Source of the DNA: Clostridia bacterium
GTDB taxonomy: Bacteria > Bacillota > Clostridia > Christensenellales > DTU072
DNA: 57,608 nt
Assembly: GCA_041670385.1 (NCBI GenBank)
Contig: JBAXZI010000004.1
Location: forward strand, 1-57,608
Reading direction: 5' to 3'
Shown here: positions 1-57,608 of the stretch, piece after piece
Layout of the letters: every line of letters begins with the position of its first letter
Position numbering within the stretch: position 1 is the stretch's first letter
Notes under the pieces: generated by a model
Seen by the model: the letters and a program-made list of their open reading frames with translations, nothing else
Database searches by the model: none
What the model was told of the DNA's origin: nothing
Translations under genes and position numbers: made by a program

Positions 1-430
1 AAATTAATGAAAAATAGCAAAGATAGGTAGAAATATCTTTTATTATTTTTTTTGTGAAAATCATATTTGAGAGTGCACCTAAAAAGATTAATGCAATAAG
101 CAAATTTGTCATATTTATATTTGACATAAGTGCAATATAAGCAGTTATTGTAGTGCCGATATTCGCACCCATAGATATAAAATAACTATTTTTTTGCGGT
201 ATAATCTTTTTTTCGGTAAGTCCAACTAAAATACTATTTACGGCGGAAGAACTTTGCATTATTCCAGCACAAAATATTCCTAAAAAGCTATCAAAAAAGC
301 AATTTTTTACTTTCAGTTTTAGCTTAGGACTTAGTTGAAATTTTTCAGAGCATATACTATTGTTTAATAAAATTAGAGCAAATAGAAATACGCCGATTCC
401 ACATAAAAATTCAGTTACAAATATAAACAT
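1..430 (-). CDS. Na+/phosphate cotransporter (NptA-like) family membrane protein, N-terminal part; the gene runs off the left edge
   Basis: My own reverse-strand translation from the ATG (complement of 428-430) stays open to position 1: MFIFVTEFLCGIGVFLFALILLNN...GIFCAGIMQSSSAVNSILVGL...MGANIGTTITAY. The QSSSA and GANIGTT motifs are typical of Na/Pi-cotransporter repeats. It is absent from the ORF track because it is truncated. Confidence 0.6.
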   Translation of the reverse strand, partial: MFIFVTEFLCGIGVFLFALILLNNSICSEKFQLSPKLKLKVKNCFFDSFLGIFCAGIMQSSSAVNSILVGLTEKKIIPQKNSYFISMGANIGTTITAYIALMSNINMTNLLIALIFLGALSNMIFTKKIIKDISTYLCYFSLI

Positions 431-472
431 ATATTATATTTTATTGACAACAAAAATAAATATGTCAAACAC

Positions 473-501
473 TTGAAAAAATGCAGTTATTTTGATACAA
501 T
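473..501 (+). promoter_or_regulatory. sigma-A type promoter upstream of the beta-galactosidase gene
   Basis: TTGAAA (473-478), 17 nt spacer, TACAAT (496-501), with a TG at 493-494 giving an extended -10 (TGnTACAAT). Confidence 0.45.
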
Positions 502-540
502 AGAATATGAATATATGTAGCATTAATACACTATGTATAA

Positions 541-3603
<3,063 letters not shown>

Positions 3604-3627
3604 GGAGCAATTAATAAGAGAAAATAA

Positions 3628-4782
3628 ATGAGAGGATTAGTTTTAGAAGGTGGAGGAGCAAAAGGGTCGTATCATTGCGGTGCGATTAAGGCTCTCTACG
3701 AAAATGGATATAGTTTTGATGGTGTAGCAGGTACATCTATAGGTGCAATTAATGGTGCTATTGTAGCTCAAGATAATAATGTAAGCACATTGCTTGATTT
3801 ATGGACAAATTTGCAGCCGTCAGATGTTATAGATATAGATGATGAACAACTAGCAAAGTTAAATAACAAGAAATTTGACAAAGCTACTATAAAATATATG
3901 GCATCTAAAGCTTTTCACACATTGAAAAATTTAGGTTTGCCAACTGATAAAATTATACCATTTTTGAAAAAATACATAGATGAAGATAAAGTTCGGGCAA
4001 GCGGTCGAGATTATGCATTGGTTACTTATTCTATAAGTGAACGCAAACCGCTTGAGCTATTTTTGGAAGATATTCCTTATGGTCATTTGCACGAATACAT
4101 ATTTGCTAGTGCATATTTTCCATTATTCAAATTTAACAGAATACAAGGTAAATATTATATGGATGGTGGAGTTTATGACAATTTACCATTAAATACATTG
4201 GGCAATAAAGGCTATGATGAAATTGTAGCTATAAGAACAAATATGGATAAAAACAAGCATTATCGTCCATTGGAAAACAAAAATGTAAAATTAATTATGA
4301 TAGAACCACACGAATATTTGGGCAAGGCTGCAAATATGAATTTAGAAAAAATTGCTTACAATATGAAATTAGGTTATTATGATGCAATTCGTGTAATAAA
4401 AGATTATAAAGGATTACATTATTATTTCCCTACCTTAGATTATGACGATATAAGAAATTTCTTGATAAATTTGTCTGAAAAAACAATTCAAGATATAAAA
4501 ATTTTATTGAAATTACCTAGTATAACCTCAAAATGGGGTGTTATTAATGCAATTTATTATTTTACAAAAGGTGATAATGTGGTATGTGACAATGAAGAAA
4601 GTTTTGTTAGATTTTTGGAAATTTATGCAAAAAAATATGGCGTAGAGAGATTTTGCTACTATACTTTTAATGAATTCCTTGATGTTTTACAAAAAACATA
4701 CATAGAATTAAACGCAAATAAAGAAGTAACTACAAAAGAAGATTTATTATTTAATATGATTATGTCTATGGAGGAACAATGA
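3628..4782 (+). CDS. patatin-like phospholipase
   Basis: Oxyanion motif GGGAKGSYH, nucleophile elbow GTSIGA (GxSxG) and catalytic Asp motif MDGGVYDN. Confidence 0.85.
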   Translation: MRGLVLEGGGAKGSYHCGAIKALYENGYSFDGVAGTSIGAINGAIVAQDNNVSTLLDLWTNLQPSDVIDIDDEQLAKLNNKKFDKATIKYMASKAFHTLKNLGLPTDKIIPFLKKYIDEDKVRASGRDYALVTYSISERKPLELFLEDIPYGHLHEYIFASAYFPLFKFNRIQGKYYMDGGVYDNLPLNTLGNKGYDEIVAIRTNMDKNKHYRPLENKNVKLIMIEPHEYLGKAANMNLEKIAYNMKLGYYDAIRVIKDYKGLHYYFPTLDYDDIRNFLINLSEKTIQDIKILLKLPSITSKWGVINAIYYFTKGDNVVCDNEESFVRFLEIYAKKYGVERFCYYTFNEFLDVLQKTYIELNANKEVTTKEDLLFNMIMSMEEQ

Positions 4783-5882
4783 AAAAGGAAAAAGTTGTTG
4801 GAGTACTAAAGAAACTTTCTAAAAGATGGTTTATTGATGCTTTTACAGGAATGGCACAAGGTTTATTTGTTACATTAATTATAGGAACTATCCTAGCACA
4901 AATAGCTAAGTGGATTGGTGTTAATGCTGTAGGTAATGTGGTTCTAACTACCGCTAATATGGCAAAAATATTAATGGGAGCAGGCATTGGCGTAGGTATA
5001 GCAAATGCACTTAAAGCACCTAAATTAGTTATTTTTTCGGCAGCAGTCGCTGGTATGCTAGGCGCTTGGTCGGATAAAATACTCGGAGGAACATTCCAAT
5101 TTTCATTTTTAATTGGCACTAGTGGTTTACCTGGTAATCCTATCGGTGCTTATGTAGTTAGTTTGATAGCTATAGAAATTTCGTTGTTTGTAGCAGGCAA
5201 AACTAAATTAGATATTATTTTAGTTCCATTTACCGTATTATTGGTATCAATGGTTGCTATGTTTGCAGCTTGGCCTTTTATAAAATTAATAGTACTAGTT
5301 GGCAAGGGAATAGAACTTGCTACAGAGGTACAACCTTTTATTATGGGTATAATAATTGCGGTAAGTATGGGAATACTTCTTACTATGCCGACATCTTCTG
5401 CTGCGATTTGGATTGCGATAGCCGCCACAAATACATCAGATGCAATGTTACTTGCTGGTGGGGCAGCTGTATGCGGTTGTGCTTGTCAAATGGTAGGCTT
5501 TGCAGTACAAAGTTTTCGTGAAAACAAATGGGGTGGTCTTATAGCTCAAGGTTTTGGCACAAGTATGTTGCAAATACCAAACATTATGAGAAAACCAATA
5601 ATATTTATACCGCCTATAGTCGCTAGTGCGATAGTCGGTCCACTTTCTACAGTAGTTTTCCACTTAAGATGTAATGCTTCTGGTGGTGGTATGGGAACAT
5701 CAGGATTAGTTGGAATATTTGGAACAATAGAAGCAAGCACAGGCGTTATTCCTAATTGGGAAATCGGCTTGGGTATTGCTTTGCTTTTCTTTGTGATTCC
5801 TACTATCGTTTGTTTAGGATTGAGCGAATGGTTTAGAAAGAAAGGCTGGATAAATAAAGGAGATATGCTTCTTGAAGGCTAA
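4779..5882 (+). CDS. PTS EIIC-like polytopic membrane protein (PTS_EIIC_2-type); no EIIA or EIIB partner in the window
   Basis: 367 aa, very hydrophobic and Gly/Ala-rich multi-TM protein. The N-terminus KRWFIDAFTGMAQGLFVTLIIGTILAQI resembles the stand-alone EIIC-like family. The ATGA start/stop overlap couples it to the patatin gene. Confidence 0.55.
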   Translation: MKKEKVVGVLKKLSKRWFIDAFTGMAQGLFVTLIIGTILAQIAKWIGVNAVGNVVLTTANMAKILMGAGIGVGIANALKAPKLVIFSAAVAGMLGAWSDKILGGTFQFSFLIGTSGLPGNPIGAYVVSLIAIEISLFVAGKTKLDIILVPFTVLLVSMVAMFAAWPFIKLIVLVGKGIELATEVQPFIMGIIIAVSMGILLTMPTSSAAIWIAIAATNTSDAMLLAGGAAVCGCACQMVGFAVQSFRENKWGGLIAQGFGTSMLQIPNIMRKPIIFIPPIVASAIVGPLSTVVFHLRCNASGGGMGTSGLVGIFGTIEASTGVIPNWEIGLGIALLFFVIPTIVCLGLSEWFRKKGWINKGDMLLEG

Positions 5883-8424
5883 TCAAAAACTAATATTAAT
5901 AGATAGTAATAGTCTTATAAATAGGGCTTTTTATGCATTGCCACCTCTAACAAATAGAGAAGGTGTTTTTACTAATGCAATTTTAGGATATATGAGTATG
6001 CTAAATAGACTTATAAATGAAGAAAAACCAACACATCTTTGTGCTGTTTTTGATCGTAGGGGTCCAACGTTTAGACATAAAATATATGCTGAATATAAAG
6101 GTAAAAGAAAGCCTATGCCTGAAGAACTTGCTATGCAAATACCTCTTTTGCAAGAACTTTTGCAAAAAATGAATATAAAAATTTTATCTATGCAAGGGAT
6201 TGAAGCTGATGATATTATCGGCACTATAGCAAAAAGGTTTGATATTGATACCATTATAGTTAGTGGGGATAAAGATGTTTTACAGCTTGCTGATAGCACT
6301 ACAAGAATTTTTCATACAAAAAGAGGCGTTAGCGATGTAAAAATTTACACACCAAAAGAATTAGAAGAAGAAGGTTTATCTCCACAAAAAGTTATAGAAT
6401 ATAAAGGACTTGCTGGAGATAGTTCGGATAATATACCTGGTGCTGCCGGAGTTGGTGACAAAACAGCAAGAATTTTGCTTGATGAATACGGCGATATAGA
6501 TAATATTTATAAAAATATAGATAATATAAAAGGTAAATTAAGAGATAGACTAATTGATTCCAAAGAAAAAGTATATTTATCTAAAGAATTAGCGACAATT
6601 TGCACTAGTGTTAATATTCCGTGTGAATTATCTGATTTAGAATTTGTTTATCCATTTCCAATTGAAGCAAAACAAGTTTTCCAAAAATTAGAATTTACTA
6701 AATTGCATTTTGAATTTTCAGGAGATGAAAATTCAGTAGTTGCAAAAAAAATAGTTATAGCAGCTCAAGAATTAAAAAGCGAAGAAGAAATAAAAAAATT
6801 AGTAGAAAGTATAAAGAAAAATACTCAAATTGCCACTGTTTGGGGCGAAGAAAATGTTTTATTGAGTTTTGAAGGCAAAGAGTACAATATAAAATTAACG
6901 AATGATTTATTTGGTAATGGTTTTAACGACTATGTGGTAGCAGAATTAGTAGCTAAATTGTATTCGAGTGATTATATAAATATAATTTTTGATGTAAAAA
7001 ATTCAATGTATTTTATGCACGAATTTGGCGTAGAAATTGCAAAGCCATATGAGGATATTTTAATCAAAGGATATTTGCTAAATTCCAATAAAGTTATTAA
7101 AAGTATGGATCAATTACTTAATAATTATGGTTATTTAGAAAACATTAATTCGGCTTATAATATACTTGATGTAAACAAAGTATTATATGATTTATTAGAA
7201 AAAAATCATATGACAAAACTATATAGGGAAGTAGAACTTCCTTTAGTTGAATGCTTGTACAATATGGAAAAAGCAGGATTTTTGTTAGATACAAAAATGC
7301 TTGATGAATTAAGTGTAGAATACCAAGAAGAATTAGATAAACTAACTAAGCAAATTTATGAAATGGCAGGAGAAGAGTTTAATATAAAAAGTAATAAGCA
7401 ATTAAGTTATATTTTATTTGAAAAATTAGAATTGCAACACGGGAAAAAGAATAAAACGGGTTTGTCGGTTAATGCCGAGGTATTAGAAGAGATAGAACAT
7501 CCTCTTGCAGAACTTTTATTAAGGTATAGAACTATAGCAAAATTGCGTTCTACCTATGTAGAAGGTATGCGTAATGTAATGAGTAAAAGCAGTGGCAAAG
7601 TGCATACTGTCTTTAAGCAGTGCCTTACAGTAACAGGTAGATTGTCTTCTACTGAGCCTAATTTGCAAAATATTCCAGTAAGAAAACCTGAAGGACAAAC
7701 ACTTAGAAAAATGTTTATTCCTAGTAAGGGGAATTTACTTGTTAGTGCAGATTATTCACAAATAGAATTGCGTTTGCTAGCACATTATTCTGAAGATGAG
7801 AATTTGATTCAAGCATATAAAGATTGTGTAGATATTCACGCACTTACTGCAAGTAAAATTTTCAAAACGCCACTTAATGAAGTAACAAGTGCTATGCGTT
7901 CTTCCGCAAAAGCAGTAAATTTCGGTATTATTTATGGAATAAGTAGTTTTGGTTTGGCAAAAAATGCGGGTGTAGGCAATTATGAAGCCAAAAAATTTAT
8001 TGATAGTTATTTTGAGAGTTATCCTAGTGTAAAAAAATTTATGGACCGTAATGTAAAAACGGCGATTGCACAAGGTTATCTAACTACAATGCTTGGAAGA
8101 ATCAGATATTTTCCTGAACTTGCATCACCTAAATATATGATAAAAGAATTTGGTAAAAGGGCAGCAATGAATATGCCTTTGCAGGGGTCAGCAAGTGATA
8201 TTATTAAATTAGCAATGTTAAATGTTGATAGTGCATTAAAAAAGCAAAATCTTAAGTCAAAACTAATTTTGCAGGTTCACGATGAACTTATATTAGATGT
8301 TCCTTGTGAGGAATTAGAACAAATAAAGGTATTATTAAAAGAAAATATGGAAAATGTAGTAGTATTAAAAATTCCATTACTTATCAATATTGCTAGTGGT
8401 AAAAATTGGTATGAGGCAAAATAA
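5872..8424 (+). CDS. polA: DNA polymerase I
   Basis: 850 aa. 5'-nuclease N-terminus LILIDSNSLINRAFYAL; polymerase motifs DYSQIELRLLAH and QVHDELILD. TTG start sits 9 nt after AAGGAG and overlaps the upstream stop by 11 nt. Confidence 0.95.
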   Translation: MKANQKLILIDSNSLINRAFYALPPLTNREGVFTNAILGYMSMLNRLINEEKPTHLCAVFDRRGPTFRHKIYAEYKGKRKPMPEELAMQIPLLQELLQKMNIKILSMQGIEADDIIGTIAKRFDIDTIIVSGDKDVLQLADSTTRIFHTKRGVSDVKIYTPKELEEEGLSPQKVIEYKGLAGDSSDNIPGAAGVGDKTARILLDEYGDIDNIYKNIDNIKGKLRDRLIDSKEKVYLSKELATICTSVNIPCELSDLEFVYPFPIEAKQVFQKLEFTKLHFEFSGDENSVVAKKIVIAAQELKSEEEIKKLVESIKKNTQIATVWGEENVLLSFEGKEYNIKLTNDLFGNGFNDYVVAELVAKLYSSDYINIIFDVKNSMYFMHEFGVEIAKPYEDILIKGYLLNSNKVIKSMDQLLNNYGYLENINSAYNILDVNKVLYDLLEKNHMTKLYREVELPLVECLYNMEKAGFLLDTKMLDELSVEYQEELDKLTKQIYEMAGEEFNIKSNKQLSYILFEKLELQHGKKNKTGLSVNAEVLEEIEHPLAELLLRYRTIAKLRSTYVEGMRNVMSKSSGKVHTVFKQCLTVTGRLSSTEPNLQNIPVRKPEGQTLRKMFIPSKGNLLVSADYSQIELRLLAHYSEDENLIQAYKDCVDIHALTASKIFKTPLNEVTSAMRSSAKAVNFGIIYGISSFGLAKNAGVGNYEAKKFIDSYFESYPSVKKFMDRNVKTAIAQGYLTTMLGRIRYFPELASPKYMIKEFGKRAAMNMPLQGSASDIIKLAMLNVDSALKKQNLKSKLILQVHDELILDVPCEELEQIKVLLKENMENVVVLKIPLLINIASGKNWYEAK

Positions 8425-8994
8425 ATGAAAGTTTGTATTACCGGTGTAATAGGCAGCGGAAAGAGTGCTATAGGTCATATACTAACGGATAAAGGCAAAA
8501 CCTTTATAAGTTGTGATGAAATAAATTCCGAATTACTAAAAGATGCTGATTATCAAGAAATATTAAAAGAAAATTTTGGCGATATAATAGTTAATGGGGA
8601 AGTTGACCGAACTAAACTCGGAGAAATTATATTTTCAGATAAAGATAAAAGAGAATTGCTTAATAAATTAAGTCATCCGAGAATAAATGACAAAGTTATG
8701 CAAGAAATAAATAAAGAAGGTAATATATTTATAGAAGTACCTTTACTTATAGAAAGCGGTTTAGCCGACAATTTTGACCGTATTTGGCTAGTTTTACCAG
8801 ATAAAAATAAACAAGTTCAAATAATTATGGATAGAGACCATATTTCAAGTGAACTTGCTCAAAAGAAAATTATGTTGCAACAAGGAAATGAAAATAAACT
8901 TGTAGCTTTGGCAACTGATATTGTTTACAACGATTACAATTATGAAAAATTAACACAAAAAGTTGAAAAATTATTGCAAAAACTAGAGAATTAA
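8425..8994 (+). CDS. coaE: dephospho-CoA kinase
   Basis: 189 aa, P-loop GVIGSGKS, conserved polA-coaE synteny. The ATG immediately follows the polA stop. Confidence 0.85.
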   Translation: MKVCITGVIGSGKSAIGHILTDKGKTFISCDEINSELLKDADYQEILKENFGDIIVNGEVDRTKLGEIIFSDKDKRELLNKLSHPRINDKVMQEINKEGNIFIEVPLLIESGLADNFDRIWLVLPDKNKQVQIIMDRDHISSELAQKKIMLQQGNENKLVALATDIVYNDYNYEKLTQKVEKLLQKLEN

Positions 8995-10232
8995 TGGAAC
9001 ATTTAATTTTGCACGTGGATGCTAATAATTTTTTTGCTTCTGTAGCTGTTGCAAATAATCCTTCATTAAAAGGACGTGCTGTGGCTGTTTGTGGTGCAAA
9101 AGATGAAAGACACGGCATTGTACTAGCTAAGAGTAATATTGCTAAGGGGTATGGTATAAAGACAGGTGATACTGTGAGTGAAGCAAGGAGAAAAGCTCCT
9201 GATTTAGTTATTGTACCACCCGATTATAAACAATATGCAAAATACTCTTATTTACTTTATAATTTATATATTGATTATACACCTAATGTAGAAAGTTTTG
9301 GATTAGATGAATGTTGGCTTGATGTAACCGGTTGCGAAAAAGAGTATGGAAGTGGCGAAAATCTTGCAAATATAATTAGAGAACGCATAAAAAAAGAAAT
9401 TGGACTTACCGTATCGGTCGGGGTATCTTTTACTAAAATTTTTGCTAAAATAGGAAGTGATTACAAAAAACCTGATGCAACTACAGTAATAACAAAGGAA
9501 AACTACAAAGATATTATATGGAATCTAAATGTAGAAGAAATGCTATTTGTAGGTAGGTCAGTAAAAGCAAAATTACAAAAATTAGGTATAAAGAAAATAG
9601 GGCAACTTGCAAATATGCCTATTAAAGACCTAAAAGACCTTTTCGGGAAAGTAGGAGAAAAGATATATAATTCTGCTAATGGTATCGAAGATGAGGGCGT
9701 AAAACTTTATACGGATAAACATATTCCTGAAAGTGTAAGTAATGGCACTACACCAGTACACGATATCACGAATACTAAAGATGCAACTTCGCTTATTTAT
9801 TCACTATGTGAAATTATTGCTTATCGTCTTAGACAAAATAATTTAGTTGCACAAGGTGTCGCTATTCATATTAGAGATACAGATTTGTGTAGTATGACAA
9901 GACAAGAAAAATTAATATCTCCGACATCTAATTCATCAGTTATTTCGCAAAAAGCATTAGAAATACTTGGAAAACATTATTCGTTTAGTGAAAATTTGCC
10001 ATTAAGGGCAATAACGATAGCAACTTATGGACTAATTTCTGCTAGTGATATGGTGCAATTAAGTTTTATTGAAGATAACCATAATTGTCAAATAGATAAA
10101 AATATAGATAATTTAAGAAAAAAATATGGATTTAATGTGCTTAAATTAGGGGTGGAATTAGACCCGGAATTTGGGTGCGAAGCGAGAGCTATTGAAGATG
10201 GCTTTTTGCCATTTGATAAGAAAAATATATAA
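8994..10232 (+). CDS. Y-family (DinB/UmuC superfamily) translesion DNA polymerase
   Basis: N-terminal HVDANNFFASV, catalytic GLDECWLDVT (Asp-Glu), palm/finger motif SVGVSFTKIFAKIGSDYKKP. Confidence 0.85.
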   Translation: MEHLILHVDANNFFASVAVANNPSLKGRAVAVCGAKDERHGIVLAKSNIAKGYGIKTGDTVSEARRKAPDLVIVPPDYKQYAKYSYLLYNLYIDYTPNVESFGLDECWLDVTGCEKEYGSGENLANIIRERIKKEIGLTVSVGVSFTKIFAKIGSDYKKPDATTVITKENYKDIIWNLNVEEMLFVGRSVKAKLQKLGIKKIGQLANMPIKDLKDLFGKVGEKIYNSANGIEDEGVKLYTDKHIPESVSNGTTPVHDITNTKDATSLIYSLCEIIAYRLRQNNLVAQGVAIHIRDTDLCSMTRQEKLISPTSNSSVISQKALEILGKHYSFSENLPLRAITIATYGLISASDMVQLSFIEDNHNCQIDKNIDNLRKKYGFNVLKLGVELDPEFGCEARAIEDGFLPFDKKNI

Positions 10233-10268
10233 AAAAATTGCCTTGATAAATTCAAAGCAATTTTTTTT
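10231..10268. terminator. bidirectional intrinsic terminator between the convergent Y-family polymerase and degV genes
   Basis: An A-run, the hairpin ATTGCCTTGA-taaat-TCAAAGCAAT (one mismatch), then a T8 run. Confidence 0.6.
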
Positions 10269-10287
10269 GATTTTAATGTTTAATAAA

Positions 10288-11154
10288 TTATTCTTCTACA
10301 TCACTTACATAAACTGCAGCCATTGTATCAGGGCCACAATGCGTACCAATAACTGGTCCAATATCATAATCCCAAATAGTAGCGGTAGGATAAGCTTCTA
10401 AAATTTTAGCTTTGATAAATTCAGCATCTTTTTTGCAATCGCCATTCATGATTCCAATAGGATATTTATCAATATCTCTTACATTTTCGATTACTTCATT
10501 AGCAATAACATTAAGAGATTTTGCTCTTCCATTAACTTTTGAGGTATTGATAAGTTTGCCATCAACCATTTTAATAATTGGTTTTACTTTAAGTATAGAA
10601 CCTAAAGTAGCTTGTGCACTTGATAATCTACCACCTTTCTTTAGGTAATGTAAATCATTAACTGTCATAATTGTTCTAATACGTTTTATGAAAACAGTAA
10701 GGAAATCAATAATTTCTTGATGAGTTTTACCTTCTTGTGCCATTTTACCTGCCATATAAACAGGAATACCTGCAGCAAGAGAGTTTCCTCTTGTATCAAA
10801 ACGTGTAAAGGTGGCATCAGGATATTTTTCTTTTAGTTCTGTAATTGCCATATTTAAATGATTAAAAGTTCCGCTCATTTCTGTAGAAAAACTTATATAA
10901 AGGATATCCTCACCTTTTTTGAAAAATGGTTCGAAATATTCTTTGTATTCTTCTGCGTTAAGTGCTGATGTAATTGGCATATTACCTTCACGAACGGTAT
11001 CAAAAAATTCTTTAGCAGTGTAATGTTCACCAAGGTCATAAAAATATTCTTTTCCGCATATAGTATAAGGCATTCTAATTACATTATTTAAGCCTATTTC
11101 TTTAGCTGTCTTAAAATTTAACTCACAATTTGTGTCTATAAATATAGTTGACAT
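10288..11154 (-). CDS. DegV family fatty-acid-binding protein
   Basis: 288 aa. Typical DegV features: IFIDTNCEL..., SGT motif (EMSGTFN), C-terminal IGPVIGTHCGP. Confidence 0.85.
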   Translation of the reverse strand: MSTIFIDTNCELNFKTAKEIGLNNVIRMPYTICGKEYFYDLGEHYTAKEFFDTVREGNMPITSALNAEEYKEYFEPFFKKGEDILYISFSTEMSGTFNHLNMAITELKEKYPDATFTRFDTRGNSLAAGIPVYMAGKMAQEGKTHQEIIDFLTVFIKRIRTIMTVNDLHYLKKGGRLSSAQATLGSILKVKPIIKMVDGKLINTSKVNGRAKSLNVIANEVIENVRDIDKYPIGIMNGDCKKDAEFIKAKILEAYPTATIWDYDIGPVIGTHCGPDTMAAVYVSDVEE

Positions 11155-11344
11155 AATTATATTACTCCTTTATTCATATTTAAATATCAATATAAATTAC
11201 GATATTTTATAATAATTATAATATAAATATAATTTTATAGCAACTTATTTAATGTACAATTTGAAATTAAGATATATTCAATACAATAGCAGTTGCTATT
11301 GCATAAAAATTTAGCTATAGAATATATATTTATAGAGGTGAACA

Positions 11345-12187
11345 ATGGAAAATTTAGGTTATTATAATGAAGAAATTGATGAATTGCAAACTCTAAAAAT
11401 TCCTGTTTTAGATAGGGCTTGTTATTTTGGTGATGCTATATATGATGCAACATATTCAAATAATCATAATCCTTTTGCATTAAGAGAGCATATTGATAGA
11501 TTTTTTGAAAGTTCCAAACTTGTAGGAATAAATTTGGATTTTTCAAAAGATTTTTTAGAAGATTTAATAAGAAATTTAGCTAAAAAAGTGGATAACGGTA
11601 ATCAATTTGTATATTGGCAAGCAAGTAGAGGCAGTGCAATTAGAGAACATTATTATAAAGGTAAAGCTAATTTATTAGTTATGATTTATCCTAAGGATAT
11701 AGTAGCTATGGATACAAAATACAAGGTAATAACGTTAGAAGATAAAAGATATTTATATTGTAATGCAAAAACAATAAATCTTATGCCCAATATTTTAGGA
11801 AGTATTAATGCTAAAAAAGTAGGTTGTAATGAAGCTATTTTTATTAGAAATGGTATTGTAAGCGAGGGTTTGCATAGTAATGTTCATATTTTGAAAGATA
11901 ACAAACTAATAACGCCAATTCTTGACAATAGAATTTTGTCTGGCGTAGCACGCAATCATCTTTTATTAGCTTGTGAAAAGTTAGGAATACCTGTGCAAAG
12001 TAGAGATATTGCAGAAAATGAATTATATGACTGTGACCAAATTATTTTTACTTCTTCAGGCGGTATGTGTGTTGGTGTAAAACAAATTAATGAAACTAAA
12101 ATAATTCAAAATAACCAATCAACATTAAATAAATTAAAAGAAATTATATATAAGGAGTTTTTTGATAGTACAAAATATGGATTATAG
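11345..12187 (+). CDS. dat: D-amino-acid aminotransferase (class IV PLP enzyme)
   Basis: 280 aa, fold-type IV pattern (RACYFGDAIYD, catalytic-Lys region YCNAKTINLMPNILG, GVARN). It lies directly upstream of the alanine racemase gene. Confidence 0.75.
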   Translation: MENLGYYNEEIDELQTLKIPVLDRACYFGDAIYDATYSNNHNPFALREHIDRFFESSKLVGINLDFSKDFLEDLIRNLAKKVDNGNQFVYWQASRGSAIREHYYKGKANLLVMIYPKDIVAMDTKYKVITLEDKRYLYCNAKTINLMPNILGSINAKKVGCNEAIFIRNGIVSEGLHSNVHILKDNKLITPILDNRILSGVARNHLLLACEKLGIPVQSRDIAENELYDCDQIIFTSSGGMCVGVKQINETKIIQNNQSTLNKLKEIIYKEFFDSTKYGL

Positions 12188-13250
12188 AGCTATAGCAATA
12201 ATTGATTTGGATATTATTTATAATAATGTTTGTTACATAAAAAGTAAAATAGATAATAATATTAAAATTATGTCTATAGTAAAAGCGGATGCATATGGAC
12301 ACGGTTTGGTACAAGTAGCCAAAAAGCTAGAACCGCTTGTCGATAGCTTTGGTGTAGTTACTATTGAAGAAGCTAAAAAGTTATGTCAAAATAATATAAC
12401 TAAAGAAATACTAATTTTAGGTGAAGTAAATGCTCAATTTTTACCTTATGTATCCCAAAATAATATTTCGCTTAGCGTTTATTCAAAAGAAATTTTAGAT
12501 AGATATTCAGACTTTTGTGATAAAACAAAAAATAAATTAAATGTTCATATTGCCATTAATAGTGGAATGAACAGATTAGGTTTGGAAATTGATGATTATG
12601 ATAATTTTGAAAAAATCATAAACCAACATTATTTTATTTATAAAGGAATTTATTCGCATTTTGCAGATTCTAAAGACTTAGAATATTGTAAATATCAAAA
12701 TAATAATTTTATGCTTGCCGCTCGTTATTTTGAAAATAAGCATATATTTTTTCCGACAATTCACATATCAAGTAGTTATCGAGCTATTAAAAATGAATTT
12801 TGTTATAATTGTGTTAGATTGGGAATTTTGCAATATAACAATGAAAATTATATTGACACACCATTGCAAACTGCTATGACATTAAAAGCAAAAATTATTC
12901 AAATTAGAGCTATAAAAAAAGATACTATTGTAGGATATAATAAAAGTTATGTAGCTAAAGAAAAAATGTTAATTGCGTGCGTTTCTATAGGTTATGCCGA
13001 TGGGCTGCCACTTGAAATAATAAATGGAAAAGTAGAATTTGAAGGCGAATTTTATGATATTTTGGCAGTTTGTATGGATTATTTGATAATTGACCTAAAA
13101 AATAATATAGAAATTAAGGTCGGGAATTACATAAATATATTTGGAAAAACCCTAAATCCGTATGATTTGGCAAAAATGATAAATGAGACAAATTACATAC
13201 TTTTGTCAAAAATTAGTAATAGGGTACTGAAAAAATATAAAAATTCTTAA
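12162..13250 (+). CDS. alr: alanine racemase
   Basis: PLP-Lys motif VKADAYGHG, then GMNRLG and SIGYADG. The start is ambiguous: TTG at 12162 is only 4 nt after AAGGAG, and ATG at 12177 is the alternative. The gene overlaps the dat 3' end. Confidence 0.85.
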   Translation: MIVQNMDYRAIAIIDLDIIYNNVCYIKSKIDNNIKIMSIVKADAYGHGLVQVAKKLEPLVDSFGVVTIEEAKKLCQNNITKEILILGEVNAQFLPYVSQNNISLSVYSKEILDRYSDFCDKTKNKLNVHIAINSGMNRLGLEIDDYDNFEKIINQHYFIYKGIYSHFADSKDLEYCKYQNNNFMLAARYFENKHIFFPTIHISSSYRAIKNEFCYNCVRLGILQYNNENYIDTPLQTAMTLKAKIIQIRAIKKDTIVGYNKSYVAKEKMLIACVSIGYADGLPLEIINGKVEFEGEFYDILAVCMDYLIIDLKNNIEIKVGNYINIFGKTLNPYDLAKMINETNYILLSKISNRVLKKYKNS

Positions 13251-13295
13251 GTAACTAATAATTACACTAAATATTGCGGTTTTATATATTTGCTA

Positions 13296-13324
13296 TTGAT
13301 AGTTTTTTTGCGTTATGTTATCAT
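13296..13324 (+). promoter_or_regulatory. candidate sigma-A promoter of the 13370-18225 operon
   Basis: TTGATA (13296-13301), 17 nt spacer, TATCAT (13319-13324). It sits about 45 nt upstream of the AAGGAGG RBS of the first gene. Confidence 0.4.
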
Positions 13325-13369
13325 TATTATATAATTTGTACTCAAGACTTAATATAAAAGGAGGTCAAT

Positions 13370-14125
13370 ATGGATAATGTTACTAAGGCAAAAATTAATT
13401 TATTTGCCGTACTTCGCAACATTGAAGACTTATGTGAACTAGATAAAGAATCAAAAGAACTTGTTAAAAATACCAAGCTTTCTGTTTCTTTTAATGTTCC
13501 CGAAGTTGGATGTGCTGTACTAATTTTTAAAGGTGGTAAATGCGAATTCATTCCTAATGAATCTAAAGCTGGATTAAAATTATGGTTTAATTCACCTGAG
13601 CATTTTAATAAATTAATGAATGGGGAAAATACAATTCCTTTATTTATCAATGTATTTAAAGTTGGTTTCTTACTAAAAACATTTACTAAATTAGCAGAGC
13701 GTTTGAGTTATTTTCTTCAACCTAAGAGTGAAGATTTATTTAACGATAGAGAATTTTTCGAAATTAATACCAAATTAACTGCTTTTACTGCATTTTTTGC
13801 TTTATGTCAAGTGGGAAATAGTGATAGTACAGGTAAGAAAGTTGCTGCACGTATGTCAAATTCTATAATTGCTTGCGGTATTCCTGGTGTTTTAGACGTT
13901 TATATAAAAGTTGAAGATCATATTATGACAGCATATAAAGGTGAAAATAAAGAGGCAATAGCATTTATGGAATTTGCTGATATAGATTTTGCTCATAATA
14001 TGCTTAGTGGTAAAGAATCAAGCTATGCTGGACTAGGTAGTGGCAAATTCAAGGTAAAGGGTGTTGTTGGTGTACTTAATGAAATGTCAAAACTACTAAA
14101 TCTTGTTAGTGTTTATCTACAATAA
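13370..14125 (+). CDS. hypothetical protein, possibly SCP2/sterol-carrier-like fold; paralog of 17386..18225
   Basis: 251 aa with a strong RBS (AAAGGAGG). No catalytic motif recognised. The C-terminal ...DIDFAHNMLSGKESSYAGLGSGKFKVKGVVGVLNEMSKLL resembles the SCP2 C-terminal signature. It can be aligned by eye to the last gene of the operon. Confidence 0.35.
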   Translation: MDNVTKAKINLFAVLRNIEDLCELDKESKELVKNTKLSVSFNVPEVGCAVLIFKGGKCEFIPNESKAGLKLWFNSPEHFNKLMNGENTIPLFINVFKVGFLLKTFTKLAERLSYFLQPKSEDLFNDREFFEINTKLTAFTAFFALCQVGNSDSTGKKVAARMSNSIIACGIPGVLDVYIKVEDHIMTAYKGENKEAIAFMEFADIDFAHNMLSGKESSYAGLGSGKFKVKGVVGVLNEMSKLLNLVSVYLQ

Positions 14126-14147
14126 TAGAGGAGGTAATTAAGATATT

Positions 14148-15410
14148 ATGATGAAATTAAATACGTATACAAAAAGTAACGAATTATTCAGAAGAGCACT
14201 TAAGGTAGTGCCTGCAGGAATATATGGACATATTGGACCTGCTGAAGGTTGTGCAATACCTACCTCAGCTTTCCCATTATTTATGGATCACGCTAAAGGC
14301 TCTCATTTTTGGGATGTTGATGGCAACGAATTTATTGATTATATGTGTGCTTATGGTCCAAATATATTAGGATATAATGACCCTGATGTTGATGCGGCGG
14401 CAATAGCACAAGCTAAAAAAGTAAATTGTGCATCTGTAGCTCCCGAACTACTTGTAGATTTTGCTGAATTAATGGTAAATACAGTAGATATGGCTGATTG
14501 GGCATTTTTTGCTAAGAATGGTAATGATGCTACACAGTTTGCAACAATGATAGCTAAAGAAAAAACACATAGAAGTAAATTAGTTTTAGTTAATGGTTTT
14601 TATCACGGTGTTTCTCCTTGGTGTCAAAACTATGGATATTCTGGCGTAACTGATGAAGATTTAGTTAACAATTTTTATGTTGATTGGAACAAACCTGAAC
14701 AATTTGAAAGAATTGTTAAAGAACATCCAGGCGAAATCGCTGCATTTATTTCTACACCTTATTATCATCCTGCAATGGGTGATAGCGAATTACCTGCTGA
14801 AGGTTATTGGCTAAAGATTAGAAAAATTTGTGATGAAAACGGAATTGTTCTTATATTTGATGATGTTCGTTGTGGTTTCCGTCTTGATATTGCGGGTAGT
14901 GATAAGCATTTTGGTATAAAAGCCGATTTAGAATGTTTTTGTAAAGCTATTGCTAATGGTTGGAATGTTTCCGCTATTTGTGGTACTTCAGAAATGAAAG
15001 GTGCTGCCGAAAATATTATGTTTACAGGTAGTTATTGGCTAAGTGCAATTCCATTTGCCGCTGGTATTGCTTGTATTAACAAGATGAAAGAAAATAATAC
15101 AGCAGCTTCAATAAAAGCAAAAGGTATCAAACTTCAAACTGGTTTGCAAGATGTTGCAAAATCAAACGGATTCAAATTGAAAGTTAGCGGAGAACCAGCA
15201 ATGTGGTTTATGAGATTAGAAAATGATTATCCATCAGCTATTATGCATCAAGAATGGGTTGCTGAATGTGTAAAGAGAGGCATTTTCTTTACTAGTCATC
15301 ATAATTGCTTCATTAATGATGCAATTACTGAAGAAGATATAAAACAAACTTTGGATGTAGCGGACGAAGCTTATAAAGTAGTTAAGTCTATGCACCCGGA
15401 TTTTCAATAA
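14148..15410 (+). CDS. class-III PLP-dependent aminotransferase / aminomutase (HemL, glutamate-1-semialdehyde aminomutase-like)
   Basis: 420 aa. N-terminal VVPAGIYGH...GSHFWDVDGNEFIDYMCAYGPNILGY, FDDVRCGFR, and the PLP-Lys region ADLECFCKAIANG. Confidence 0.8.
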   Translation: MMKLNTYTKSNELFRRALKVVPAGIYGHIGPAEGCAIPTSAFPLFMDHAKGSHFWDVDGNEFIDYMCAYGPNILGYNDPDVDAAAIAQAKKVNCASVAPELLVDFAELMVNTVDMADWAFFAKNGNDATQFATMIAKEKTHRSKLVLVNGFYHGVSPWCQNYGYSGVTDEDLVNNFYVDWNKPEQFERIVKEHPGEIAAFISTPYYHPAMGDSELPAEGYWLKIRKICDENGIVLIFDDVRCGFRLDIAGSDKHFGIKADLECFCKAIANGWNVSAICGTSEMKGAAENIMFTGSYWLSAIPFAAGIACINKMKENNTAASIKAKGIKLQTGLQDVAKSNGFKLKVSGEPAMWFMRLENDYPSAIMHQEWVAECVKRGIFFTSHHNCFINDAITEEDIKQTLDVADEAYKVVKSMHPDFQ

Positions 15411-15423
15411 ATAGGAGGTTAGT

Positions 15424-16299
15424 ATGGCATTAGACAAAAAAGAATGGTTACACCTTGAAGATAAAGCTAATGATTTACGTAATTTGTGTTTGCAAACTAC
15501 TCATTGGTCAGGTAGCGGTCACGTAGGTGGAAGTTTAAGTGTGATGGATATTATCACAGCACTATATTTTAAGTATATGAATTTTGATCCAAAAAATTAT
15601 GAAGATCCAGATAGAGACCGTTGCGTAGTAAGTAAAGGACACGCTGGTATCGGTTTAGCTGGTTTATTTGCTGATTTAGGATTATTAGATGTAGAAGACT
15701 TAAAAACATTTAACCTTACAGGTAGCAAACTAGGTATGCACTTAGATAGTAATAAGGTTAAGGGCTTAGATTTTTCTACAGGTTCACTAGGACACGGTTC
15801 TTCATTGGCACTTGGTTGTGCATTAGCTGGCAGAATAAACAAGAAAGCTTATAAAACTTTCTTAATATTAGGCGATGGCGAATGTGATGAAGGAAGTGTT
15901 TGGGAAGCTGCTATGGCTACAGCACATTTTAAAGTTGGCAATCTTGTTACTATAGTTGATCGTAATAAATATAGTATTGATGGCAATACCGAAGATGTTA
16001 TGTCATTAGAACCATTTGACAAAAAATGGGAAGCTTTTGGTTTTGATGTAAAGGTTATTGATGGTCATCGCTTTGATGAAATATGCGAAGCACTTGATTA
16101 TGCAACATCTAAGAAAGATGGAGATAAGCCAGTTTGCATTATAGCAAAAACTATAAAAGGTCAAGGGATTAGCTTTATGGCAGATAACTATAAGTGGCAT
16201 TATGGCGCAATTGATGATGAAAAATATGAAATTGCTAAGAAAGATTTAGCTGAATATTGTGCTAAAAGAAAAGCAGTAGCAGAAAAGGAGGGCAAATAA
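15424..16299 (+). CDS. transketolase, N-terminal (ThDP/PP-domain) subunit of a split enzyme
   Basis: 291 aa. SGHVGGSLS, and the ThDP-binding motif GDGECDEGSVWEA...N(28 aa)...DRN. Confidence 0.9.
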   Translation: MALDKKEWLHLEDKANDLRNLCLQTTHWSGSGHVGGSLSVMDIITALYFKYMNFDPKNYEDPDRDRCVVSKGHAGIGLAGLFADLGLLDVEDLKTFNLTGSKLGMHLDSNKVKGLDFSTGSLGHGSSLALGCALAGRINKKAYKTFLILGDGECDEGSVWEAAMATAHFKVGNLVTIVDRNKYSIDGNTEDVMSLEPFDKKWEAFGFDVKVIDGHRFDEICEALDYATSKKDGDKPVCIIAKTIKGQGISFMADNYKWHYGAIDDEKYEIAKKDLAEYCAKRKAVAEKEGK

Positions 16300-16300
16300 G

Positions 16301-17383
16301 ATGGCAGGTGGATTAGTTTTTACAGCAGTAGAAAGTACACAATTAGCTACAGCTGAAATATTTGGTAAGACACTTTGTGAACTTGGTGAAAAGAATCCAA
16401 AAATCGTTGCATTAACAGCTGATTTGAAAGGTTCTACCAAAATCGGTGAATTTGGTGAAAAGTTCCCAGATAGGTTTATAAATGTAGGTATTGCTGAACA
16501 AAATATGTACGGTACAGCAGCAGGACTAGCAAAATGCGGATTTATTGCGTTTGCTTCTTCATTCTCAGTATTTGCATCATTGCGTTCATTGGACCAAATT
16601 CATACAGATATATGTTATCAAAATGTAAATGTAAAAATAATTGGTACTCATGGCGGTACTTCATTCGGACAAGCAGGTTCTACTCATCACGCTATCGAAG
16701 ACTTTGCGGTTATTCGTGGTTTGGTAAATATGACATTAATTTGTCCAGCTGATGGTATAGAAACAGGTTTAGCAGTTCGTGCAGCAGCAGCAACAGATGG
16801 ACCTTTTTATATCCGTATTAATCGTGGTTTTGACCAAGTTGTTTATAACAATGATGATTATGGATTTAAAGTAGGTAAAGCAGTTACTATGGCTGAAGGC
16901 GACGATATCACAATAATTGCTTGTGGTTCTTGCGTATATCAAGCTATTCAAGCAGCTAAGGTATTGGCGTATGATCACAATATTCACGCTAGAGTACTTA
17001 ATATGCATACTTTAAAGCCAATTGATAGAGAAGCAATTTTGAAAGCAGTTAAGGAAACTCGTCGTATTGTTACCGCAGAAGATCATTCTGTTATTGGTGG
17101 ACTAGGCAGTGCAGTAGCTGAAGTAGTCGTTGAAGGCGGTTTGGCTTGTTCATTCAGGAAATTGGGTTTACAAGATGAATTTTCAAAAATAGGAATGCAC
17201 GAAGACTTAATGGCTATGTATGAAATTGATGCTGAAGGTATTGTAAAGAATGTACTTGAAGTAGTTAAGTCAGAATATGAAAAAACAGAAGTTAGCGGTA
17301 AAAAAGTAAAAGCTGATGATGCAAAACAGTCAGCTGAAGTAGTTACTGCTCCAAGTGGTGCAAACTGGATTGATGAGGTGTAA
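16301..17383 (+). CDS. transketolase, C-terminal (Pyr + C-domain) subunit with an extra charged C-terminal tail
   Basis: 360 aa. FINVGIAEQNMYGTAAGLA, GTHGGTSFGQAGSTHHAIED. The start lies 1 nt after the upstream stop. The last ~45 aa (EYEKTEVSGKKVKADDAKQSAEVVTAPSGANWIDEV) extend beyond the usual end of the family. Confidence 0.9.
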   Translation: MAGGLVFTAVESTQLATAEIFGKTLCELGEKNPKIVALTADLKGSTKIGEFGEKFPDRFINVGIAEQNMYGTAAGLAKCGFIAFASSFSVFASLRSLDQIHTDICYQNVNVKIIGTHGGTSFGQAGSTHHAIEDFAVIRGLVNMTLICPADGIETGLAVRAAAATDGPFYIRINRGFDQVVYNNDDYGFKVGKAVTMAEGDDITIIACGSCVYQAIQAAKVLAYDHNIHARVLNMHTLKPIDREAILKAVKETRRIVTAEDHSVIGGLGSAVAEVVVEGGLACSFRKLGLQDEFSKIGMHEDLMAMYEIDAEGIVKNVLEVVKSEYEKTEVSGKKVKADDAKQSAEVVTAPSGANWIDEV

Positions 17384-17385
17384 AA

Positions 17386-18225
17386 ATGACAATAAATAAA
17401 ATGACTCAAGGAGATAAATATGCGTTAAGAATATTCTTCTTCTCTGCGTTGCCTTTATTAAAAGTTATTGCTACTACCGAACCTAAATTTAAGAAGAAAT
17501 TTGAAGGAAAAAGTTTTGTATTTCAAATAAGTGTATTGTCAGATGAATTCAAAAAAACTGGCAAGTTATCTACTCATTTTGTAGTGGAAAATGGAGAGTG
17601 GACTACTCACGTTAGTGAAACTCATCCAAGTCCAGATATAGAGTTGGAATTCCCTACAGTAGAAAAATTTATCCTATTCTTCACAGGTAAGGGTATGCCA
17701 TTGCCAAAAATGAAGGGCGTATTTAAGAACTTTGGTAAATTTGTCGCAATCTTGCTAACGCTACTTAGAATGGCAGGTTTGTTGCAAGCAACCGAAATTC
17801 CTACTAAACAAGAAGACCAAAACTTACTAGTAAAATTGTATTTCTATTTGCTTAGTAATGGTATTAGTCAACTTAACAAAACAGGACACGAAGAAGCTAC
17901 ACAATTTACTGAAGTAAGTCCAGATAGAACTTATGCATTTGCAGTAACTGGACATGATGATTTGCAATCGTGGTTGCGAGTATGCAGAGGTAAATCCGTA
18001 GCAGGTCACGGCGAATATAAGAGATGTAAACCATTTCTTACAATGAGATTCGATAATACCGAACACGCATTAGGTATTCTTATGAGTAAAGCTGATATGA
18101 TAGATTATATGAAAAAAAGTTATCTAAGAATAGAAGGTGCTCCAGAATTCGGTGGTGCATTAGGTAATCTAATGATGACTGTAGGTTATTATGCACAAGG
18201 TGCATACCTAGATGCAAAAAAATAA
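17386..18225 (+). CDS. hypothetical protein, possibly SCP2-like fold; paralog of 13370..14125
   Basis: 279 aa, starting 2 nt after the transketolase stop. It shares blocks with the first gene, for example LEFPTVEKFILFFTGKGMPLP...FKNFGKF versus LWFNSPEHFNKLMNGENTIPL...FKVGFLL, and the C-terminal F-D...A..IL..K...........G.......L..L block. Confidence 0.35.
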   Translation: MTINKMTQGDKYALRIFFFSALPLLKVIATTEPKFKKKFEGKSFVFQISVLSDEFKKTGKLSTHFVVENGEWTTHVSETHPSPDIELEFPTVEKFILFFTGKGMPLPKMKGVFKNFGKFVAILLTLLRMAGLLQATEIPTKQEDQNLLVKLYFYLLSNGISQLNKTGHEEATQFTEVSPDRTYAFAVTGHDDLQSWLRVCRGKSVAGHGEYKRCKPFLTMRFDNTEHALGILMSKADMIDYMKKSYLRIEGAPEFGGALGNLMMTVGYYAQGAYLDAKK

Positions 18226-18257
18226 TATAGTAAAAATTAATAAAAGTTAATAAAATT

Positions 18258-18299
18258 AAGTGGATATAACATTTTGTATGGTATATCCACTTATTTTTG
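18258..18299 (+). terminator. intrinsic terminator closing the 13370-18225 operon
   Basis: Hairpin AAGTGGATATA (18258-18268) / TATATCCACTT (18282-18292), followed by ATTTTTGT. Confidence 0.75.
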
Positions 18300-18330
18300 T
18301 GTATAATAAAGAAAAAGAGGTTTTAATTAA

Positions 18331-19272
18331 ATGACAAAAATAGTTGTATTAGATGCAAGTCCAATGTCACAAAATGACATTACCATAGAAAGTTTAAGCA
18401 AATTAGGTGAATTTTTTGCCTATGAAAGAACGCCTGATAATCTTATAATAGAAAGAATAGGCGATGCTGAAATCGTACTTACAAATAAAGTACTTATTGA
18501 TAAGAATGTAATGGATTTATGTCCTAATATAAAATTTATTTCAATTTTAGCTACAGGTACAAATGTAGTAGATTTGGAATATGCAAAATCTAAAGGTATT
18601 ATCGTTAGCAATGTGCCTGCTTATAGTACTGAAAGCGTAGCCCAACACACATTTGCGTTGTATTTAGAATTATGTTCTAAGGTAGGTATTCATACTCAAT
18701 CGGTACATAACGGCGATTGGGTAAATAGTAAAGATTTTTGTTATTGTTTGGATAGTGTTGTAGAAATAAATAATAAGGTATTTGGTATCATAGGTTACGG
18801 AAATATTGGTAAAAGAGTAGCCGAAATAGCTAAAGCATTTGGAATGAAAGTGCTTATTAATAATAGAACGCCATTTGAGGGTAGTGTAAGCATAAATGAA
18901 GTTTTGGAAAAATCAGATGTTGTTTCTTTACATTGTCCACTAACTAGTGCTAATGAAAAATTTATTAATAAAAATACAATTTCAAAAATGAAAAAAAGTG
19001 CTGTGATAATCAATACAGCTCGTGGCGGGCTCATAGAGGAGCAAGACTTAGCCGATGCACTAAATAGTAAACAAATAGCAGGTGCGGGGCTTGACGTCTT
19101 GACTATAGAAAAACCGAATAAAGATAATCCTTTATTAAGTGCAACTAATTGCATAATAACACCGCATATTGCTTGGGCAAGTTATGAAGCAAGAGCAAGA
19201 CTATTAGAAGTCACTAGGAATAATATAATTAAATATCTAGATAAAAAACCTCAAAATGTGGTTAACAAATAA
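18331..19272 (+). CDS. D-isomer-specific 2-hydroxyacid dehydrogenase (glycerate dehydrogenase / hydroxypyruvate reductase-like)
   Basis: 313 aa. NAD fold GIIGYGNIGKRVA, then ARGGLIEEQDL and the catalytic His region ITPHIAWAS. Confidence 0.85.
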   Translation: MTKIVVLDASPMSQNDITIESLSKLGEFFAYERTPDNLIIERIGDAEIVLTNKVLIDKNVMDLCPNIKFISILATGTNVVDLEYAKSKGIIVSNVPAYSTESVAQHTFALYLELCSKVGIHTQSVHNGDWVNSKDFCYCLDSVVEINNKVFGIIGYGNIGKRVAEIAKAFGMKVLINNRTPFEGSVSINEVLEKSDVVSLHCPLTSANEKFINKNTISKMKKSAVIINTARGGLIEEQDLADALNSKQIAGAGLDVLTIEKPNKDNPLLSATNCIITPHIAWASYEARARLLEVTRNNIIKYLDKKPQNVVNK

Positions 19273-19299
19273 GCAGTTTTTAGCTGTTAGATAATATAT

Positions 19300-19328
19300 T
19301 TGACAAAATATTATCAATGTAGTAATAT
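19300..19328 (+). promoter_or_regulatory. sigma-A promoter upstream of tRNA-Leu and galU
   Basis: TTGACA (19300-19305), 17 nt spacer, TAATAT (19323-19328). Confidence 0.5.
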
Positions 19329-19461
19329 AATAATGCTTTAAGATGGGTGAAAAAGCGTCATACTTTACCAATTATAATCCTAATTTTGTAATAAAATATG
19401 GATTTTAATATAACAAAAACCTACTTAAGTTATAAATTATAAAAACATATTTATATCTTAT

Positions 19462-19545
19462 GTGGATGTGGCGAAACGGCAGACGCGTACGCTTGAGGGG
19501 CGTATGGATAAAACCTTGTGAGTTCAAGTCTCATCATCCACACCA
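19462..19545 (+). tRNA. tRNA-Leu (anticodon GAG), type II with long variable arm, CCA encoded
   Basis: Folded by hand. Acceptor GTGGATG/CATCCAC; 3-bp D stem GCG/CGC; anticodon stem TACGC/GCGTA with loop TTGAGGG; T arm GTGAG-TTCAAGT-CTCAT; 3' ACCA. Confidence 0.9.
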
Positions 19546-19571
19546 TCTTTTTATGCATAAGGAGGAAAGTC

Positions 19572-20447
19572 GTGAAAAAAGTTAGAAAAGCGGTTATACC
19601 GGCAGCAGGATTTGGAACGAGATTCTTGCCAGTAACAAAATCAATGCCAAAAGAAATGTTGCCTATAGTTGATGTTCCTAGCATACAGTATATAGTAGAA
19701 GAATGTGCGAATAGTGGAATTACTGATATTTGCATTATTTTAGGTAGAGGCAAAAATTCAATAGCAGATCATTTTGACCGTAATATTGAAGTAGAAAATA
19801 CTTTAAATGAAGCTGGAAAATTTGATTTTTTACAAAAGATGAATAGTTTACAAGGAAGAGTCAATATTGTATATGTAAGACAATGGGCGATGCAGGGTAC
19901 AGGTAAGGCTATAGAACTTTGTAAAACTTTTGTAGGAGATGAACCATTTGCAGTTTTATTTGGTGATGATGTTATTTATAATCCAGATTATCCTGTAATA
20001 AAACAACTTATGGATGCTTTTGATAAAACTGGTTCTACTATAGTTGGTGTTCAAACCCAACCAAAGGAAGAATGTCCAAAATATGGTGTTGTTGTACCGG
20101 GTAAAGTTAAGGGTAAGTTTACAGAACTACTTGGATTCAAAGAAAAACCTAAATTGGAAGAATTACCATCACAGTTGACAAGTTTAGGAAGATATATACT
20201 AACTCCTGAAATATTTAGTTACATATCGAAGACAGAACCAGCAAAAAATGGTGAGGTTTATTTACCTACTGCGATAGAATTAATGAGTAGTGATGTTAGT
20301 GTTTATGCATATGAATTTGATGGTAAAAGATACGATATTGGAGATAAACTCGGATATGTTAAGGCAAATATTGAATATGGACTTAGACATGAAGAGATAA
20401 AAGACGGATTAAAAGAATACCTAAAGGGAATAATATCACAATTGTAG
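19572..20447 (+). CDS. galU: UTP--glucose-1-phosphate uridylyltransferase
   Basis: VKKVRKAVIPAAGFGTRFLPVTKSMPKEMLP. GTG start 6 nt after AAGGAGGAAAG. The longer ORF in the track (19518) would overlap the tRNA, so the shorter start is preferred. Confidence 0.9.
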   Translation: MKKVRKAVIPAAGFGTRFLPVTKSMPKEMLPIVDVPSIQYIVEECANSGITDICIILGRGKNSIADHFDRNIEVENTLNEAGKFDFLQKMNSLQGRVNIVYVRQWAMQGTGKAIELCKTFVGDEPFAVLFGDDVIYNPDYPVIKQLMDAFDKTGSTIVGVQTQPKEECPKYGVVVPGKVKGKFTELLGFKEKPKLEELPSQLTSLGRYILTPEIFSYISKTEPAKNGEVYLPTAIELMSSDVSVYAYEFDGKRYDIGDKLGYVKANIEYGLRHEEIKDGLKEYLKGIISQL

Positions 20448-20454
20448 GAGTGAA

Positions 20455-22767
20455 ATGGAAATTAGGTACACGTCAGATTTACAAAAGGTTTTAGAAGTTG
20501 CTAAGACCTTTTCTTTTGAAAATCAAATAAATTCAACTCAGCTTTTGGTAGCATTAGCAACGAGTAAGAATACGTTTAGTTATGAAATACTAACTAGACT
20601 AGGTTTTGACAGCAAAATTGCTAAGAGTTATCTTGTAGGGACAGCAATAGGAAATGGTGAAGATAAATATTACACTTTAATAATGGAATATGCATCTAAG
20701 GTGGCTCATTTTAGTAAATTATCTCAAGTGGACACTCATCACATATTACTTGCTATTTGCTATTATCGAGAAAGTCCACCTTGCAAAATTTTGTCAAGGC
20801 ATAATATTGACTATAATGTAATTTTACCAATTATAAATGGAATGAATTATCACGCTATTTATACAAATTCGGAAGATAGCGAAATTAAAACAATCAGTAT
20901 CAGTAATAATCAAGAAATTAAAAAAGAGGTATCATTACCTAAAGAACTTCTGGAAAATGGTTATGACCTAACAAAAAGAGCTAGTGAAAATAAACTATCA
21001 CCATTAGTCGGGCGAGAGGAAGAAATCGATAGAATAATAAGAATATTATCGAGAAAAACAAAAAACAATCCGTTATTAATCGGTGAAAGTGGAGTTGGGA
21101 AAACCGCTATTATAGAAGGATTATGCCAACAAATTATAGAGGACAATGTTCCAGAATTTTTAAAGGGCAAAACAATATTTGCACTTAACATAAACAGTGT
21201 AGTATCGGGGACAAGGTATAGGGGCGAATTAGAAGAAAAAATTAAAATAGTTATAGATTATGTTATTGAGAAAGGGCTAATATTGTTTATTGATGAAATG
21301 CACACAATTATTAATTCGGGCAATAGCGAAAACGGTATGAATATAAGCAATATTCTAAAACCATATCTTACTAATGGCGATTTGTGTGTAATAGGAACTA
21401 CTACTATAGCTGAATATAGGCAAAGTATAGAAAAGGATAAGGGATTATCAAGGCGTTTTATGGTAGTAATGATAGAAGAACCAAACAAAGAAGATAGTTA
21501 CAAAATTTTGTCTAGGGTAAAAGTTAGCTTGGAAAATTATCATAAAATTAAAATTGATGATAATACGGTAAATTTATGCGTGGATTTATCATCAAGATAT
21601 ATCACCGATAAGTTTTTACCGGATAAAGCCATTGATTTGTTAGATGAGGCTTGTGCAAAAAAACGCAACCAAGCAAAGAATGATACTAATGATATCATAG
21701 TAAATGCAGATGATATTTATAAAATTGTAGCCGAGATTACAAAAATCCCAATAGGACAATTAGATACAGTAGAAGTAGGGAAGCTAAGCAATATAGAAAA
21801 TGAATTAAATAGTGAGATAGTTGGACAATCCGAAGCTATTGCTAAATTAGTAAAAGCAATAAAAAGAGGGCGTGCAGGTGTATCACAGGCTACCAAACCG
21901 ACTGGTTCTTTTATATTTTTAGGTGCAACAGGGGTGGGTAAGACAGCCACAGCAAAAGCATTGGCAAAACATTTATTTGGTAACGAAAATTCACTTATAA
22001 GATTTGATATGAGTGAATATATGGAAAAAAATTCAGTTAATAAACTAATTGGTGCACCACCTGGATATGTTGGATATGATGAAGGCGGTATGCTTACCGA
22101 GCAAGTGAAGAGAAAACCTTATTCAATAATATTATTTGATGAAATAGAAAAAGCACATTTAGATGTATTTAATGTATTACTTCAAGTACTTGATGATGGA
22201 AGACTTACCGATAATGTAGGACAAACTATAAATTTTTGTAATTGCATTATTATAATGACTAGTAATATAGGTATTAAAGAACTAAATACAGGCAAACAAG
22301 TAGGGTTTGGCAATTCTAATAATGTAGAAGAAGATTTTACAAAGTATGAAGCAGAATTGAAAAAATCTTTAGAAGCAAAATTGCCACCGGAATTTATAAA
22401 TAGAATTGATAGCATAATTATTTATAAGTATCTTACAAAGGACAATTTGAAAGAGATAGCAAACCTATTTATAAAACAATTAAGTACTAATGTTTTTGAT
22501 TCTAGAAAAATAACTTTGAAAGTTGCTAAATCAACAGTTGATTATTTAGTAGAAATGTCTTATAATATAAAATATGGAGCGAGGCCACTTAAAAGGGCAA
22601 TACAAGATAACCTAGAAGACCAGCTTAGCGACCAGATAATTAAAAACGATTTGCACGATGTAATAGTCGAAGTAAATATTAATTCAAACAATCAATTAGA
22701 TTTTCTAATTGACAAAGGAGGACCAAATGCAAATAGAGATTATGAACAAAAATTATTACCTAGATGA
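20455..22767 (+). CDS. ClpC/ClpA-type AAA+ unfoldase (Clp protease ATP-binding subunit) lacking the middle (UVR/coiled-coil) domain
   Basis: 770 aa. Two Clp_N-like repeats; D1 Walker A GESGVGKTA; D2 GATGVGKTA with sensor GARPLKRAIQ; ClpP-docking tripeptide VGF. Only ~9 residues lie between ...LDEACAKKRN and the D2 lead-in IVNADDIYKIV. Confidence 0.85.
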   Translation: MEIRYTSDLQKVLEVAKTFSFENQINSTQLLVALATSKNTFSYEILTRLGFDSKIAKSYLVGTAIGNGEDKYYTLIMEYASKVAHFSKLSQVDTHHILLAICYYRESPPCKILSRHNIDYNVILPIINGMNYHAIYTNSEDSEIKTISISNNQEIKKEVSLPKELLENGYDLTKRASENKLSPLVGREEEIDRIIRILSRKTKNNPLLIGESGVGKTAIIEGLCQQIIEDNVPEFLKGKTIFALNINSVVSGTRYRGELEEKIKIVIDYVIEKGLILFIDEMHTIINSGNSENGMNISNILKPYLTNGDLCVIGTTTIAEYRQSIEKDKGLSRRFMVVMIEEPNKEDSYKILSRVKVSLENYHKIKIDDNTVNLCVDLSSRYITDKFLPDKAIDLLDEACAKKRNQAKNDTNDIIVNADDIYKIVAEITKIPIGQLDTVEVGKLSNIENELNSEIVGQSEAIAKLVKAIKRGRAGVSQATKPTGSFIFLGATGVGKTATAKALAKHLFGNENSLIRFDMSEYMEKNSVNKLIGAPPGYVGYDEGGMLTEQVKRKPYSIILFDEIEKAHLDVFNVLLQVLDDGRLTDNVGQTINFCNCIIIMTSNIGIKELNTGKQVGFGNSNNVEEDFTKYEAELKKSLEAKLPPEFINRIDSIIIYKYLTKDNLKEIANLFIKQLSTNVFDSRKITLKVAKSTVDYLVEMSYNIKYGARPLKRAIQDNLEDQLSDQIIKNDLHDVIVEVNINSNNQLDFLIDKGGPNANRDYEQKLLPR

Positions 22768-23260
22768 TGGTTTTAAAGAAGTTATTATCAAAAAACTAAC
22801 GAAATTTGATAAATATTTTGATAACGAAGCAGATGCAAAGGTAAAACTAACAAAGTTTGGTAATGACAAATATACTATGGAAATAAGTATTAATGCAAAA
22901 AGTATCGATGTCGTAAGGTCATCAACAACTACTGATGATATGAAAAGTAATTTAGATATAGTATTACCTAAATTAGAAAGACAAATAGTAAAACATCGTA
23001 AAAAATTGGATTCAAAATTCCGTGTTACTGCTTTTGATACACCAGTAATTTACAACGAAAACAATAAAATAGAAAAAGAAATAGGAAAAGTAGTTAAGGT
23101 TAAGAACTTTAATATGGACACTATAAATATTTCTGAGGCTATGGAAAGAATGGAGCTTCTTGATCACGATTTCTATGTATTTAATAACATAGAACATGAT
23201 AAAATAAGCATATTATATTTAAGAAATGATGGAGATTATGGTCTAATTGAAGCAGATTAG
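22727..23260 (+). CDS. hpf: ribosome hibernation promoting factor (long HPF)
   Basis: MQIEIMNKNYYLDDGFKEVIIKKLTKFDKYF..., with a C-terminal dimerisation domain ...DHDFYVFNN...ILYLRNDGDYGLIE. The ATG sits 6 nt after AAAGGAGGA. The first 41 nt overlap the clp gene. Confidence 0.85.
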   Translation: MQIEIMNKNYYLDDGFKEVIIKKLTKFDKYFDNEADAKVKLTKFGNDKYTMEISINAKSIDVVRSSTTTDDMKSNLDIVLPKLERQIVKHRKKLDSKFRVTAFDTPVIYNENNKIEKEIGKVVKVKNFNMDTINISEAMERMELLDHDFYVFNNIEHDKISILYLRNDGDYGLIEAD

Positions 23261-23273
23261 AACAAATTAAGTA

Positions 23274-24089
23274 ATGGAAATAGGAATATCAACAGCATCA
23301 TTTTTTACAAAAGAAAAAACAGAAGATGCTATTTTAGAAATTAATAAATTAAAAATACCTGTATGTGAAATCTTTTTGGGAACTTTCTCCGAATATAAAC
23401 CTGAGTTTATTGATGAGTTAGTTTCCCGAAAAGATGGCCTACAGGTTTATTCTATTCATACCCTTAACCAACAATTTGAACCAGAACTATTCAGTAGTAT
23501 GGATAGAACAAGGAGTGATGGTGAAGGTTTTTTTCAAACCGTTATTGAGGGTGCTGAAAAATTAGGTGCAAAGTATTACACTTTTCACGGACCGGCAAAA
23601 ATCAAAAAAATTAAATATAATCTTAATTATGAAAGAATTGGTAATAGAGTCGAGCAATTATGCGATTTTGTAAAATTGCATAGCCACAATACTACCGAAT
23701 TAACATATGAAAATGTTCATTGGACCTATTATAACGAACCCGATTATATTACTAATATAGGTAAATACACAAATGTGGGCACTGTGCTCGATATAAAACA
23801 AGCAATGCAGTCACAAATTGATGTTTATGATTACCTTGACAAAATGGGCGATAGATTGCGAAATGTTCATTTATGCGATTATGATGCAAATGGCAAGTTG
23901 GAATTACCTGGTAATGGAATTTTTGATTTCACACAATTATTTTCTAGATTATTAAAAATGGGATATAATGGCTGTGGAATGATAGAAGTTTATCCCGATA
24001 ATTACAAAACTTACGACCAACTTGTTAAATGTTATGATTATCTAAATGAATGTCTATATAAAGCAAAAAACAATGAAGGAGAAATGTAA
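23274..24089 (+). CDS. sugar phosphate isomerase/epimerase (xylose-isomerase-like TIM barrel) family protein
   Basis: 271 aa with the pattern typical of the AP_endonuc_2 family (GAKYYTFHGP, NVHLCDYD, IEVY). Confidence 0.6.
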   Translation: MEIGISTASFFTKEKTEDAILEINKLKIPVCEIFLGTFSEYKPEFIDELVSRKDGLQVYSIHTLNQQFEPELFSSMDRTRSDGEGFFQTVIEGAEKLGAKYYTFHGPAKIKKIKYNLNYERIGNRVEQLCDFVKLHSHNTTELTYENVHWTYYNEPDYITNIGKYTNVGTVLDIKQAMQSQIDVYDYLDKMGDRLRNVHLCDYDANGKLELPGNGIFDFTQLFSRLLKMGYNGCGMIEVYPDNYKTYDQLVKCYDYLNECLYKAKNNEGEM

Positions 24090-25498
24090 TGACAAAGAAG
24101 ACACAAGCAATAAAATTTGACTATAATAATATGATGTCAGATTATATAGGCAGTGAAGGAATCACTGACAAAGAAATTAAAGCAAAGGCAGAAGAAACTA
24201 TCAATGCTTATAATATTGTTATGGAAGGAAGAGGCAAAAATATGATGGGTTGGACAGACCTTGCCTACAACCAAGACGAAATAGTAGCTGAAATTAATGA
24301 AACCGCTAAGGAAATTAGAAAGAACTTTGACAATTTTGTAGTATTAGGAATTGGTGGTTCTGCTTTAGGTCCAATGGCAGTTTTTCAAGCATTAAAGCAT
24401 TTACATCATAATGAATTACCAAAATCAAAAAGAAAAGCACCAAAATTCTATGTTGAAGATAATGTAGACCCAGAAAGAATGTGTGCTTTACTTGATGTAA
24501 TTGATATCAAAAAAACTATGTTTAATGTAATTACAAAAAGTGGTGCAACTAGTGAAACTATGTCACAATACCTTATTATTATGGATATTTTGAAAACTCA
24601 ATTAGGGAGTGAAGCTAGTAAACATATTGTTGCTACAACAAGTAAAGAAAGAGGTAATTTAATTAAAATTGCTAAAGAGGAAAACCTTAAAACTTTTTAT
24701 ATTCCAGATGGCGTTGGTGGTCGTTTTAGCGAACTTTGTCCAGTTGGCTTGTTACCTGCTGCAGTATTAGGAATAAAAATCAAAGATATACTTAAGGGTG
24801 CTAAATTTATGGATAAGCTTTCACAAAAGAAAGATTATAAGAAAAATCCAGCTTTAATGGCAGCTTTGTTACAATACATATCTATGGAAAAAGGCAAAAA
24901 TATATCTGTTATGATGCCTTATGCTGATAGTTTGAAACTTATGTCTGATTGGTATGCACAATTATGGGGCGAATCTCTAGGCAAAGCTATGAATCGTAAC
25001 GGTAATAAAGTTTTCGTTGGACAAACACCAGTTAAGGCAGTAGGTGTAACTGACCAACATAGCCAAGTACAATTATATACAGAAGGTCCATTTGATAAAG
25101 TAGTTACTTTTATCGGAGTAGAATCTTATCGTAAAGAAGTAGTAATTAGTGAGGGTTGTAAAGACATTCCTAGTGTAAACTTCCTTTGTGGACATACTCT
25201 AAATGAACTAATTACCGCAGAAATGAATGCAACTGAATATGCACTAACAAGAGCTAATAGGCTTAATAACCGTATTATGCTACCTGAAGTAAACGAGTTT
25301 TATTTGGGACAACTTATGATGCTATTTATGATGCAAACAGCATTTACCGGTGCTTATCTAAATATCGATACCTTTAATCAACCGGGTGTAGAAGAAGGCA
25401 AAAATGCAACTTATGCACTTTTAGGAAGAGAAGGATATGAAGCAAAGAGAGAAGAACTAAATTCTAGTAAAGTAAAATGTGATAAATATATAATCTAA
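24089..25498 (+). CDS. pgi: glucose-6-phosphate isomerase
   Basis: 469 aa. VVLGIGGSALGP, SKSGATSET-like ITKSGATSET, DGVGGRFSE, and VTDQHSQVQLYTEG. Confidence 0.9.
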   Translation: MTKKTQAIKFDYNNMMSDYIGSEGITDKEIKAKAEETINAYNIVMEGRGKNMMGWTDLAYNQDEIVAEINETAKEIRKNFDNFVVLGIGGSALGPMAVFQALKHLHHNELPKSKRKAPKFYVEDNVDPERMCALLDVIDIKKTMFNVITKSGATSETMSQYLIIMDILKTQLGSEASKHIVATTSKERGNLIKIAKEENLKTFYIPDGVGGRFSELCPVGLLPAAVLGIKIKDILKGAKFMDKLSQKKDYKKNPALMAALLQYISMEKGKNISVMMPYADSLKLMSDWYAQLWGESLGKAMNRNGNKVFVGQTPVKAVGVTDQHSQVQLYTEGPFDKVVTFIGVESYRKEVVISEGCKDIPSVNFLCGHTLNELITAEMNATEYALTRANRLNNRIMLPEVNEFYLGQLMMLFMMQTAFTGAYLNIDTFNQPGVEEGKNATYALLGREGYEAKREELNSSKVKCDKYII

Positions 25499-25528
25499 TT
25501 TTATATTTTAATATTAAAGAATAAGCAA

Positions 25529-25562
25529 AAAGGCTTTCCATAAATTATGGAAAGCCTTTTTT
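25529..25562. terminator. bidirectional intrinsic terminator between pgi and thiT
   Basis: Perfect 13-bp hairpin AAAGGCTTTCCAT-aaatt-ATGGAAAGCCTTT, flanked by an A-run and a T-run. Confidence 0.85.
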
Positions 25563-25592
25563 GAATTTAAGTTTTTTATTATTTTAATTTGA

Positions 25593-26699
25593 TTAATTCA
25601 CATTGTCTTCAACAATAAGCATTTTAGCAAAACTTTTTGAACTGCACATAATCACACCTGCGCCCAAACAAATAGCTAAGTCTACAAATACAAATAAATT
25701 GTATAAAAATCCCCAAGCTATAGCTCCGTAACCAGCTTCTGCATAACAAGAGAAAGCGAAAATACCGCTTGTTACGTGACAGAAATAACGTAATATTCCT
25801 GCAAATAATCCACCAAAAAATATAGAAAGAACAACATTATTTTTGAAAATGCCTATTTCTTTAAATATTCCAGCTAAACCAATTGCGCCAAAAGCTATTA
25901 TATAGTCAAGGAAAAATTGTGCAGGGTGAATTATCCAAGGGTCTTGAATTGCTTGCAATATTCCAAAAATAGAACCAATTAGTACACCTTTTCTAATACC
26001 GAACATATAACTATAGAAAATTATAGGTAGTAGGCAAGCAAGAGTTACTGACCCGCCTTGAGGTAATTTGAACATTCTAATATAGCTTAATGCAAAAGCA
26101 AGTGCGATAGAAACTGATGCATAAACAATACTTTTTGTAGTAGTTTTTCTCTTTTTCCCAAATATTAATGCTAAAGCAACAATAATTACTATTAATGCTA
26201 TTGCACTAATTATTAAGCCAATATTGCTTACATTCTCATAATATTCACTATCTTTGATATTTTGAACATAATAAATTGATATACAAACAATACTTGCTAT
26301 TACAGGTAAAGTAATGATACCAAGTCCAATAAATGAATATTTTTTCATTATCTCTGGTTTAATTAAGTTAATAGCAATACCAATTACAGCAAGCAAAATG
26401 CCTACAATTGCAGTAACTAATATAGGATAGAATATTAGCGGATAAAGATATCCCTCGGTTACCATTGCGTCTATTTTAAAGAAGAACATAGAACAAATAA
26501 CAGTAATAGAGTATCCTACTAAGATACCAATAGCATATTTACTAAAACTAGGCATATTTTCTTTGCGATATTTTTTAGTAAAAAAACCGATTATGGCAAT
26601 AATTGCCACTAGTGAGATAGTTACATATAAAAATATGCGACTAAATTTGTCATCAATTGACATTTCAGAAAAGGGTATGGTTGTTGTAGATAAAAGCAT
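25593..26699 (-). CDS. thiT: thiamine ECF-transporter S component ThiT fused to an extra N-terminal multi-TM domain
   Basis: The C-terminal ~180 aa carry ThiT hallmarks (ALSYIRMFKLPQGGSVTLA..., HPAQFFLDYIIAFGAIGLAG). Start reassigned to the ATG at 26699, 5 nt after AAGGAG. The track start at 26750 lies inside the riboswitch terminator. Confidence 0.75.
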   Translation of the reverse strand: MLLSTTTIPFSEMSIDDKFSRIFLYVTISLVAIIAIIGFFTKKYRKENMPSFSKYAIGILVGYSITVICSMFFFKIDAMVTEGYLYPLIFYPILVTAIVGILLAVIGIAINLIKPEIMKKYSFIGLGIITLPVIASIVCISIYYVQNIKDSEYYENVSNIGLIISAIALIVIIVALALIFGKKRKTTTKSIVYASVSIALAFALSYIRMFKLPQGGSVTLACLLPIIFYSYMFGIRKGVLIGSIFGILQAIQDPWIIHPAQFFLDYIIAFGAIGLAGIFKEIGIFKNNVVLSIFFGGLFAGILRYFCHVTSGIFAFSCYAEAGYGAIAWGFLYNLFVFVDLAICLGAGVIMCSSKSFAKMLIVEDNVN

Positions 26700-26736
26700 T
26701 TTTTCTCCTTCTATTGCATTATGGCGAGCTATAAAC

Positions 26737-26860
26737 GAAAAAACTCGCAAGCAAACTAGCTTACGAGCGACAGTTTACTTCCTTTCGTGAGTACTAACTC
26801 AATCAAGTTCGGAGGGTTTAATCTCAGACATTCTTTTGGGAATGTCACCCCTAGCAATAA
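26737..26860 (-). promoter_or_regulatory. TPP (THI-box) riboswitch with terminator expression platform
   Basis: The reverse strand reads CTAGGGGTGACATTCCCAAAAGAATGTCTGAGATTAAACCCTCCGAACTTGATTGAGTTAGTACTCACGAAAGGAAG. This contains the conserved GGGGUG, CUGAGA, ACCC and GAAC(U)UGAU...AGGAAG blocks. It is followed by the hairpin CTCGTAAGC/GCTTGCGAG plus U6. Confidence 0.85.
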
Positions 26861-26986
26861 TTATAATTTTATTATCTATAATATTAGCGATATTATTTTT
26901 ATTTGTCAAGAAATATTATTAAAATTAATATATATTTTGACAAATTTCTTATTGCAAAATATTATGGAGTTTGTTATCCTTAATAT

Positions 26987-27934
26987 ATGAATACTATTGA
27001 AGTTAAGAATTTATATCTAAAATACAATTTTGGTACACTAGCTCTTCAAAATATTAATTTTGAGGTTTCTCGTGGTGAAGTAATGACAATTTTAGGAGAT
27101 AGAGAGGCGGGTAAAACTTCTCTTATTAAATCTATTGCTGGTCTTTACCAACCTACAAGGGGTATGATTATTAATAATTATGAAGACTTACTAAAATTGC
27201 CAATAAAAGATAGGAATGTAGCTGCTGTTTATAGTGAAAATAATTTTTTTTATAAAAAAACTGTGGAATATAATGTAGCGTATCCATTAAAAATTAGAAA
27301 TATTAAGCAAGAAGAAATTGATACAATTGTAAAAAAATGCTTAAAACTACTAGTAATCACAGAAATAGCTGATAAAAAAATTAGTGAACTTACACCATAT
27401 GAAAAGTTAAAAGTTGCTATATGTCGGTTGTTTGTTAGACAACCTAGATGTTTTTTGATAGATAATCCATTACAAAACTTTAATGCAAAAGATAGATGGA
27501 AAATTTTCAATAAATTAGCTACATATATAGATGATTTGAAATATGTTGCACCAGTAATTTTTACTACAGATAGCGTTCCTGAAGCAAGTTATTTTGGGCA
27601 AAAAGTTTGTTTGCTCAATTATGGAGTAGAAATTCAAAAAGGTAGTATAACTGATTTGAAAGCAAATCCGGAAAGTGTAATTGCTTATAAATTATTTTTC
27701 CCGCAATCAAAGTGTGAAAATGTATTTATCGAAATGTCCAATGGTGATGTTTATTTGGAAATTGATAAGGATAGAGTCTATCTAAAACCTGAATATTTTC
27801 TCAATGAATGTTATTTAGGCGGGGAAGTCACTATTTGCTATATCTTAAATGGAGAAATGTTAGAGCGTGCATCAATAAGAATTTATGATATAAAAAGTGA
27901 AAGACTAATTTATAATAATGATTTGCTTGCATAA
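26987..27934 (+). CDS. MsmX/MalK-like ABC ATPase homolog with degenerate catalytic motifs (probable pseudo-ATPase)
   Basis: 315 aa. The P-loop is GDREAGKT. The Q-loop Gln is replaced (VYSENNFF). The signature LSGGQ is replaced by LTPYE. Walker B reads FLIDNP, with no catalytic Glu. The H-loop reads IFTTDS. A C-terminal MalK-type regulatory domain is retained. No Shine-Dalgarno sequence lies within 15 nt of the ATG. Confidence 0.7.
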   Translation: MNTIEVKNLYLKYNFGTLALQNINFEVSRGEVMTILGDREAGKTSLIKSIAGLYQPTRGMIINNYEDLLKLPIKDRNVAAVYSENNFFYKKTVEYNVAYPLKIRNIKQEEIDTIVKKCLKLLVITEIADKKISELTPYEKLKVAICRLFVRQPRCFLIDNPLQNFNAKDRWKIFNKLATYIDDLKYVAPVIFTTDSVPEASYFGQKVCLLNYGVEIQKGSITDLKANPESVIAYKLFFPQSKCENVFIEMSNGDVYLEIDKDRVYLKPEYFLNECYLGGEVTICYILNGEMLERASIRIYDIKSERLIYNNDLLA

Positions 27935-27958
27935 ATTAAAATTTATAGTCCTGATAAC

Positions 27959-27987
27959 TTGACAATATAAAATTATATAATTATAAT
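27959..27987 (+). promoter_or_regulatory. consensus sigma-A promoter of the TM1266-like/ABC importer operon
   Basis: TTGACA (27959-27964), 17 nt spacer, TATAAT (27982-27987). Confidence 0.65.
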
Positions 27988-28109
27988 AACAGCGTAACCT
28001 AAAATCAATGATATGTTCGGAGATTAAGCTTGCAAGTTTTTAATAATTTATATTTGGATAAAGGGCAGAATGTGTTTATCCATAAGTATAATAAAAATTT
28101 GTTTATAAT

Positions 28110-28137
28110 AAGCTTCGAATAATCGGAGCTTTTTTTA
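28110..28137 (+). terminator. leader (attenuator) terminator upstream of 28172
   Basis: Hairpin AAGCTTCG-aataat-CGGAGCTT followed by T7. The upstream TTCGGAG (28016-28022) can pair instead with CTTCGAA (28113-28119), giving an antiterminator. Confidence 0.6.
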
Positions 28138-28171
28138 TTGTAAATAAAACATACTAGGAGTGAAAATTATT

Positions 28172-28432
28172 ATGAAAAGAATAGGCGTAATAGGCATTGT
28201 AGTAACGGGAAATTCCGATATAGCAATAGAAATTCAAAATATATTAAGTGAGTTTTCGGATATTATAATTGGTAGAATGGGTATCCCAATTAGAGAAAAC
28301 AACATAAAAGCAATTAGTATTATCGTCAAGGGAAGTAATGAAAAAATTAATGCCCTAACAGGAAAACTTGGTCGTATAGACAAAGTAAATATAAAAAGTG
28401 CTCTTACATCTACTATAATAGATGAACAATAA
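28172..28432 (+). CDS. TM1266-family small ACT/NikR-C-like protein (family annotated as iron-only hydrogenase system regulator)
   Basis: 86 aa. MKRIGVIGIVV...IQNILSEFSDIIIGRMGIPIRENNIKAISIIV...INALTGKLGRIDKVNIKSAL fits the pattern I remember for TM1266. ATG is 11 nt after AGGAG. Confidence 0.6.
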   Translation: MKRIGVIGIVVTGNSDIAIEIQNILSEFSDIIIGRMGIPIRENNIKAISIIVKGSNEKINALTGKLGRIDKVNIKSALTSTIIDEQ

Positions 28433-28475
28433 AAACAACAAAAATAATTTAATATAAGGAAGGTAAAAAACTCTA

Positions 28476-29447
28476 ATGAAAAAATTATCAAAAATTTTAG
28501 TAATTGTTATGGTCTTGTCTTTAGTATGCTGTGTACTATTTGCGTGCGGAAATAAAGAACCAGAAAATGCAACTATCAACATTACTATCCCTGATGGTGC
28601 TCCAACTCTAGCTATGGCTAAACTAATGAAAGATTTTAGCTATAAAGATTATGATATTAATTATGAAATAGTGTCTGGTACATCAGAAATTGGTGCAAAG
28701 ATGACTCAAGGTCAAACTGATATATCTATTGTACCTACCAATATGGCAAGTATTCTTTACGCAAATGGTCTTGATATCAAATTGCTTTCAAGTAATGTGT
28801 TTGGTTTACTTTATATAATGGGTAATGGAGATGTAAATGCTACTTCACTTAGTGATATGGATGGCAAAACAATCTATTGTATAGGTCAAGGTGGTACACC
28901 TGATTTTGTATTGCAATATTTATTGCAAGAAAACAATATAAATGCTACAATAATTTATGTTGCTTCAGGTACTGATGTAATTCCACTTCTTATGACAAAA
29001 AAGGCTGAATTTGCTGTTTTGGGAGAACCCGCTGCAACTATGAGTGTATCTAAAGCAGGTGCAAAAGTATTGTTTGATATGCAAGAAGAATGGGAAAAAC
29101 TTACCCAATTTAATGGATATCCTCAAGCATCAACTGTTGTTCGTAGCGAAATTGTAGAAACTTACCCTGGTTTTGTAAAAGCTTTTTATGAAGCAATGGA
29201 AGAAAATATAAGTTATATCGAAAATGAAGAAAATTTAGAAGAACTTACAAATACGCTTAAAGATAATGGAAGTGCAGTAGTTTTCTCTAGTACAGCTGTA
29301 ATTAAAAAGTGTAATATGAGAGTTGAAGACTGTGCTACCGCAAAAGCAAGCATAGTAAACTATTTGAGTGTTCTTAAAGATTTTAACCCAGCAACTATTG
29401 GCGGAGAATTGCCAGATGATGCATTTTATTATAATATAAGTAAATAA
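28476..29447 (+). CDS. ABC importer substrate-binding lipoprotein, NMT1/THI5 (NitT/TauT)-like
   Basis: Signal peptide with lipobox LFAC-G; 323 aa periplasmic-binding-protein-like sequence; followed directly by a permease and an ATPase. Confidence 0.7.
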   Translation: MKKLSKILVIVMVLSLVCCVLFACGNKEPENATINITIPDGAPTLAMAKLMKDFSYKDYDINYEIVSGTSEIGAKMTQGQTDISIVPTNMASILYANGLDIKLLSSNVFGLLYIMGNGDVNATSLSDMDGKTIYCIGQGGTPDFVLQYLLQENNINATIIYVASGTDVIPLLMTKKAEFAVLGEPAATMSVSKAGAKVLFDMQEEWEKLTQFNGYPQASTVVRSEIVETYPGFVKAFYEAMEENISYIENEENLEELTNTLKDNGSAVVFSSTAVIKKCNMRVEDCATAKASIVNYLSVLKDFNPATIGGELPDDAFYYNISK

Positions 29448-29448
29448 T

Positions 29449-30204
29449 ATGAAATTAAAAAACAGACGGCTTATGAATATAGTTTATCCAATTATCTCAC
29501 TAGGACTTTTAGTCTTAGTGTGGTTTTTGGTGGCTAAGGCCGTTGATATCCAACTTATTGTCCCACGGGTTGGTGATACATTTTCAAAACTGTGGCGATT
29601 ATTGGGTGAAAATAGTTTTTATTTGGCTTTAGGTGGTACGCTTTGGCGTTCTTTACTGAGTTTTTTTATTGCTTTAGTACTTGCCATTTTACTAGCAATA
29701 ATTAGTAATTTTATACCGGTAATTTATAAATTGCTAACACCTATAGTAACAATTATTCGTGCAATACCTACGATGAGTGTAATCTTGCTAACAATAATTT
29801 GGCTTAATTCTGATTATAGCCCATTATTGATTACACTTTTTATAATCTTTCCTATTATGTATAGTAATTTTTATACAGGTATAACCTCCGTAGATAGCGA
29901 ACTAATTGAAATGAGTAAGGCTTATAATGTGCGTAAGAAAGATATGATTTTTTCTTTGTATTTACCCAATATTGCCCCGAGTTTTTTTGACACTTTACAA
30001 TCAGCTATTTCTCTAAATGTAAAAATAATTATATCCGCAGAAGTTTTGGCACAAACAAAACTTTCAATGGGACTTATGATGAAATTGTCAAAAGGTATAC
30101 TTGATACATCCGAACTTTTAGCTTGGACAATAGTTGCTATTTTGTTAAGCTACTTTTTGGAAAATGTTATTATTCTAATTAAAAAATTAGTTATTAGGTG
30201 GTAA
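29449..30204 (+). CDS. ABC transporter permease (NitT/TauT-type)
   Basis: 251 aa with about 6 TM segments and a BPD-transporter-like cytoplasmic loop. Tightly packed with its neighbours. Confidence 0.8.
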   Translation: MKLKNRRLMNIVYPIISLGLLVLVWFLVAKAVDIQLIVPRVGDTFSKLWRLLGENSFYLALGGTLWRSLLSFFIALVLAILLAIISNFIPVIYKLLTPIVTIIRAIPTMSVILLTIIWLNSDYSPLLITLFIIFPIMYSNFYTGITSVDSELIEMSKAYNVRKKDMIFSLYLPNIAPSFFDTLQSAISLNVKIIISAEVLAQTKLSMGLMMKLSKGILDTSELLAWTIVAILLSYFLENVIILIKKLVIRW

Positions 30205-30209
30205 AAATT

Positions 30210-30899
30210 ATGCAATTGACCAATATTTATAAAAAATTTGATAAAAAAGTAGTATTTGAAGATTTTTCAATGAATTTTGATGAGCACAAAATAACTTGTA
30301 TTTTAGGCAAGTCCGGTTGTGGTAAAACCACACTTTTAAACATTATTGCAGGTGTTATTACTGCTGAAAGCGGTGTAGTTGTCGGAAAAAGTGAAAAAAT
30401 TAGTTATATTTTCCAAAATCAATTATTATTAAAGAATCTAACTGTTTATAAAAATTTGGAATATGTTCTTAAGAATACTGTATTTTCCAAAGAAGAAATA
30501 AATAAGCAAATAAAAGCTATTTTAGATAAAGTACAATTATCCGAATATGCTAAATATTATCCCAAACAATTAAGCGGTGGAATGGCACAAAGGGTTAGTT
30601 TAGCAAGGGCTTTCGTATATCCTAGTGACCTAATTTTAATGGACGAACCTTTCAAAGGTTTAGATGTTAGCTTAAAAAAGAGGATAATGAACCTTTTTAA
30701 GGATTTGTATAGAGATAATTCTAAAACCACAATTTTTGTAACACACGATATCGAAGAATCACTAATTCTAGGCGATAGAATAATAGTTTTAGATGATGGT
30801 GGCAAAATTTTACTAGATAAAAAAATTGCACAATCAATTTTTGAAAGAGATATTAACTCTTTAGCTGATTTACGTGCAGAGATATATAATATTATATAA
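30210..30899 (+). CDS. ABC transporter ATP-binding protein (canonical)
   Basis: Walker A GKSGCGKTT, Q-loop IFQNQ, signature LSGGMAQR, Walker B LILMDEP, H-loop VTHD. ATG is 10 nt after AGGTGG. Confidence 0.9.
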   Translation: MQLTNIYKKFDKKVVFEDFSMNFDEHKITCILGKSGCGKTTLLNIIAGVITAESGVVVGKSEKISYIFQNQLLLKNLTVYKNLEYVLKNTVFSKEEINKQIKAILDKVQLSEYAKYYPKQLSGGMAQRVSLARAFVYPSDLILMDEPFKGLDVSLKKRIMNLFKDLYRDNSKTTIFVTHDIEESLILGDRIIVLDDGGKILLDKKIAQSIFERDINSLADLRAEIYNII

Positions 30900-30908
30900 A
30901 TAAAGTAT

Positions 30909-30937
30909 TTGACTATTATATAAATTTTTTGTATCAT
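30909..30937 (+). promoter_or_regulatory. sigma-A promoter of ruvC, ending 6 nt before the start codon
   Basis: TTGACT (30909-30914), 17 nt spacer, TATCAT (30932-30937), then atagct and the ATG at 30944. Confidence 0.55.
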
Positions 30938-30943
30938 ATAGCT

Positions 30944-31435
30944 ATGATAATTTTAGGCGTTGATCCCGGTTATGCAATTGTCGGCTACGGTATAATAAGT
31001 AGTGAAGGTGGCAAATATAAGGCTATTGACTATGGAGTAATTACTACCCCAAAAGAAGATAGTTTACCTTTAAGGTTATCAAAAATTGCTGATGGTTTTG
31101 ATAAACTTATTGATAAATATAATCCTGAAGCAGTTGCATTAGAAGAACTTTTTTTTCAAAATAACCAAAAAACAGCAATTATGGTAGCTGAGGCTAGAGG
31201 AGCAACTTTATTAACTCTTTACAATCGTTGTAAAAATTTATATGAATATACTCCTTTACAAATAAAACAAGCAATGACAGGTTATGGTAGGGCAGATAAA
31301 TATCAAATTCAACATATGGTAACTTTGTTACTTAACTTGAAATCGATTCCAAAACCTGATGATGCGGCAGATGCACTAGCAGTCGCACTAACACACGCCC
31401 AAACTTGCCGTTTTACAAATATGTTTAGAGTATAG
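30944..31435 (+). CDS. ruvC: crossover junction endodeoxyribonuclease RuvC
   Basis: MIILGVDPGYAIVGYGII..., ALEELFF, and C-terminal DAADALAVALTH. The start is chosen by family N-terminus conservation. Confidence 0.9.
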   Translation: MIILGVDPGYAIVGYGIISSEGGKYKAIDYGVITTPKEDSLPLRLSKIADGFDKLIDKYNPEAVALEELFFQNNQKTAIMVAEARGATLLTLYNRCKNLYEYTPLQIKQAMTGYGRADKYQIQHMVTLLLNLKSIPKPDDAADALAVALTHAQTCRFTNMFRV

Positions 31436-31454
31436 AAAAAATAAGGAGATTGAT

Positions 31455-32045
31455 ATGATAGGTTTTATAAGTGGCGAAGTTGTTGATACTATAGGTAGTA
31501 CAGTAATTTTAGAGAATAATGGATTAGGTTATGAAATTACAGTAAGTAACAGTACTCTAGTTCGTATAAGTCAATCTACAAATTTTATCAAATTATATAC
31601 TTATCTAAATGTAAGAGATGATGGTTTATTTTTATTTGGTTTTTATACAAAAGAAGAAAAAAATATGTTTTTAAAACTAATTACAATTTCTGGAGTAGGT
31701 CCAAAAGCGGCTATGTCAATTTTGTCAGGTATGGAAATTACAGAATTAGCACTTGCTATTATTTCATCAGATGTAAAAGCAATTTCCAAAGTTAAGGGTG
31801 TAGGCAAAAAAACAGCTGAAAGGATTATTTTAGAATTGCGAGAAAATATTAATATTGATATGCCACAACTAATGAATAATATGCCTGCAGGAGAATATGC
31901 CAATAAAAATATTCAAGATGCAGTAGAAGCATTAAAGAATTTAGGAATAAATGCACAAGATGCACAAACTGCTGTAAATAATGCCGCAAAAGAAGTTTCT
32001 ACTATAGAAGAAATTGTAGCACTTGCTTTGCGTAAATTAGGATAG
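31455..32045 (+). CDS. ruvA: Holliday junction DNA helicase subunit RuvA
   Basis: MIGFISGEV..., helix-hairpin-helix motifs [13 protein letters not shown] and [12 protein letters not shown]. Confidence 0.9.
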
Positions 32046-32055
32046 GGGGCAAAAA

Positions 32056-33075
32056 TTGTACGAAGATGAACAAAGAATCATTTCAAGTGATTTTATTGAA
32101 GATTTCGATAGTGAAGATAACGAAAATATTTTACGACCAAAACAACTATCCGATTATGTAGGGCAAACAAAAATTAAAGCAAACCTATGTGTATTTATGC
32201 AATCAGCACAAAATAGAGGAGAATGTCTTGACCACGTATTATTATATGGACCTCCGGGATTAGGAAAAACCACACTTAGCCATATTATAGCAAATGAAAT
32301 GAACGCAGATATCAAAATGACTTCTGGTCCTGCTATCGAAAAAGCAGGTGATTTAGCCGCAATTCTTAGCAATTTGCAATCAGGCGATGTTTTGTTTATT
32401 GATGAAATCCATAGACTAAACCATTGTGTAGAAGAAATGTTATATCCGGCTATGGAAGATTTTGGACTTGATATGGTACTAGGTAAAGGTCCAAGTGCAA
32501 GAACAATAAGAATACCTCTAAAAAAATTCACATTAATAGGTGCAACAACGAAAGCGGGTATGATAAGTTCTCCTTTAAGAGATAGATTTGGTGTAATTTG
32601 CCGTTTGGAAATGTATAAAAATGATGAATTAGCCCAAATAATAACACGTTCCGCTAAAATACTTAATATAGCAATAGAAACGCAAGCAAGTGTAGAAATT
32701 GCTTCAAGAAGTAGAGGTACACCAAGAATAGCGAATAGACTACTAAAACGAGTTAGAGATTATGCTGAATATGAAAATTCAGATATAATCACATTAAAAA
32801 TAGCAAAAACAGCACTAAAAAGTTTAGAAATTGATGAATTAGGACTTGATAATATTGATTTAGCAATACTAGAAAATATAATAAAAAAATTTAATGGCGG
32901 ACCTGTTGGCTTAGATACATTATCAGCAATAACAGGTGAAGATTCGGTTACGATAGAAGATGTTTACGAACCATTTCTTATGCAATTAGGATTTATTACA
33001 CGCACGCAAAGGGGCAGAGTATGTACCAAACTTGCGTATGACCATCTAAATTTACCAATGCCAATAGATAAGTAA
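32056..33075 (+). CDS. ruvB: Holliday junction DNA helicase RuvB
   Basis: [12 protein letters not shown], Walker [10 protein letters not shown], Walker B FIDEIHRL, and [14 protein letters not shown] start after GGGGG. Confidence 0.95.
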
Positions 33076-33095
33076 CAAAGAGGACAAAAGATAAT

Positions 33096-35233
<2,138 letters not shown>

Positions 35234-35249
35234 ATATTTAACTAAACAC

Positions 35250-35278
35250 TTGTCAAATTTTGGAATTTAGTGTATGAT
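35250..35278 (+). promoter_or_regulatory. candidate sigma-A promoter of yajC
   Basis: TTGTCA (35250-35255), 17 nt spacer, TATGAT (35273-35278). Confidence 0.4.
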
Positions 35279-35331
35279 TAAATAAATTAGAATTAAAATT
35301 TAATTAATAAAAGGATAGGAGATAAAATTAA

Positions 35332-35631
35332 ATGTTTGGATTATTAATGTTTTCGGGCGGTGGTACCACTTGGTGGATGATAGGAATTTTAGCAGTATTT
35401 TTTGTGTTAATGATAGTTATGACTATAATACCACAAAAGAAACAAAAAAAGAAAATGGCAGAAATGTTTAGTTCACTTGCAGTCGGTGATAAAATTATGA
35501 CTATAGGTGGATTTGTTGGTGAAATCGTTGAAGTTGATGCACCAAATGACAAATATATAGTTAATATAGGTACTGAAGAAGAACCTACTAAAGTAGTAAT
35601 TATTAAAAACGCTATTCGTTCTAAAGTATAA
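35332..35631 (+). CDS. yajC: preprotein translocase subunit YajC
   Basis: 99 aa with a single TM, then QKKQKKKMAEMFSSLAVGDKIMTIGGFVGEIVEV. Confidence 0.9.
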   Translation: MFGLLMFSGGGTTWWMIGILAVFFVLMIVMTIIPQKKQKKKMAEMFSSLAVGDKIMTIGGFVGEIVEVDAPNDKYIVNIGTEEEPTKVVIIKNAIRSKV

Positions 35632-35656
35632 TTTATTAATTTTAATAAAATGCTAA

Positions 35657-35690
35657 AAAAAAGCAAGGCAAATTTTTTGCCTTGCTTTTA
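35657..35690. terminator. bidirectional intrinsic terminator
   Basis: AAAAAAAGCAAGGCAAA-tttt-TTGCCTTGCTTTT, lying between the convergent yajC and 35695..36078 genes. Confidence 0.8.
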
Positions 35691-35694
35691 ATTT

Positions 35695-36078
35695 TTATTT
35701 TTTAATATTAACACAAATTATACCGCTAATAACACCAGCTACAATTCCTAAAGCTACATCAATTAAATTATTCCAGCCCAAATTTATATTTTTTGATATT
35801 ATTCCAAAAATGAAAATCGACAAAAGTGTATAAAGTACGCCAATAATTCCGCCTTTTAATGCACCTAATTTCGCGTGTTTTATTCCTAGAACAGTGCCTA
35901 AAAATACACTTAGTATTTTAATGACTTGATTAATCGGTATAATAATTTTATCGCCCATATCAACGAAATTTACGATTAGGGCTAAAATTAGTACTAAAGT
36001 AAGAGATAATAATATTGCAAATATTGTACCTCTAATTAAATCAAAAATATCTTCTTTTTTTATATTAATTTTTTTCAT
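35695..36078 (-). CDS. small 4-TM integral membrane protein (resembles the family annotated TIGR04086)
   Basis: 127 aa with Gly-rich TM helices (LGTVLGIKHAKLGALKGGIIGVLYTLL). RBS GGAGGA precedes the ATG. Confidence 0.45.
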   Translation of the reverse strand: MKKINIKKEDIFDLIRGTIFAILLSLTLVLILALIVNFVDMGDKIIIPINQVIKILSVFLGTVLGIKHAKLGALKGGIIGVLYTLLSIFIFGIISKNINLGWNNLIDVALGIVAGVISGIICVNIKK

Positions 36079-36142
36079 AAATCCTCCACATATCTAAATT
36101 TATTAAAATACCTGCCTAAATATTACAATACTAATAAATTTA

Positions 36143-36171
36143 CTTGATTAAATTGCATTTTAATTATATAA
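36143..36171 (+). promoter_or_regulatory. sigma-A promoter of the SCIFF operon
   Basis: TTGATT (36143-36148), 17 nt spacer, TATAAT (36166-36171). Confidence 0.55.
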
Positions 36172-36206
36172 TAACTAATATTGAATTTATATTAGGAGGT
36201 TTCAAA

Positions 36207-36377
36207 ATGAAACATATCAATAAGATTATAGAAAAGAATTTAACTAAAGATCACGCAACTGGTTGTGGCGAATGCCAATCTAGCTGTCAATCTGCTTGCA
36301 AAACAAGTTGCACAGTAGGCAATCAAGCTTGCAAAAAAGAAGAAAAAATAAACGTAATAATCAAAAAGAGTATTTAA
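36207..36377 (+). CDS. scfA: SCIFF (six-cysteines-in-forty-five) ribosomal peptide precursor, with an extended C-terminal tail
   Basis: MKHINKIIEKNLTKDHATGCGECQSSCQSACKTSCTVGNQACKKEEKINVIIKKSI. The canonical GCGECQ(S/T)SCQSACKTSCTVGNQ core is present. ATG is 7 nt after AGGAGG. The longer track ORF starting at 36144 is an artefact. Confidence 0.9.
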   Translation: MKHINKIIEKNLTKDHATGCGECQSSCQSACKTSCTVGNQACKKEEKINVIIKKSI

Positions 36378-37750
36378 TGGTACATACATTTAAATATGAT
36401 TACGATGACACAACTACTTATTATTTTATTTATGATGTAGAAAGTGGTAGCATAAGCAGTGTAGATTATATTGCTTATTTGTGTGCAAAGAAAAATTATA
36501 ATAATGATTTTGTCGGTACCGAAGACGCCGATTATAAACAACTTGCTCAAAAGGATATAGAGGAAGTTAATGGTGAATTTGCCGAATTGGAAGAAGAAGG
36601 TAATCTTAATACCGAAGCTTTAATTACTACTTTTAAGAAAGATACTAGATGGGTTAAGGCATTATGCTTGCATATATGCCATGATTGTAACTTACGTTGC
36701 ATTTATTGTTTTGCTAAAGATGGATCTTATAACACACCTCGTGATTATATGACATTAGAAGTTGGTAAAAAATCAATTGATTTTATTTTAGCAAATAGTG
36801 GACCTAGAACAAATTTAGAAGTAGATTTTTTTGGTGGCGAACCTTTAATGAATTTCCAAGTAGTTAAGGATATCGTTGCTTACGCAAAAATTGAAGCAGA
36901 AAAATTAGGTAAAAAATTCTTATTTACTATGACTACAAATTGTGTTTTACTTAATAAAGACACAAGAGAATTCCTAGAAGAAGAAATGGATAATGTAGTA
37001 CTTAGTATAGATGGAAGAGCAAAAGTTCATAATGCTGTTAGAAAGACAATATCAGGTGTTCCTTGTTATGACCTTATCAAAAACAATGCATTAGAAATGA
37101 GAAAATTGCGTGGTGATAAGAGATATTATGCAAGAGGCACTTTTACAGCTAATAATTTAGATTTTGGTAAAGATATATTGGAACTAAATGATATGGGCTT
37201 TGACCAAATATCGATAGAACCCGTTGTCTTGCCCGCAGAAGACCCTTTAGCAATAACAGAAGAGCATTTACCTAAGATATTAGTAGAATACGATAAGTTT
37301 GCTAAAGAATACCTAAAAAGAAGACACGATGGTAGTGGCAGATGGTTTAATTTCTTTCATTTTATGATTGATTTAGATCATGGTCCTTGCGTAACTAAAA
37401 GATTAACCGGTTGTGGCTGCGGTACGGAATACCTAGCAGTTACACCAGTAGGTGATATATATCCTTGTCACCAATTTGTAGGAAAAGAAGAGTTTAAGAT
37501 GGGTACAGTTTTTGATGGAATTGAAAGGGAAGATATGAGAGAGCAATTTTCAAATATAAATGTACTTAATAAAAAACATTGCAAAGAATGTTTTGCAAAA
37601 TTTTATTGTGGTGGTGGTTGTACAGCAAATGCTTATAATTTCACTAACGATCTTAACGGACAATACAAAATTGCTTGTGAAATGACAAAAAAACGTTTGG
37701 AATTGAGTTTAGCAATAGCTTGTATAGAAAAAATGAGAGAAAATTATTGA
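36377..37750 (+). CDS. scfB: SCIFF radical SAM/SPASM maturase
   Basis: 457 aa from MVHTFKYD... Radical-SAM cluster motif CNLRCIYC and C-terminal SPASM cysteines (CGCGTEY, CHQF, CKECFAKFYCGGGC). TAATG overlap with scfA. Confidence 0.9.
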   Translation: MVHTFKYDYDDTTTYYFIYDVESGSISSVDYIAYLCAKKNYNNDFVGTEDADYKQLAQKDIEEVNGEFAELEEEGNLNTEALITTFKKDTRWVKALCLHICHDCNLRCIYCFAKDGSYNTPRDYMTLEVGKKSIDFILANSGPRTNLEVDFFGGEPLMNFQVVKDIVAYAKIEAEKLGKKFLFTMTTNCVLLNKDTREFLEEEMDNVVLSIDGRAKVHNAVRKTISGVPCYDLIKNNALEMRKLRGDKRYYARGTFTANNLDFGKDILELNDMGFDQISIEPVVLPAEDPLAITEEHLPKILVEYDKFAKEYLKRRHDGSGRWFNFFHFMIDLDHGPCVTKRLTGCGCGTEYLAVTPVGDIYPCHQFVGKEEFKMGTVFDGIEREDMREQFSNINVLNKKHCKECFAKFYCGGGCTANAYNFTNDLNGQYKIACEMTKKRLELSLAIACIEKMRENY

Positions 37751-37830
37751 CATTTATATATTATCATATATAATTAATAGTATAATGTCATGTTTCGATA
37801 TTAAAAAGAAATTTTTGGAGGCTACTTTAG

Positions 37831-39120
37831 GTGAATAAAAAACAATCTATTATTGTACTCATAATAGTTGGTATACTAATGATAACATTAGCTTTGTTTA
37901 TAATACCGCTAAATGGTGAGGATTCTTTTGAAGCAGGAGATTCTAATTATGATGTTTACTGGGTAAGCAAAGCAATTAGTATGGGTCTTGATTTGAAAGG
38001 TGGTATGTATGCAGAATATTCTGGCAGGTTGCAAGATGGTTCTGAACCATCCGATGCTGATATAGAAGGCGCAATAGCTAATTTGGAAGAATTGTTGTAT
38101 AGTAAAGGCTATTCTGAAGCAACTGTTACCAAAATTGGTAATACACAAGTAAGAGTGGAAGTACCACAAATTGAAGACACTTCAGCCCTCATGAAATTGA
38201 TTGGTAAAAGTGCAACTTTAGAATTTAAAGACGCAGATGGAACAGTATTAATAACTGGTGAAGAACATCTTAAAGATTGTTTTGCGTCAATGAGCGATTC
38301 TGAATATGTTATCAAACTTGAGTTTAACGATGCAGGGGCACAAGCATTTGCAGATGCTACTGAAGCAAATCTAAATAAAACTATTGACATATATATAGAT
38401 GGCGAAAAAGTTATGTCACCAACAGTAAATTCTGTAATTTCTGATGGTAATGCGATAATTGAAGGTAACTATACTTATGACACTGCAAATGATATGGCAG
38501 TAAGATTGAAAGCTGGTATAAGTTCAGTTAAATTATCATTATTAAGAAGTGAAACTATTTCACCTACATTAGGTGATGAGGCATTATCAAAAGCAATTTT
38601 GGCCGCAATTATCGGTGTAGCATTTATAATGGTGTTTATGATGCTTATTTATCGTGGTCTTGGTTTAGCTTCTACTTTAGCACTTACTTGCTATATTGAA
38701 TTATTACTATTTTTCTTAGCAGTAGTTCCTTGGGTACAACTTACACTTACAGGTATTGCCGGTGTTATACTAAGTATAGGTATGGCGGTAGATGGAAATG
38801 TAGTTATATTTGAGCAAATAAAAGAAGAAAGATTAATAGGTAACAGATTGGTGCCAAGTGCAATAAAAACTGGTTTTAGTAAAACTTTAGTTACTATATT
38901 AGACGCTAATGTAACAACAATATTAGGTGCAATTGTTATGCTAATTGTAGGTTCTAGTGCAATAAAGAGCTTTGCTCTTACATTATTAATTGGTATTATC
39001 TTATCTCTAATAAGTTCAATCCTAATTACTCGTATGTTTGTAAATTGCTTCTTAGGACTTAACGATGAAAATGAAGCCTTCTATGGTCTAAGTCTAAAGG
39101 GGGTATCAATCGATGAATAG
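37831..39120 (+). CDS. secD: protein translocase subunit SecD
   Basis: 429 aa. N-terminal TM, GLDLKGG, periplasmic domain, and C-terminal 5 TM with ILSIGMAVDGNVVIFE. GTG start 9 nt after GGAGG. Confidence 0.9.
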   Translation: MNKKQSIIVLIIVGILMITLALFIIPLNGEDSFEAGDSNYDVYWVSKAISMGLDLKGGMYAEYSGRLQDGSEPSDADIEGAIANLEELLYSKGYSEATVTKIGNTQVRVEVPQIEDTSALMKLIGKSATLEFKDADGTVLITGEEHLKDCFASMSDSEYVIKLEFNDAGAQAFADATEANLNKTIDIYIDGEKVMSPTVNSVISDGNAIIEGNYTYDTANDMAVRLKAGISSVKLSLLRSETISPTLGDEALSKAILAAIIGVAFIMVFMMLIYRGLGLASTLALTCYIELLLFFLAVVPWVQLTLTGIAGVILSIGMAVDGNVVIFEQIKEERLIGNRLVPSAIKTGFSKTLVTILDANVTTILGAIVMLIVGSSAIKSFALTLLIGIILSLISSILITRMFVNCFLGLNDENEAFYGLSLKGVSIDE

Positions 39121-40213
39121 TTTAATTTCAAAATTTAAAAATAAAATTAAAACATTTGATATTAATGGCAATGCGAAAATGTTCTTTATAGCTCCATTAG
39201 CTGTTGTATTAATAATGATTATATGTGGTTGTTGTTACCAATTTACCAATACAAAATACGATAAATTTGCTAATATTAGTGTTGATTTCCAAGGTGGTAC
39301 AATGATGACAGTCGAATTCAACGGTCAAGATAATATGAATTCTGGAAGTGGTTATGATGCAAATTTAGCAATTATTACTGAAGCTCTTGCAGAAGAAGGC
39401 TTTGTTGTGTCAATAGCACAATCATCAGGTAGTAATGCAATAATTGTTAAATACCTAAATACCTCAACTAAAGGCGATCAAATTGTTGATTATAATTCAG
39501 ATGAGAAAGTAGGTGAAATGAATACTATCAATGAAAATATTCAATTGGCAATAGCTGATAAAGCCACATCATATTATGATGGTGCAGTGACAGTAAATTC
39601 AACGGCAACCTTAATAGGTAACTCAGCAAGTATAAAATTATTGCGTACCGCACTTATTTCAGTAGCTGTAGCTTTAGCCCTAATGTTGATTTATATCATT
39701 ATCAGATTCGATTTGTATAGTGGTCTTGCAGCTGTAGTAGCTCTACTTCACGATATCCTAATAATGATGAGTTTTACTGTTATATTCTATGTAGAAATAG
39801 GTTCAACAATTGTTGCGGGTATAATTACGATAGTCGCTTATTCAATTAATAATACCATTGTCGTATTTGATAGAATACGAAGCAATATGAAACCATATAA
39901 AAAAGCTGGGACTAAGTTTGAACTAGGTGATGTCGTTAATTCTGCTATTTATAGCACAATGACTCGTACATTATTTACAACATTAACAACAGCAGCAACG
40001 GTTACATTGCTTGCAATATTTGGTGTTGCTAGTTTACAAAACTTCGCATTACCTATTCTATTTGGTTTGATAGCAGGTTTCTATTCTTCAGCTTTCTTAG
40101 CTGCTCCAATGTGGGGTTATTTCAAAAATCTTGGAGATAAAATCAAAATAAGTAATAAAAACCATAAATTTAATAAAAACAAAAAAGATAACGCAAGGCT
40201 AAAAAAAGCGTAA
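39113..40213 (+). CDS. secF: protein translocase subunit SecF
   Basis: 366 aa. VDFQGGT, HDILIMMSF, GYSINNTIVVFDRIR-like AYSINNTIVVFDRIR. Overlaps the secD 3' end. Confidence 0.9.
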   Translation: MNSLISKFKNKIKTFDINGNAKMFFIAPLAVVLIMIICGCCYQFTNTKYDKFANISVDFQGGTMMTVEFNGQDNMNSGSGYDANLAIITEALAEEGFVVSIAQSSGSNAIIVKYLNTSTKGDQIVDYNSDEKVGEMNTINENIQLAIADKATSYYDGAVTVNSTATLIGNSASIKLLRTALISVAVALALMLIYIIIRFDLYSGLAAVVALLHDILIMMSFTVIFYVEIGSTIVAGIITIVAYSINNTIVVFDRIRSNMKPYKKAGTKFELGDVVNSAIYSTMTRTLFTTLTTAATVTLLAIFGVASLQNFALPILFGLIAGFYSSAFLAAPMWGYFKNLGDKIKISNKNHKFNKNKKDNARLKKA

Positions 40214-40237
40214 TAAAAATACAAAACATAATAAAAC

Positions 40238-40269
40238 GAAAATGCCCGAAATTATTTTCGGGCATTTTT
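40238..40269 (+). terminator. intrinsic terminator after secF
   Basis: GAAAATGCCCGAAA-tta-TTTTCGGGCATTTTT. Confidence 0.85.
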
Positions 40270-40297
40270 GCACAAAAAAACATTTAGGATAAATATA

Positions 40298-42598
40298 ATG
40301 ACCAAAATACTACAACGAAAAAATGAAATAATTGACCAACTACTTATAGAAAAATTATCTAATGAATGTAATTTAGATAGTCTATTAGTAAAATTATTAT
40401 TTTCAAGAGGGTATGATACTAAAGAAAAATTAAATTCATATTTATATGATACATTAGATAATTTATCTTCACCATTTATTTATACAAATATGGATAAAGT
40501 AGTAGAAAGGTTAAAATTAGCACAAAAAGAAAATAAAAGAATATTAATTTATGGCGACTATGATTGTGATGGTGTGGGTGCTATTGCAATTATGTATTTA
40601 GCTTGTAAAGATGCAAATATTTTAGTAGATTATTACATACCAACTAGAGCGAGTGAAGGATATGGATTAAATTGTGAAGCCATTTTGAAAATTTCACAAG
40701 ATTTTGCTCCCGATATAATGCTAACTGTAGATTGCGGTATAACCTCAAATAAAGAAGTAATTTACGCACAAAGTTTGGGTATTGAAATAATTGTTAGTGA
40801 CCATCACCAATTAGGTAATCAAATTCCTGACTGTTTGATTGTTAACCCTTGCCTTGACCCACAAAACACACCATTATGCGGTGCTGGTGTTGCCTTAAAA
40901 ATAGTAGAAGGGTGGTTAGGCAAAGATATTGCTTTGCGATATATTGATATTTGTGCAATAAGTACAATTGCTGATGTAGTTCCTTTAATTGCTGACAATA
41001 GAATTATTGCAAAATATGGTATGATTGCTATCCAAAAAGGCAAATGTAGAAAAGGAATTAAAGAACTAATTATTGCATCAAATGGAGATTATCACAAATT
41101 ATCTACTTATGATATGGCGTTTAAAATTGCACCTAGAATAAACGCTTCGGGCAGATTAAATAGTGCAGACACATCACTAACATTGCTTATTGAAGATGAT
41201 ACAACCTTAATAAGCTTGCTAGCTAAAGAATTAGAGGTACAAAATACAAAAAGACAACAAATAAATACTGATATTTATAATGAAGCAAAAATTATGTTGG
41301 AATCTTATGATTTAGGTCTTAACAGAATTATAGTTTTGTATAATGAAAATTGGAATGAAGGTGTTTTAGGGATTGTTGCCGCAAAAATAACTGAAGAATT
41401 TAATCGTCCAACTATTTTACTTACAAATAATGAAGACAAATTGAAAGGGTCTGCAAGAAGCATAGCAGCGATTGATATCCATAAAGCTATAAGTACTTGT
41501 CAAGAGTATCTAATTGGTTTTGGTGGTCACGCTATGGCCGCAGGCATGCAAATGGAACAAAGCAATTTAAATAAATTTATTATAAGTATAAATCAATATT
41601 TGTGGGATAACTATACAGATGATGATTTTGAAAAGTTGGTAAAATACGATTTTGAAGTGCCAATCAAATCATTTAATAGCAAATTAGGCAAACAACTAAC
41701 ACTATTAGAACCTTTTGGCTGTGGCAATCCAAAACCCGTCTTTTACGATGATGCATATCAAAAAGAATTCAAGCAAATAGGTAAAACTACGCACATAAAA
41801 TCTACCTCTTCTACTGGTGATTTAGTATTATTTGGGCAATATCAGAATATGGATTTCTACAACAAAAATACCTTAAAGATAGCTTACACTCATTCTGTAA
41901 AGGTATTTAGAGAAAGAGACTATAATCAATTTATGCCTAAAGCAATAGTGCCTATATTGGAAAATCTACCTGATGATTCGAAAGTTATTGTATCGTATCT
42001 TCAAACATTATTATATTCAAACTATAATAATAGTAGAAACAATATTCCAGCTAAAAAAACAGACAAAGCCCCTTGTTTATATATTACTTTTAGTAAAGAA
42101 AATTTTAATAATTTTATAATTAAGCATACTAATTATGATAAATTTATTTATAAAAATGATTATATAAGCAATAAAAATAGTATAGTGCTTTGCCCTGCTA
42201 AAGATTTTGATTTTTCTTTTTATAATAAAATTATTGTTTTAGAAGAATTAGGTGACAATTATTTAGAATTTTTATTAGGGAAAGTACAAAATGTAAAAGT
42301 AGAAAGCAAAATAAAGCCTTTTCAAAATAATTTATTTGTGAATATGGATAATTTGCGTGAAGATTTTACTTTTTTCAAAAATATATTAAATAATGGATAT
42401 CAATATAACAATGCAATTGATTTCTATACATATTGCAAAGAAAATGATTATCAAAGAGAATTTTACAAATTTTTAATAAGTTTTTACATTTTTTTAGATG
42501 TAGAGTTGATATTAAAAAATGAAAATGATATACTTGTTATTAATAATCATAAAGTAGATTTAACACAAAGTAATGTATACAAAAGCTTAACAGATTAA
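40298..42598 (+). CDS. recJ: single-stranded-DNA-specific exonuclease RecJ
   Basis: DHH motifs GDYDCDGV, DCG and SDHHQ; DHHA1 GGHAMAAG. The start is moved to the ATG at 40298 because the track start (TTG 40268) abuts the terminator T-run. A long AT-rich C-terminal region follows. Confidence 0.85.
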   Translation: MTKILQRKNEIIDQLLIEKLSNECNLDSLLVKLLFSRGYDTKEKLNSYLYDTLDNLSSPFIYTNMDKVVERLKLAQKENKRILIYGDYDCDGVGAIAIMYLACKDANILVDYYIPTRASEGYGLNCEAILKISQDFAPDIMLTVDCGITSNKEVIYAQSLGIEIIVSDHHQLGNQIPDCLIVNPCLDPQNTPLCGAGVALKIVEGWLGKDIALRYIDICAISTIADVVPLIADNRIIAKYGMIAIQKGKCRKGIKELIIASNGDYHKLSTYDMAFKIAPRINASGRLNSADTSLTLLIEDDTTLISLLAKELEVQNTKRQQINTDIYNEAKIMLESYDLGLNRIIVLYNENWNEGVLGIVAAKITEEFNRPTILLTNNEDKLKGSARSIAAIDIHKAISTCQEYLIGFGGHAMAAGMQMEQSNLNKFIISINQYLWDNYTDDDFEKLVKYDFEVPIKSFNSKLGKQLTLLEPFGCGNPKPVFYDDAYQKEFKQIGKTTHIKSTSSTGDLVLFGQYQNMDFYNKNTLKIAYTHSVKVFRERDYNQFMPKAIVPILENLPDDSKVIVSYLQTLLYSNYNNSRNNIPAKKTDKAPCLYITFSKENFNNFIIKHTNYDKFIYKNDYISNKNSIVLCPAKDFDFSFYNKIIVLEELGDNYLEFLLGKVQNVKVESKIKPFQNNLFVNMDNLREDFTFFKNILNNGYQYNNAIDFYTYCKENDYQREFYKFLISFYIFLDVELILKNENDILVINNHKVDLTQSNVYKSLTD

Positions 42599-42606
42599 GG
42601 AAAAAA

Positions 42607-44793
42607 ATGGATAAAGAAGAATTTCTAAAAAAAATAAAGAAAATATATGGACAAGATAGTGGAGATTATCTTGCTATAGAATTTGCTGTAGAATTTGCAG
42701 AAAAAGCACATTTTGGACAAAAACGTAATTCGGGTGAAGATTATATTATTCATCCACTTGCTGTTGCTAATATTCTTATCGACCTTAATATGGATGTAGA
42801 AGCTATAATAGCTGCTTTATTGCACGATGTTATAGAAGATACACAAGTTACTGAAGAAGAAATAAAATCAAAATTTGGAGCATCAATATTACAATTAGTT
42901 GAGGGCGTAACAAAGCTTACAAGATTACCTGTTACCGCAACGGAAGAAGAAACTCAATGTGAAAATATTCGTAATATGTTCTTAGCAATGAGTAAGGATA
43001 TTCGAGTTCTTTTTGTTAAATTAGCTGATAGATTGCATAATATGCGAACATTAGAATTTGTTCCTGATGATAAAAAAATCAAAAAATCAAGAGAAACTAT
43101 TGATATTTATGCACCACTTGCTGGTAGATTAGGTATATCTTGGATAAAATGCGAATTAGAAGATTTGTCTATGAAATATCTTTATCCAGAAGATTATAAA
43201 TATTTAGTAGAAAAAGTTGCCGTAGAAAGAACACAAAGAATGGTTTTTGTGGACAAAATAGCTGATAGATTACGTGTAGAAATTAAAGATGTTATTTCAG
43301 ATGGTTATGAGATAAAAGGCAGACCAAAACATTTATACTCTATTTACAAAAAAATGAAAGATCAAGGCAAAGCATTTGAACAAATTTATGATTTAATCGC
43401 TTTGCGTGTTATTGTAAACGATATTAGGGATTGTTATGCTGTATTGGGAATTATTCATTCATTATGGAAACCAATACCTGGTAGATTCAAAGATTATATT
43501 GCTGTACCAAAACCCAATATGTATCAAAGTTTGCATACTACAGTAATTACTGATTACGGTGAAAAATTCGAAATTCAAATAAGAACGTTTGAAATGAATA
43601 GAATAGCTGAATATGGTATTGCTGCACATTGGAAATATAAAGAAGGCATTGATGTAGATGGTAAAGAAGTTCTTGATGTTAATTTGGTCAATCGTTTTTC
43701 TTGGATAAAAGAAATGATGGATGTTCAAGGCGAGTTGAAAAATTCGATAGAATTCGTTGACACACTAAAAAGTAATGTTGTATCTACAGGTGAAATTTAT
43801 GTGTTTAGCCCAAAAGGCAATGTCTTTAATATGGAGCCAGGTTCTACTTGTATAGATTTTGCTTATAGAGTGCATAGTGCTGTAGGAAATAAATGTGTTG
43901 GTGCTAAAATAAATAAAAAAATGGTACCGCTATCTACAATATTAAAAAATGGTGATATTGTAGAAATAATAACTAATAACCAGTCAAAAGGTCCATCAAG
44001 AGATTGGTTAAAAATTGCAATAACCAATACTGCTAAAGCAAAAATTAAATCTTTCTACAAAAAAGCAATGAAAGAAGAAAATATTAAGCTTGGCAAAGAT
44101 ATGATAGATAGAGAAGCTAAAAGAAAAGGCTATAATTTAGGCGACCTAACAAGTGGAAATTGGATAAAGGTAGTACTAGACAGATATCGCTTTAGTTCTA
44201 CAGAAGATATGTACGCTTCAATTGGTTATGGTGGAATCACCACTCATCAAATATTAGGTAAGCTAATAGATTTTTATAAAAAAAGTCAAGATTATCAAGA
44301 AGTTAAGATAGAAACGACCGAAGGTGAAATACAAAAGAAGGTACGACGAGTACATTCTGGTATTATAATTGAAGGTTATGATGATTTCCTAATAAAATTA
44401 AGTCATTGTTGTAATCCTGTACCGGGAGATGAAATAGTAGGATATATTACTAGAGGTAGAGGAGTAATGGTGCATAGAGCAGATTGTCCAAATGTTAGGA
44501 ATATGGAAAAAGAAAGAATTATTTCAGCGGAATGGGCACATCAAGATAATAGTGTATTTATAGCTAGTATAAAAGTGGAATGTGAGAACAAAAATATAAT
44601 GTTGTCACAAGTTTCCGCAACAATTGCAAATTTGAACTTAAATATTGATTCACTCGTAGCAAGATCATCTAAAGATAAATCGAGAGCATCGATAATTATC
44701 GGGGTGGAAATTAAGAGTTCTGAAGACGTTACCAATGTTATTCGAAAACTATCTTCAATAAAGGGAATTATCAGTGTTTATAGGGATAAATAA
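42607..44793 (+). CDS. relA: bifunctional (p)ppGpp synthetase/hydrolase (RelA/SpoT homolog)
   Basis: HD domain (HPLAVANIL...LLHDVIEDT), synthetase domain (GRPKHLYSIYKKM, YQSLHTTV), and TGS and ACT C-terminal domains. Confidence 0.95.
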   Translation: MDKEEFLKKIKKIYGQDSGDYLAIEFAVEFAEKAHFGQKRNSGEDYIIHPLAVANILIDLNMDVEAIIAALLHDVIEDTQVTEEEIKSKFGASILQLVEGVTKLTRLPVTATEEETQCENIRNMFLAMSKDIRVLFVKLADRLHNMRTLEFVPDDKKIKKSRETIDIYAPLAGRLGISWIKCELEDLSMKYLYPEDYKYLVEKVAVERTQRMVFVDKIADRLRVEIKDVISDGYEIKGRPKHLYSIYKKMKDQGKAFEQIYDLIALRVIVNDIRDCYAVLGIIHSLWKPIPGRFKDYIAVPKPNMYQSLHTTVITDYGEKFEIQIRTFEMNRIAEYGIAAHWKYKEGIDVDGKEVLDVNLVNRFSWIKEMMDVQGELKNSIEFVDTLKSNVVSTGEIYVFSPKGNVFNMEPGSTCIDFAYRVHSAVGNKCVGAKINKKMVPLSTILKNGDIVEIITNNQSKGPSRDWLKIAITNTAKAKIKSFYKKAMKEENIKLGKDMIDREAKRKGYNLGDLTSGNWIKVVLDRYRFSSTEDMYASIGYGGITTHQILGKLIDFYKKSQDYQEVKIETTEGEIQKKVRRVHSGIIIEGYDDFLIKLSHCCNPVPGDEIVGYITRGRGVMVHRADCPNVRNMEKERIISAEWAHQDNSVFIASIKVECENKNIMLSQVSATIANLNLNIDSLVARSSKDKSRASIIIGVEIKSSEDVTNVIRKLSSIKGIISVYRDK

Positions 44794-44828
44794 AATAAAA
44801 AAAACTAGAATTAAATTTGCAAATTTTG

Positions 44829-44857
44829 TTGACAACAAATTCTTTTTATAGTATAGT
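44829..44857 (+). promoter_or_regulatory. sigma-A promoter of the tRNA array
   Basis: TTGACA (44829-44834), 17 nt spacer, TATAGT (44852-44857). Confidence 0.6.
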
Positions 44858-44897
44858 ATTAAAGTCAACAAAAGATAGACCCACTATGAGTCGAAAT

Positions 44898-44974
44898 CGG
44901 GGTGTAGCGCAGTTTGGTAGCGCACATGGTTTGGGACCATGGGGTCGGGAGTTCGAATCTCTTCGCCCCGACCA
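44898..44974 (+). tRNA. tRNA-Pro (TGG)
   Basis: Acceptor CGGGGTG/CGCCCCG; anticodon stem CATGG/CCATG with loop TTTGGGA; T loop TTCGAAT; CCA encoded. Confidence 0.9.
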
Positions 44975-44999
44975 ATAATTTATAGTGACTAAATCCAAT

Positions 45000-45076
45000 G
45001 GGCCTTTAGCTCAGCTGGTTAGAGCGATCGGCTCATAACCGATTGGTCCGCGGTTCAAGTCCGTGAAGGCCCACCA
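45000..45076 (+). tRNA. tRNA with CAT anticodon; elongator type, probably tRNA-Ile2 (lysidine) rather than Met
   Basis: GGGCCTTTAGCTCAGCTGGTTAGAGC...ATCGG-CTCATAA-CCGAT. The G1-C72 pair excludes an initiator. Overall it resembles Bacillus Ile-CAU as I remember it. The identity cannot be settled by eye. Confidence 0.8.
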
Positions 45077-45104
45077 AAAACATTATGTGACTTTATATTT
45101 ATAC

Positions 45105-45181
45105 GGTCCGGTAGTTCAGCTGGTTAGAACGCTAGCCTGTCACGCTAGAGGTCGAGGGTCCGAACCCCTTCCGGATCGCCA
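45105..45181 (+). tRNA. tRNA-Asp (GTC), with an atypical T loop
   Basis: Acceptor GGTCCGG/CCGGATC; anticodon stem CTAGC/GCTAG with loop CTGTCAC; T arm GAGGG-TCCGAAC-CCCTT; GCCA end. Confidence 0.85.
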
Positions 45182-45187
45182 ACAATC

Positions 45188-45263
45188 GCCTTGGTAGCTC
45201 AGTCGGTAGAGCAGGGGACTGAAAATCCCCGTGTCGGTGGTTCGATTCCGCCCCAAGGCACCA
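45188..45263 (+). tRNA. tRNA-Phe (GAA)
   Basis: GCCTTGGTAGCTCAGTCGGTAGAGC; anticodon stem GGGGA/TCCCC with loop CTGAAAA; T loop TTCGATT. Confidence 0.9.
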
Positions 45264-45302
45264 AAATTTGGTTGGTGGAACACAAACCGTTTCCGCCTAC
45301 AT

Positions 45303-45379
45303 GCTGACTTAGCTCAATTTGGTAGAGCAGCTGATTTGTAATCAGCAGGTTGATGGTTCGATTCCATTAGTCAGCTCCA
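45303..45379 (+). tRNA. tRNA-Thr (TGT)
   Basis: Acceptor GCTGACT/AGTCAGC; anticodon stem GCTGA/TCAGC with loop TTTGTAA; T loop TTCGATT. Confidence 0.9.
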
Positions 45380-45386
45380 AATTTAA

Positions 45387-45471
45387 GGAAGGATTCCCGA
45401 GTGGCTAAAGGGAGCAGACTGTAAATCTGCCGTCTACGACTTCGATGGTTCGAATCCATCTCCTTCCACCA
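45387..45471 (+). tRNA. tRNA-Tyr (GTA), type II long variable arm
   Basis: GGAAGGATTCCCGAGTGGCTAAAGGG; anticodon stem GCAGA/TCTGC with loop CTGTAAA; T loop TTCGAAT; acceptor 3' TCCTTCC-ACCA. Confidence 0.9.
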
Positions 45472-45479
45472 AAAAATAT

Positions 45480-45511
45480 AGCATAAGTAAAATTTACTTA
45501 TGCTTTTTTTA
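45480..45511 (+). terminator. intrinsic terminator after the tRNA array
   Basis: AGCATAAGT-aaaattt-ACTTATGCT followed by T7. Confidence 0.8.
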
Positions 45512-45512
45512 T

Positions 45513-45775
45513 GTTATTAAATAAGCATATAGATTTCGTATCTATGCTTTTTTATTTTAATAAATTTTTTATCTATACTTTTTTGTTATTAAATAAGCAT
45601 ATAGATTTCGTATCTATGCTTTTTTATTTTATTAAATTTTTTATCTATACTTTTATGTTATTAAATAAGCATATAGATTTTGTATCTATGCTTTTTTATT
45701 TTATTAAATTTTTTATCTATACTTTTTTGTTATTAATTATGCATAGGTATTTTTTATCTATGCTTTGTTTATTAT
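45513..45775. repeat. tandem direct repeat, 72-bp unit, three near-identical copies plus a degenerate fourth
   Basis: Unit starts are at 45513, 45585, 45657 and 45729. Copies 1-3 differ at 1-3 positions. The unit is GTTATTAAATAAGCATATAGATTTCGTATCTATGCTTTTTTATTTTA(A/T)TAAATTTTTTATCTATACTTTT(TT/AT). Confidence 0.95.
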
Positions 45776-45820
45776 TTTTCAAATTGCAGTTTACCTATAT
45801 TTTTATAAAAATAATCAATT

Positions 45821-45827
45821 TTCGACA
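45821..45827 (-). promoter_or_regulatory. consensus Spo0A box (TGTCGAA) upstream of spoIIAA
   Basis: The plus strand reads TTCGACA, which is the reverse complement of TGTCGAA. It lies 59 nt upstream of the spoIIAA ATG. In Bacillus and Clostridium the spoIIA operon depends on Spo0A. Confidence 0.45.
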
Positions 45828-45885
45828 CGACTTCCTTAAATTTTAGGCAATAATTTTTATATAATGATTTTCACAGGAGGCACTT

Positions 45886-46191
45886 ATGATTGTTTCAACA
45901 ACAAAAAACAATAATAATATTTGCATTAATTTGGAAGGCGAACTTGATCAAAGTGTCGCAAGTAAATTGCGTACACAGTTAGATGACTATTTATTAAATA
46001 CACAAGCAAAGAATGTAATTTTTAATTTAGACAAACTAAAATTTATGGATAGTACTGGTATTGGTCTTATTATGGGTCGCTATAAGAAATTAAATGCAAA
46101 AAAAATTGCAGTATTTATTACAAATCCTAACAAGCAAATAGATAAGGTGCTTACAATAAGCGGAATTTATAAAATAATTCCAAAAATTTGA
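45886..46191 (+). CDS. spoIIAA: anti-sigma F factor antagonist SpoIIAA (STAS domain)
   Basis: 101 aa. Phosphorylatable serine motif FMDSTGIGL. Operon context spoIIAA-spoIIAB-sigF. Confidence 0.9.
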   Translation: MIVSTTKNNNNICINLEGELDQSVASKLRTQLDDYLLNTQAKNVIFNLDKLKFMDSTGIGLIMGRYKKLNAKKIAVFITNPNKQIDKVLTISGIYKIIPKI

Positions 46192-46207
46192 TGAGGAGTA
46201 AATTTTA

Positions 46208-46627
46208 ATGGATAATAGTATGTGTTTACGAATTAAAGCAATAGAATCTAATGAATCTTTTGCCAGAAGTGTGGTTAGTGCATTTTGTGTAGGTAACAAT
46301 CCTAGTTTAGAAACGGTAAATGATATAAAAACCGCAATAAGCGAAGCTGTTACGAATTCAATTGTGCACGGATATACCAAATATGAGGGTGATATCTTAT
46401 TAGAAGCTACAATAAAAGATGATTTACTAACTGTAAGAGTTATTGATTATGGAATAGGAATTTTAGATGTTGATACAGCATTAGGTGATTACTATACAAC
46501 TGAGAAAAATGGAGAAAGAAGTGGATTAGGCTTTACTATTATGCAAAGCTTTATGGATTCTCTCGAAGTAGAAAGTGTTATGGGTGCGGGAACAACAGTT
46601 ACTATGACAAAAAAACTTAATGTATAG
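46208..46627 (+). CDS. spoIIAB: anti-sigma F factor / serine kinase SpoIIAB
   Basis: 139 aa GHKL kinase. N box AISEAVTNSIVHG and G box ERSGLGFTIM. Confidence 0.9.
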   Translation: MDNSMCLRIKAIESNESFARSVVSAFCVGNNPSLETVNDIKTAISEAVTNSIVHGYTKYEGDILLEATIKDDLLTVRVIDYGIGILDVDTALGDYYTTEKNGERSGLGFTIMQSFMDSLEVESVMGAGTTVTMTKKLNV

Positions 46628-47333
46628 TAAAGAACAAACTGACATTCTAATACAAAAAGCTCAAAACGGGGATAAAGATGCAAAAACCGCACTTTTAGAG
46701 CAAAATATGCCCCTTATAAAGAGTATTGTAAGAAGATTTGTCAACAAACAAATAGATTATGATGATTTGATGCAATTAGGAAGATTAGGAATTATAAAAG
46801 CTATAAACAATTTTAATTTAGATTTTGGAGTTCGATTTTCTACCTATGCAGTCCCGATGATAGCGGGAGAAATAAAAAGATTTTTACGCGATAATGGAGC
46901 AATTAAGGTAAGTCGTTCTATCAAAAGTCAGAATATGCTATTAAATAGATTTATTGAGCAATTTCAAAACGAAAATGCTAGAGAACCCAAAATTTCAGAA
47001 ATGGCTGAATATATGAAAGTAGATTCTACCGAAATTGTGTTTATATTAGAGAGTTCTCGATATCCAGTAAGTTTATATGCTGAAAATGACGAAGATGGTT
47101 TGTGTTTAGTAGATAGATTAAGTTCAAAAGGTAGTACAGATGATTATATTGAAAAAATAGTTTTAAGGCAAATTATTGATAATTTTGATGACCGTGATAA
47201 AAAAATTATTTTTTTACGATACTATCGTGACAAAACGCAATCTGAAGTCGCCAAGGAATTGGGAGTTTCGCAAGTACAAGTAAGTCGATTAGAAAGTAAA
47301 ATTCTCGCAAAAATAAAGAAAGAACTAGTATAA
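46620..47333 (+). CDS. sigF: RNA polymerase sporulation sigma factor SigF
   Basis: 237 aa. Region 2 (DLMQLGRLGIIKAINNF, FSTYAVPMIAGEIKRFLRD) and region 4 HTH (TQSEVAKELGVSQVQVSRLE). Overlaps the spoIIAB stop. Confidence 0.9.
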   Translation: MYSKEQTDILIQKAQNGDKDAKTALLEQNMPLIKSIVRRFVNKQIDYDDLMQLGRLGIIKAINNFNLDFGVRFSTYAVPMIAGEIKRFLRDNGAIKVSRSIKSQNMLLNRFIEQFQNENAREPKISEMAEYMKVDSTEIVFILESSRYPVSLYAENDEDGLCLVDRLSSKGSTDDYIEKIVLRQIIDNFDDRDKKIIFLRYYRDKTQSEVAKELGVSQVQVSRLESKILAKIKKELV

Positions 47334-47337
47334 ATAA

Positions 47338-47374
47338 AACACTCTAAGTAAACAATATATTTAGGGTGTTTTTA
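47338..47374 (+). terminator. intrinsic terminator after sigF
   Basis: AACACTCTAA (47338-47347) / TTAGGGTGTT (47361-47370) plus a T-run, with a 13-nt loop. Confidence 0.6.
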
Positions 47375-47446
47375 TTATGAAAAAAGAATATATAGAAAAA
47401 GAAGAAATATGTTTCCCACAAAATGTGAAAAAAGAGGATTTAACCA

Positions 47447-47908
47447 GTGAAATTGGACGATAAAGGTAAAAAAGCATATCTGAAAATGGTAAAAGATGAA
47501 ATGCCTCCTACAAAACATTTGGCTACAATGTCAAAAGCATTTATTTTGGGTGGAACAATTTGTTGTATTGGTCAAGCAATTAGTGACCTTTTACACCTTG
47601 CAATGCCTACTCTTAGTGAAAAGGATATCGGTAGTTATACTATACTTATAATAATAGCAATTACCGGACTTCTTACAGGAATTGGAGTTTATGATAAAAT
47701 TGGTAATTGGGGCGGTGCTGGCTCGATAGTGCCTATTACGGGCTTTGCCAACTCCATTGTTAGTTCATCTATAGAAAGAAAGCGTGAGGGCGTAATTCTG
47801 GGCTTGTGTAGCAATATGTTTTCAGTTGCGGGTCCCGTTATTGTAATTGGGATTACTTCATCAGTTATTGTCGGATTAATTTATTGGATAATCGGGCTAT
47901 TTGCTTAA
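47447..47908 (+). CDS. spoVAC: stage V sporulation protein AC
   Basis: 153 aa. AFILGGTICCIGQ, IVPITGFANS. GTG start 8 nt after AGAGGA. Confidence 0.9.
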   Translation: MKLDDKGKKAYLKMVKDEMPPTKHLATMSKAFILGGTICCIGQAISDLLHLAMPTLSEKDIGSYTILIIIAITGLLTGIGVYDKIGNWGGAGSIVPITGFANSIVSSSIERKREGVILGLCSNMFSVAGPVIVIGITSSVIVGLIYWIIGLFA

Positions 47909-48912
47909 TGAAAAATCATACAATAATATTTGATAATCCTGTATCAATTAGTGCAACGACCACTATTGCAGGTCCAAAAGAGGGCGAAGGTCCTTTGCAT
48001 AAATATTTTCATAATATTATTAAAGATGATTTACTTGGACAAAAAAGTTATGAACTTGCAGAAATAAAAATGCACATTTATGCGATTCGAAATTTACTCA
48101 ATAATGCCCATCTTACACAAGAAGATATTGATTGTATATTTAGTGGTGATTTATTAGATGAAATTATAGGTAGTAATTATACTATGCGAGAATATGACAT
48201 ACCTTTTTTTGGTCTTTATAATGCTTGTGCAACCTTCGGTGAAGCACTAATTATGGGAGCGACAATGATTTCAAATGGAGTTATGGAAAGAGTAATTTGT
48301 TCTACGACAAGTCATTTTTCGACCGCAGAAAGACAATATAGAAATCCGTTGGAATTAGGTTCTCAAAGACCACCAGTTGCACAATGGACAGTTACGGGTG
48401 CTGGTTGTAGTTTGTTATCAAGTAAAGAAAATAGCAAAATTAAAATTACCAGTGCAACAATAGGGAGAGTAGTTGATTATGGTGTAACTGATGCTAATAA
48501 TATGGGCTCTGCTATGGCGCCTGCTGCTATGGATACAATAATAACTCATCTAAAGGATACAAATAGGGATTTAGATTATTATGACCTAATTTTGACAGGT
48601 GATTTAGGACAGGCCGGCGTTAGAATGCTAACAAAACTAATGAAAGAAAAAAACTATGATTTGAATATTACTAATTATGATGATTGTGGTGTATTAATAT
48701 TTAACACAGAATTTCAAAAAACTGAACAAGGCGGAAGTGGTGCAGCTTGTAGTAATTTAGTATTTAATTCTTATATTTATAAGCAATTAAAATTGGGGAA
48801 ATTAAAAAAAGTGTTATTAGTTCCTACAGGTGCTTTAGTTTCCAAAATTTCATCTTTACAAGGTGAATCTATACCGGCTATTGCTCACGCAATTGCTATT
48901 GAGGTGATGTAA
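47908..48912 (+). CDS. spoVAD: stage V sporulation protein AD (thiolase-like fold)
   Basis: MKNHTIIFDNPVSISATTTIAGPKEGEGPL... TAATG overlap with spoVAC. The 8 extra N-terminal residues of the track ORF are rejected. Confidence 0.9.
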   Translation: MKNHTIIFDNPVSISATTTIAGPKEGEGPLHKYFHNIIKDDLLGQKSYELAEIKMHIYAIRNLLNNAHLTQEDIDCIFSGDLLDEIIGSNYTMREYDIPFFGLYNACATFGEALIMGATMISNGVMERVICSTTSHFSTAERQYRNPLELGSQRPPVAQWTVTGAGCSLLSSKENSKIKITSATIGRVVDYGVTDANNMGSAMAPAAMDTIITHLKDTNRDLDYYDLILTGDLGQAGVRMLTKLMKEKNYDLNITNYDDCGVLIFNTEFQKTEQGGSGAACSNLVFNSYIYKQLKLGKLKKVLLVPTGALVSKISSLQGESIPAIAHAIAIEVM

Positions 48913-48913
48913 A

Positions 48914-49279
48914 ATGTCAAGTATACTAACATATTTACAAGTATTTGTAGTAGGTGCATTAATTTGTACTTTTGGACAGGTATTAATAAATTTTACTAAA
49001 CTTACTACAGCAAGAATTCTAGTTATATTTTTACTGATTGGTGTTTTTTTAGAAGCAATTGGAGTATTTGATATTATTAAAGAATTTGGAAAGGCGGGTG
49101 CAACTATTCCTATAGTTGGGTTCGGTAGTACACTAGCAAAAGGGGCTATTGAAGGGGTTAAAGAAAGAGGACTAATAGGTGCAATTGTCGGCGGAGTTGA
49201 AGCAAGTGGTGCTGGACTTGGCGGAGCAATCGTAATAGGATTCGTAGTCTCTTTATTTTCAAAATCAAAGACAAAATGA
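48914..49279 (+). CDS. spoVAE: stage V sporulation protein AE (SpoVAEb)
   Basis: 121 aa, SpoVAC-like membrane protein (ICTFGQVLI, IPIVGFGSTLAKG). Confidence 0.85.
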   Translation: MSSILTYLQVFVVGALICTFGQVLINFTKLTTARILVIFLLIGVFLEAIGVFDIIKEFGKAGATIPIVGFGSTLAKGAIEGVKERGLIGAIVGGVEASGAGLGGAIVIGFVVSLFSKSKTK

Positions 49280-49301
49280 TTATAAATTTATCTATTTTGC
49301 A

Positions 49302-49330
49302 TTGACTATTTAATAAAATTTATGTATAAT
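49302..49330 (+). promoter_or_regulatory. sigma-A promoter of the aminopeptidase gene, ending 6 nt before an in-frame ATG
   Basis: TTGACT (49302-49307), 17 nt spacer, TATAAT (49325-49330), then acagct and the ATG at 49337. Confidence 0.55.
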
Positions 49331-49336
49331 ACAGCT

Positions 49337-50359
49337 ATGAAGATTAATGAAATAGATAGTGAACAATTTATAATAACTAATCCCGCAAATTTATATTATT
49401 TTACAGGCTATAAAAATGCGGATAGTATAATATTATTTTTTAATAAAACCGCTTATTACTTTACAGATAGTAGATATTTTGAGGAAGTAGCATCTTGTAT
49501 TGAGGGCTATCAAATAAAAAATATCGAATATTTTTGGGAATTTTTAGAAAGCAATAGTATCACTACTTTAGGTGTAGAAGACAGTCTTATTTTTTCTATG
49601 CAAACTAAATTACAAAAAATAAATTGTAAAAATCTATATTCTATAACAGGCAAAATTAGTAAGCTTCGTGCAATAAAAAACGAAGAAGAACTTAGTAAAA
49701 TAACTTATGCTCAAAGCATAACGGATACTACCTTTTTAGAATTACTTCATTATATCAAACTTGGTCAAACTGAAAACAATTTATCTCACATTTTGTCAGC
49801 CTTATTGTATCAAAACGGTGCTGATGAACTTGCTTTTGATAATATAGTTGCTTTTGGGAAAAATACATCAAAACCTCACGCTCATCCAGGCAATACAAAA
49901 TTGGAATTAGGTATGCCCATAACTTTTGATTTTGGCGCAAAATACCAAAATTATTGCTCGGATATGACAAGAACAGTATTTTTTGGTAAACCAACTGATG
50001 AAATGGTAAACATTTATAATTATGTACTTAATGCACAAAAACTAGCATTGAAAAATATTGCTGTAGGCAAATCAGGTAAAGACTGTGATAAAATAGCAAG
50101 AGATTATTTCAAAGAAAATAACTTAGACAAATATTTTACCCATTCTTTAGGACACTCACTAGGCATAGATATACACGAAAATCCAAATTTTTCACCTAAG
50201 TGTGAAGATATTATACAAAGTAATATGGTTCTTAGTGTTGAGCCAGGATTATATTTTGAAAATAAATTTGGAATTAGGATAGAAGATATTATATTTTTTG
50301 ACAAAAACATCATTAAAAACTTGACAAATAGCGAAAAAAATATAATAATTATAGAATAG
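49337..50359 (+). CDS. M24-family Xaa-Pro aminopeptidase (YqhT/PepP-like)
   Basis: Metal ligands in FDFGAKYQNYCSDMTRT, HSLGHSLGIDIHE, VEPGLY and IRIEDII. The alternative start at 49322 lies inside the -10 box, so 49337 is preferred. Neither start has a Shine-Dalgarno sequence. Confidence 0.85.
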   Translation: MKINEIDSEQFIITNPANLYYFTGYKNADSIILFFNKTAYYFTDSRYFEEVASCIEGYQIKNIEYFWEFLESNSITTLGVEDSLIFSMQTKLQKINCKNLYSITGKISKLRAIKNEEELSKITYAQSITDTTFLELLHYIKLGQTENNLSHILSALLYQNGADELAFDNIVAFGKNTSKPHAHPGNTKLELGMPITFDFGAKYQNYCSDMTRTVFFGKPTDEMVNIYNYVLNAQKLALKNIAVGKSGKDCDKIARDYFKENNLDKYFTHSLGHSLGIDIHENPNFSPKCEDIIQSNMVLSVEPGLYFENKFGIRIEDIIFFDKNIIKNLTNSEKNIIIIE

Positions 50360-50387
50360 AAAAAAGAAAAACTTTTGGAGGACACTA

Positions 50388-50951
50388 ATGGCTTTTATAC
50401 AAGCAGGAGATTTTAGAAAAGGTATTACATTTGTTATGGATACTTCAGTACAAGTAATAGTTGATTTTCAACACGTTAAACCAGGCAAAGGTGCAGCTTT
50501 TGTCCGTGCTAAAATAAGAAATGTTATGACTGGTGCTGTAATAGAGCGTACCTTTAACCCAAATGAAAAATTTGAAACAGCACTTATAGAACGTAAAAAA
50601 ATGGCGTATAGTTATATTGATGGTGAATTAATTTTCTTTATGGATAATGAAACTTATGATTTAGTACCACTTAATCTAAGCGTAGCAAAAGAAGCACTTC
50701 AATTTATTAAAGAGGGTGACACTTGCGAAATAGCATTCTATAAAAACTTAGCTTTTAGTTGCGAACCAGAAAATTTTGTTGAATTAGAAATAACAGAATG
50801 TGACCCAGGTATTCCTGGAGCAACCGCACAACCAGGCAATAAGAGTGCTACTTTAGAAACTGGATTCAAAATACAAGTACCATTATTTGTTCAAGCCGGC
50901 GAAAAAGTAAGAGTAGATACTCGTAACGGCAATTATATGTCAAGAGTATAA
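50388..50951 (+). CDS. efp: elongation factor P
   Basis: 187 aa. HVKPGKGAAFVRAKIRN loop. RBS GGAGG. Confidence 0.95.
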   Translation: MAFIQAGDFRKGITFVMDTSVQVIVDFQHVKPGKGAAFVRAKIRNVMTGAVIERTFNPNEKFETALIERKKMAYSYIDGELIFFMDNETYDLVPLNLSVAKEALQFIKEGDTCEIAFYKNLAFSCEPENFVELEITECDPGIPGATAQPGNKSATLETGFKIQVPLFVQAGEKVRVDTRNGNYMSRV

Positions 50952-50981
50952 TAAAAATAATAAAATAAAGTATAACAATTC

Positions 50982-51016
50982 AAACACTCCCATATATTTA
51001 ATGGGAGTGTTTTTTT
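50982..51016 (+). terminator. intrinsic terminator after efp, abutting the spoIIIAA start codon
   Basis: AAACACTCCCAT (50982-50993) - atattta - ATGGGAGTGTTT (51001-51012), then a T-run up to 51016. The ATG is at 51017. Confidence 0.8.
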
Positions 51017-51838
51017 ATGGAAAAATTGTTAGGTAATGTGATATATGCAGCAATATCAAAATTAACTTCTTTCAATAATATATTAGAAATAAGAATAAGA
51101 ATAAACCAACCTATTATGTTAAAAACAAAGCATAATACACATTTTATGAGCATAATTGCTGACAAAAATATAATAAATTCAATTATAGCTGCAGCAACAA
51201 AAAATAGTATGTACGCATATGAAAACGAAATTACAAACGGATATATAAATTATAAAGGCGGTATAAGAATTGGCATAGTCGGCAATTGCAATCTAATCGA
51301 AAATAATAGAATAGCTTTCCGTGATTTTTATGCACTTTGCATAAGAATACCTCATCAAATTTTCAATATAGACAAACAAATTGATTTTTTAATAAACAAT
51401 TTTGATAGTACTTTAGTTATTTCTCCGCCTTTTGGTGGAAAGACAACACTTATTAGAGAAATGACAAGGTTGCTATCAAATCAATTTGATACACTTGTTA
51501 TTGATGAAAGAGAAGAATTGTGTGGACAAAATTTGAGTTTGAAAGTCGGTGTCCAATGTGATGTAATCTCCAACATACCCAAAAATAAGGTATATGGCAA
51601 TATTATAAGGACAATGAACCCAGAACTAGTTGTTTGTGATGAATTATTTGGAGATGAAGATATAAACGCAATAATTAGAATAATAAATTCTGGTGTAAAA
51701 GTACTAGCAACTTATCACGCAAATAGCTTAGACCAAGTCCCGAAGGTACTGAGTGAACAGTTTGAGTGGTATATTCTGCTTACTTCTAAACCAAAGGTAG
51801 GAAGCATAAAATCTATTATTCGGAGAGGTGATGAATAG
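51017..51838 (+). CDS. spoIIIAA: stage III sporulation protein AA (ATPase)
   Basis: 273 aa. LEIRIRINQPIML and Walker A SPPFGGKTT. First gene of the 8-gene spoIIIA operon. Confidence 0.85.
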   Translation: MEKLLGNVIYAAISKLTSFNNILEIRIRINQPIMLKTKHNTHFMSIIADKNIINSIIAAATKNSMYAYENEITNGYINYKGGIRIGIVGNCNLIENNRIAFRDFYALCIRIPHQIFNIDKQIDFLINNFDSTLVISPPFGGKTTLIREMTRLLSNQFDTLVIDEREELCGQNLSLKVGVQCDVISNIPKNKVYGNIIRTMNPELVVCDELFGDEDINAIIRIINSGVKVLATYHANSLDQVPKVLSEQFEWYILLTSKPKVGSIKSIIRRGDE

Positions 51839-52262
51839 TTTAATTGCAGGTATTTTAATATTTATATCAAGCATCTATTTAGGAATTGGTGTTAGTAATA
51901 TATACAAAAATAAGGTAGATTTTTATGAAGATTTGCTTTATTTTATTAATTTTTGCAATTCAGAAATCACATATTACAATAAAACTGTCGACCAAATTAT
52001 AGAAAAATATAATAATAATAATCCGAAATCAAAATTAATTGGAAATATAGTAAAAGACAATGAATGCATAGAAATTTACGAAGAAACTATAGGCGGTATT
52101 AGGAATTTGGACAAAGACTCACAACAAGCTTTTTTTGATTTGCAATCCTCTAAAGTAGAATTAGCCAAACAAAAAGCTTCAATAAGTTGGGAAAACAAAG
52201 GAAAAATTTATCGTAAAATATCACCGCTTGTTGGTTTAGGAATAATGATTTTAATAATATAA
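51828..52262 (+). CDS. spoIIIAB: stage III sporulation protein AB
   Basis: 144 aa with an N-terminal and a C-terminal TM. Called by position and size in the spoIIIA operon. The start could be GTG 51828 or ATG 51831. Confidence 0.7.
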   Translation: MMNSLIAGILIFISSIYLGIGVSNIYKNKVDFYEDLLYFINFCNSEITYYNKTVDQIIEKYNNNNPKSKLIGNIVKDNECIEIYEETIGGIRNLDKDSQQAFFDLQSSKVELAKQKASISWENKGKIYRKISPLVGLGIMILII

Positions 52263-52275
52263 AGGGGGTATATAA

Positions 52276-52473
52276 ATGGGAATTGATATAATTTTTAAAT
52301 TAGCCGGAGTTGGTATAATAACTGCCGTTATTAATAATATTTTAGAAAAAAGTGACAAAAAAGAAATTGCTACTTTGGTTACACTTGCTGGATTAGTTAT
52401 TGCAATAACAATGGTTGTGGAGATGATGGGTGGCTTATTTAGCAATTTAAAAGGCATTTTTAATTTGTTCTAA
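52276..52473 (+). CDS. spoIIIAC: stage III sporulation protein AC
   Basis: 65 aa. IIFKLAGVGIITAVINNILEKSDKKEIATLVTLAGLV matches the conserved SpoIIIAC pattern. Confidence 0.9.
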   Translation: MGIDIIFKLAGVGIITAVINNILEKSDKKEIATLVTLAGLVIAITMVVEMMGGLFSNLKGIFNLF

Positions 52474-52857
52474 ATGGTATTTTTCAAAATATTAGGTATA
52501 GCCTTTATCGGTGTCGTTTGTTACGGAATTGTAAAAAATGTAAAAAACGAACTGGGAATTTTTGTGTTATTAGCTGTAGGTGCAACAATACTTATAATTT
52601 TAAGTGATTATATTGTTAATGCAATTTCAGTCTTTTCACAAATTTCTACAAAAAGTGGCTTAAATAGAGATATTTTTTCATCAATTATCAAAATTATTGG
52701 CATAGGTTATATAGCAGAGTATGCTACATCAATATGTGATGATGCGGGGTGCAAAACTATAGCAAAAAAAATACAGCTTGGTGCAAAATTAACGATATTT
52801 GTTATGACAATACCAATAATTACAAATATAATTGATATAGTTGAGGGGATATTATGA
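52474..52857 (+). CDS. spoIIIAD: stage III sporulation protein AD
   Basis: 127 aa. IIKIIGIGYIAEYATSICDDAGCKTIAKKIQLGAKL is the conserved SpoIIIAD core. Confidence 0.9.
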   Translation: MVFFKILGIAFIGVVCYGIVKNVKNELGIFVLLAVGATILIILSDYIVNAISVFSQISTKSGLNRDIFSSIIKIIGIGYIAEYATSICDDAGCKTIAKKIQLGAKLTIFVMTIPIITNIIDIVEGIL

Positions 52858-54170
52858 AAAAAATTAGGTGGAGCTACATTATATTTAGTTTAGTAGTTTT
52901 GCCTATAATAATTTTTTCAAATAACTTCATTTTGAGTTGTACAAATAATAATGTAGCAATTAATAACTTTGTTTGTAGTATAAATTTGGAAGAAACAGCA
53001 ACAGAAGATGATGACAAAGAAACTATTGATGAAGAAACTGAAGAAAATGAAGATAAAACAACTACAGAAGAAGATAATAATGATGACAATTTGGATTCTT
53101 TTGTTCAGACTTCACTTACAAAAATAGATTTTACATCTTTAGAAAATTTAGTAAGTTTAGTCCAAAATGACTATCAATATAGTTTTATACAAAGTTTTTT
53201 TACTTTAATACAACAAGTAATGTCCGGCGAAAAAGTTTATAATTTTAATGATTTTGTTGGTATTTTTAATGAATGTTTTATTGATGGAATAAAAAGTATT
53301 TTACCAATCTTTATAAGTATGATTATTATTGCAATTTTGTATGGATTATTAAAAAATATGTCAGATAGGCTTAATAATGGTAGCGTGAAAAAAATAATTT
53401 TTATTGCTATTTGGGGCGTAATGATTATTATGATAGTATATTTGGTGTCAAAATCCATTATTGAAACTAAAAAAACGATAGATTATTTTGGTAATTTTAT
53501 TAACATAGTTTTTCCTATACTGATTACTATAATTACTGCACTAGGAGGTAGTTATACAGTTAGTATTTACCAGCCCTTAGTTTTGGTTTTTTCACAATTT
53601 ATTTTCAAAATTATTGAGCTGGTTATATTCCCGTTATTCTATGCTAGTTTTGTATTTACAATTATTTCAGGTTTTTCCGAAGAATCACTGCTAAAAAAAC
53701 TAAGCTCAACAACAAAAAGTGCAGCAAACTGGATTTTAGGAATTGTATTCAGTATATTTATTACTGTAACAACAGCACAAGGTATAACAGGGGCGTCATT
53801 TGATAGTTTGGCTATAAGAGGAGCAAAGTATGCCCTATCTAGCTATGTCCCTGTATTGGGGAATTATCTAAGTCAAGGGTTTGACTTAGTTATGGCAAGT
53901 TTTGTCGTTGTCAAAAATGCGGTAGGGTTATCTGCTGTATTGCTAATAATTTATATGGCAATTTTCCCAATTATAAAATTACTTGTTATTATATTTGGTT
54001 TTAAGTTTGTTGGTGCAATAATTGAGCCAATAGCAGGAAAAAAATTAGCTGATTTATTTACAAATACAGCATCTTGCTTAATGCTATTAGTCGTTATATT
54101 AATTGCTCTTGCATTTACTATATTTATATTTCTAATGTTAATTATATATAGTTGTAATTGGGGGCTATAG
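52854..54170 (+). CDS. spoIIIAE: stage III sporulation protein AE
   Basis: 438 aa. Signal/TM segment, an acidic insert, then a multi-TM domain (SSYVPVLGNYLSQGFDLV). Called partly by operon position. Confidence 0.85.
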   Translation: MKKIRWSYIIFSLVVLPIIIFSNNFILSCTNNNVAINNFVCSINLEETATEDDDKETIDEETEENEDKTTTEEDNNDDNLDSFVQTSLTKIDFTSLENLVSLVQNDYQYSFIQSFFTLIQQVMSGEKVYNFNDFVGIFNECFIDGIKSILPIFISMIIIAILYGLLKNMSDRLNNGSVKKIIFIAIWGVMIIMIVYLVSKSIIETKKTIDYFGNFINIVFPILITIITALGGSYTVSIYQPLVLVFSQFIFKIIELVIFPLFYASFVFTIISGFSEESLLKKLSSTTKSAANWILGIVFSIFITVTTAQGITGASFDSLAIRGAKYALSSYVPVLGNYLSQGFDLVMASFVVVKNAVGLSAVLLIIYMAIFPIIKLLVIIFGFKFVGAIIEPIAGKKLADLFTNTASCLMLLVVILIALAFTIFIFLMLIIYSCNWGL

Positions 54171-54662
54171 ATGAAAGAATTTTTAATTGCAATGGTAGCT
54201 ATTGTATTATTAGAGGTATTAGTTGAAGTAATACTAGTTGATGGCAATACAAAAAAATATATTATGGCAACAATGTCATTGGTCGTTTTACTTGTGTTTT
54301 TGTGCCAAATATCCGCATTTTTGAAAAAAGGTTTTACAATGCCAAATTTTGATGAAAGTTCGGAGCAAACTATATCAGTCGATACGCAAACATTAAATAA
54401 ATTTAATATGTTGGAATATGAAAATGCAATTAAAAATATTACTGCGGGATTAAAAAACGATGGAATAGAGGGTGTAGGCATAACATTTTCTTATATTTAT
54501 AATATTGAAGGGGCTTTGCTTATAGAAAATATTTTTGTAGATACAGGCAATCTTGTCATAAAAGAAAATGCAAAGAATATAAATATTAATGAAAAGATAA
54601 TATGGTATTGTATGCAAAATACAAATATAGAAAAAAAAAGGATAATCATTAATGGCGAATAA
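54171..54662 (+). CDS. spoIIIAF: stage III sporulation protein AF
   Basis: 163 aa with two N-terminal TMs (IAMVAIVLLEVLVEVILVDGNTKKYI). Called partly by operon position. Confidence 0.75.
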   Translation: MKEFLIAMVAIVLLEVLVEVILVDGNTKKYIMATMSLVVLLVFLCQISAFLKKGFTMPNFDESSEQTISVDTQTLNKFNMLEYENAIKNITAGLKNDGIEGVGITFSYIYNIEGALLIENIFVDTGNLVIKENAKNININEKIIWYCMQNTNIEKKRIIINGE

Positions 54663-55269
54663 TAGTAATAGTAGTAGTACTAAAAATAATAACATTAATA
54701 ATAAATATAAAGATTTTATTACAAAAATAAAAGGAATAAAACATATAGAAATAATTATTGGTGTCATTGCTATTGCAATAATGTTATTAATATTTAGCGG
54801 TAACAGTAGCTTATTTAACAGTAGCAACACCGCAAATACAAATAGTAGTAAAAGTACAAATGAAAATGTGAGTACAAGTGGGAATGAAGGTAATTATTTG
54901 AGCACAGAAAAAGAATTAGCACTTGTTTTAAGCAAAATCGAAGGAGTAGGCGAAGTAGAAGTTATGATTAATTATGAAAGTACTTCCGAAAAAATTACGG
55001 CTAAAACTATTTCTAATAATACAACTAATACAGTTAGCGGTACAACAAACAGCTCGACTACTACAAATACAACAGAAAGTCCGGTTATTCTAAATAATAA
55101 TGGTAATAGCCAGCCTTATATACTTAAAGAAATAACACCACCTATTAAAGGCGTTATCGTGGTAGCCGAAGGTGCCAATAATGCAGTAGTAAAGTTGGCG
55201 ATTATGAGAGCTTGTCAGACTATATTGCAAATAAATGCAAATAATATAGAAATTTTTACAATGAAATAA
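54652..55269 (+). CDS. spoIIIAG: stage III sporulation protein AG
   Basis: 205 aa. One TM, Asn/Ser/Thr-rich linkers, and a conserved ring-building C-terminus (IEGVGEVEVMINYES...IKGVIVVAEGA). Confidence 0.85.
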   Translation: MANNSNSSSTKNNNINNKYKDFITKIKGIKHIEIIIGVIAIAIMLLIFSGNSSLFNSSNTANTNSSKSTNENVSTSGNEGNYLSTEKELALVLSKIEGVGEVEVMINYESTSEKITAKTISNNTTNTVSGTTNSSTTTNTTESPVILNNNGNSQPYILKEITPPIKGVIVVAEGANNAVVKLAIMRACQTILQINANNIEIFTMK

Positions 55270-55287
55270 ACAAAATGGAGGCAGTTT

Positions 55288-55782
55288 ATGAAATTAAGTG
55301 CGAACAAGAAAAAAGTAATAATTTTAGTATCATTGGTGTTGCTATTAGTAGCAACAGGTTGTCTAAATTATTTTCTAACAGTTAGGACAAACGATACTAA
55401 CAACAATCCAACAGATGTTATTGGTGAAACAACAACTACATTTTTTGGTTCATATCGAGATGAGCGTTGTAATACAAGAGCTCAAGAGATATTATATTTA
55501 GACGAAATAATCGCTAGTGTTACTTCTGATGAAGAAACTATAACTTCAGCCAAAGGCAAAAAATTAAATTTGGTAGACAATATGGAATTAGAACTTACAT
55601 TAGAAAGTTTGGTAAAAGCAAAGGGTTTTGAAGATTGTGTAGTTACTGTATCGAGTAAAAATGTAAATGTTGTAGTCGATGATAGCGAACTAACAATTGA
55701 CGAAGCAGCGCAGATTTTGAATATTATTGTCAGTGAAACAGATTTTACTGCAAGTAATGTCATTATTATCCCTTATGTATAG
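55288..55782 (+). CDS. spoIIIAH: stage III sporulation protein AH
   Basis: 164 aa. N-terminal TM/lipobox-like LVATGC and a YscJ/FliF-like C-terminal domain. Last gene of the operon. Confidence 0.7.
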   Translation: MKLSANKKKVIILVSLVLLLVATGCLNYFLTVRTNDTNNNPTDVIGETTTTFFGSYRDERCNTRAQEILYLDEIIASVTSDEETITSAKGKKLNLVDNMELELTLESLVKAKGFEDCVVTVSSKNVNVVVDDSELTIDEAAQILNIIVSETDFTASNVIIIPYV

Positions 55783-55802
55783 GCTATAATTCAAAATACT
55801 AC

Positions 55803-55831
55803 TTGCACAATTGAGTCTTTTATGCTATACT
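55803..55831 (+). promoter_or_regulatory. candidate sigma-A promoter of asp23-nusB-xseA
   Basis: TTGCAC (55803-55808), 17 nt spacer, TATACT (55826-55831). Confidence 0.45.
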
Positions 55832-55847
55832 TCTAGCGAGGTAAAGT

Positions 55848-56174
55848 ATGAAAGACTCAAATAGCCAAGAGAAACTAAGTATCTATAAAAATTTAATAAT
55901 ATCTTTTGCAAACAATGCTGTTGCACAAGCAGAAGGTGTTGCTAAGCAAAATAATTTTGGACAAACTAGAAACAATAGCGATTCTAATAATGTTCAAATA
56001 TATTTTTATAATGACGAAGTTACCGTAGATATATTTCTTGCTGTTGTGTTTGGCTATAGTGTACCTAAAGTGGTTTGTGAGGTACAAGAAAATTTAATTC
56101 AAAGTATCAAAAGTAGCACTCCGCTTAAAGTAAAAAATATTAATGTTAATATTACTAATGTAATATTTATGTAG
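55848..56174 (+). CDS. Asp23/Gls24 family envelope-stress (alkaline shock) protein
   Basis: 108 aa. IISFANNAVAQAEGV...VTVDIFLAVVFGYSVPKVVCEVQENL. This is the same position as yqhY upstream of nusB in Bacillus. Confidence 0.8.
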   Translation: MKDSNSQEKLSIYKNLIISFANNAVAQAEGVAKQNNFGQTRNNSDSNNVQIYFYNDEVTVDIFLAVVFGYSVPKVVCEVQENLIQSIKSSTPLKVKNINVNITNVIFM

Positions 56175-56183
56175 AGGAAATAA

Positions 56184-56594
56184 ATGAGTAGAAAAGTTGC
56201 TAGAGAATGTACCTATAAATTAGTATTTGAGTATTTATTTAACAAAAAGTTAAATAGATTGACCTATGAAATCTTTAAGAGTCAAGATTTGGATGATGGA
56301 GATATTGCATATATGCAAAAAGTATATCTTGGAGTTATCGAAAATTATGAAGAACTTAAAGATATAATTTCTAAATATTCAGAAGGTTTTGTTGAAGATA
56401 GAATATATCGTACAGACTTTGCCGCTTTATTATTGGCAATATATGAAATGAAATATATGGAAGATATTCCTTTATCCGTTTCTATATCTGAAGCAGTAGA
56501 ATTAGTAAAAAAATATTCTACAGAAAAAAGTAATCAATTTGTAAATGGAATTTTATCGACTGTTTACAAACAAATATCACAAGAAAATGGCTGA
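56184..56594 (+). CDS. nusB: transcription antitermination factor NusB
   Basis: 136 aa. MSRKVARECTYKLVFEY...ISEAVELVKKYSTEKSNQFVNGIL. Confidence 0.9.
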   Translation: MSRKVARECTYKLVFEYLFNKKLNRLTYEIFKSQDLDDGDIAYMQKVYLGVIENYEELKDIISKYSEGFVEDRIYRTDFAALLLAIYEMKYMEDIPLSVSISEAVELVKKYSTEKSNQFVNGILSTVYKQISQENG

Positions 56595-57608
56595 AAATTA
56601 TCTTAGTGTACAACAACTTAATTTTTATATAAATAATGTATTTTTAGAAGAAGAACTGTTACATAATGTACCAGTTTGTGGAGAAGTAAGCGGTTGTGCA
56701 ATTGTTAATAACAATTGTTATTTTACTTTAAAGGATGCTTTTGCACAAATAAAAGTATGCTTTTTTGGTTGTAAAAACGCTTATATACCCCAAAATGGAG
56801 AACGAATTCTAGTTATTGGTGCAGTGGACTACTATGTAAAAGGTGGACAACTTTCTTTACGAGCTTACAAGATTGACCCTATGGGTGAAAATGGTGAGTT
56901 GCATATTAAGTTGGAAAAACTGAAAGCAAAATTACAAGATGAAGGTTTGTTTGAAGAGCGTTACAAAAAAGAAATTCCACTTAGACCTAAAAACGTAGCA
57001 GTAATAACAAGTGTAAAGAGTGCAGCTTTTCAAGATTTCTTTACAACTATTATTAAAAAGAATAATTTAATCAACCTAACAGTAATTGATGTTAGAGTAC
57101 AAGGCAATTCTTGTGCTAGTGATGTAATTACTGCATTGAAAAATGCCGATGAAGTCGGTTATGATACAATAGTCCTTACTAGAGGTGGTGGAGCTTTTGA
57201 AGATTTATATGCATTTAATGATGAAGAAATGATTCGTACAATTTTTCAAATGAAAACACCGTTAATTTCAGCTATAGGTCACGAAACAGACAATACTTTA
57301 TGTGATTTTGTAGCAGATAGGAGAGCAATTACGCCTACTGCGGCTGGCGAACTTATCGGGTATGATGTAAAGCTATTAAAAAATGAAATCTTAGATTTGG
57401 TAGAAGATATTTCTCAAATTACTAAATCGAACTTTGAAAATACACAAAATAAATTAATTGAAAATGTAAAAAAAATACAATATAATTCTCAATTATTATA
57501 TCAAAAACAGGTTTCACAAATTAATACAATAACATTAAAAATAGCAAATATTATGAATAATGAATATAATACTAAAAAAATGAAGATTGGTCATTATTTG
57601 GATAAATT
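56587..57608 (+). CDS. xseA: exodeoxyribonuclease VII large subunit, 5' part; runs off the right edge
   Basis: My own translation from the ATG at 56587 gives MAENYLSVQQLNFYINNVFLEE...VCGEVSG...TRGGGAFEDLYAFNDEEMIRTI...SAIGHETD. It overlaps the nusB stop by 8 nt. Confidence 0.9.
   Translation, partial: MAENYLSVQQLNFYINNVFLEEELLHNVPVCGEVSGCAIVNNNCYFTLKDAFAQIKVCFFGCKNAYIPQNGERILVIGAVDYYVKGGQLSLRAYKIDPMGENGELHIKLEKLKAKLQDEGLFEERYKKEIPLRPKNVAVITSVKSAAFQDFFTTIIKKNNLINLTVIDVRVQGNSCASDVITALKNADEVGYDTIVLTRGGGAFEDLYAFNDEEMIRTIFQMKTPLISAIGHETDNTLCDFVADRRAITPTAAGELIGYDVKLLKNEILDLVEDISQITKSNFENTQNKLIENVKKIQYNSQLLYQKQVSQINTITLKIANIMNNEYNTKKMKIGHYLDK

Follow-up and report, generated by a model that had tools for sequence, protein, structure and literature searches.

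The question raised by this locus is why a split transketolase (TK) is encoded in a single gene cluster with an aminotransferase and two hypothetical proteins, and on what substrate such a set of proteins could act. The locus lies in a 57,608-nt stretch of a Clostridia contig, which is called the window below.

Organization of the locus

Five co-directional genes (g1 to g5) and a sixth one, g6, were delineated (Table 1). The gaps among g1–g5 (22, 13, 1, and 2 nt) matched exactly those given in a preliminary description of the window; g5 and g6 are separated by 105 nt. A GGAGG-type ribosome-binding site is located upstream of each of g1, g2, and g3, and the five genes are translationally coupled. 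Pfam searches confirmed the domain assignments made earlier: SCP2 in g1, Aminotran_3 in g2 (139 bits), Transketolase_N in g3, Transket_pyr and Transketolase_C in g4, and 2-Hacid_dh in g6, which makes the next transcription unit a D-2-hydroxyacid dehydrogenase, as had been claimed.

Table 1. Features of the locus, in window coordinates.
Feature	Position	Strand	Description
Candidate sigma-70 promoter	13296-13324	+	TTGATA-17-TATCAT; TG before -10; 10/12 matches; within the 119-nt gap 3' of alr
g1	13370-14125	+	251 aa; tandem double-SCP2-fold protein, partner of the aminotransferase
g2	14148-15410	+	420 aa; class-III PLP aminotransferase, FumI-like
g2 PLP-Lys	14943-14945	+	K266 in ECFCKAIANG (sequence motif)
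g3	15424-16299	+	291 aa; TK N-half, PP domain (Transketolase_N)
g3 ThDP motif	15871-15966	+	GDG...N, G150-D-G...N181 (sequence motif)
g3 catalytic His			His33, His73, His106, His259
g4	16301-17383	+	360 aa; TK C-half, Pyr + C domains; divergent substrate channel
g4 Ala18	16352-16354	+	In place of human-TK Arg318
g4 G-Q-A-G-S-T-H-H	16667-16690	+	In place of G-E-D-G-P-S-Q-M
g4 C-terminal tail	17363-17380	+	NWIDEV ([D/N]-W-x-D-E-[V/T]), after a variable linker
g5	17386-18225	+	279 aa; tandem double-SCP2-fold protein, obligate TK partner, remote g1 paralog
Intrinsic terminator	18250-18305	+	12-bp AT-rich stem + T-run, closes g1-g5
g6	18331-19272	+	313 aa; D-2-hydroxyacid dehydrogenase, glycerate dehydrogenase / hydroxypyruvate-glyoxylate reductase type; own transcription unit

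The promoter reported upstream of g1 is present as described, but promoter-like sites in this AT-rich region were no more common than in shuffled sequences (38 found vs. 40.3 expected); it is therefore only the position of the site that makes it plausible. The terminator, in contrast, was borne out by folding: its hairpin (−20.4 kcal/mol, z = −5.75, equaled in 0 of 200 shuffles) is followed by TTATTTTTG. A simple terminator scan returned no match. The upstream flank contains a class-IV aminotransferase and alr, and the downstream flank contains tRNA-Leu, galU, and clpC. The description of these flanks as purely housekeeping is mostly apt; DegV and a patatin-like lipase are also encoded among them. 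In the window's clade, the operon occupies a conserved housekeeping neighborhood in a small genome, and no regulator, transporter, ceramidase, or aldehyde-handling gene was found among its immediate neighbors.

Conservation of the operon

In a neighborhood survey, all five genes were found in order at 43 of 51 informative species-level loci (84%); only TK-N, TK-C, and g5 were present at the other eight. In every informative locus, g5 was downstream of TK-C, with junctions of 1–4 nt or overlapping, and g1 always adjoined g2. The full block was also detected in cultured Oceanirhabdus and in distant MAGs. A split TK followed by g5 or a relative of it recurred remotely (g5 relatives P0261, P0273, and P0321, and locus L061 in a Myxococcales MAG), and in one protein (P0345) TK-C and a g5-like domain are fused, with an S/T/P linker between the parts. 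The carriers inhabit digesters, termite guts, and groundwater, and g5 identity across families is 55–82%. The literature yielded no publication on the five-gene operon.

In line with the preliminary description, the block is not a chance juxtaposition; it is a conserved, never-described operon of uncultured anaerobic Clostridia. The symmetric, “bracketed” five-gene unit that the description pictured did not hold up; g1 and g2 are absent from eight loci. The invariant core is the split TK with g5, and the functional unit is two enzyme-plus-carrier pairs, i.e. g1 with the aminotransferase and the TK with g5.

The split transketolase

The two TK halves match the TK NCBIfam model well (255 bits for g3 and 285 bits for g4), and the four catalytic histidines and the GDG motif of g3 are invariant in 55 family members. 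The substrate channel is divergent. Two residues have given way to small ones in 50 of 50 g4 sequences and also in remote members: the phosphate-binding Arg (R318 in human TK and, as we mapped it, R358 in the E. coli enzyme) and an Asp by which the 2-hydroxyl of the acceptor is recognized (D424 in human TK, D469 in E. coli). Position 18 is Ala in 48 and Ser in two, and position 125 is Ala in 46 and Gly in four. The human and C. hydrogenoformans TKs, in contrast, retain both residues. In E. coli TK, D469, R520, and S385 are the positions at which engineering moved the enzyme away from phosphorylated aldehydes and toward non-polar ones. Of its four phosphate ligands, g4 keeps three (Ser45, His117, and Arg175), so an anionic partner substrate could still be accommodated. 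The C-terminal tail of g4 was found in 49 of 50 clustered TK-C subunits and in the remote L064 and L065; in the lone exception (L012), the ORF is frameshifted or truncated. Among the window's 83 long ORF segments, just one has such an ending. In the fusion, the tail is exchanged for the linker and g5-like domain. The tail probably tethers g5.

An ordinary pentose-phosphate TK with unrelated genes beside it by chance would account for the scores of both halves. No second TK was found within the 57.6-kb window, and C. hydrogenoformans has a split TK as its only TK. This explanation is nonetheless hardly credible, given the strict linkage of TK and g5 across phyla, the fusion, the family-specific tail, the translational coupling of the five genes, and the family-wide loss of an Arg and an Asp that an ordinary split TK keeps.

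The aminotransferase

Against the HemL model, g2 scored 181 bits (cutoff, 527 bits), and it was far below the cutoffs of all HemL, GntE, and other NCBIfam models. The best solved relative was FumI (6HBS, whose identity as FumI was verified via the primer sequence), with 300 bits and 37% identity over 405 columns, a level of identity that would leave the specificity of g2 unfixed; GSA aminomutases scored 133 bits or less. HemL was thus rejected as an identity for g2, and the earlier label “HemL-like” was misleading. FumI is a catabolic enzyme that deaminates C2 of hydrolyzed fumonisin, a C20 sphinganine analogue (Km 1.1 μM), using pyruvate; in the words of its authors, what is formed “resembles a simplified ketose”.

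The SCP2-fold proteins

The Pfam match of g1 to SCP2 (27 bits) covers the N-terminal part only, and g5 had no match in Pfam. Foldseek searches with the AF2 models (pLDDT 88.8 for g1 and 93.8 for g5) returned SCP2 folds exclusively; for both models the matches were SCP2, UbiJ, and alkylsulfatase SCP2 domains, in accord with the suggestion that these proteins are SCP2-like. Their supposed paralogy was evident at the profile level (hhalign probability 96%, E = 1.9e-9, 240 columns, 18% identity) but not by BLASTP, in which no similarity was detectable (E = 8.3). The homologues of g1 form 167 clusters, all annotated “hypothetical”. A modeled SCP2 fold would fall short of proof of lipid binding. In addition, a large number of polar or charged residues are invariant in g5 (D10, Q47, T63, E86, S178-P-D-R181, R198, R213, and E254), so this protein could be catalytic or purely structural.

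Such residues are unusual for a passive lipid carrier and would suit a small, soluble amino-polyol or amino-ketol substrate (serinol-type or an aminodeoxy-sugar-alcohol), with g1 and g5 serving not as lipid carriers but as structural, regulatory, or catalytic subunits (e.g. a ketol isomerase or epimerase). SCP2-like domains exist in non-lipid contexts, and the anion ligands kept by the TK and the sugar and housekeeping genes around the operon in the window's clade are also consistent with this idea. We consider it quite unlikely, however: the SCP2 domains matched by g1 and g5 are exclusively lipid-binding ones, the best relative of g2 works on a C20 lipid-like chain, the neighboring genes described below include those for a class-3 ALDH, a dienoyl-CoA-reductase-like enzyme, and an FA_hydroxylase, and no sugar kinase, isomerase, or sugar transporter was linked at any of 59 loci.

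Neighboring genes

The preliminary description cast g6 as a supplier or remover of hydroxypyruvate. Of the 59 loci, only 20 have g6 next to the block (L022 and L032, which lack g1 and g2, among them), and elsewhere aldehyde- or enal-directed enzymes replace it, so g6 is no more than a putative supplier; it is a clade-specific accessory gene. The variable neighbors comprise a class-3 ALDH (385 bits against the fatty aldehyde dehydrogenase 4QGK), an OYE + Pyr_redox_2 flavoenzyme that adjoins the block in nine loci and is nearest to 2-naphthoyl-CoA and 2,4-dienoyl-CoA reductases, a Zn-ADH, a glyoxalase, MerR/TetR regulators, and an MFS transporter; an FA_hydroxylase gene is present at the fusion locus. 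These accessory genes vary by clade, none of them being present in more than a minority of loci. This context leans toward degradation or detoxification.

OYE + Pyr_redox_2 enzymes include steroid reductases of the BaiCD/BaiH type, and the SCP2 fold binds sterols. The operon could accordingly be imagined to cleave the side chain of a steroid or polycyclic ketol as DesAB does, with sterol carriers and steroid ene-reductases at hand; DesAB is the only characterized split TK that acts on a lipophilic ketol. That reading is highly unlikely. Steroid chemistry would offer no place for a FumI-like aminotransferase, but 84% of loci have one together with the TK; the solved structures closest to the flavoenzyme are those of acyl-CoA-type reductases; no hydroxysteroid dehydrogenase (desC/desE analogue) or steroid transporter was linked; and corticosteroids are not expected in the carriers' habitats.

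Proposed function

The most probable function of the operon is cleavage, or else assembly, of the head group of a long-chain, sphingosine-like amino alcohol by a route that is new to biology. Specifically, we propose, with a probability of roughly 45%, a cytosolic two-step module that acts on the polar head of a sphingoid-base-type, long-chain 2-amino-1,3-diol, and of the two directions we favor the degradative one. The earlier idea of a sphingoid-base-like diol has gained two independent supports: the kinship of g2 to FumI and the loss from the TK of residues that recognize sugar phosphates and 2-hydroxyaldehydes. By homology to FumI, g2 would shuttle the amino group between C2 of the substrate and a 2-oxo acid, e.g. 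pyruvate, interconverting the amino-diol and a 1,3-dihydroxy-2-ketone, or “lipid ketose”. Family chemistry and the precedent of DesAB suggest that g3/g4, with ThDP, would then cleave or form the ketol's C2-C3 bond. The products would be an aldehyde with a long chain and a glycolaldehyde unit that is bound to ThDP and is then passed to an acceptor or released. Two carriers, g1 serving the aminotransferase and g5 serving the TK, would extract the greasy substrate from the membrane and present it to the soluble enzymes. In the favored direction, from sphingoid base to fatty aldehyde and C2 unit, the aldehyde would be handled by the clade-specific class-3 ALDH, ene-reductase-type flavoenzyme, Zn-ADH, or glyoxalase; in the window's clade, g6 may serve to balance either the C2 product or the 2-oxo acid used as co-substrate. 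Sphingoid bases are lipids with antibacterial activity, and no bacterial route for their catabolism has been settled. One point against this proposal comes from our own stereochemical reasoning: the C3 configuration of natural D-erythro sphingoid bases is opposite to that of canonical TK donors.

The same chemistry in reverse would constitute an SPT-independent route to a sphingoid-type 2-amino-1,3-diol for a membrane or signaling lipid. The TK would join a fatty aldehyde to hydroxypyruvate, which g6 would form from D-glycerate, and the loss of CO2 would render the joining irreversible; g2 would aminate the resulting 1,3-dihydroxy-2-ketone, and g1/g5 would carry the intermediates. A constitutive, possibly biosynthetic role fits the regulator- and transporter-free housekeeping setting as well, the type of g6 and its linkage to TK and g5 are suitable, and the proteins are strongly conserved, e.g. 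g5. Engineers, moreover, use loss of the Asp/Arg to have TK take aliphatic aldehydes with hydroxypyruvate, TK-transaminase cascades yield 2-amino-1,3-diols in vitro, and the TK-like/aminotransferase pair AniP/AniQ is used biosynthetically. We nonetheless regard biosynthesis as unlikely. No fatty-aldehyde source (acyl-CoA/acyl-ACP reductase), N-acyltransferase, or head-group enzyme was linked in 59 loci, the neighbors in other clades are of aldehyde-removing or xenobiotic type (ALDH, ene-reductase, glyoxalase, MFS, MerR/TetR), FumI is catabolic, and the taxonomic distribution is patchy. Amine-to-pyruvate transfer is thermodynamically favored, and we know of no report of sphingoid lipids in these Clostridia.

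Comparison with known systems

The preliminary description considered the operon a possible natural TK-transaminase module. The gene set is indeed conserved, but such a module would not be the first, as AniP/AniQ is already known from anisomycin biosynthesis. For the degradative reading, the carrier role envisaged for g1 and g5 resembles that of UbiJ/UbiT toward ubiquinone intermediates. FumI, the nearest characterized relative of g2, acts on a sphinganine analogue, and a substrate of that class may be supposed for g2. DesAB, a split TK with a lipophilic ketol as its substrate, is the precedent for g3/g4.

Operon organization

The six ORFs were found exactly where the preliminary description had placed them (see the table). 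Within the five-gene block (g1 to g5), the intergenic gaps are 22, 13, 1, and 2 nt, the first ones holding GGAGG-type ribosome-binding sites; 105 nt lie ahead of the sixth gene, g6. The hairpin claimed as a terminator folds at -20.4 kcal/mol (z = -5.75; 0 of 200 shuffled sequences were as good) and is followed by a T-run; a generic terminator scan of the window detected no terminator and missed this hairpin. The claimed promoter-like site is present and carries a TG extension. Promoter-like matches are, however, no commoner in the window (38; ca. 30% GC) than in shuffled sequence (40.3), and the candidate is thus backed by its position alone, in the 119-nt gap after alr.

Scans with Pfam and NCBIfam assigned Aminotran_3 to g2, Transketolase_N to g3, Transket_pyr and Transketolase_C to g4, and 2-Hacid_dh to g6. 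A significant SCP2 match was confined to the N-terminal half of g1 (27 bits), and no family was assigned to g5. The observation reported in the preliminary description was confirmed; its overall interpretation, a transketolase-transaminase module acting on an amino-diol or aminopolyol, was partly supported and is sharpened by the present analysis.

The forward strand carries almost every gene of the window, and the cumulative GC skew climbs steadily, consistent with a single replichore. The listed galU ORF overlaps tRNA-Leu(GAG) by 28 nt, and its true start must therefore be further downstream.

Coordinates of the features discussed (in the window unless a locus handle, L, from another genome is given)
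Feature	Position	Strand	Remarks
Patatin-like lipase	3628-5882	+	Beside PTS_EIIC_2 gene
DegV (fatty-acid-binding)	10288-11154	-	Two genes upstream of the operon
Promoter candidate	13296-13324		TTGATA-17-TATCAT
g1	13370-14125	+	SCP2-fold protein (predicted)
g2	14148-15410	+	Class-III PLP aminotransferase
g3	15424-16299	+	Transketolase N-half (TK-N)
g4	16301-17383	+	Transketolase C-half (TK-C)
g5	17386-18225	+	SCP2-fold protein (predicted)
g6	18331-19272	+	D-2-hydroxyacid dehydrogenase
tRNA-Leu(GAG)	19462-19545
GalU ORF, as listed	19518-20447		GTG start at 19518
Thiamine transporter	25593-26750	-	ThiT/YuaJ-type domain fused to ca. 200-aa N-terminal region
NMT1/THI5-like binding protein	28476-30899	+	With permease and ATPase
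Six-tRNA cluster	44898-45471	+	Tight; Pro, Met, Asp, Phe, Thr, Tyr
Divergent gene set	L012:12687-16167	-	Second class-III aminotransferase, Aldolase_II, TetR
Fusion locus	L067:7138-14035		High-GC
Double-SCP2 relative P0283	L068/L069:8001-10851		No adjacent transketolase

Conservation and neighborhood of the block

A locus scan comprising one genome per species recovered 59 loci, onto which the six window proteins were mapped. Most are from Christensenellales- and Oscillospiraceae-type MAGs of digesters, groundwater, and termite, chicken, and human guts; one is from a Myxococcales MAG. The neighborhood check proposed in the preliminary description yielded a conserved block: all five genes are co-directional and in order in 43 of the 59 loci, and direct look-ups found the same order in Oceanirhabdus sp. 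W0125-5, an Oscillospiraceae chromosome, and the window's close relatives. Eight loci are cut by contig ends. A further eight hold TK-N, TK-C, and g5 only, despite ample upstream sequence; g1 and g2 always occur together, and in two loci ca. 3 kb of unrelated genes separate this pair from the transketolase (TK). The block is therefore composed of two pairs, each of an enzyme and a putative carrier, with TK and g5 as the invariant core, rather than being the symmetric, “bracketed” unit first envisaged.

In the window's clade, the order DegV, class-IV aminotransferase, alr, block, g6, tRNA-Leu, galU, clpC is kept. In other clades, a 376-aa MerR-type regulator is directly upstream of g1 (12 loci), and g5 is followed directly in nine loci by the gene of an OYE plus Pyr_redox_2 flavoenzyme, with 2-naphthoyl-CoA reductase and 2,4-dienoyl-CoA reductase as its nearest solved relatives. 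In four loci, a class-3 aldehyde dehydrogenase takes this place (385-474 bits to class-3 enzymes, the fatty aldehyde dehydrogenase 4QGK among them). Other recurrent neighbors there are TetR, a glyoxalase, a Zn-dependent alcohol dehydrogenase, and an MFS transporter. These neighbors are enzymes of aldehydes, enals, enoyl compounds, or lipids, or are genes of the sort seen in inducible responses to toxic lipophiles; because each is found in a minority of loci, they were treated as hints and not as parts of the system. Most of the remaining flanking genes (defence-like genes, GH38, gyrB, CTP synthase, and others) are unrelated and non-recurrent, and were set aside.

The dehydrogenase gene g6 adjoins the block in 20 of the 59 loci, two of which are without g1 and g2. 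Its product, a candidate member of the glycerate dehydrogenase/hydroxypyruvate reductase subgroup, has the catalytic and NAD domains of 2-Hacid_dh; the best NCBIfam model was PRK06487 (329 bits, under the cutoff of 448), and the nearest solved structure was the uncharacterized 5TX7 (289 bits), with glycerate dehydrogenase at 169 bits.

DegV recurs in the vicinity of the block in 10 loci; in three termite-gut MAGs (L025, L045, and L048), the two point the same way. Together with the patatin-like lipase of the window, it constitutes a weak additional lipid hint. Genes for the uptake of thiamine or its precursor are situated 7-12 kb from the ThDP enzyme, which may be coincidence.

The predicted SCP2-fold proteins g1 and g5

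These two proteins had been described as paralogs. BLASTP is blind to any likeness between them (nothing significant; best E = 8.3), but comparison of the two families in hhalign, using alignments of 28 homologs per protein, matched them end to end over 240 columns (probability 96.3%, E = 1.9e-9, 18% identity), and they are accordingly considered remote paralogs. Sequence-profile searches of g1 and g5 against the PDB returned nothing meaningful (a phosducin-like protein at E = 0.005, or none), and a fold search was therefore needed. Confident AlphaFold2 models were obtained for g5 (pLDDT 93.8, pTM 0.90) and g1 (pLDDT 88.8, pTM 0.85). In both, a common helix/four-strand/helix pattern occurs twice. 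When searched against the PDB with Foldseek, the models matched SCP2-fold proteins only (probability 1.00, target TM 0.5-0.67), namely SCP2 and SCP2-like proteins, UbiJ-SCP2, and the SCP2-like C-terminal domain of alkylsulfatases, in agreement with the earlier guess of an SCP2-like nature.

Each Foldseek match spans about half of g1 or g5, and from the models both are read as tandem double-SCP2 proteins. The signal between halves was weak in hhalign for g1 (E = 2.6e-4, probability 42%) and absent for g5; internal duplication is thus a structural argument, made from the half-length matches and the repeated secondary structure. The g5 family has many invariant polar residues, so that a role beyond carrying is possible. 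Homolog clusters numbered 167 for g1 and 688 for g5, all annotated “hypothetical” and nearly all from uncultured Clostridia; a g5 profile search of 1.84 billion representative proteins found only 208 relatives.

The transketolase active site

Among solved structures, g3 and g4 were closest to the split enzyme of Carboxydothermus hydrogenoformans (274 and 227 bits) and to human TK. The PP, Pyr, and C domains of the TK family are present, as are the four catalytic histidines; the ThDP motif noted earlier in g3 was confirmed (GDG150-152...N181). No second TK was detected within the 57.6-kb window.

The human chain is natively numbered, allowing residues to be mapped directly. Human R318, S345, H416, and R474 (E. 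coli R358, S385, H461, and R520) are the substrate-phosphate ligands of TK; D424 (E. coli D469, yeast D477) contacts the acceptor 2-hydroxyl. Human His37, His77, His110, and His258 correspond to H33, H73, H106, and H259 of g3, and Ser345, His416, and Arg474 to S45, H117, and R175 of g4. Arg318 is aligned to Ala18 of g4 and Glu423-Asp424 to Gln124-Ala125. Among 50 family members, position 18 is Ala in 48 and Ser in two, and position 125 is Ala in 46 and Gly in four; all other mapped residues are invariant, the four histidines of g3 across 55 sequences. The remote relatives L061, L064, and P0345 share G-Q-[A/G]-G-x-T-H-H and are without the Arg, whereas the human and C. hydrogenoformans enzymes have both the Arg and G-E-D-G. 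A canonical sugar-phosphate TK (EC 2.2.1.1) was accordingly rejected: the substitutions of Arg318 and Asp424 occur in all 50 members and in the remote ones. The Ser, the His, and the second Arg are kept. In E. coli TK, S385 touches the phosphate, and variants of D469 and R520 extended the range from phosphorylated to non-polar aldehydes (PMC5073344). The residue pattern indicates that g3/g4 is a catalytically competent TK with a substrate channel unlike that of the sugar-phosphate enzyme.

Linkage of the transketolase to g5

In nearly all loci, g4 and g5 overlap or lie 1-4 nt apart, and the remote full-length g5 relatives P0261, P0273, and P0321 each sit directly after a split TK. Another relative (P0345, 601 aa) begins with Transket_pyr and Transketolase_C, to which a linker rich in S/T/P joins a g5-like domain; its gene stands after a TK-N gene on a high-GC contig. 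Such a “Rosetta-stone” fusion argues for a physical association of TK with g5.

In 49 of 50 clustered subunits, TK-C ends in [D/N]-W-x-D-E-[V/T] (NWIDEV in the window); the lone exception, the ORF in L012, is truncated or carries a frameshift. Both Oceanirhabdus and the Myxococcales MAG belong to this set, and the remote TK of L064/L065 ends alike. The linker ahead of the motif varies in length and sequence. A tail-like ending was found in one of 83 long ORF segments of the window. The tail is interpreted as a putative tethered docking peptide.

The fusion locus, L067, comprises TK-N, this 601-aa TK-C::g5-like protein, co-directional 341-aa and 479-aa genes after it, a glyoxalase, and an FA_hydroxylase-superfamily gene. 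The 341-aa and 479-aa products had no Pfam, PDB, or g1-profile match; the locus might represent a version of the system that works with other partner enzymes. The remote double-SCP2 relative P0283 stands alone, beside a multiheme cytochrome and rubrerythrin; the family may have uses beyond TK.

The aminotransferase g2

The PLP-binding lysine predicted earlier was located as K266. The designation “HemL-like” did not survive: the TIGR00713 score was 181.5 bits against a cutoff of 527.3, other HemL models were also far under cutoff, and no hem genes were found in the window. The GntE model (208 against a cutoff of 525) and every other NCBIfam score likewise fell far short. The best solved match was 6HBS/6HBV, “aminopentol aminotransferase” (300 bits, E = 1.8e-88, residues 8-412; 37% identity over 405 columns), the next in the PDB being GSA aminomutases at no more than 133 bits. 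6HBS is FumI of Sphingopyxis sp. MTA144, as the published cloning primer encodes M-A-N-G-T-R, fitting T5-R6-Q7 of the chain where the alignment begins. With the class-III fold, Lys266, and FumI as its best hit, g2 is a candidate FumI-type aminotransferase of long-chain amino-alcohols, orthology being no more than possible at 37% identity. No structural paper on FumI/6HBS was found in a literature search. A ThDP enzyme that may be encoded downstream of FumI in the fum cluster was given no weight.

In the FumI papers (PMC3136697, PMC2933618), “aminopentol” is used for AP1, the hydrolyzed fumonisin; FumI transfers the C2 amino group of hydrolyzed fumonisin B1, a C20 sphinganine analogue, to pyruvate, also takes oxaloacetate and glyoxylate, and has a Km of 1.1 uM for the lipid substrate. 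In the authors' words, the C1-C5 portion of its 2-keto product “resembles a simplified ketose”. FumI-type deamination of a sphingoid base bearing a 1-hydroxyl would yield HOCH2-CO-CH(OH)-R, exactly the ketol that is cleaved by TK.

In L011-L014, L017, and L057, a divergent gene set is located 2-5 kb downstream of the block, comprising TetR, one Aldolase_II gene or two, and another class-III aminotransferase that shares 24-29% identity with g2. It may represent a related or an independent amino-compound pathway.

Proposed pathway and its direction

The best-supported model is a three-step cleavage of an amino-diol, the identity of the substrate being taken entirely from homology and context. 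First, g2, aided by g1, would interconvert a long-chain 2-amino-1,3-diol and the 1,3-dihydroxy-2-ketone, with a 2-oxo acid/amino acid pair as co-substrate. Second, g3/g4, using ThDP and with g5 bound probably via the DWxDEV tail, would cut the C2-C3 bond, releasing a long-chain aldehyde and retaining dihydroxyethyl-ThDP, from which the C2 unit would pass to an acceptor or be released. Third, enzymes specific to the host or clade would oxidize, reduce, or saturate the aldehyde. The SCP2-type proteins g1 and g5 would bring a membrane lipid within reach of the soluble enzymes, a task that UbiJ/UbiT fulfil when ubiquinone is made. Caveats attach to this model: by our own reasoning, natural sphingoid bases have a C3 configuration opposite to that of canonical TK donors, and the three predicted anion ligands persist in TK.

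The reverse, biosynthetic direction, one of the two envisaged in the preliminary description, would condense a fatty aldehyde with hydroxypyruvate and then aminate the product. It is chemically equivalent, and the presence of g6 and the housekeeping setting in the window's clade speak for it. It was nonetheless ranked second, because genes for aldehyde supply or lipid finishing are linked to the block nowhere, the variable neighbors look catabolic or detoxifying, and the nearest characterized aminotransferase is catabolic. The farthest-reaching interpretation is that anaerobic Firmicutes have a new sphingoid-base route without serine palmitoyltransferase or S1P lyase, featuring C2 transamination, ThDP-dependent C2-C3 cleavage (or the reverse synthesis), dedicated double-SCP2 subunits, and docking of TK through its DWxDEV tail. 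This reading is tentative, and we assign it a probability of roughly 0.3.

Novelty and significance

The literature search found no publication describing this gene set. Sphingoid bases are abundant antimicrobial lipids of hosts, diets, and Bacteroidota. For their disposal by bacteria, the only studied system, sphBCD of Pseudomonas, is unrelated to the block. Given the precedents of AniP/AniQ (a TK-like enzyme paired with an aminotransferase) and DesAB (a lipophilic TK substrate), the components are of known kinds. What is new is their combination, the dedicated double-SCP2 partner family, and the remodeled TK channel with its conserved tail.

Should the substrate assignment prove right, the block would be a new means of cutting or making sphingoid bases; with a transaminase plus TK, C2-C3 cleavage would be solved in a novel way, which would bear on how sphingolipids are turned over in digesters and guts. 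Irrespective of the substrate, two things are defined by the locus: a new family of predicted tandem double-SCP2 proteins, the obligate partners of a ThDP and a PLP enzyme, and a natural TK lineage with an altered substrate channel. The latter should interest biocatalysis, a field that has long engineered TK variants of this kind, and cascades of TK and transaminase, to obtain chiral amino-diols. Deaminases of the FumI type serve in mycotoxin detoxification, where a relative from a gut anaerobe that comes with its own follow-up enzyme may also be of use.

Comparison with known systems

In the eukaryotic route of S1P lyase and ALDH3A2, a sphingoid base is cut between C2 and C3 to a long-chain aldehyde, which is oxidized by a class-3 fatty aldehyde dehydrogenase; phosphorylation is needed, and a PLP-dependent retro-aldol lyase releases phosphoethanolamine. 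The proposed route would instead use transamination followed by ThDP-dependent ketol cleavage, with neither kinase nor lyase.

UbiJ and UbiT hold hydrophobic intermediates for soluble enzymes to act on. Like g1 and g5, they are SCP2-fold accessories (ubiquinone metabolon, 6H6N-6H6P) and were among the best structural matches. They are unrelated to g1/g5 in sequence and have one SCP2 domain, with hydroxylases and methyltransferases as partners, whereas g1 and g5 have predicted tandem double domains dedicated to PLP and ThDP enzymes.

FumI resembles g2 over its full length in the class-III PLP fold; it acts on the C2 amine of a long chain like that of sphinganine, beside the hydroxyl at C3, as g2 would by analogy. 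Unlike the proposed substrate of g2, that of FumI is 1-deoxy, so that the product is a methyl ketone and not a TK-type ketol; FumI is also found in an aerobic alphaproteobacterial fumonisin cluster with an esterase. No SCP2 partner or TK is described in the available portions of its papers (PMC3136697, PMC2933618).

The steroid-17,20-desmolase DesAB of Clostridium scindens (PMC3735941, PMC12876203) resembles g3/g4 in that neighboring genes encode its TK N and C halves separately. Its substrate is a lipophilic HOCH2-CO-C(OH) ketol, the C2 unit of which is proposed to join central metabolism; by analogy, DesAB is a precedent for a split TK on such a ketol. Its cortisol-inducible operon differs in gene content, having a 20-hydroxysteroid dehydrogenase and a steroid transporter and neither SCP2-fold partners nor an aminotransferase. 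Assignment of g3/g4 as DesAB was rejected, no DesAB-type dehydrogenase or transporter being present in any of the 59 loci.

In anisomycin biosynthesis, AniP/AniQ/AniN (PMC11387542) exemplify, as g2-g4 may, a conserved natural pairing of a TK-family ThDP enzyme with a ketone-aminating aminotransferase. AniP is a single-chain, 603-aa TK that uses non-phosphorylated substrates, with aromatic 2-oxo acids as donors. This system differs in being an actinomycete secondary-metabolite cluster without SCP2 partners, the product of which is a soluble benzylpyrrolidine precursor.

The split TK of C. hydrogenoformans (6YAJ/6YAK; PMC7661550) has the alpha2-beta2 architecture in common with g3/g4, but serves its organism as the housekeeping TK, still has both the Arg and the Glu-Asp, and is without a DWxDEV tail. 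In engineered E. coli TK (D469T/E, R520Q, S385Y; PMC5073344), the mutated Asp is the site that is naturally Ala/Gly in the g4 family. Those enzymes are artificial, and the g4 family keeps the R520 and S385 equivalents, the R358 equivalent being gone instead. The 2-amino-1,3-diols made by TK-omega-transaminase cascades (PMC5073344 and its references) are of the same class as the substrate or product proposed here.
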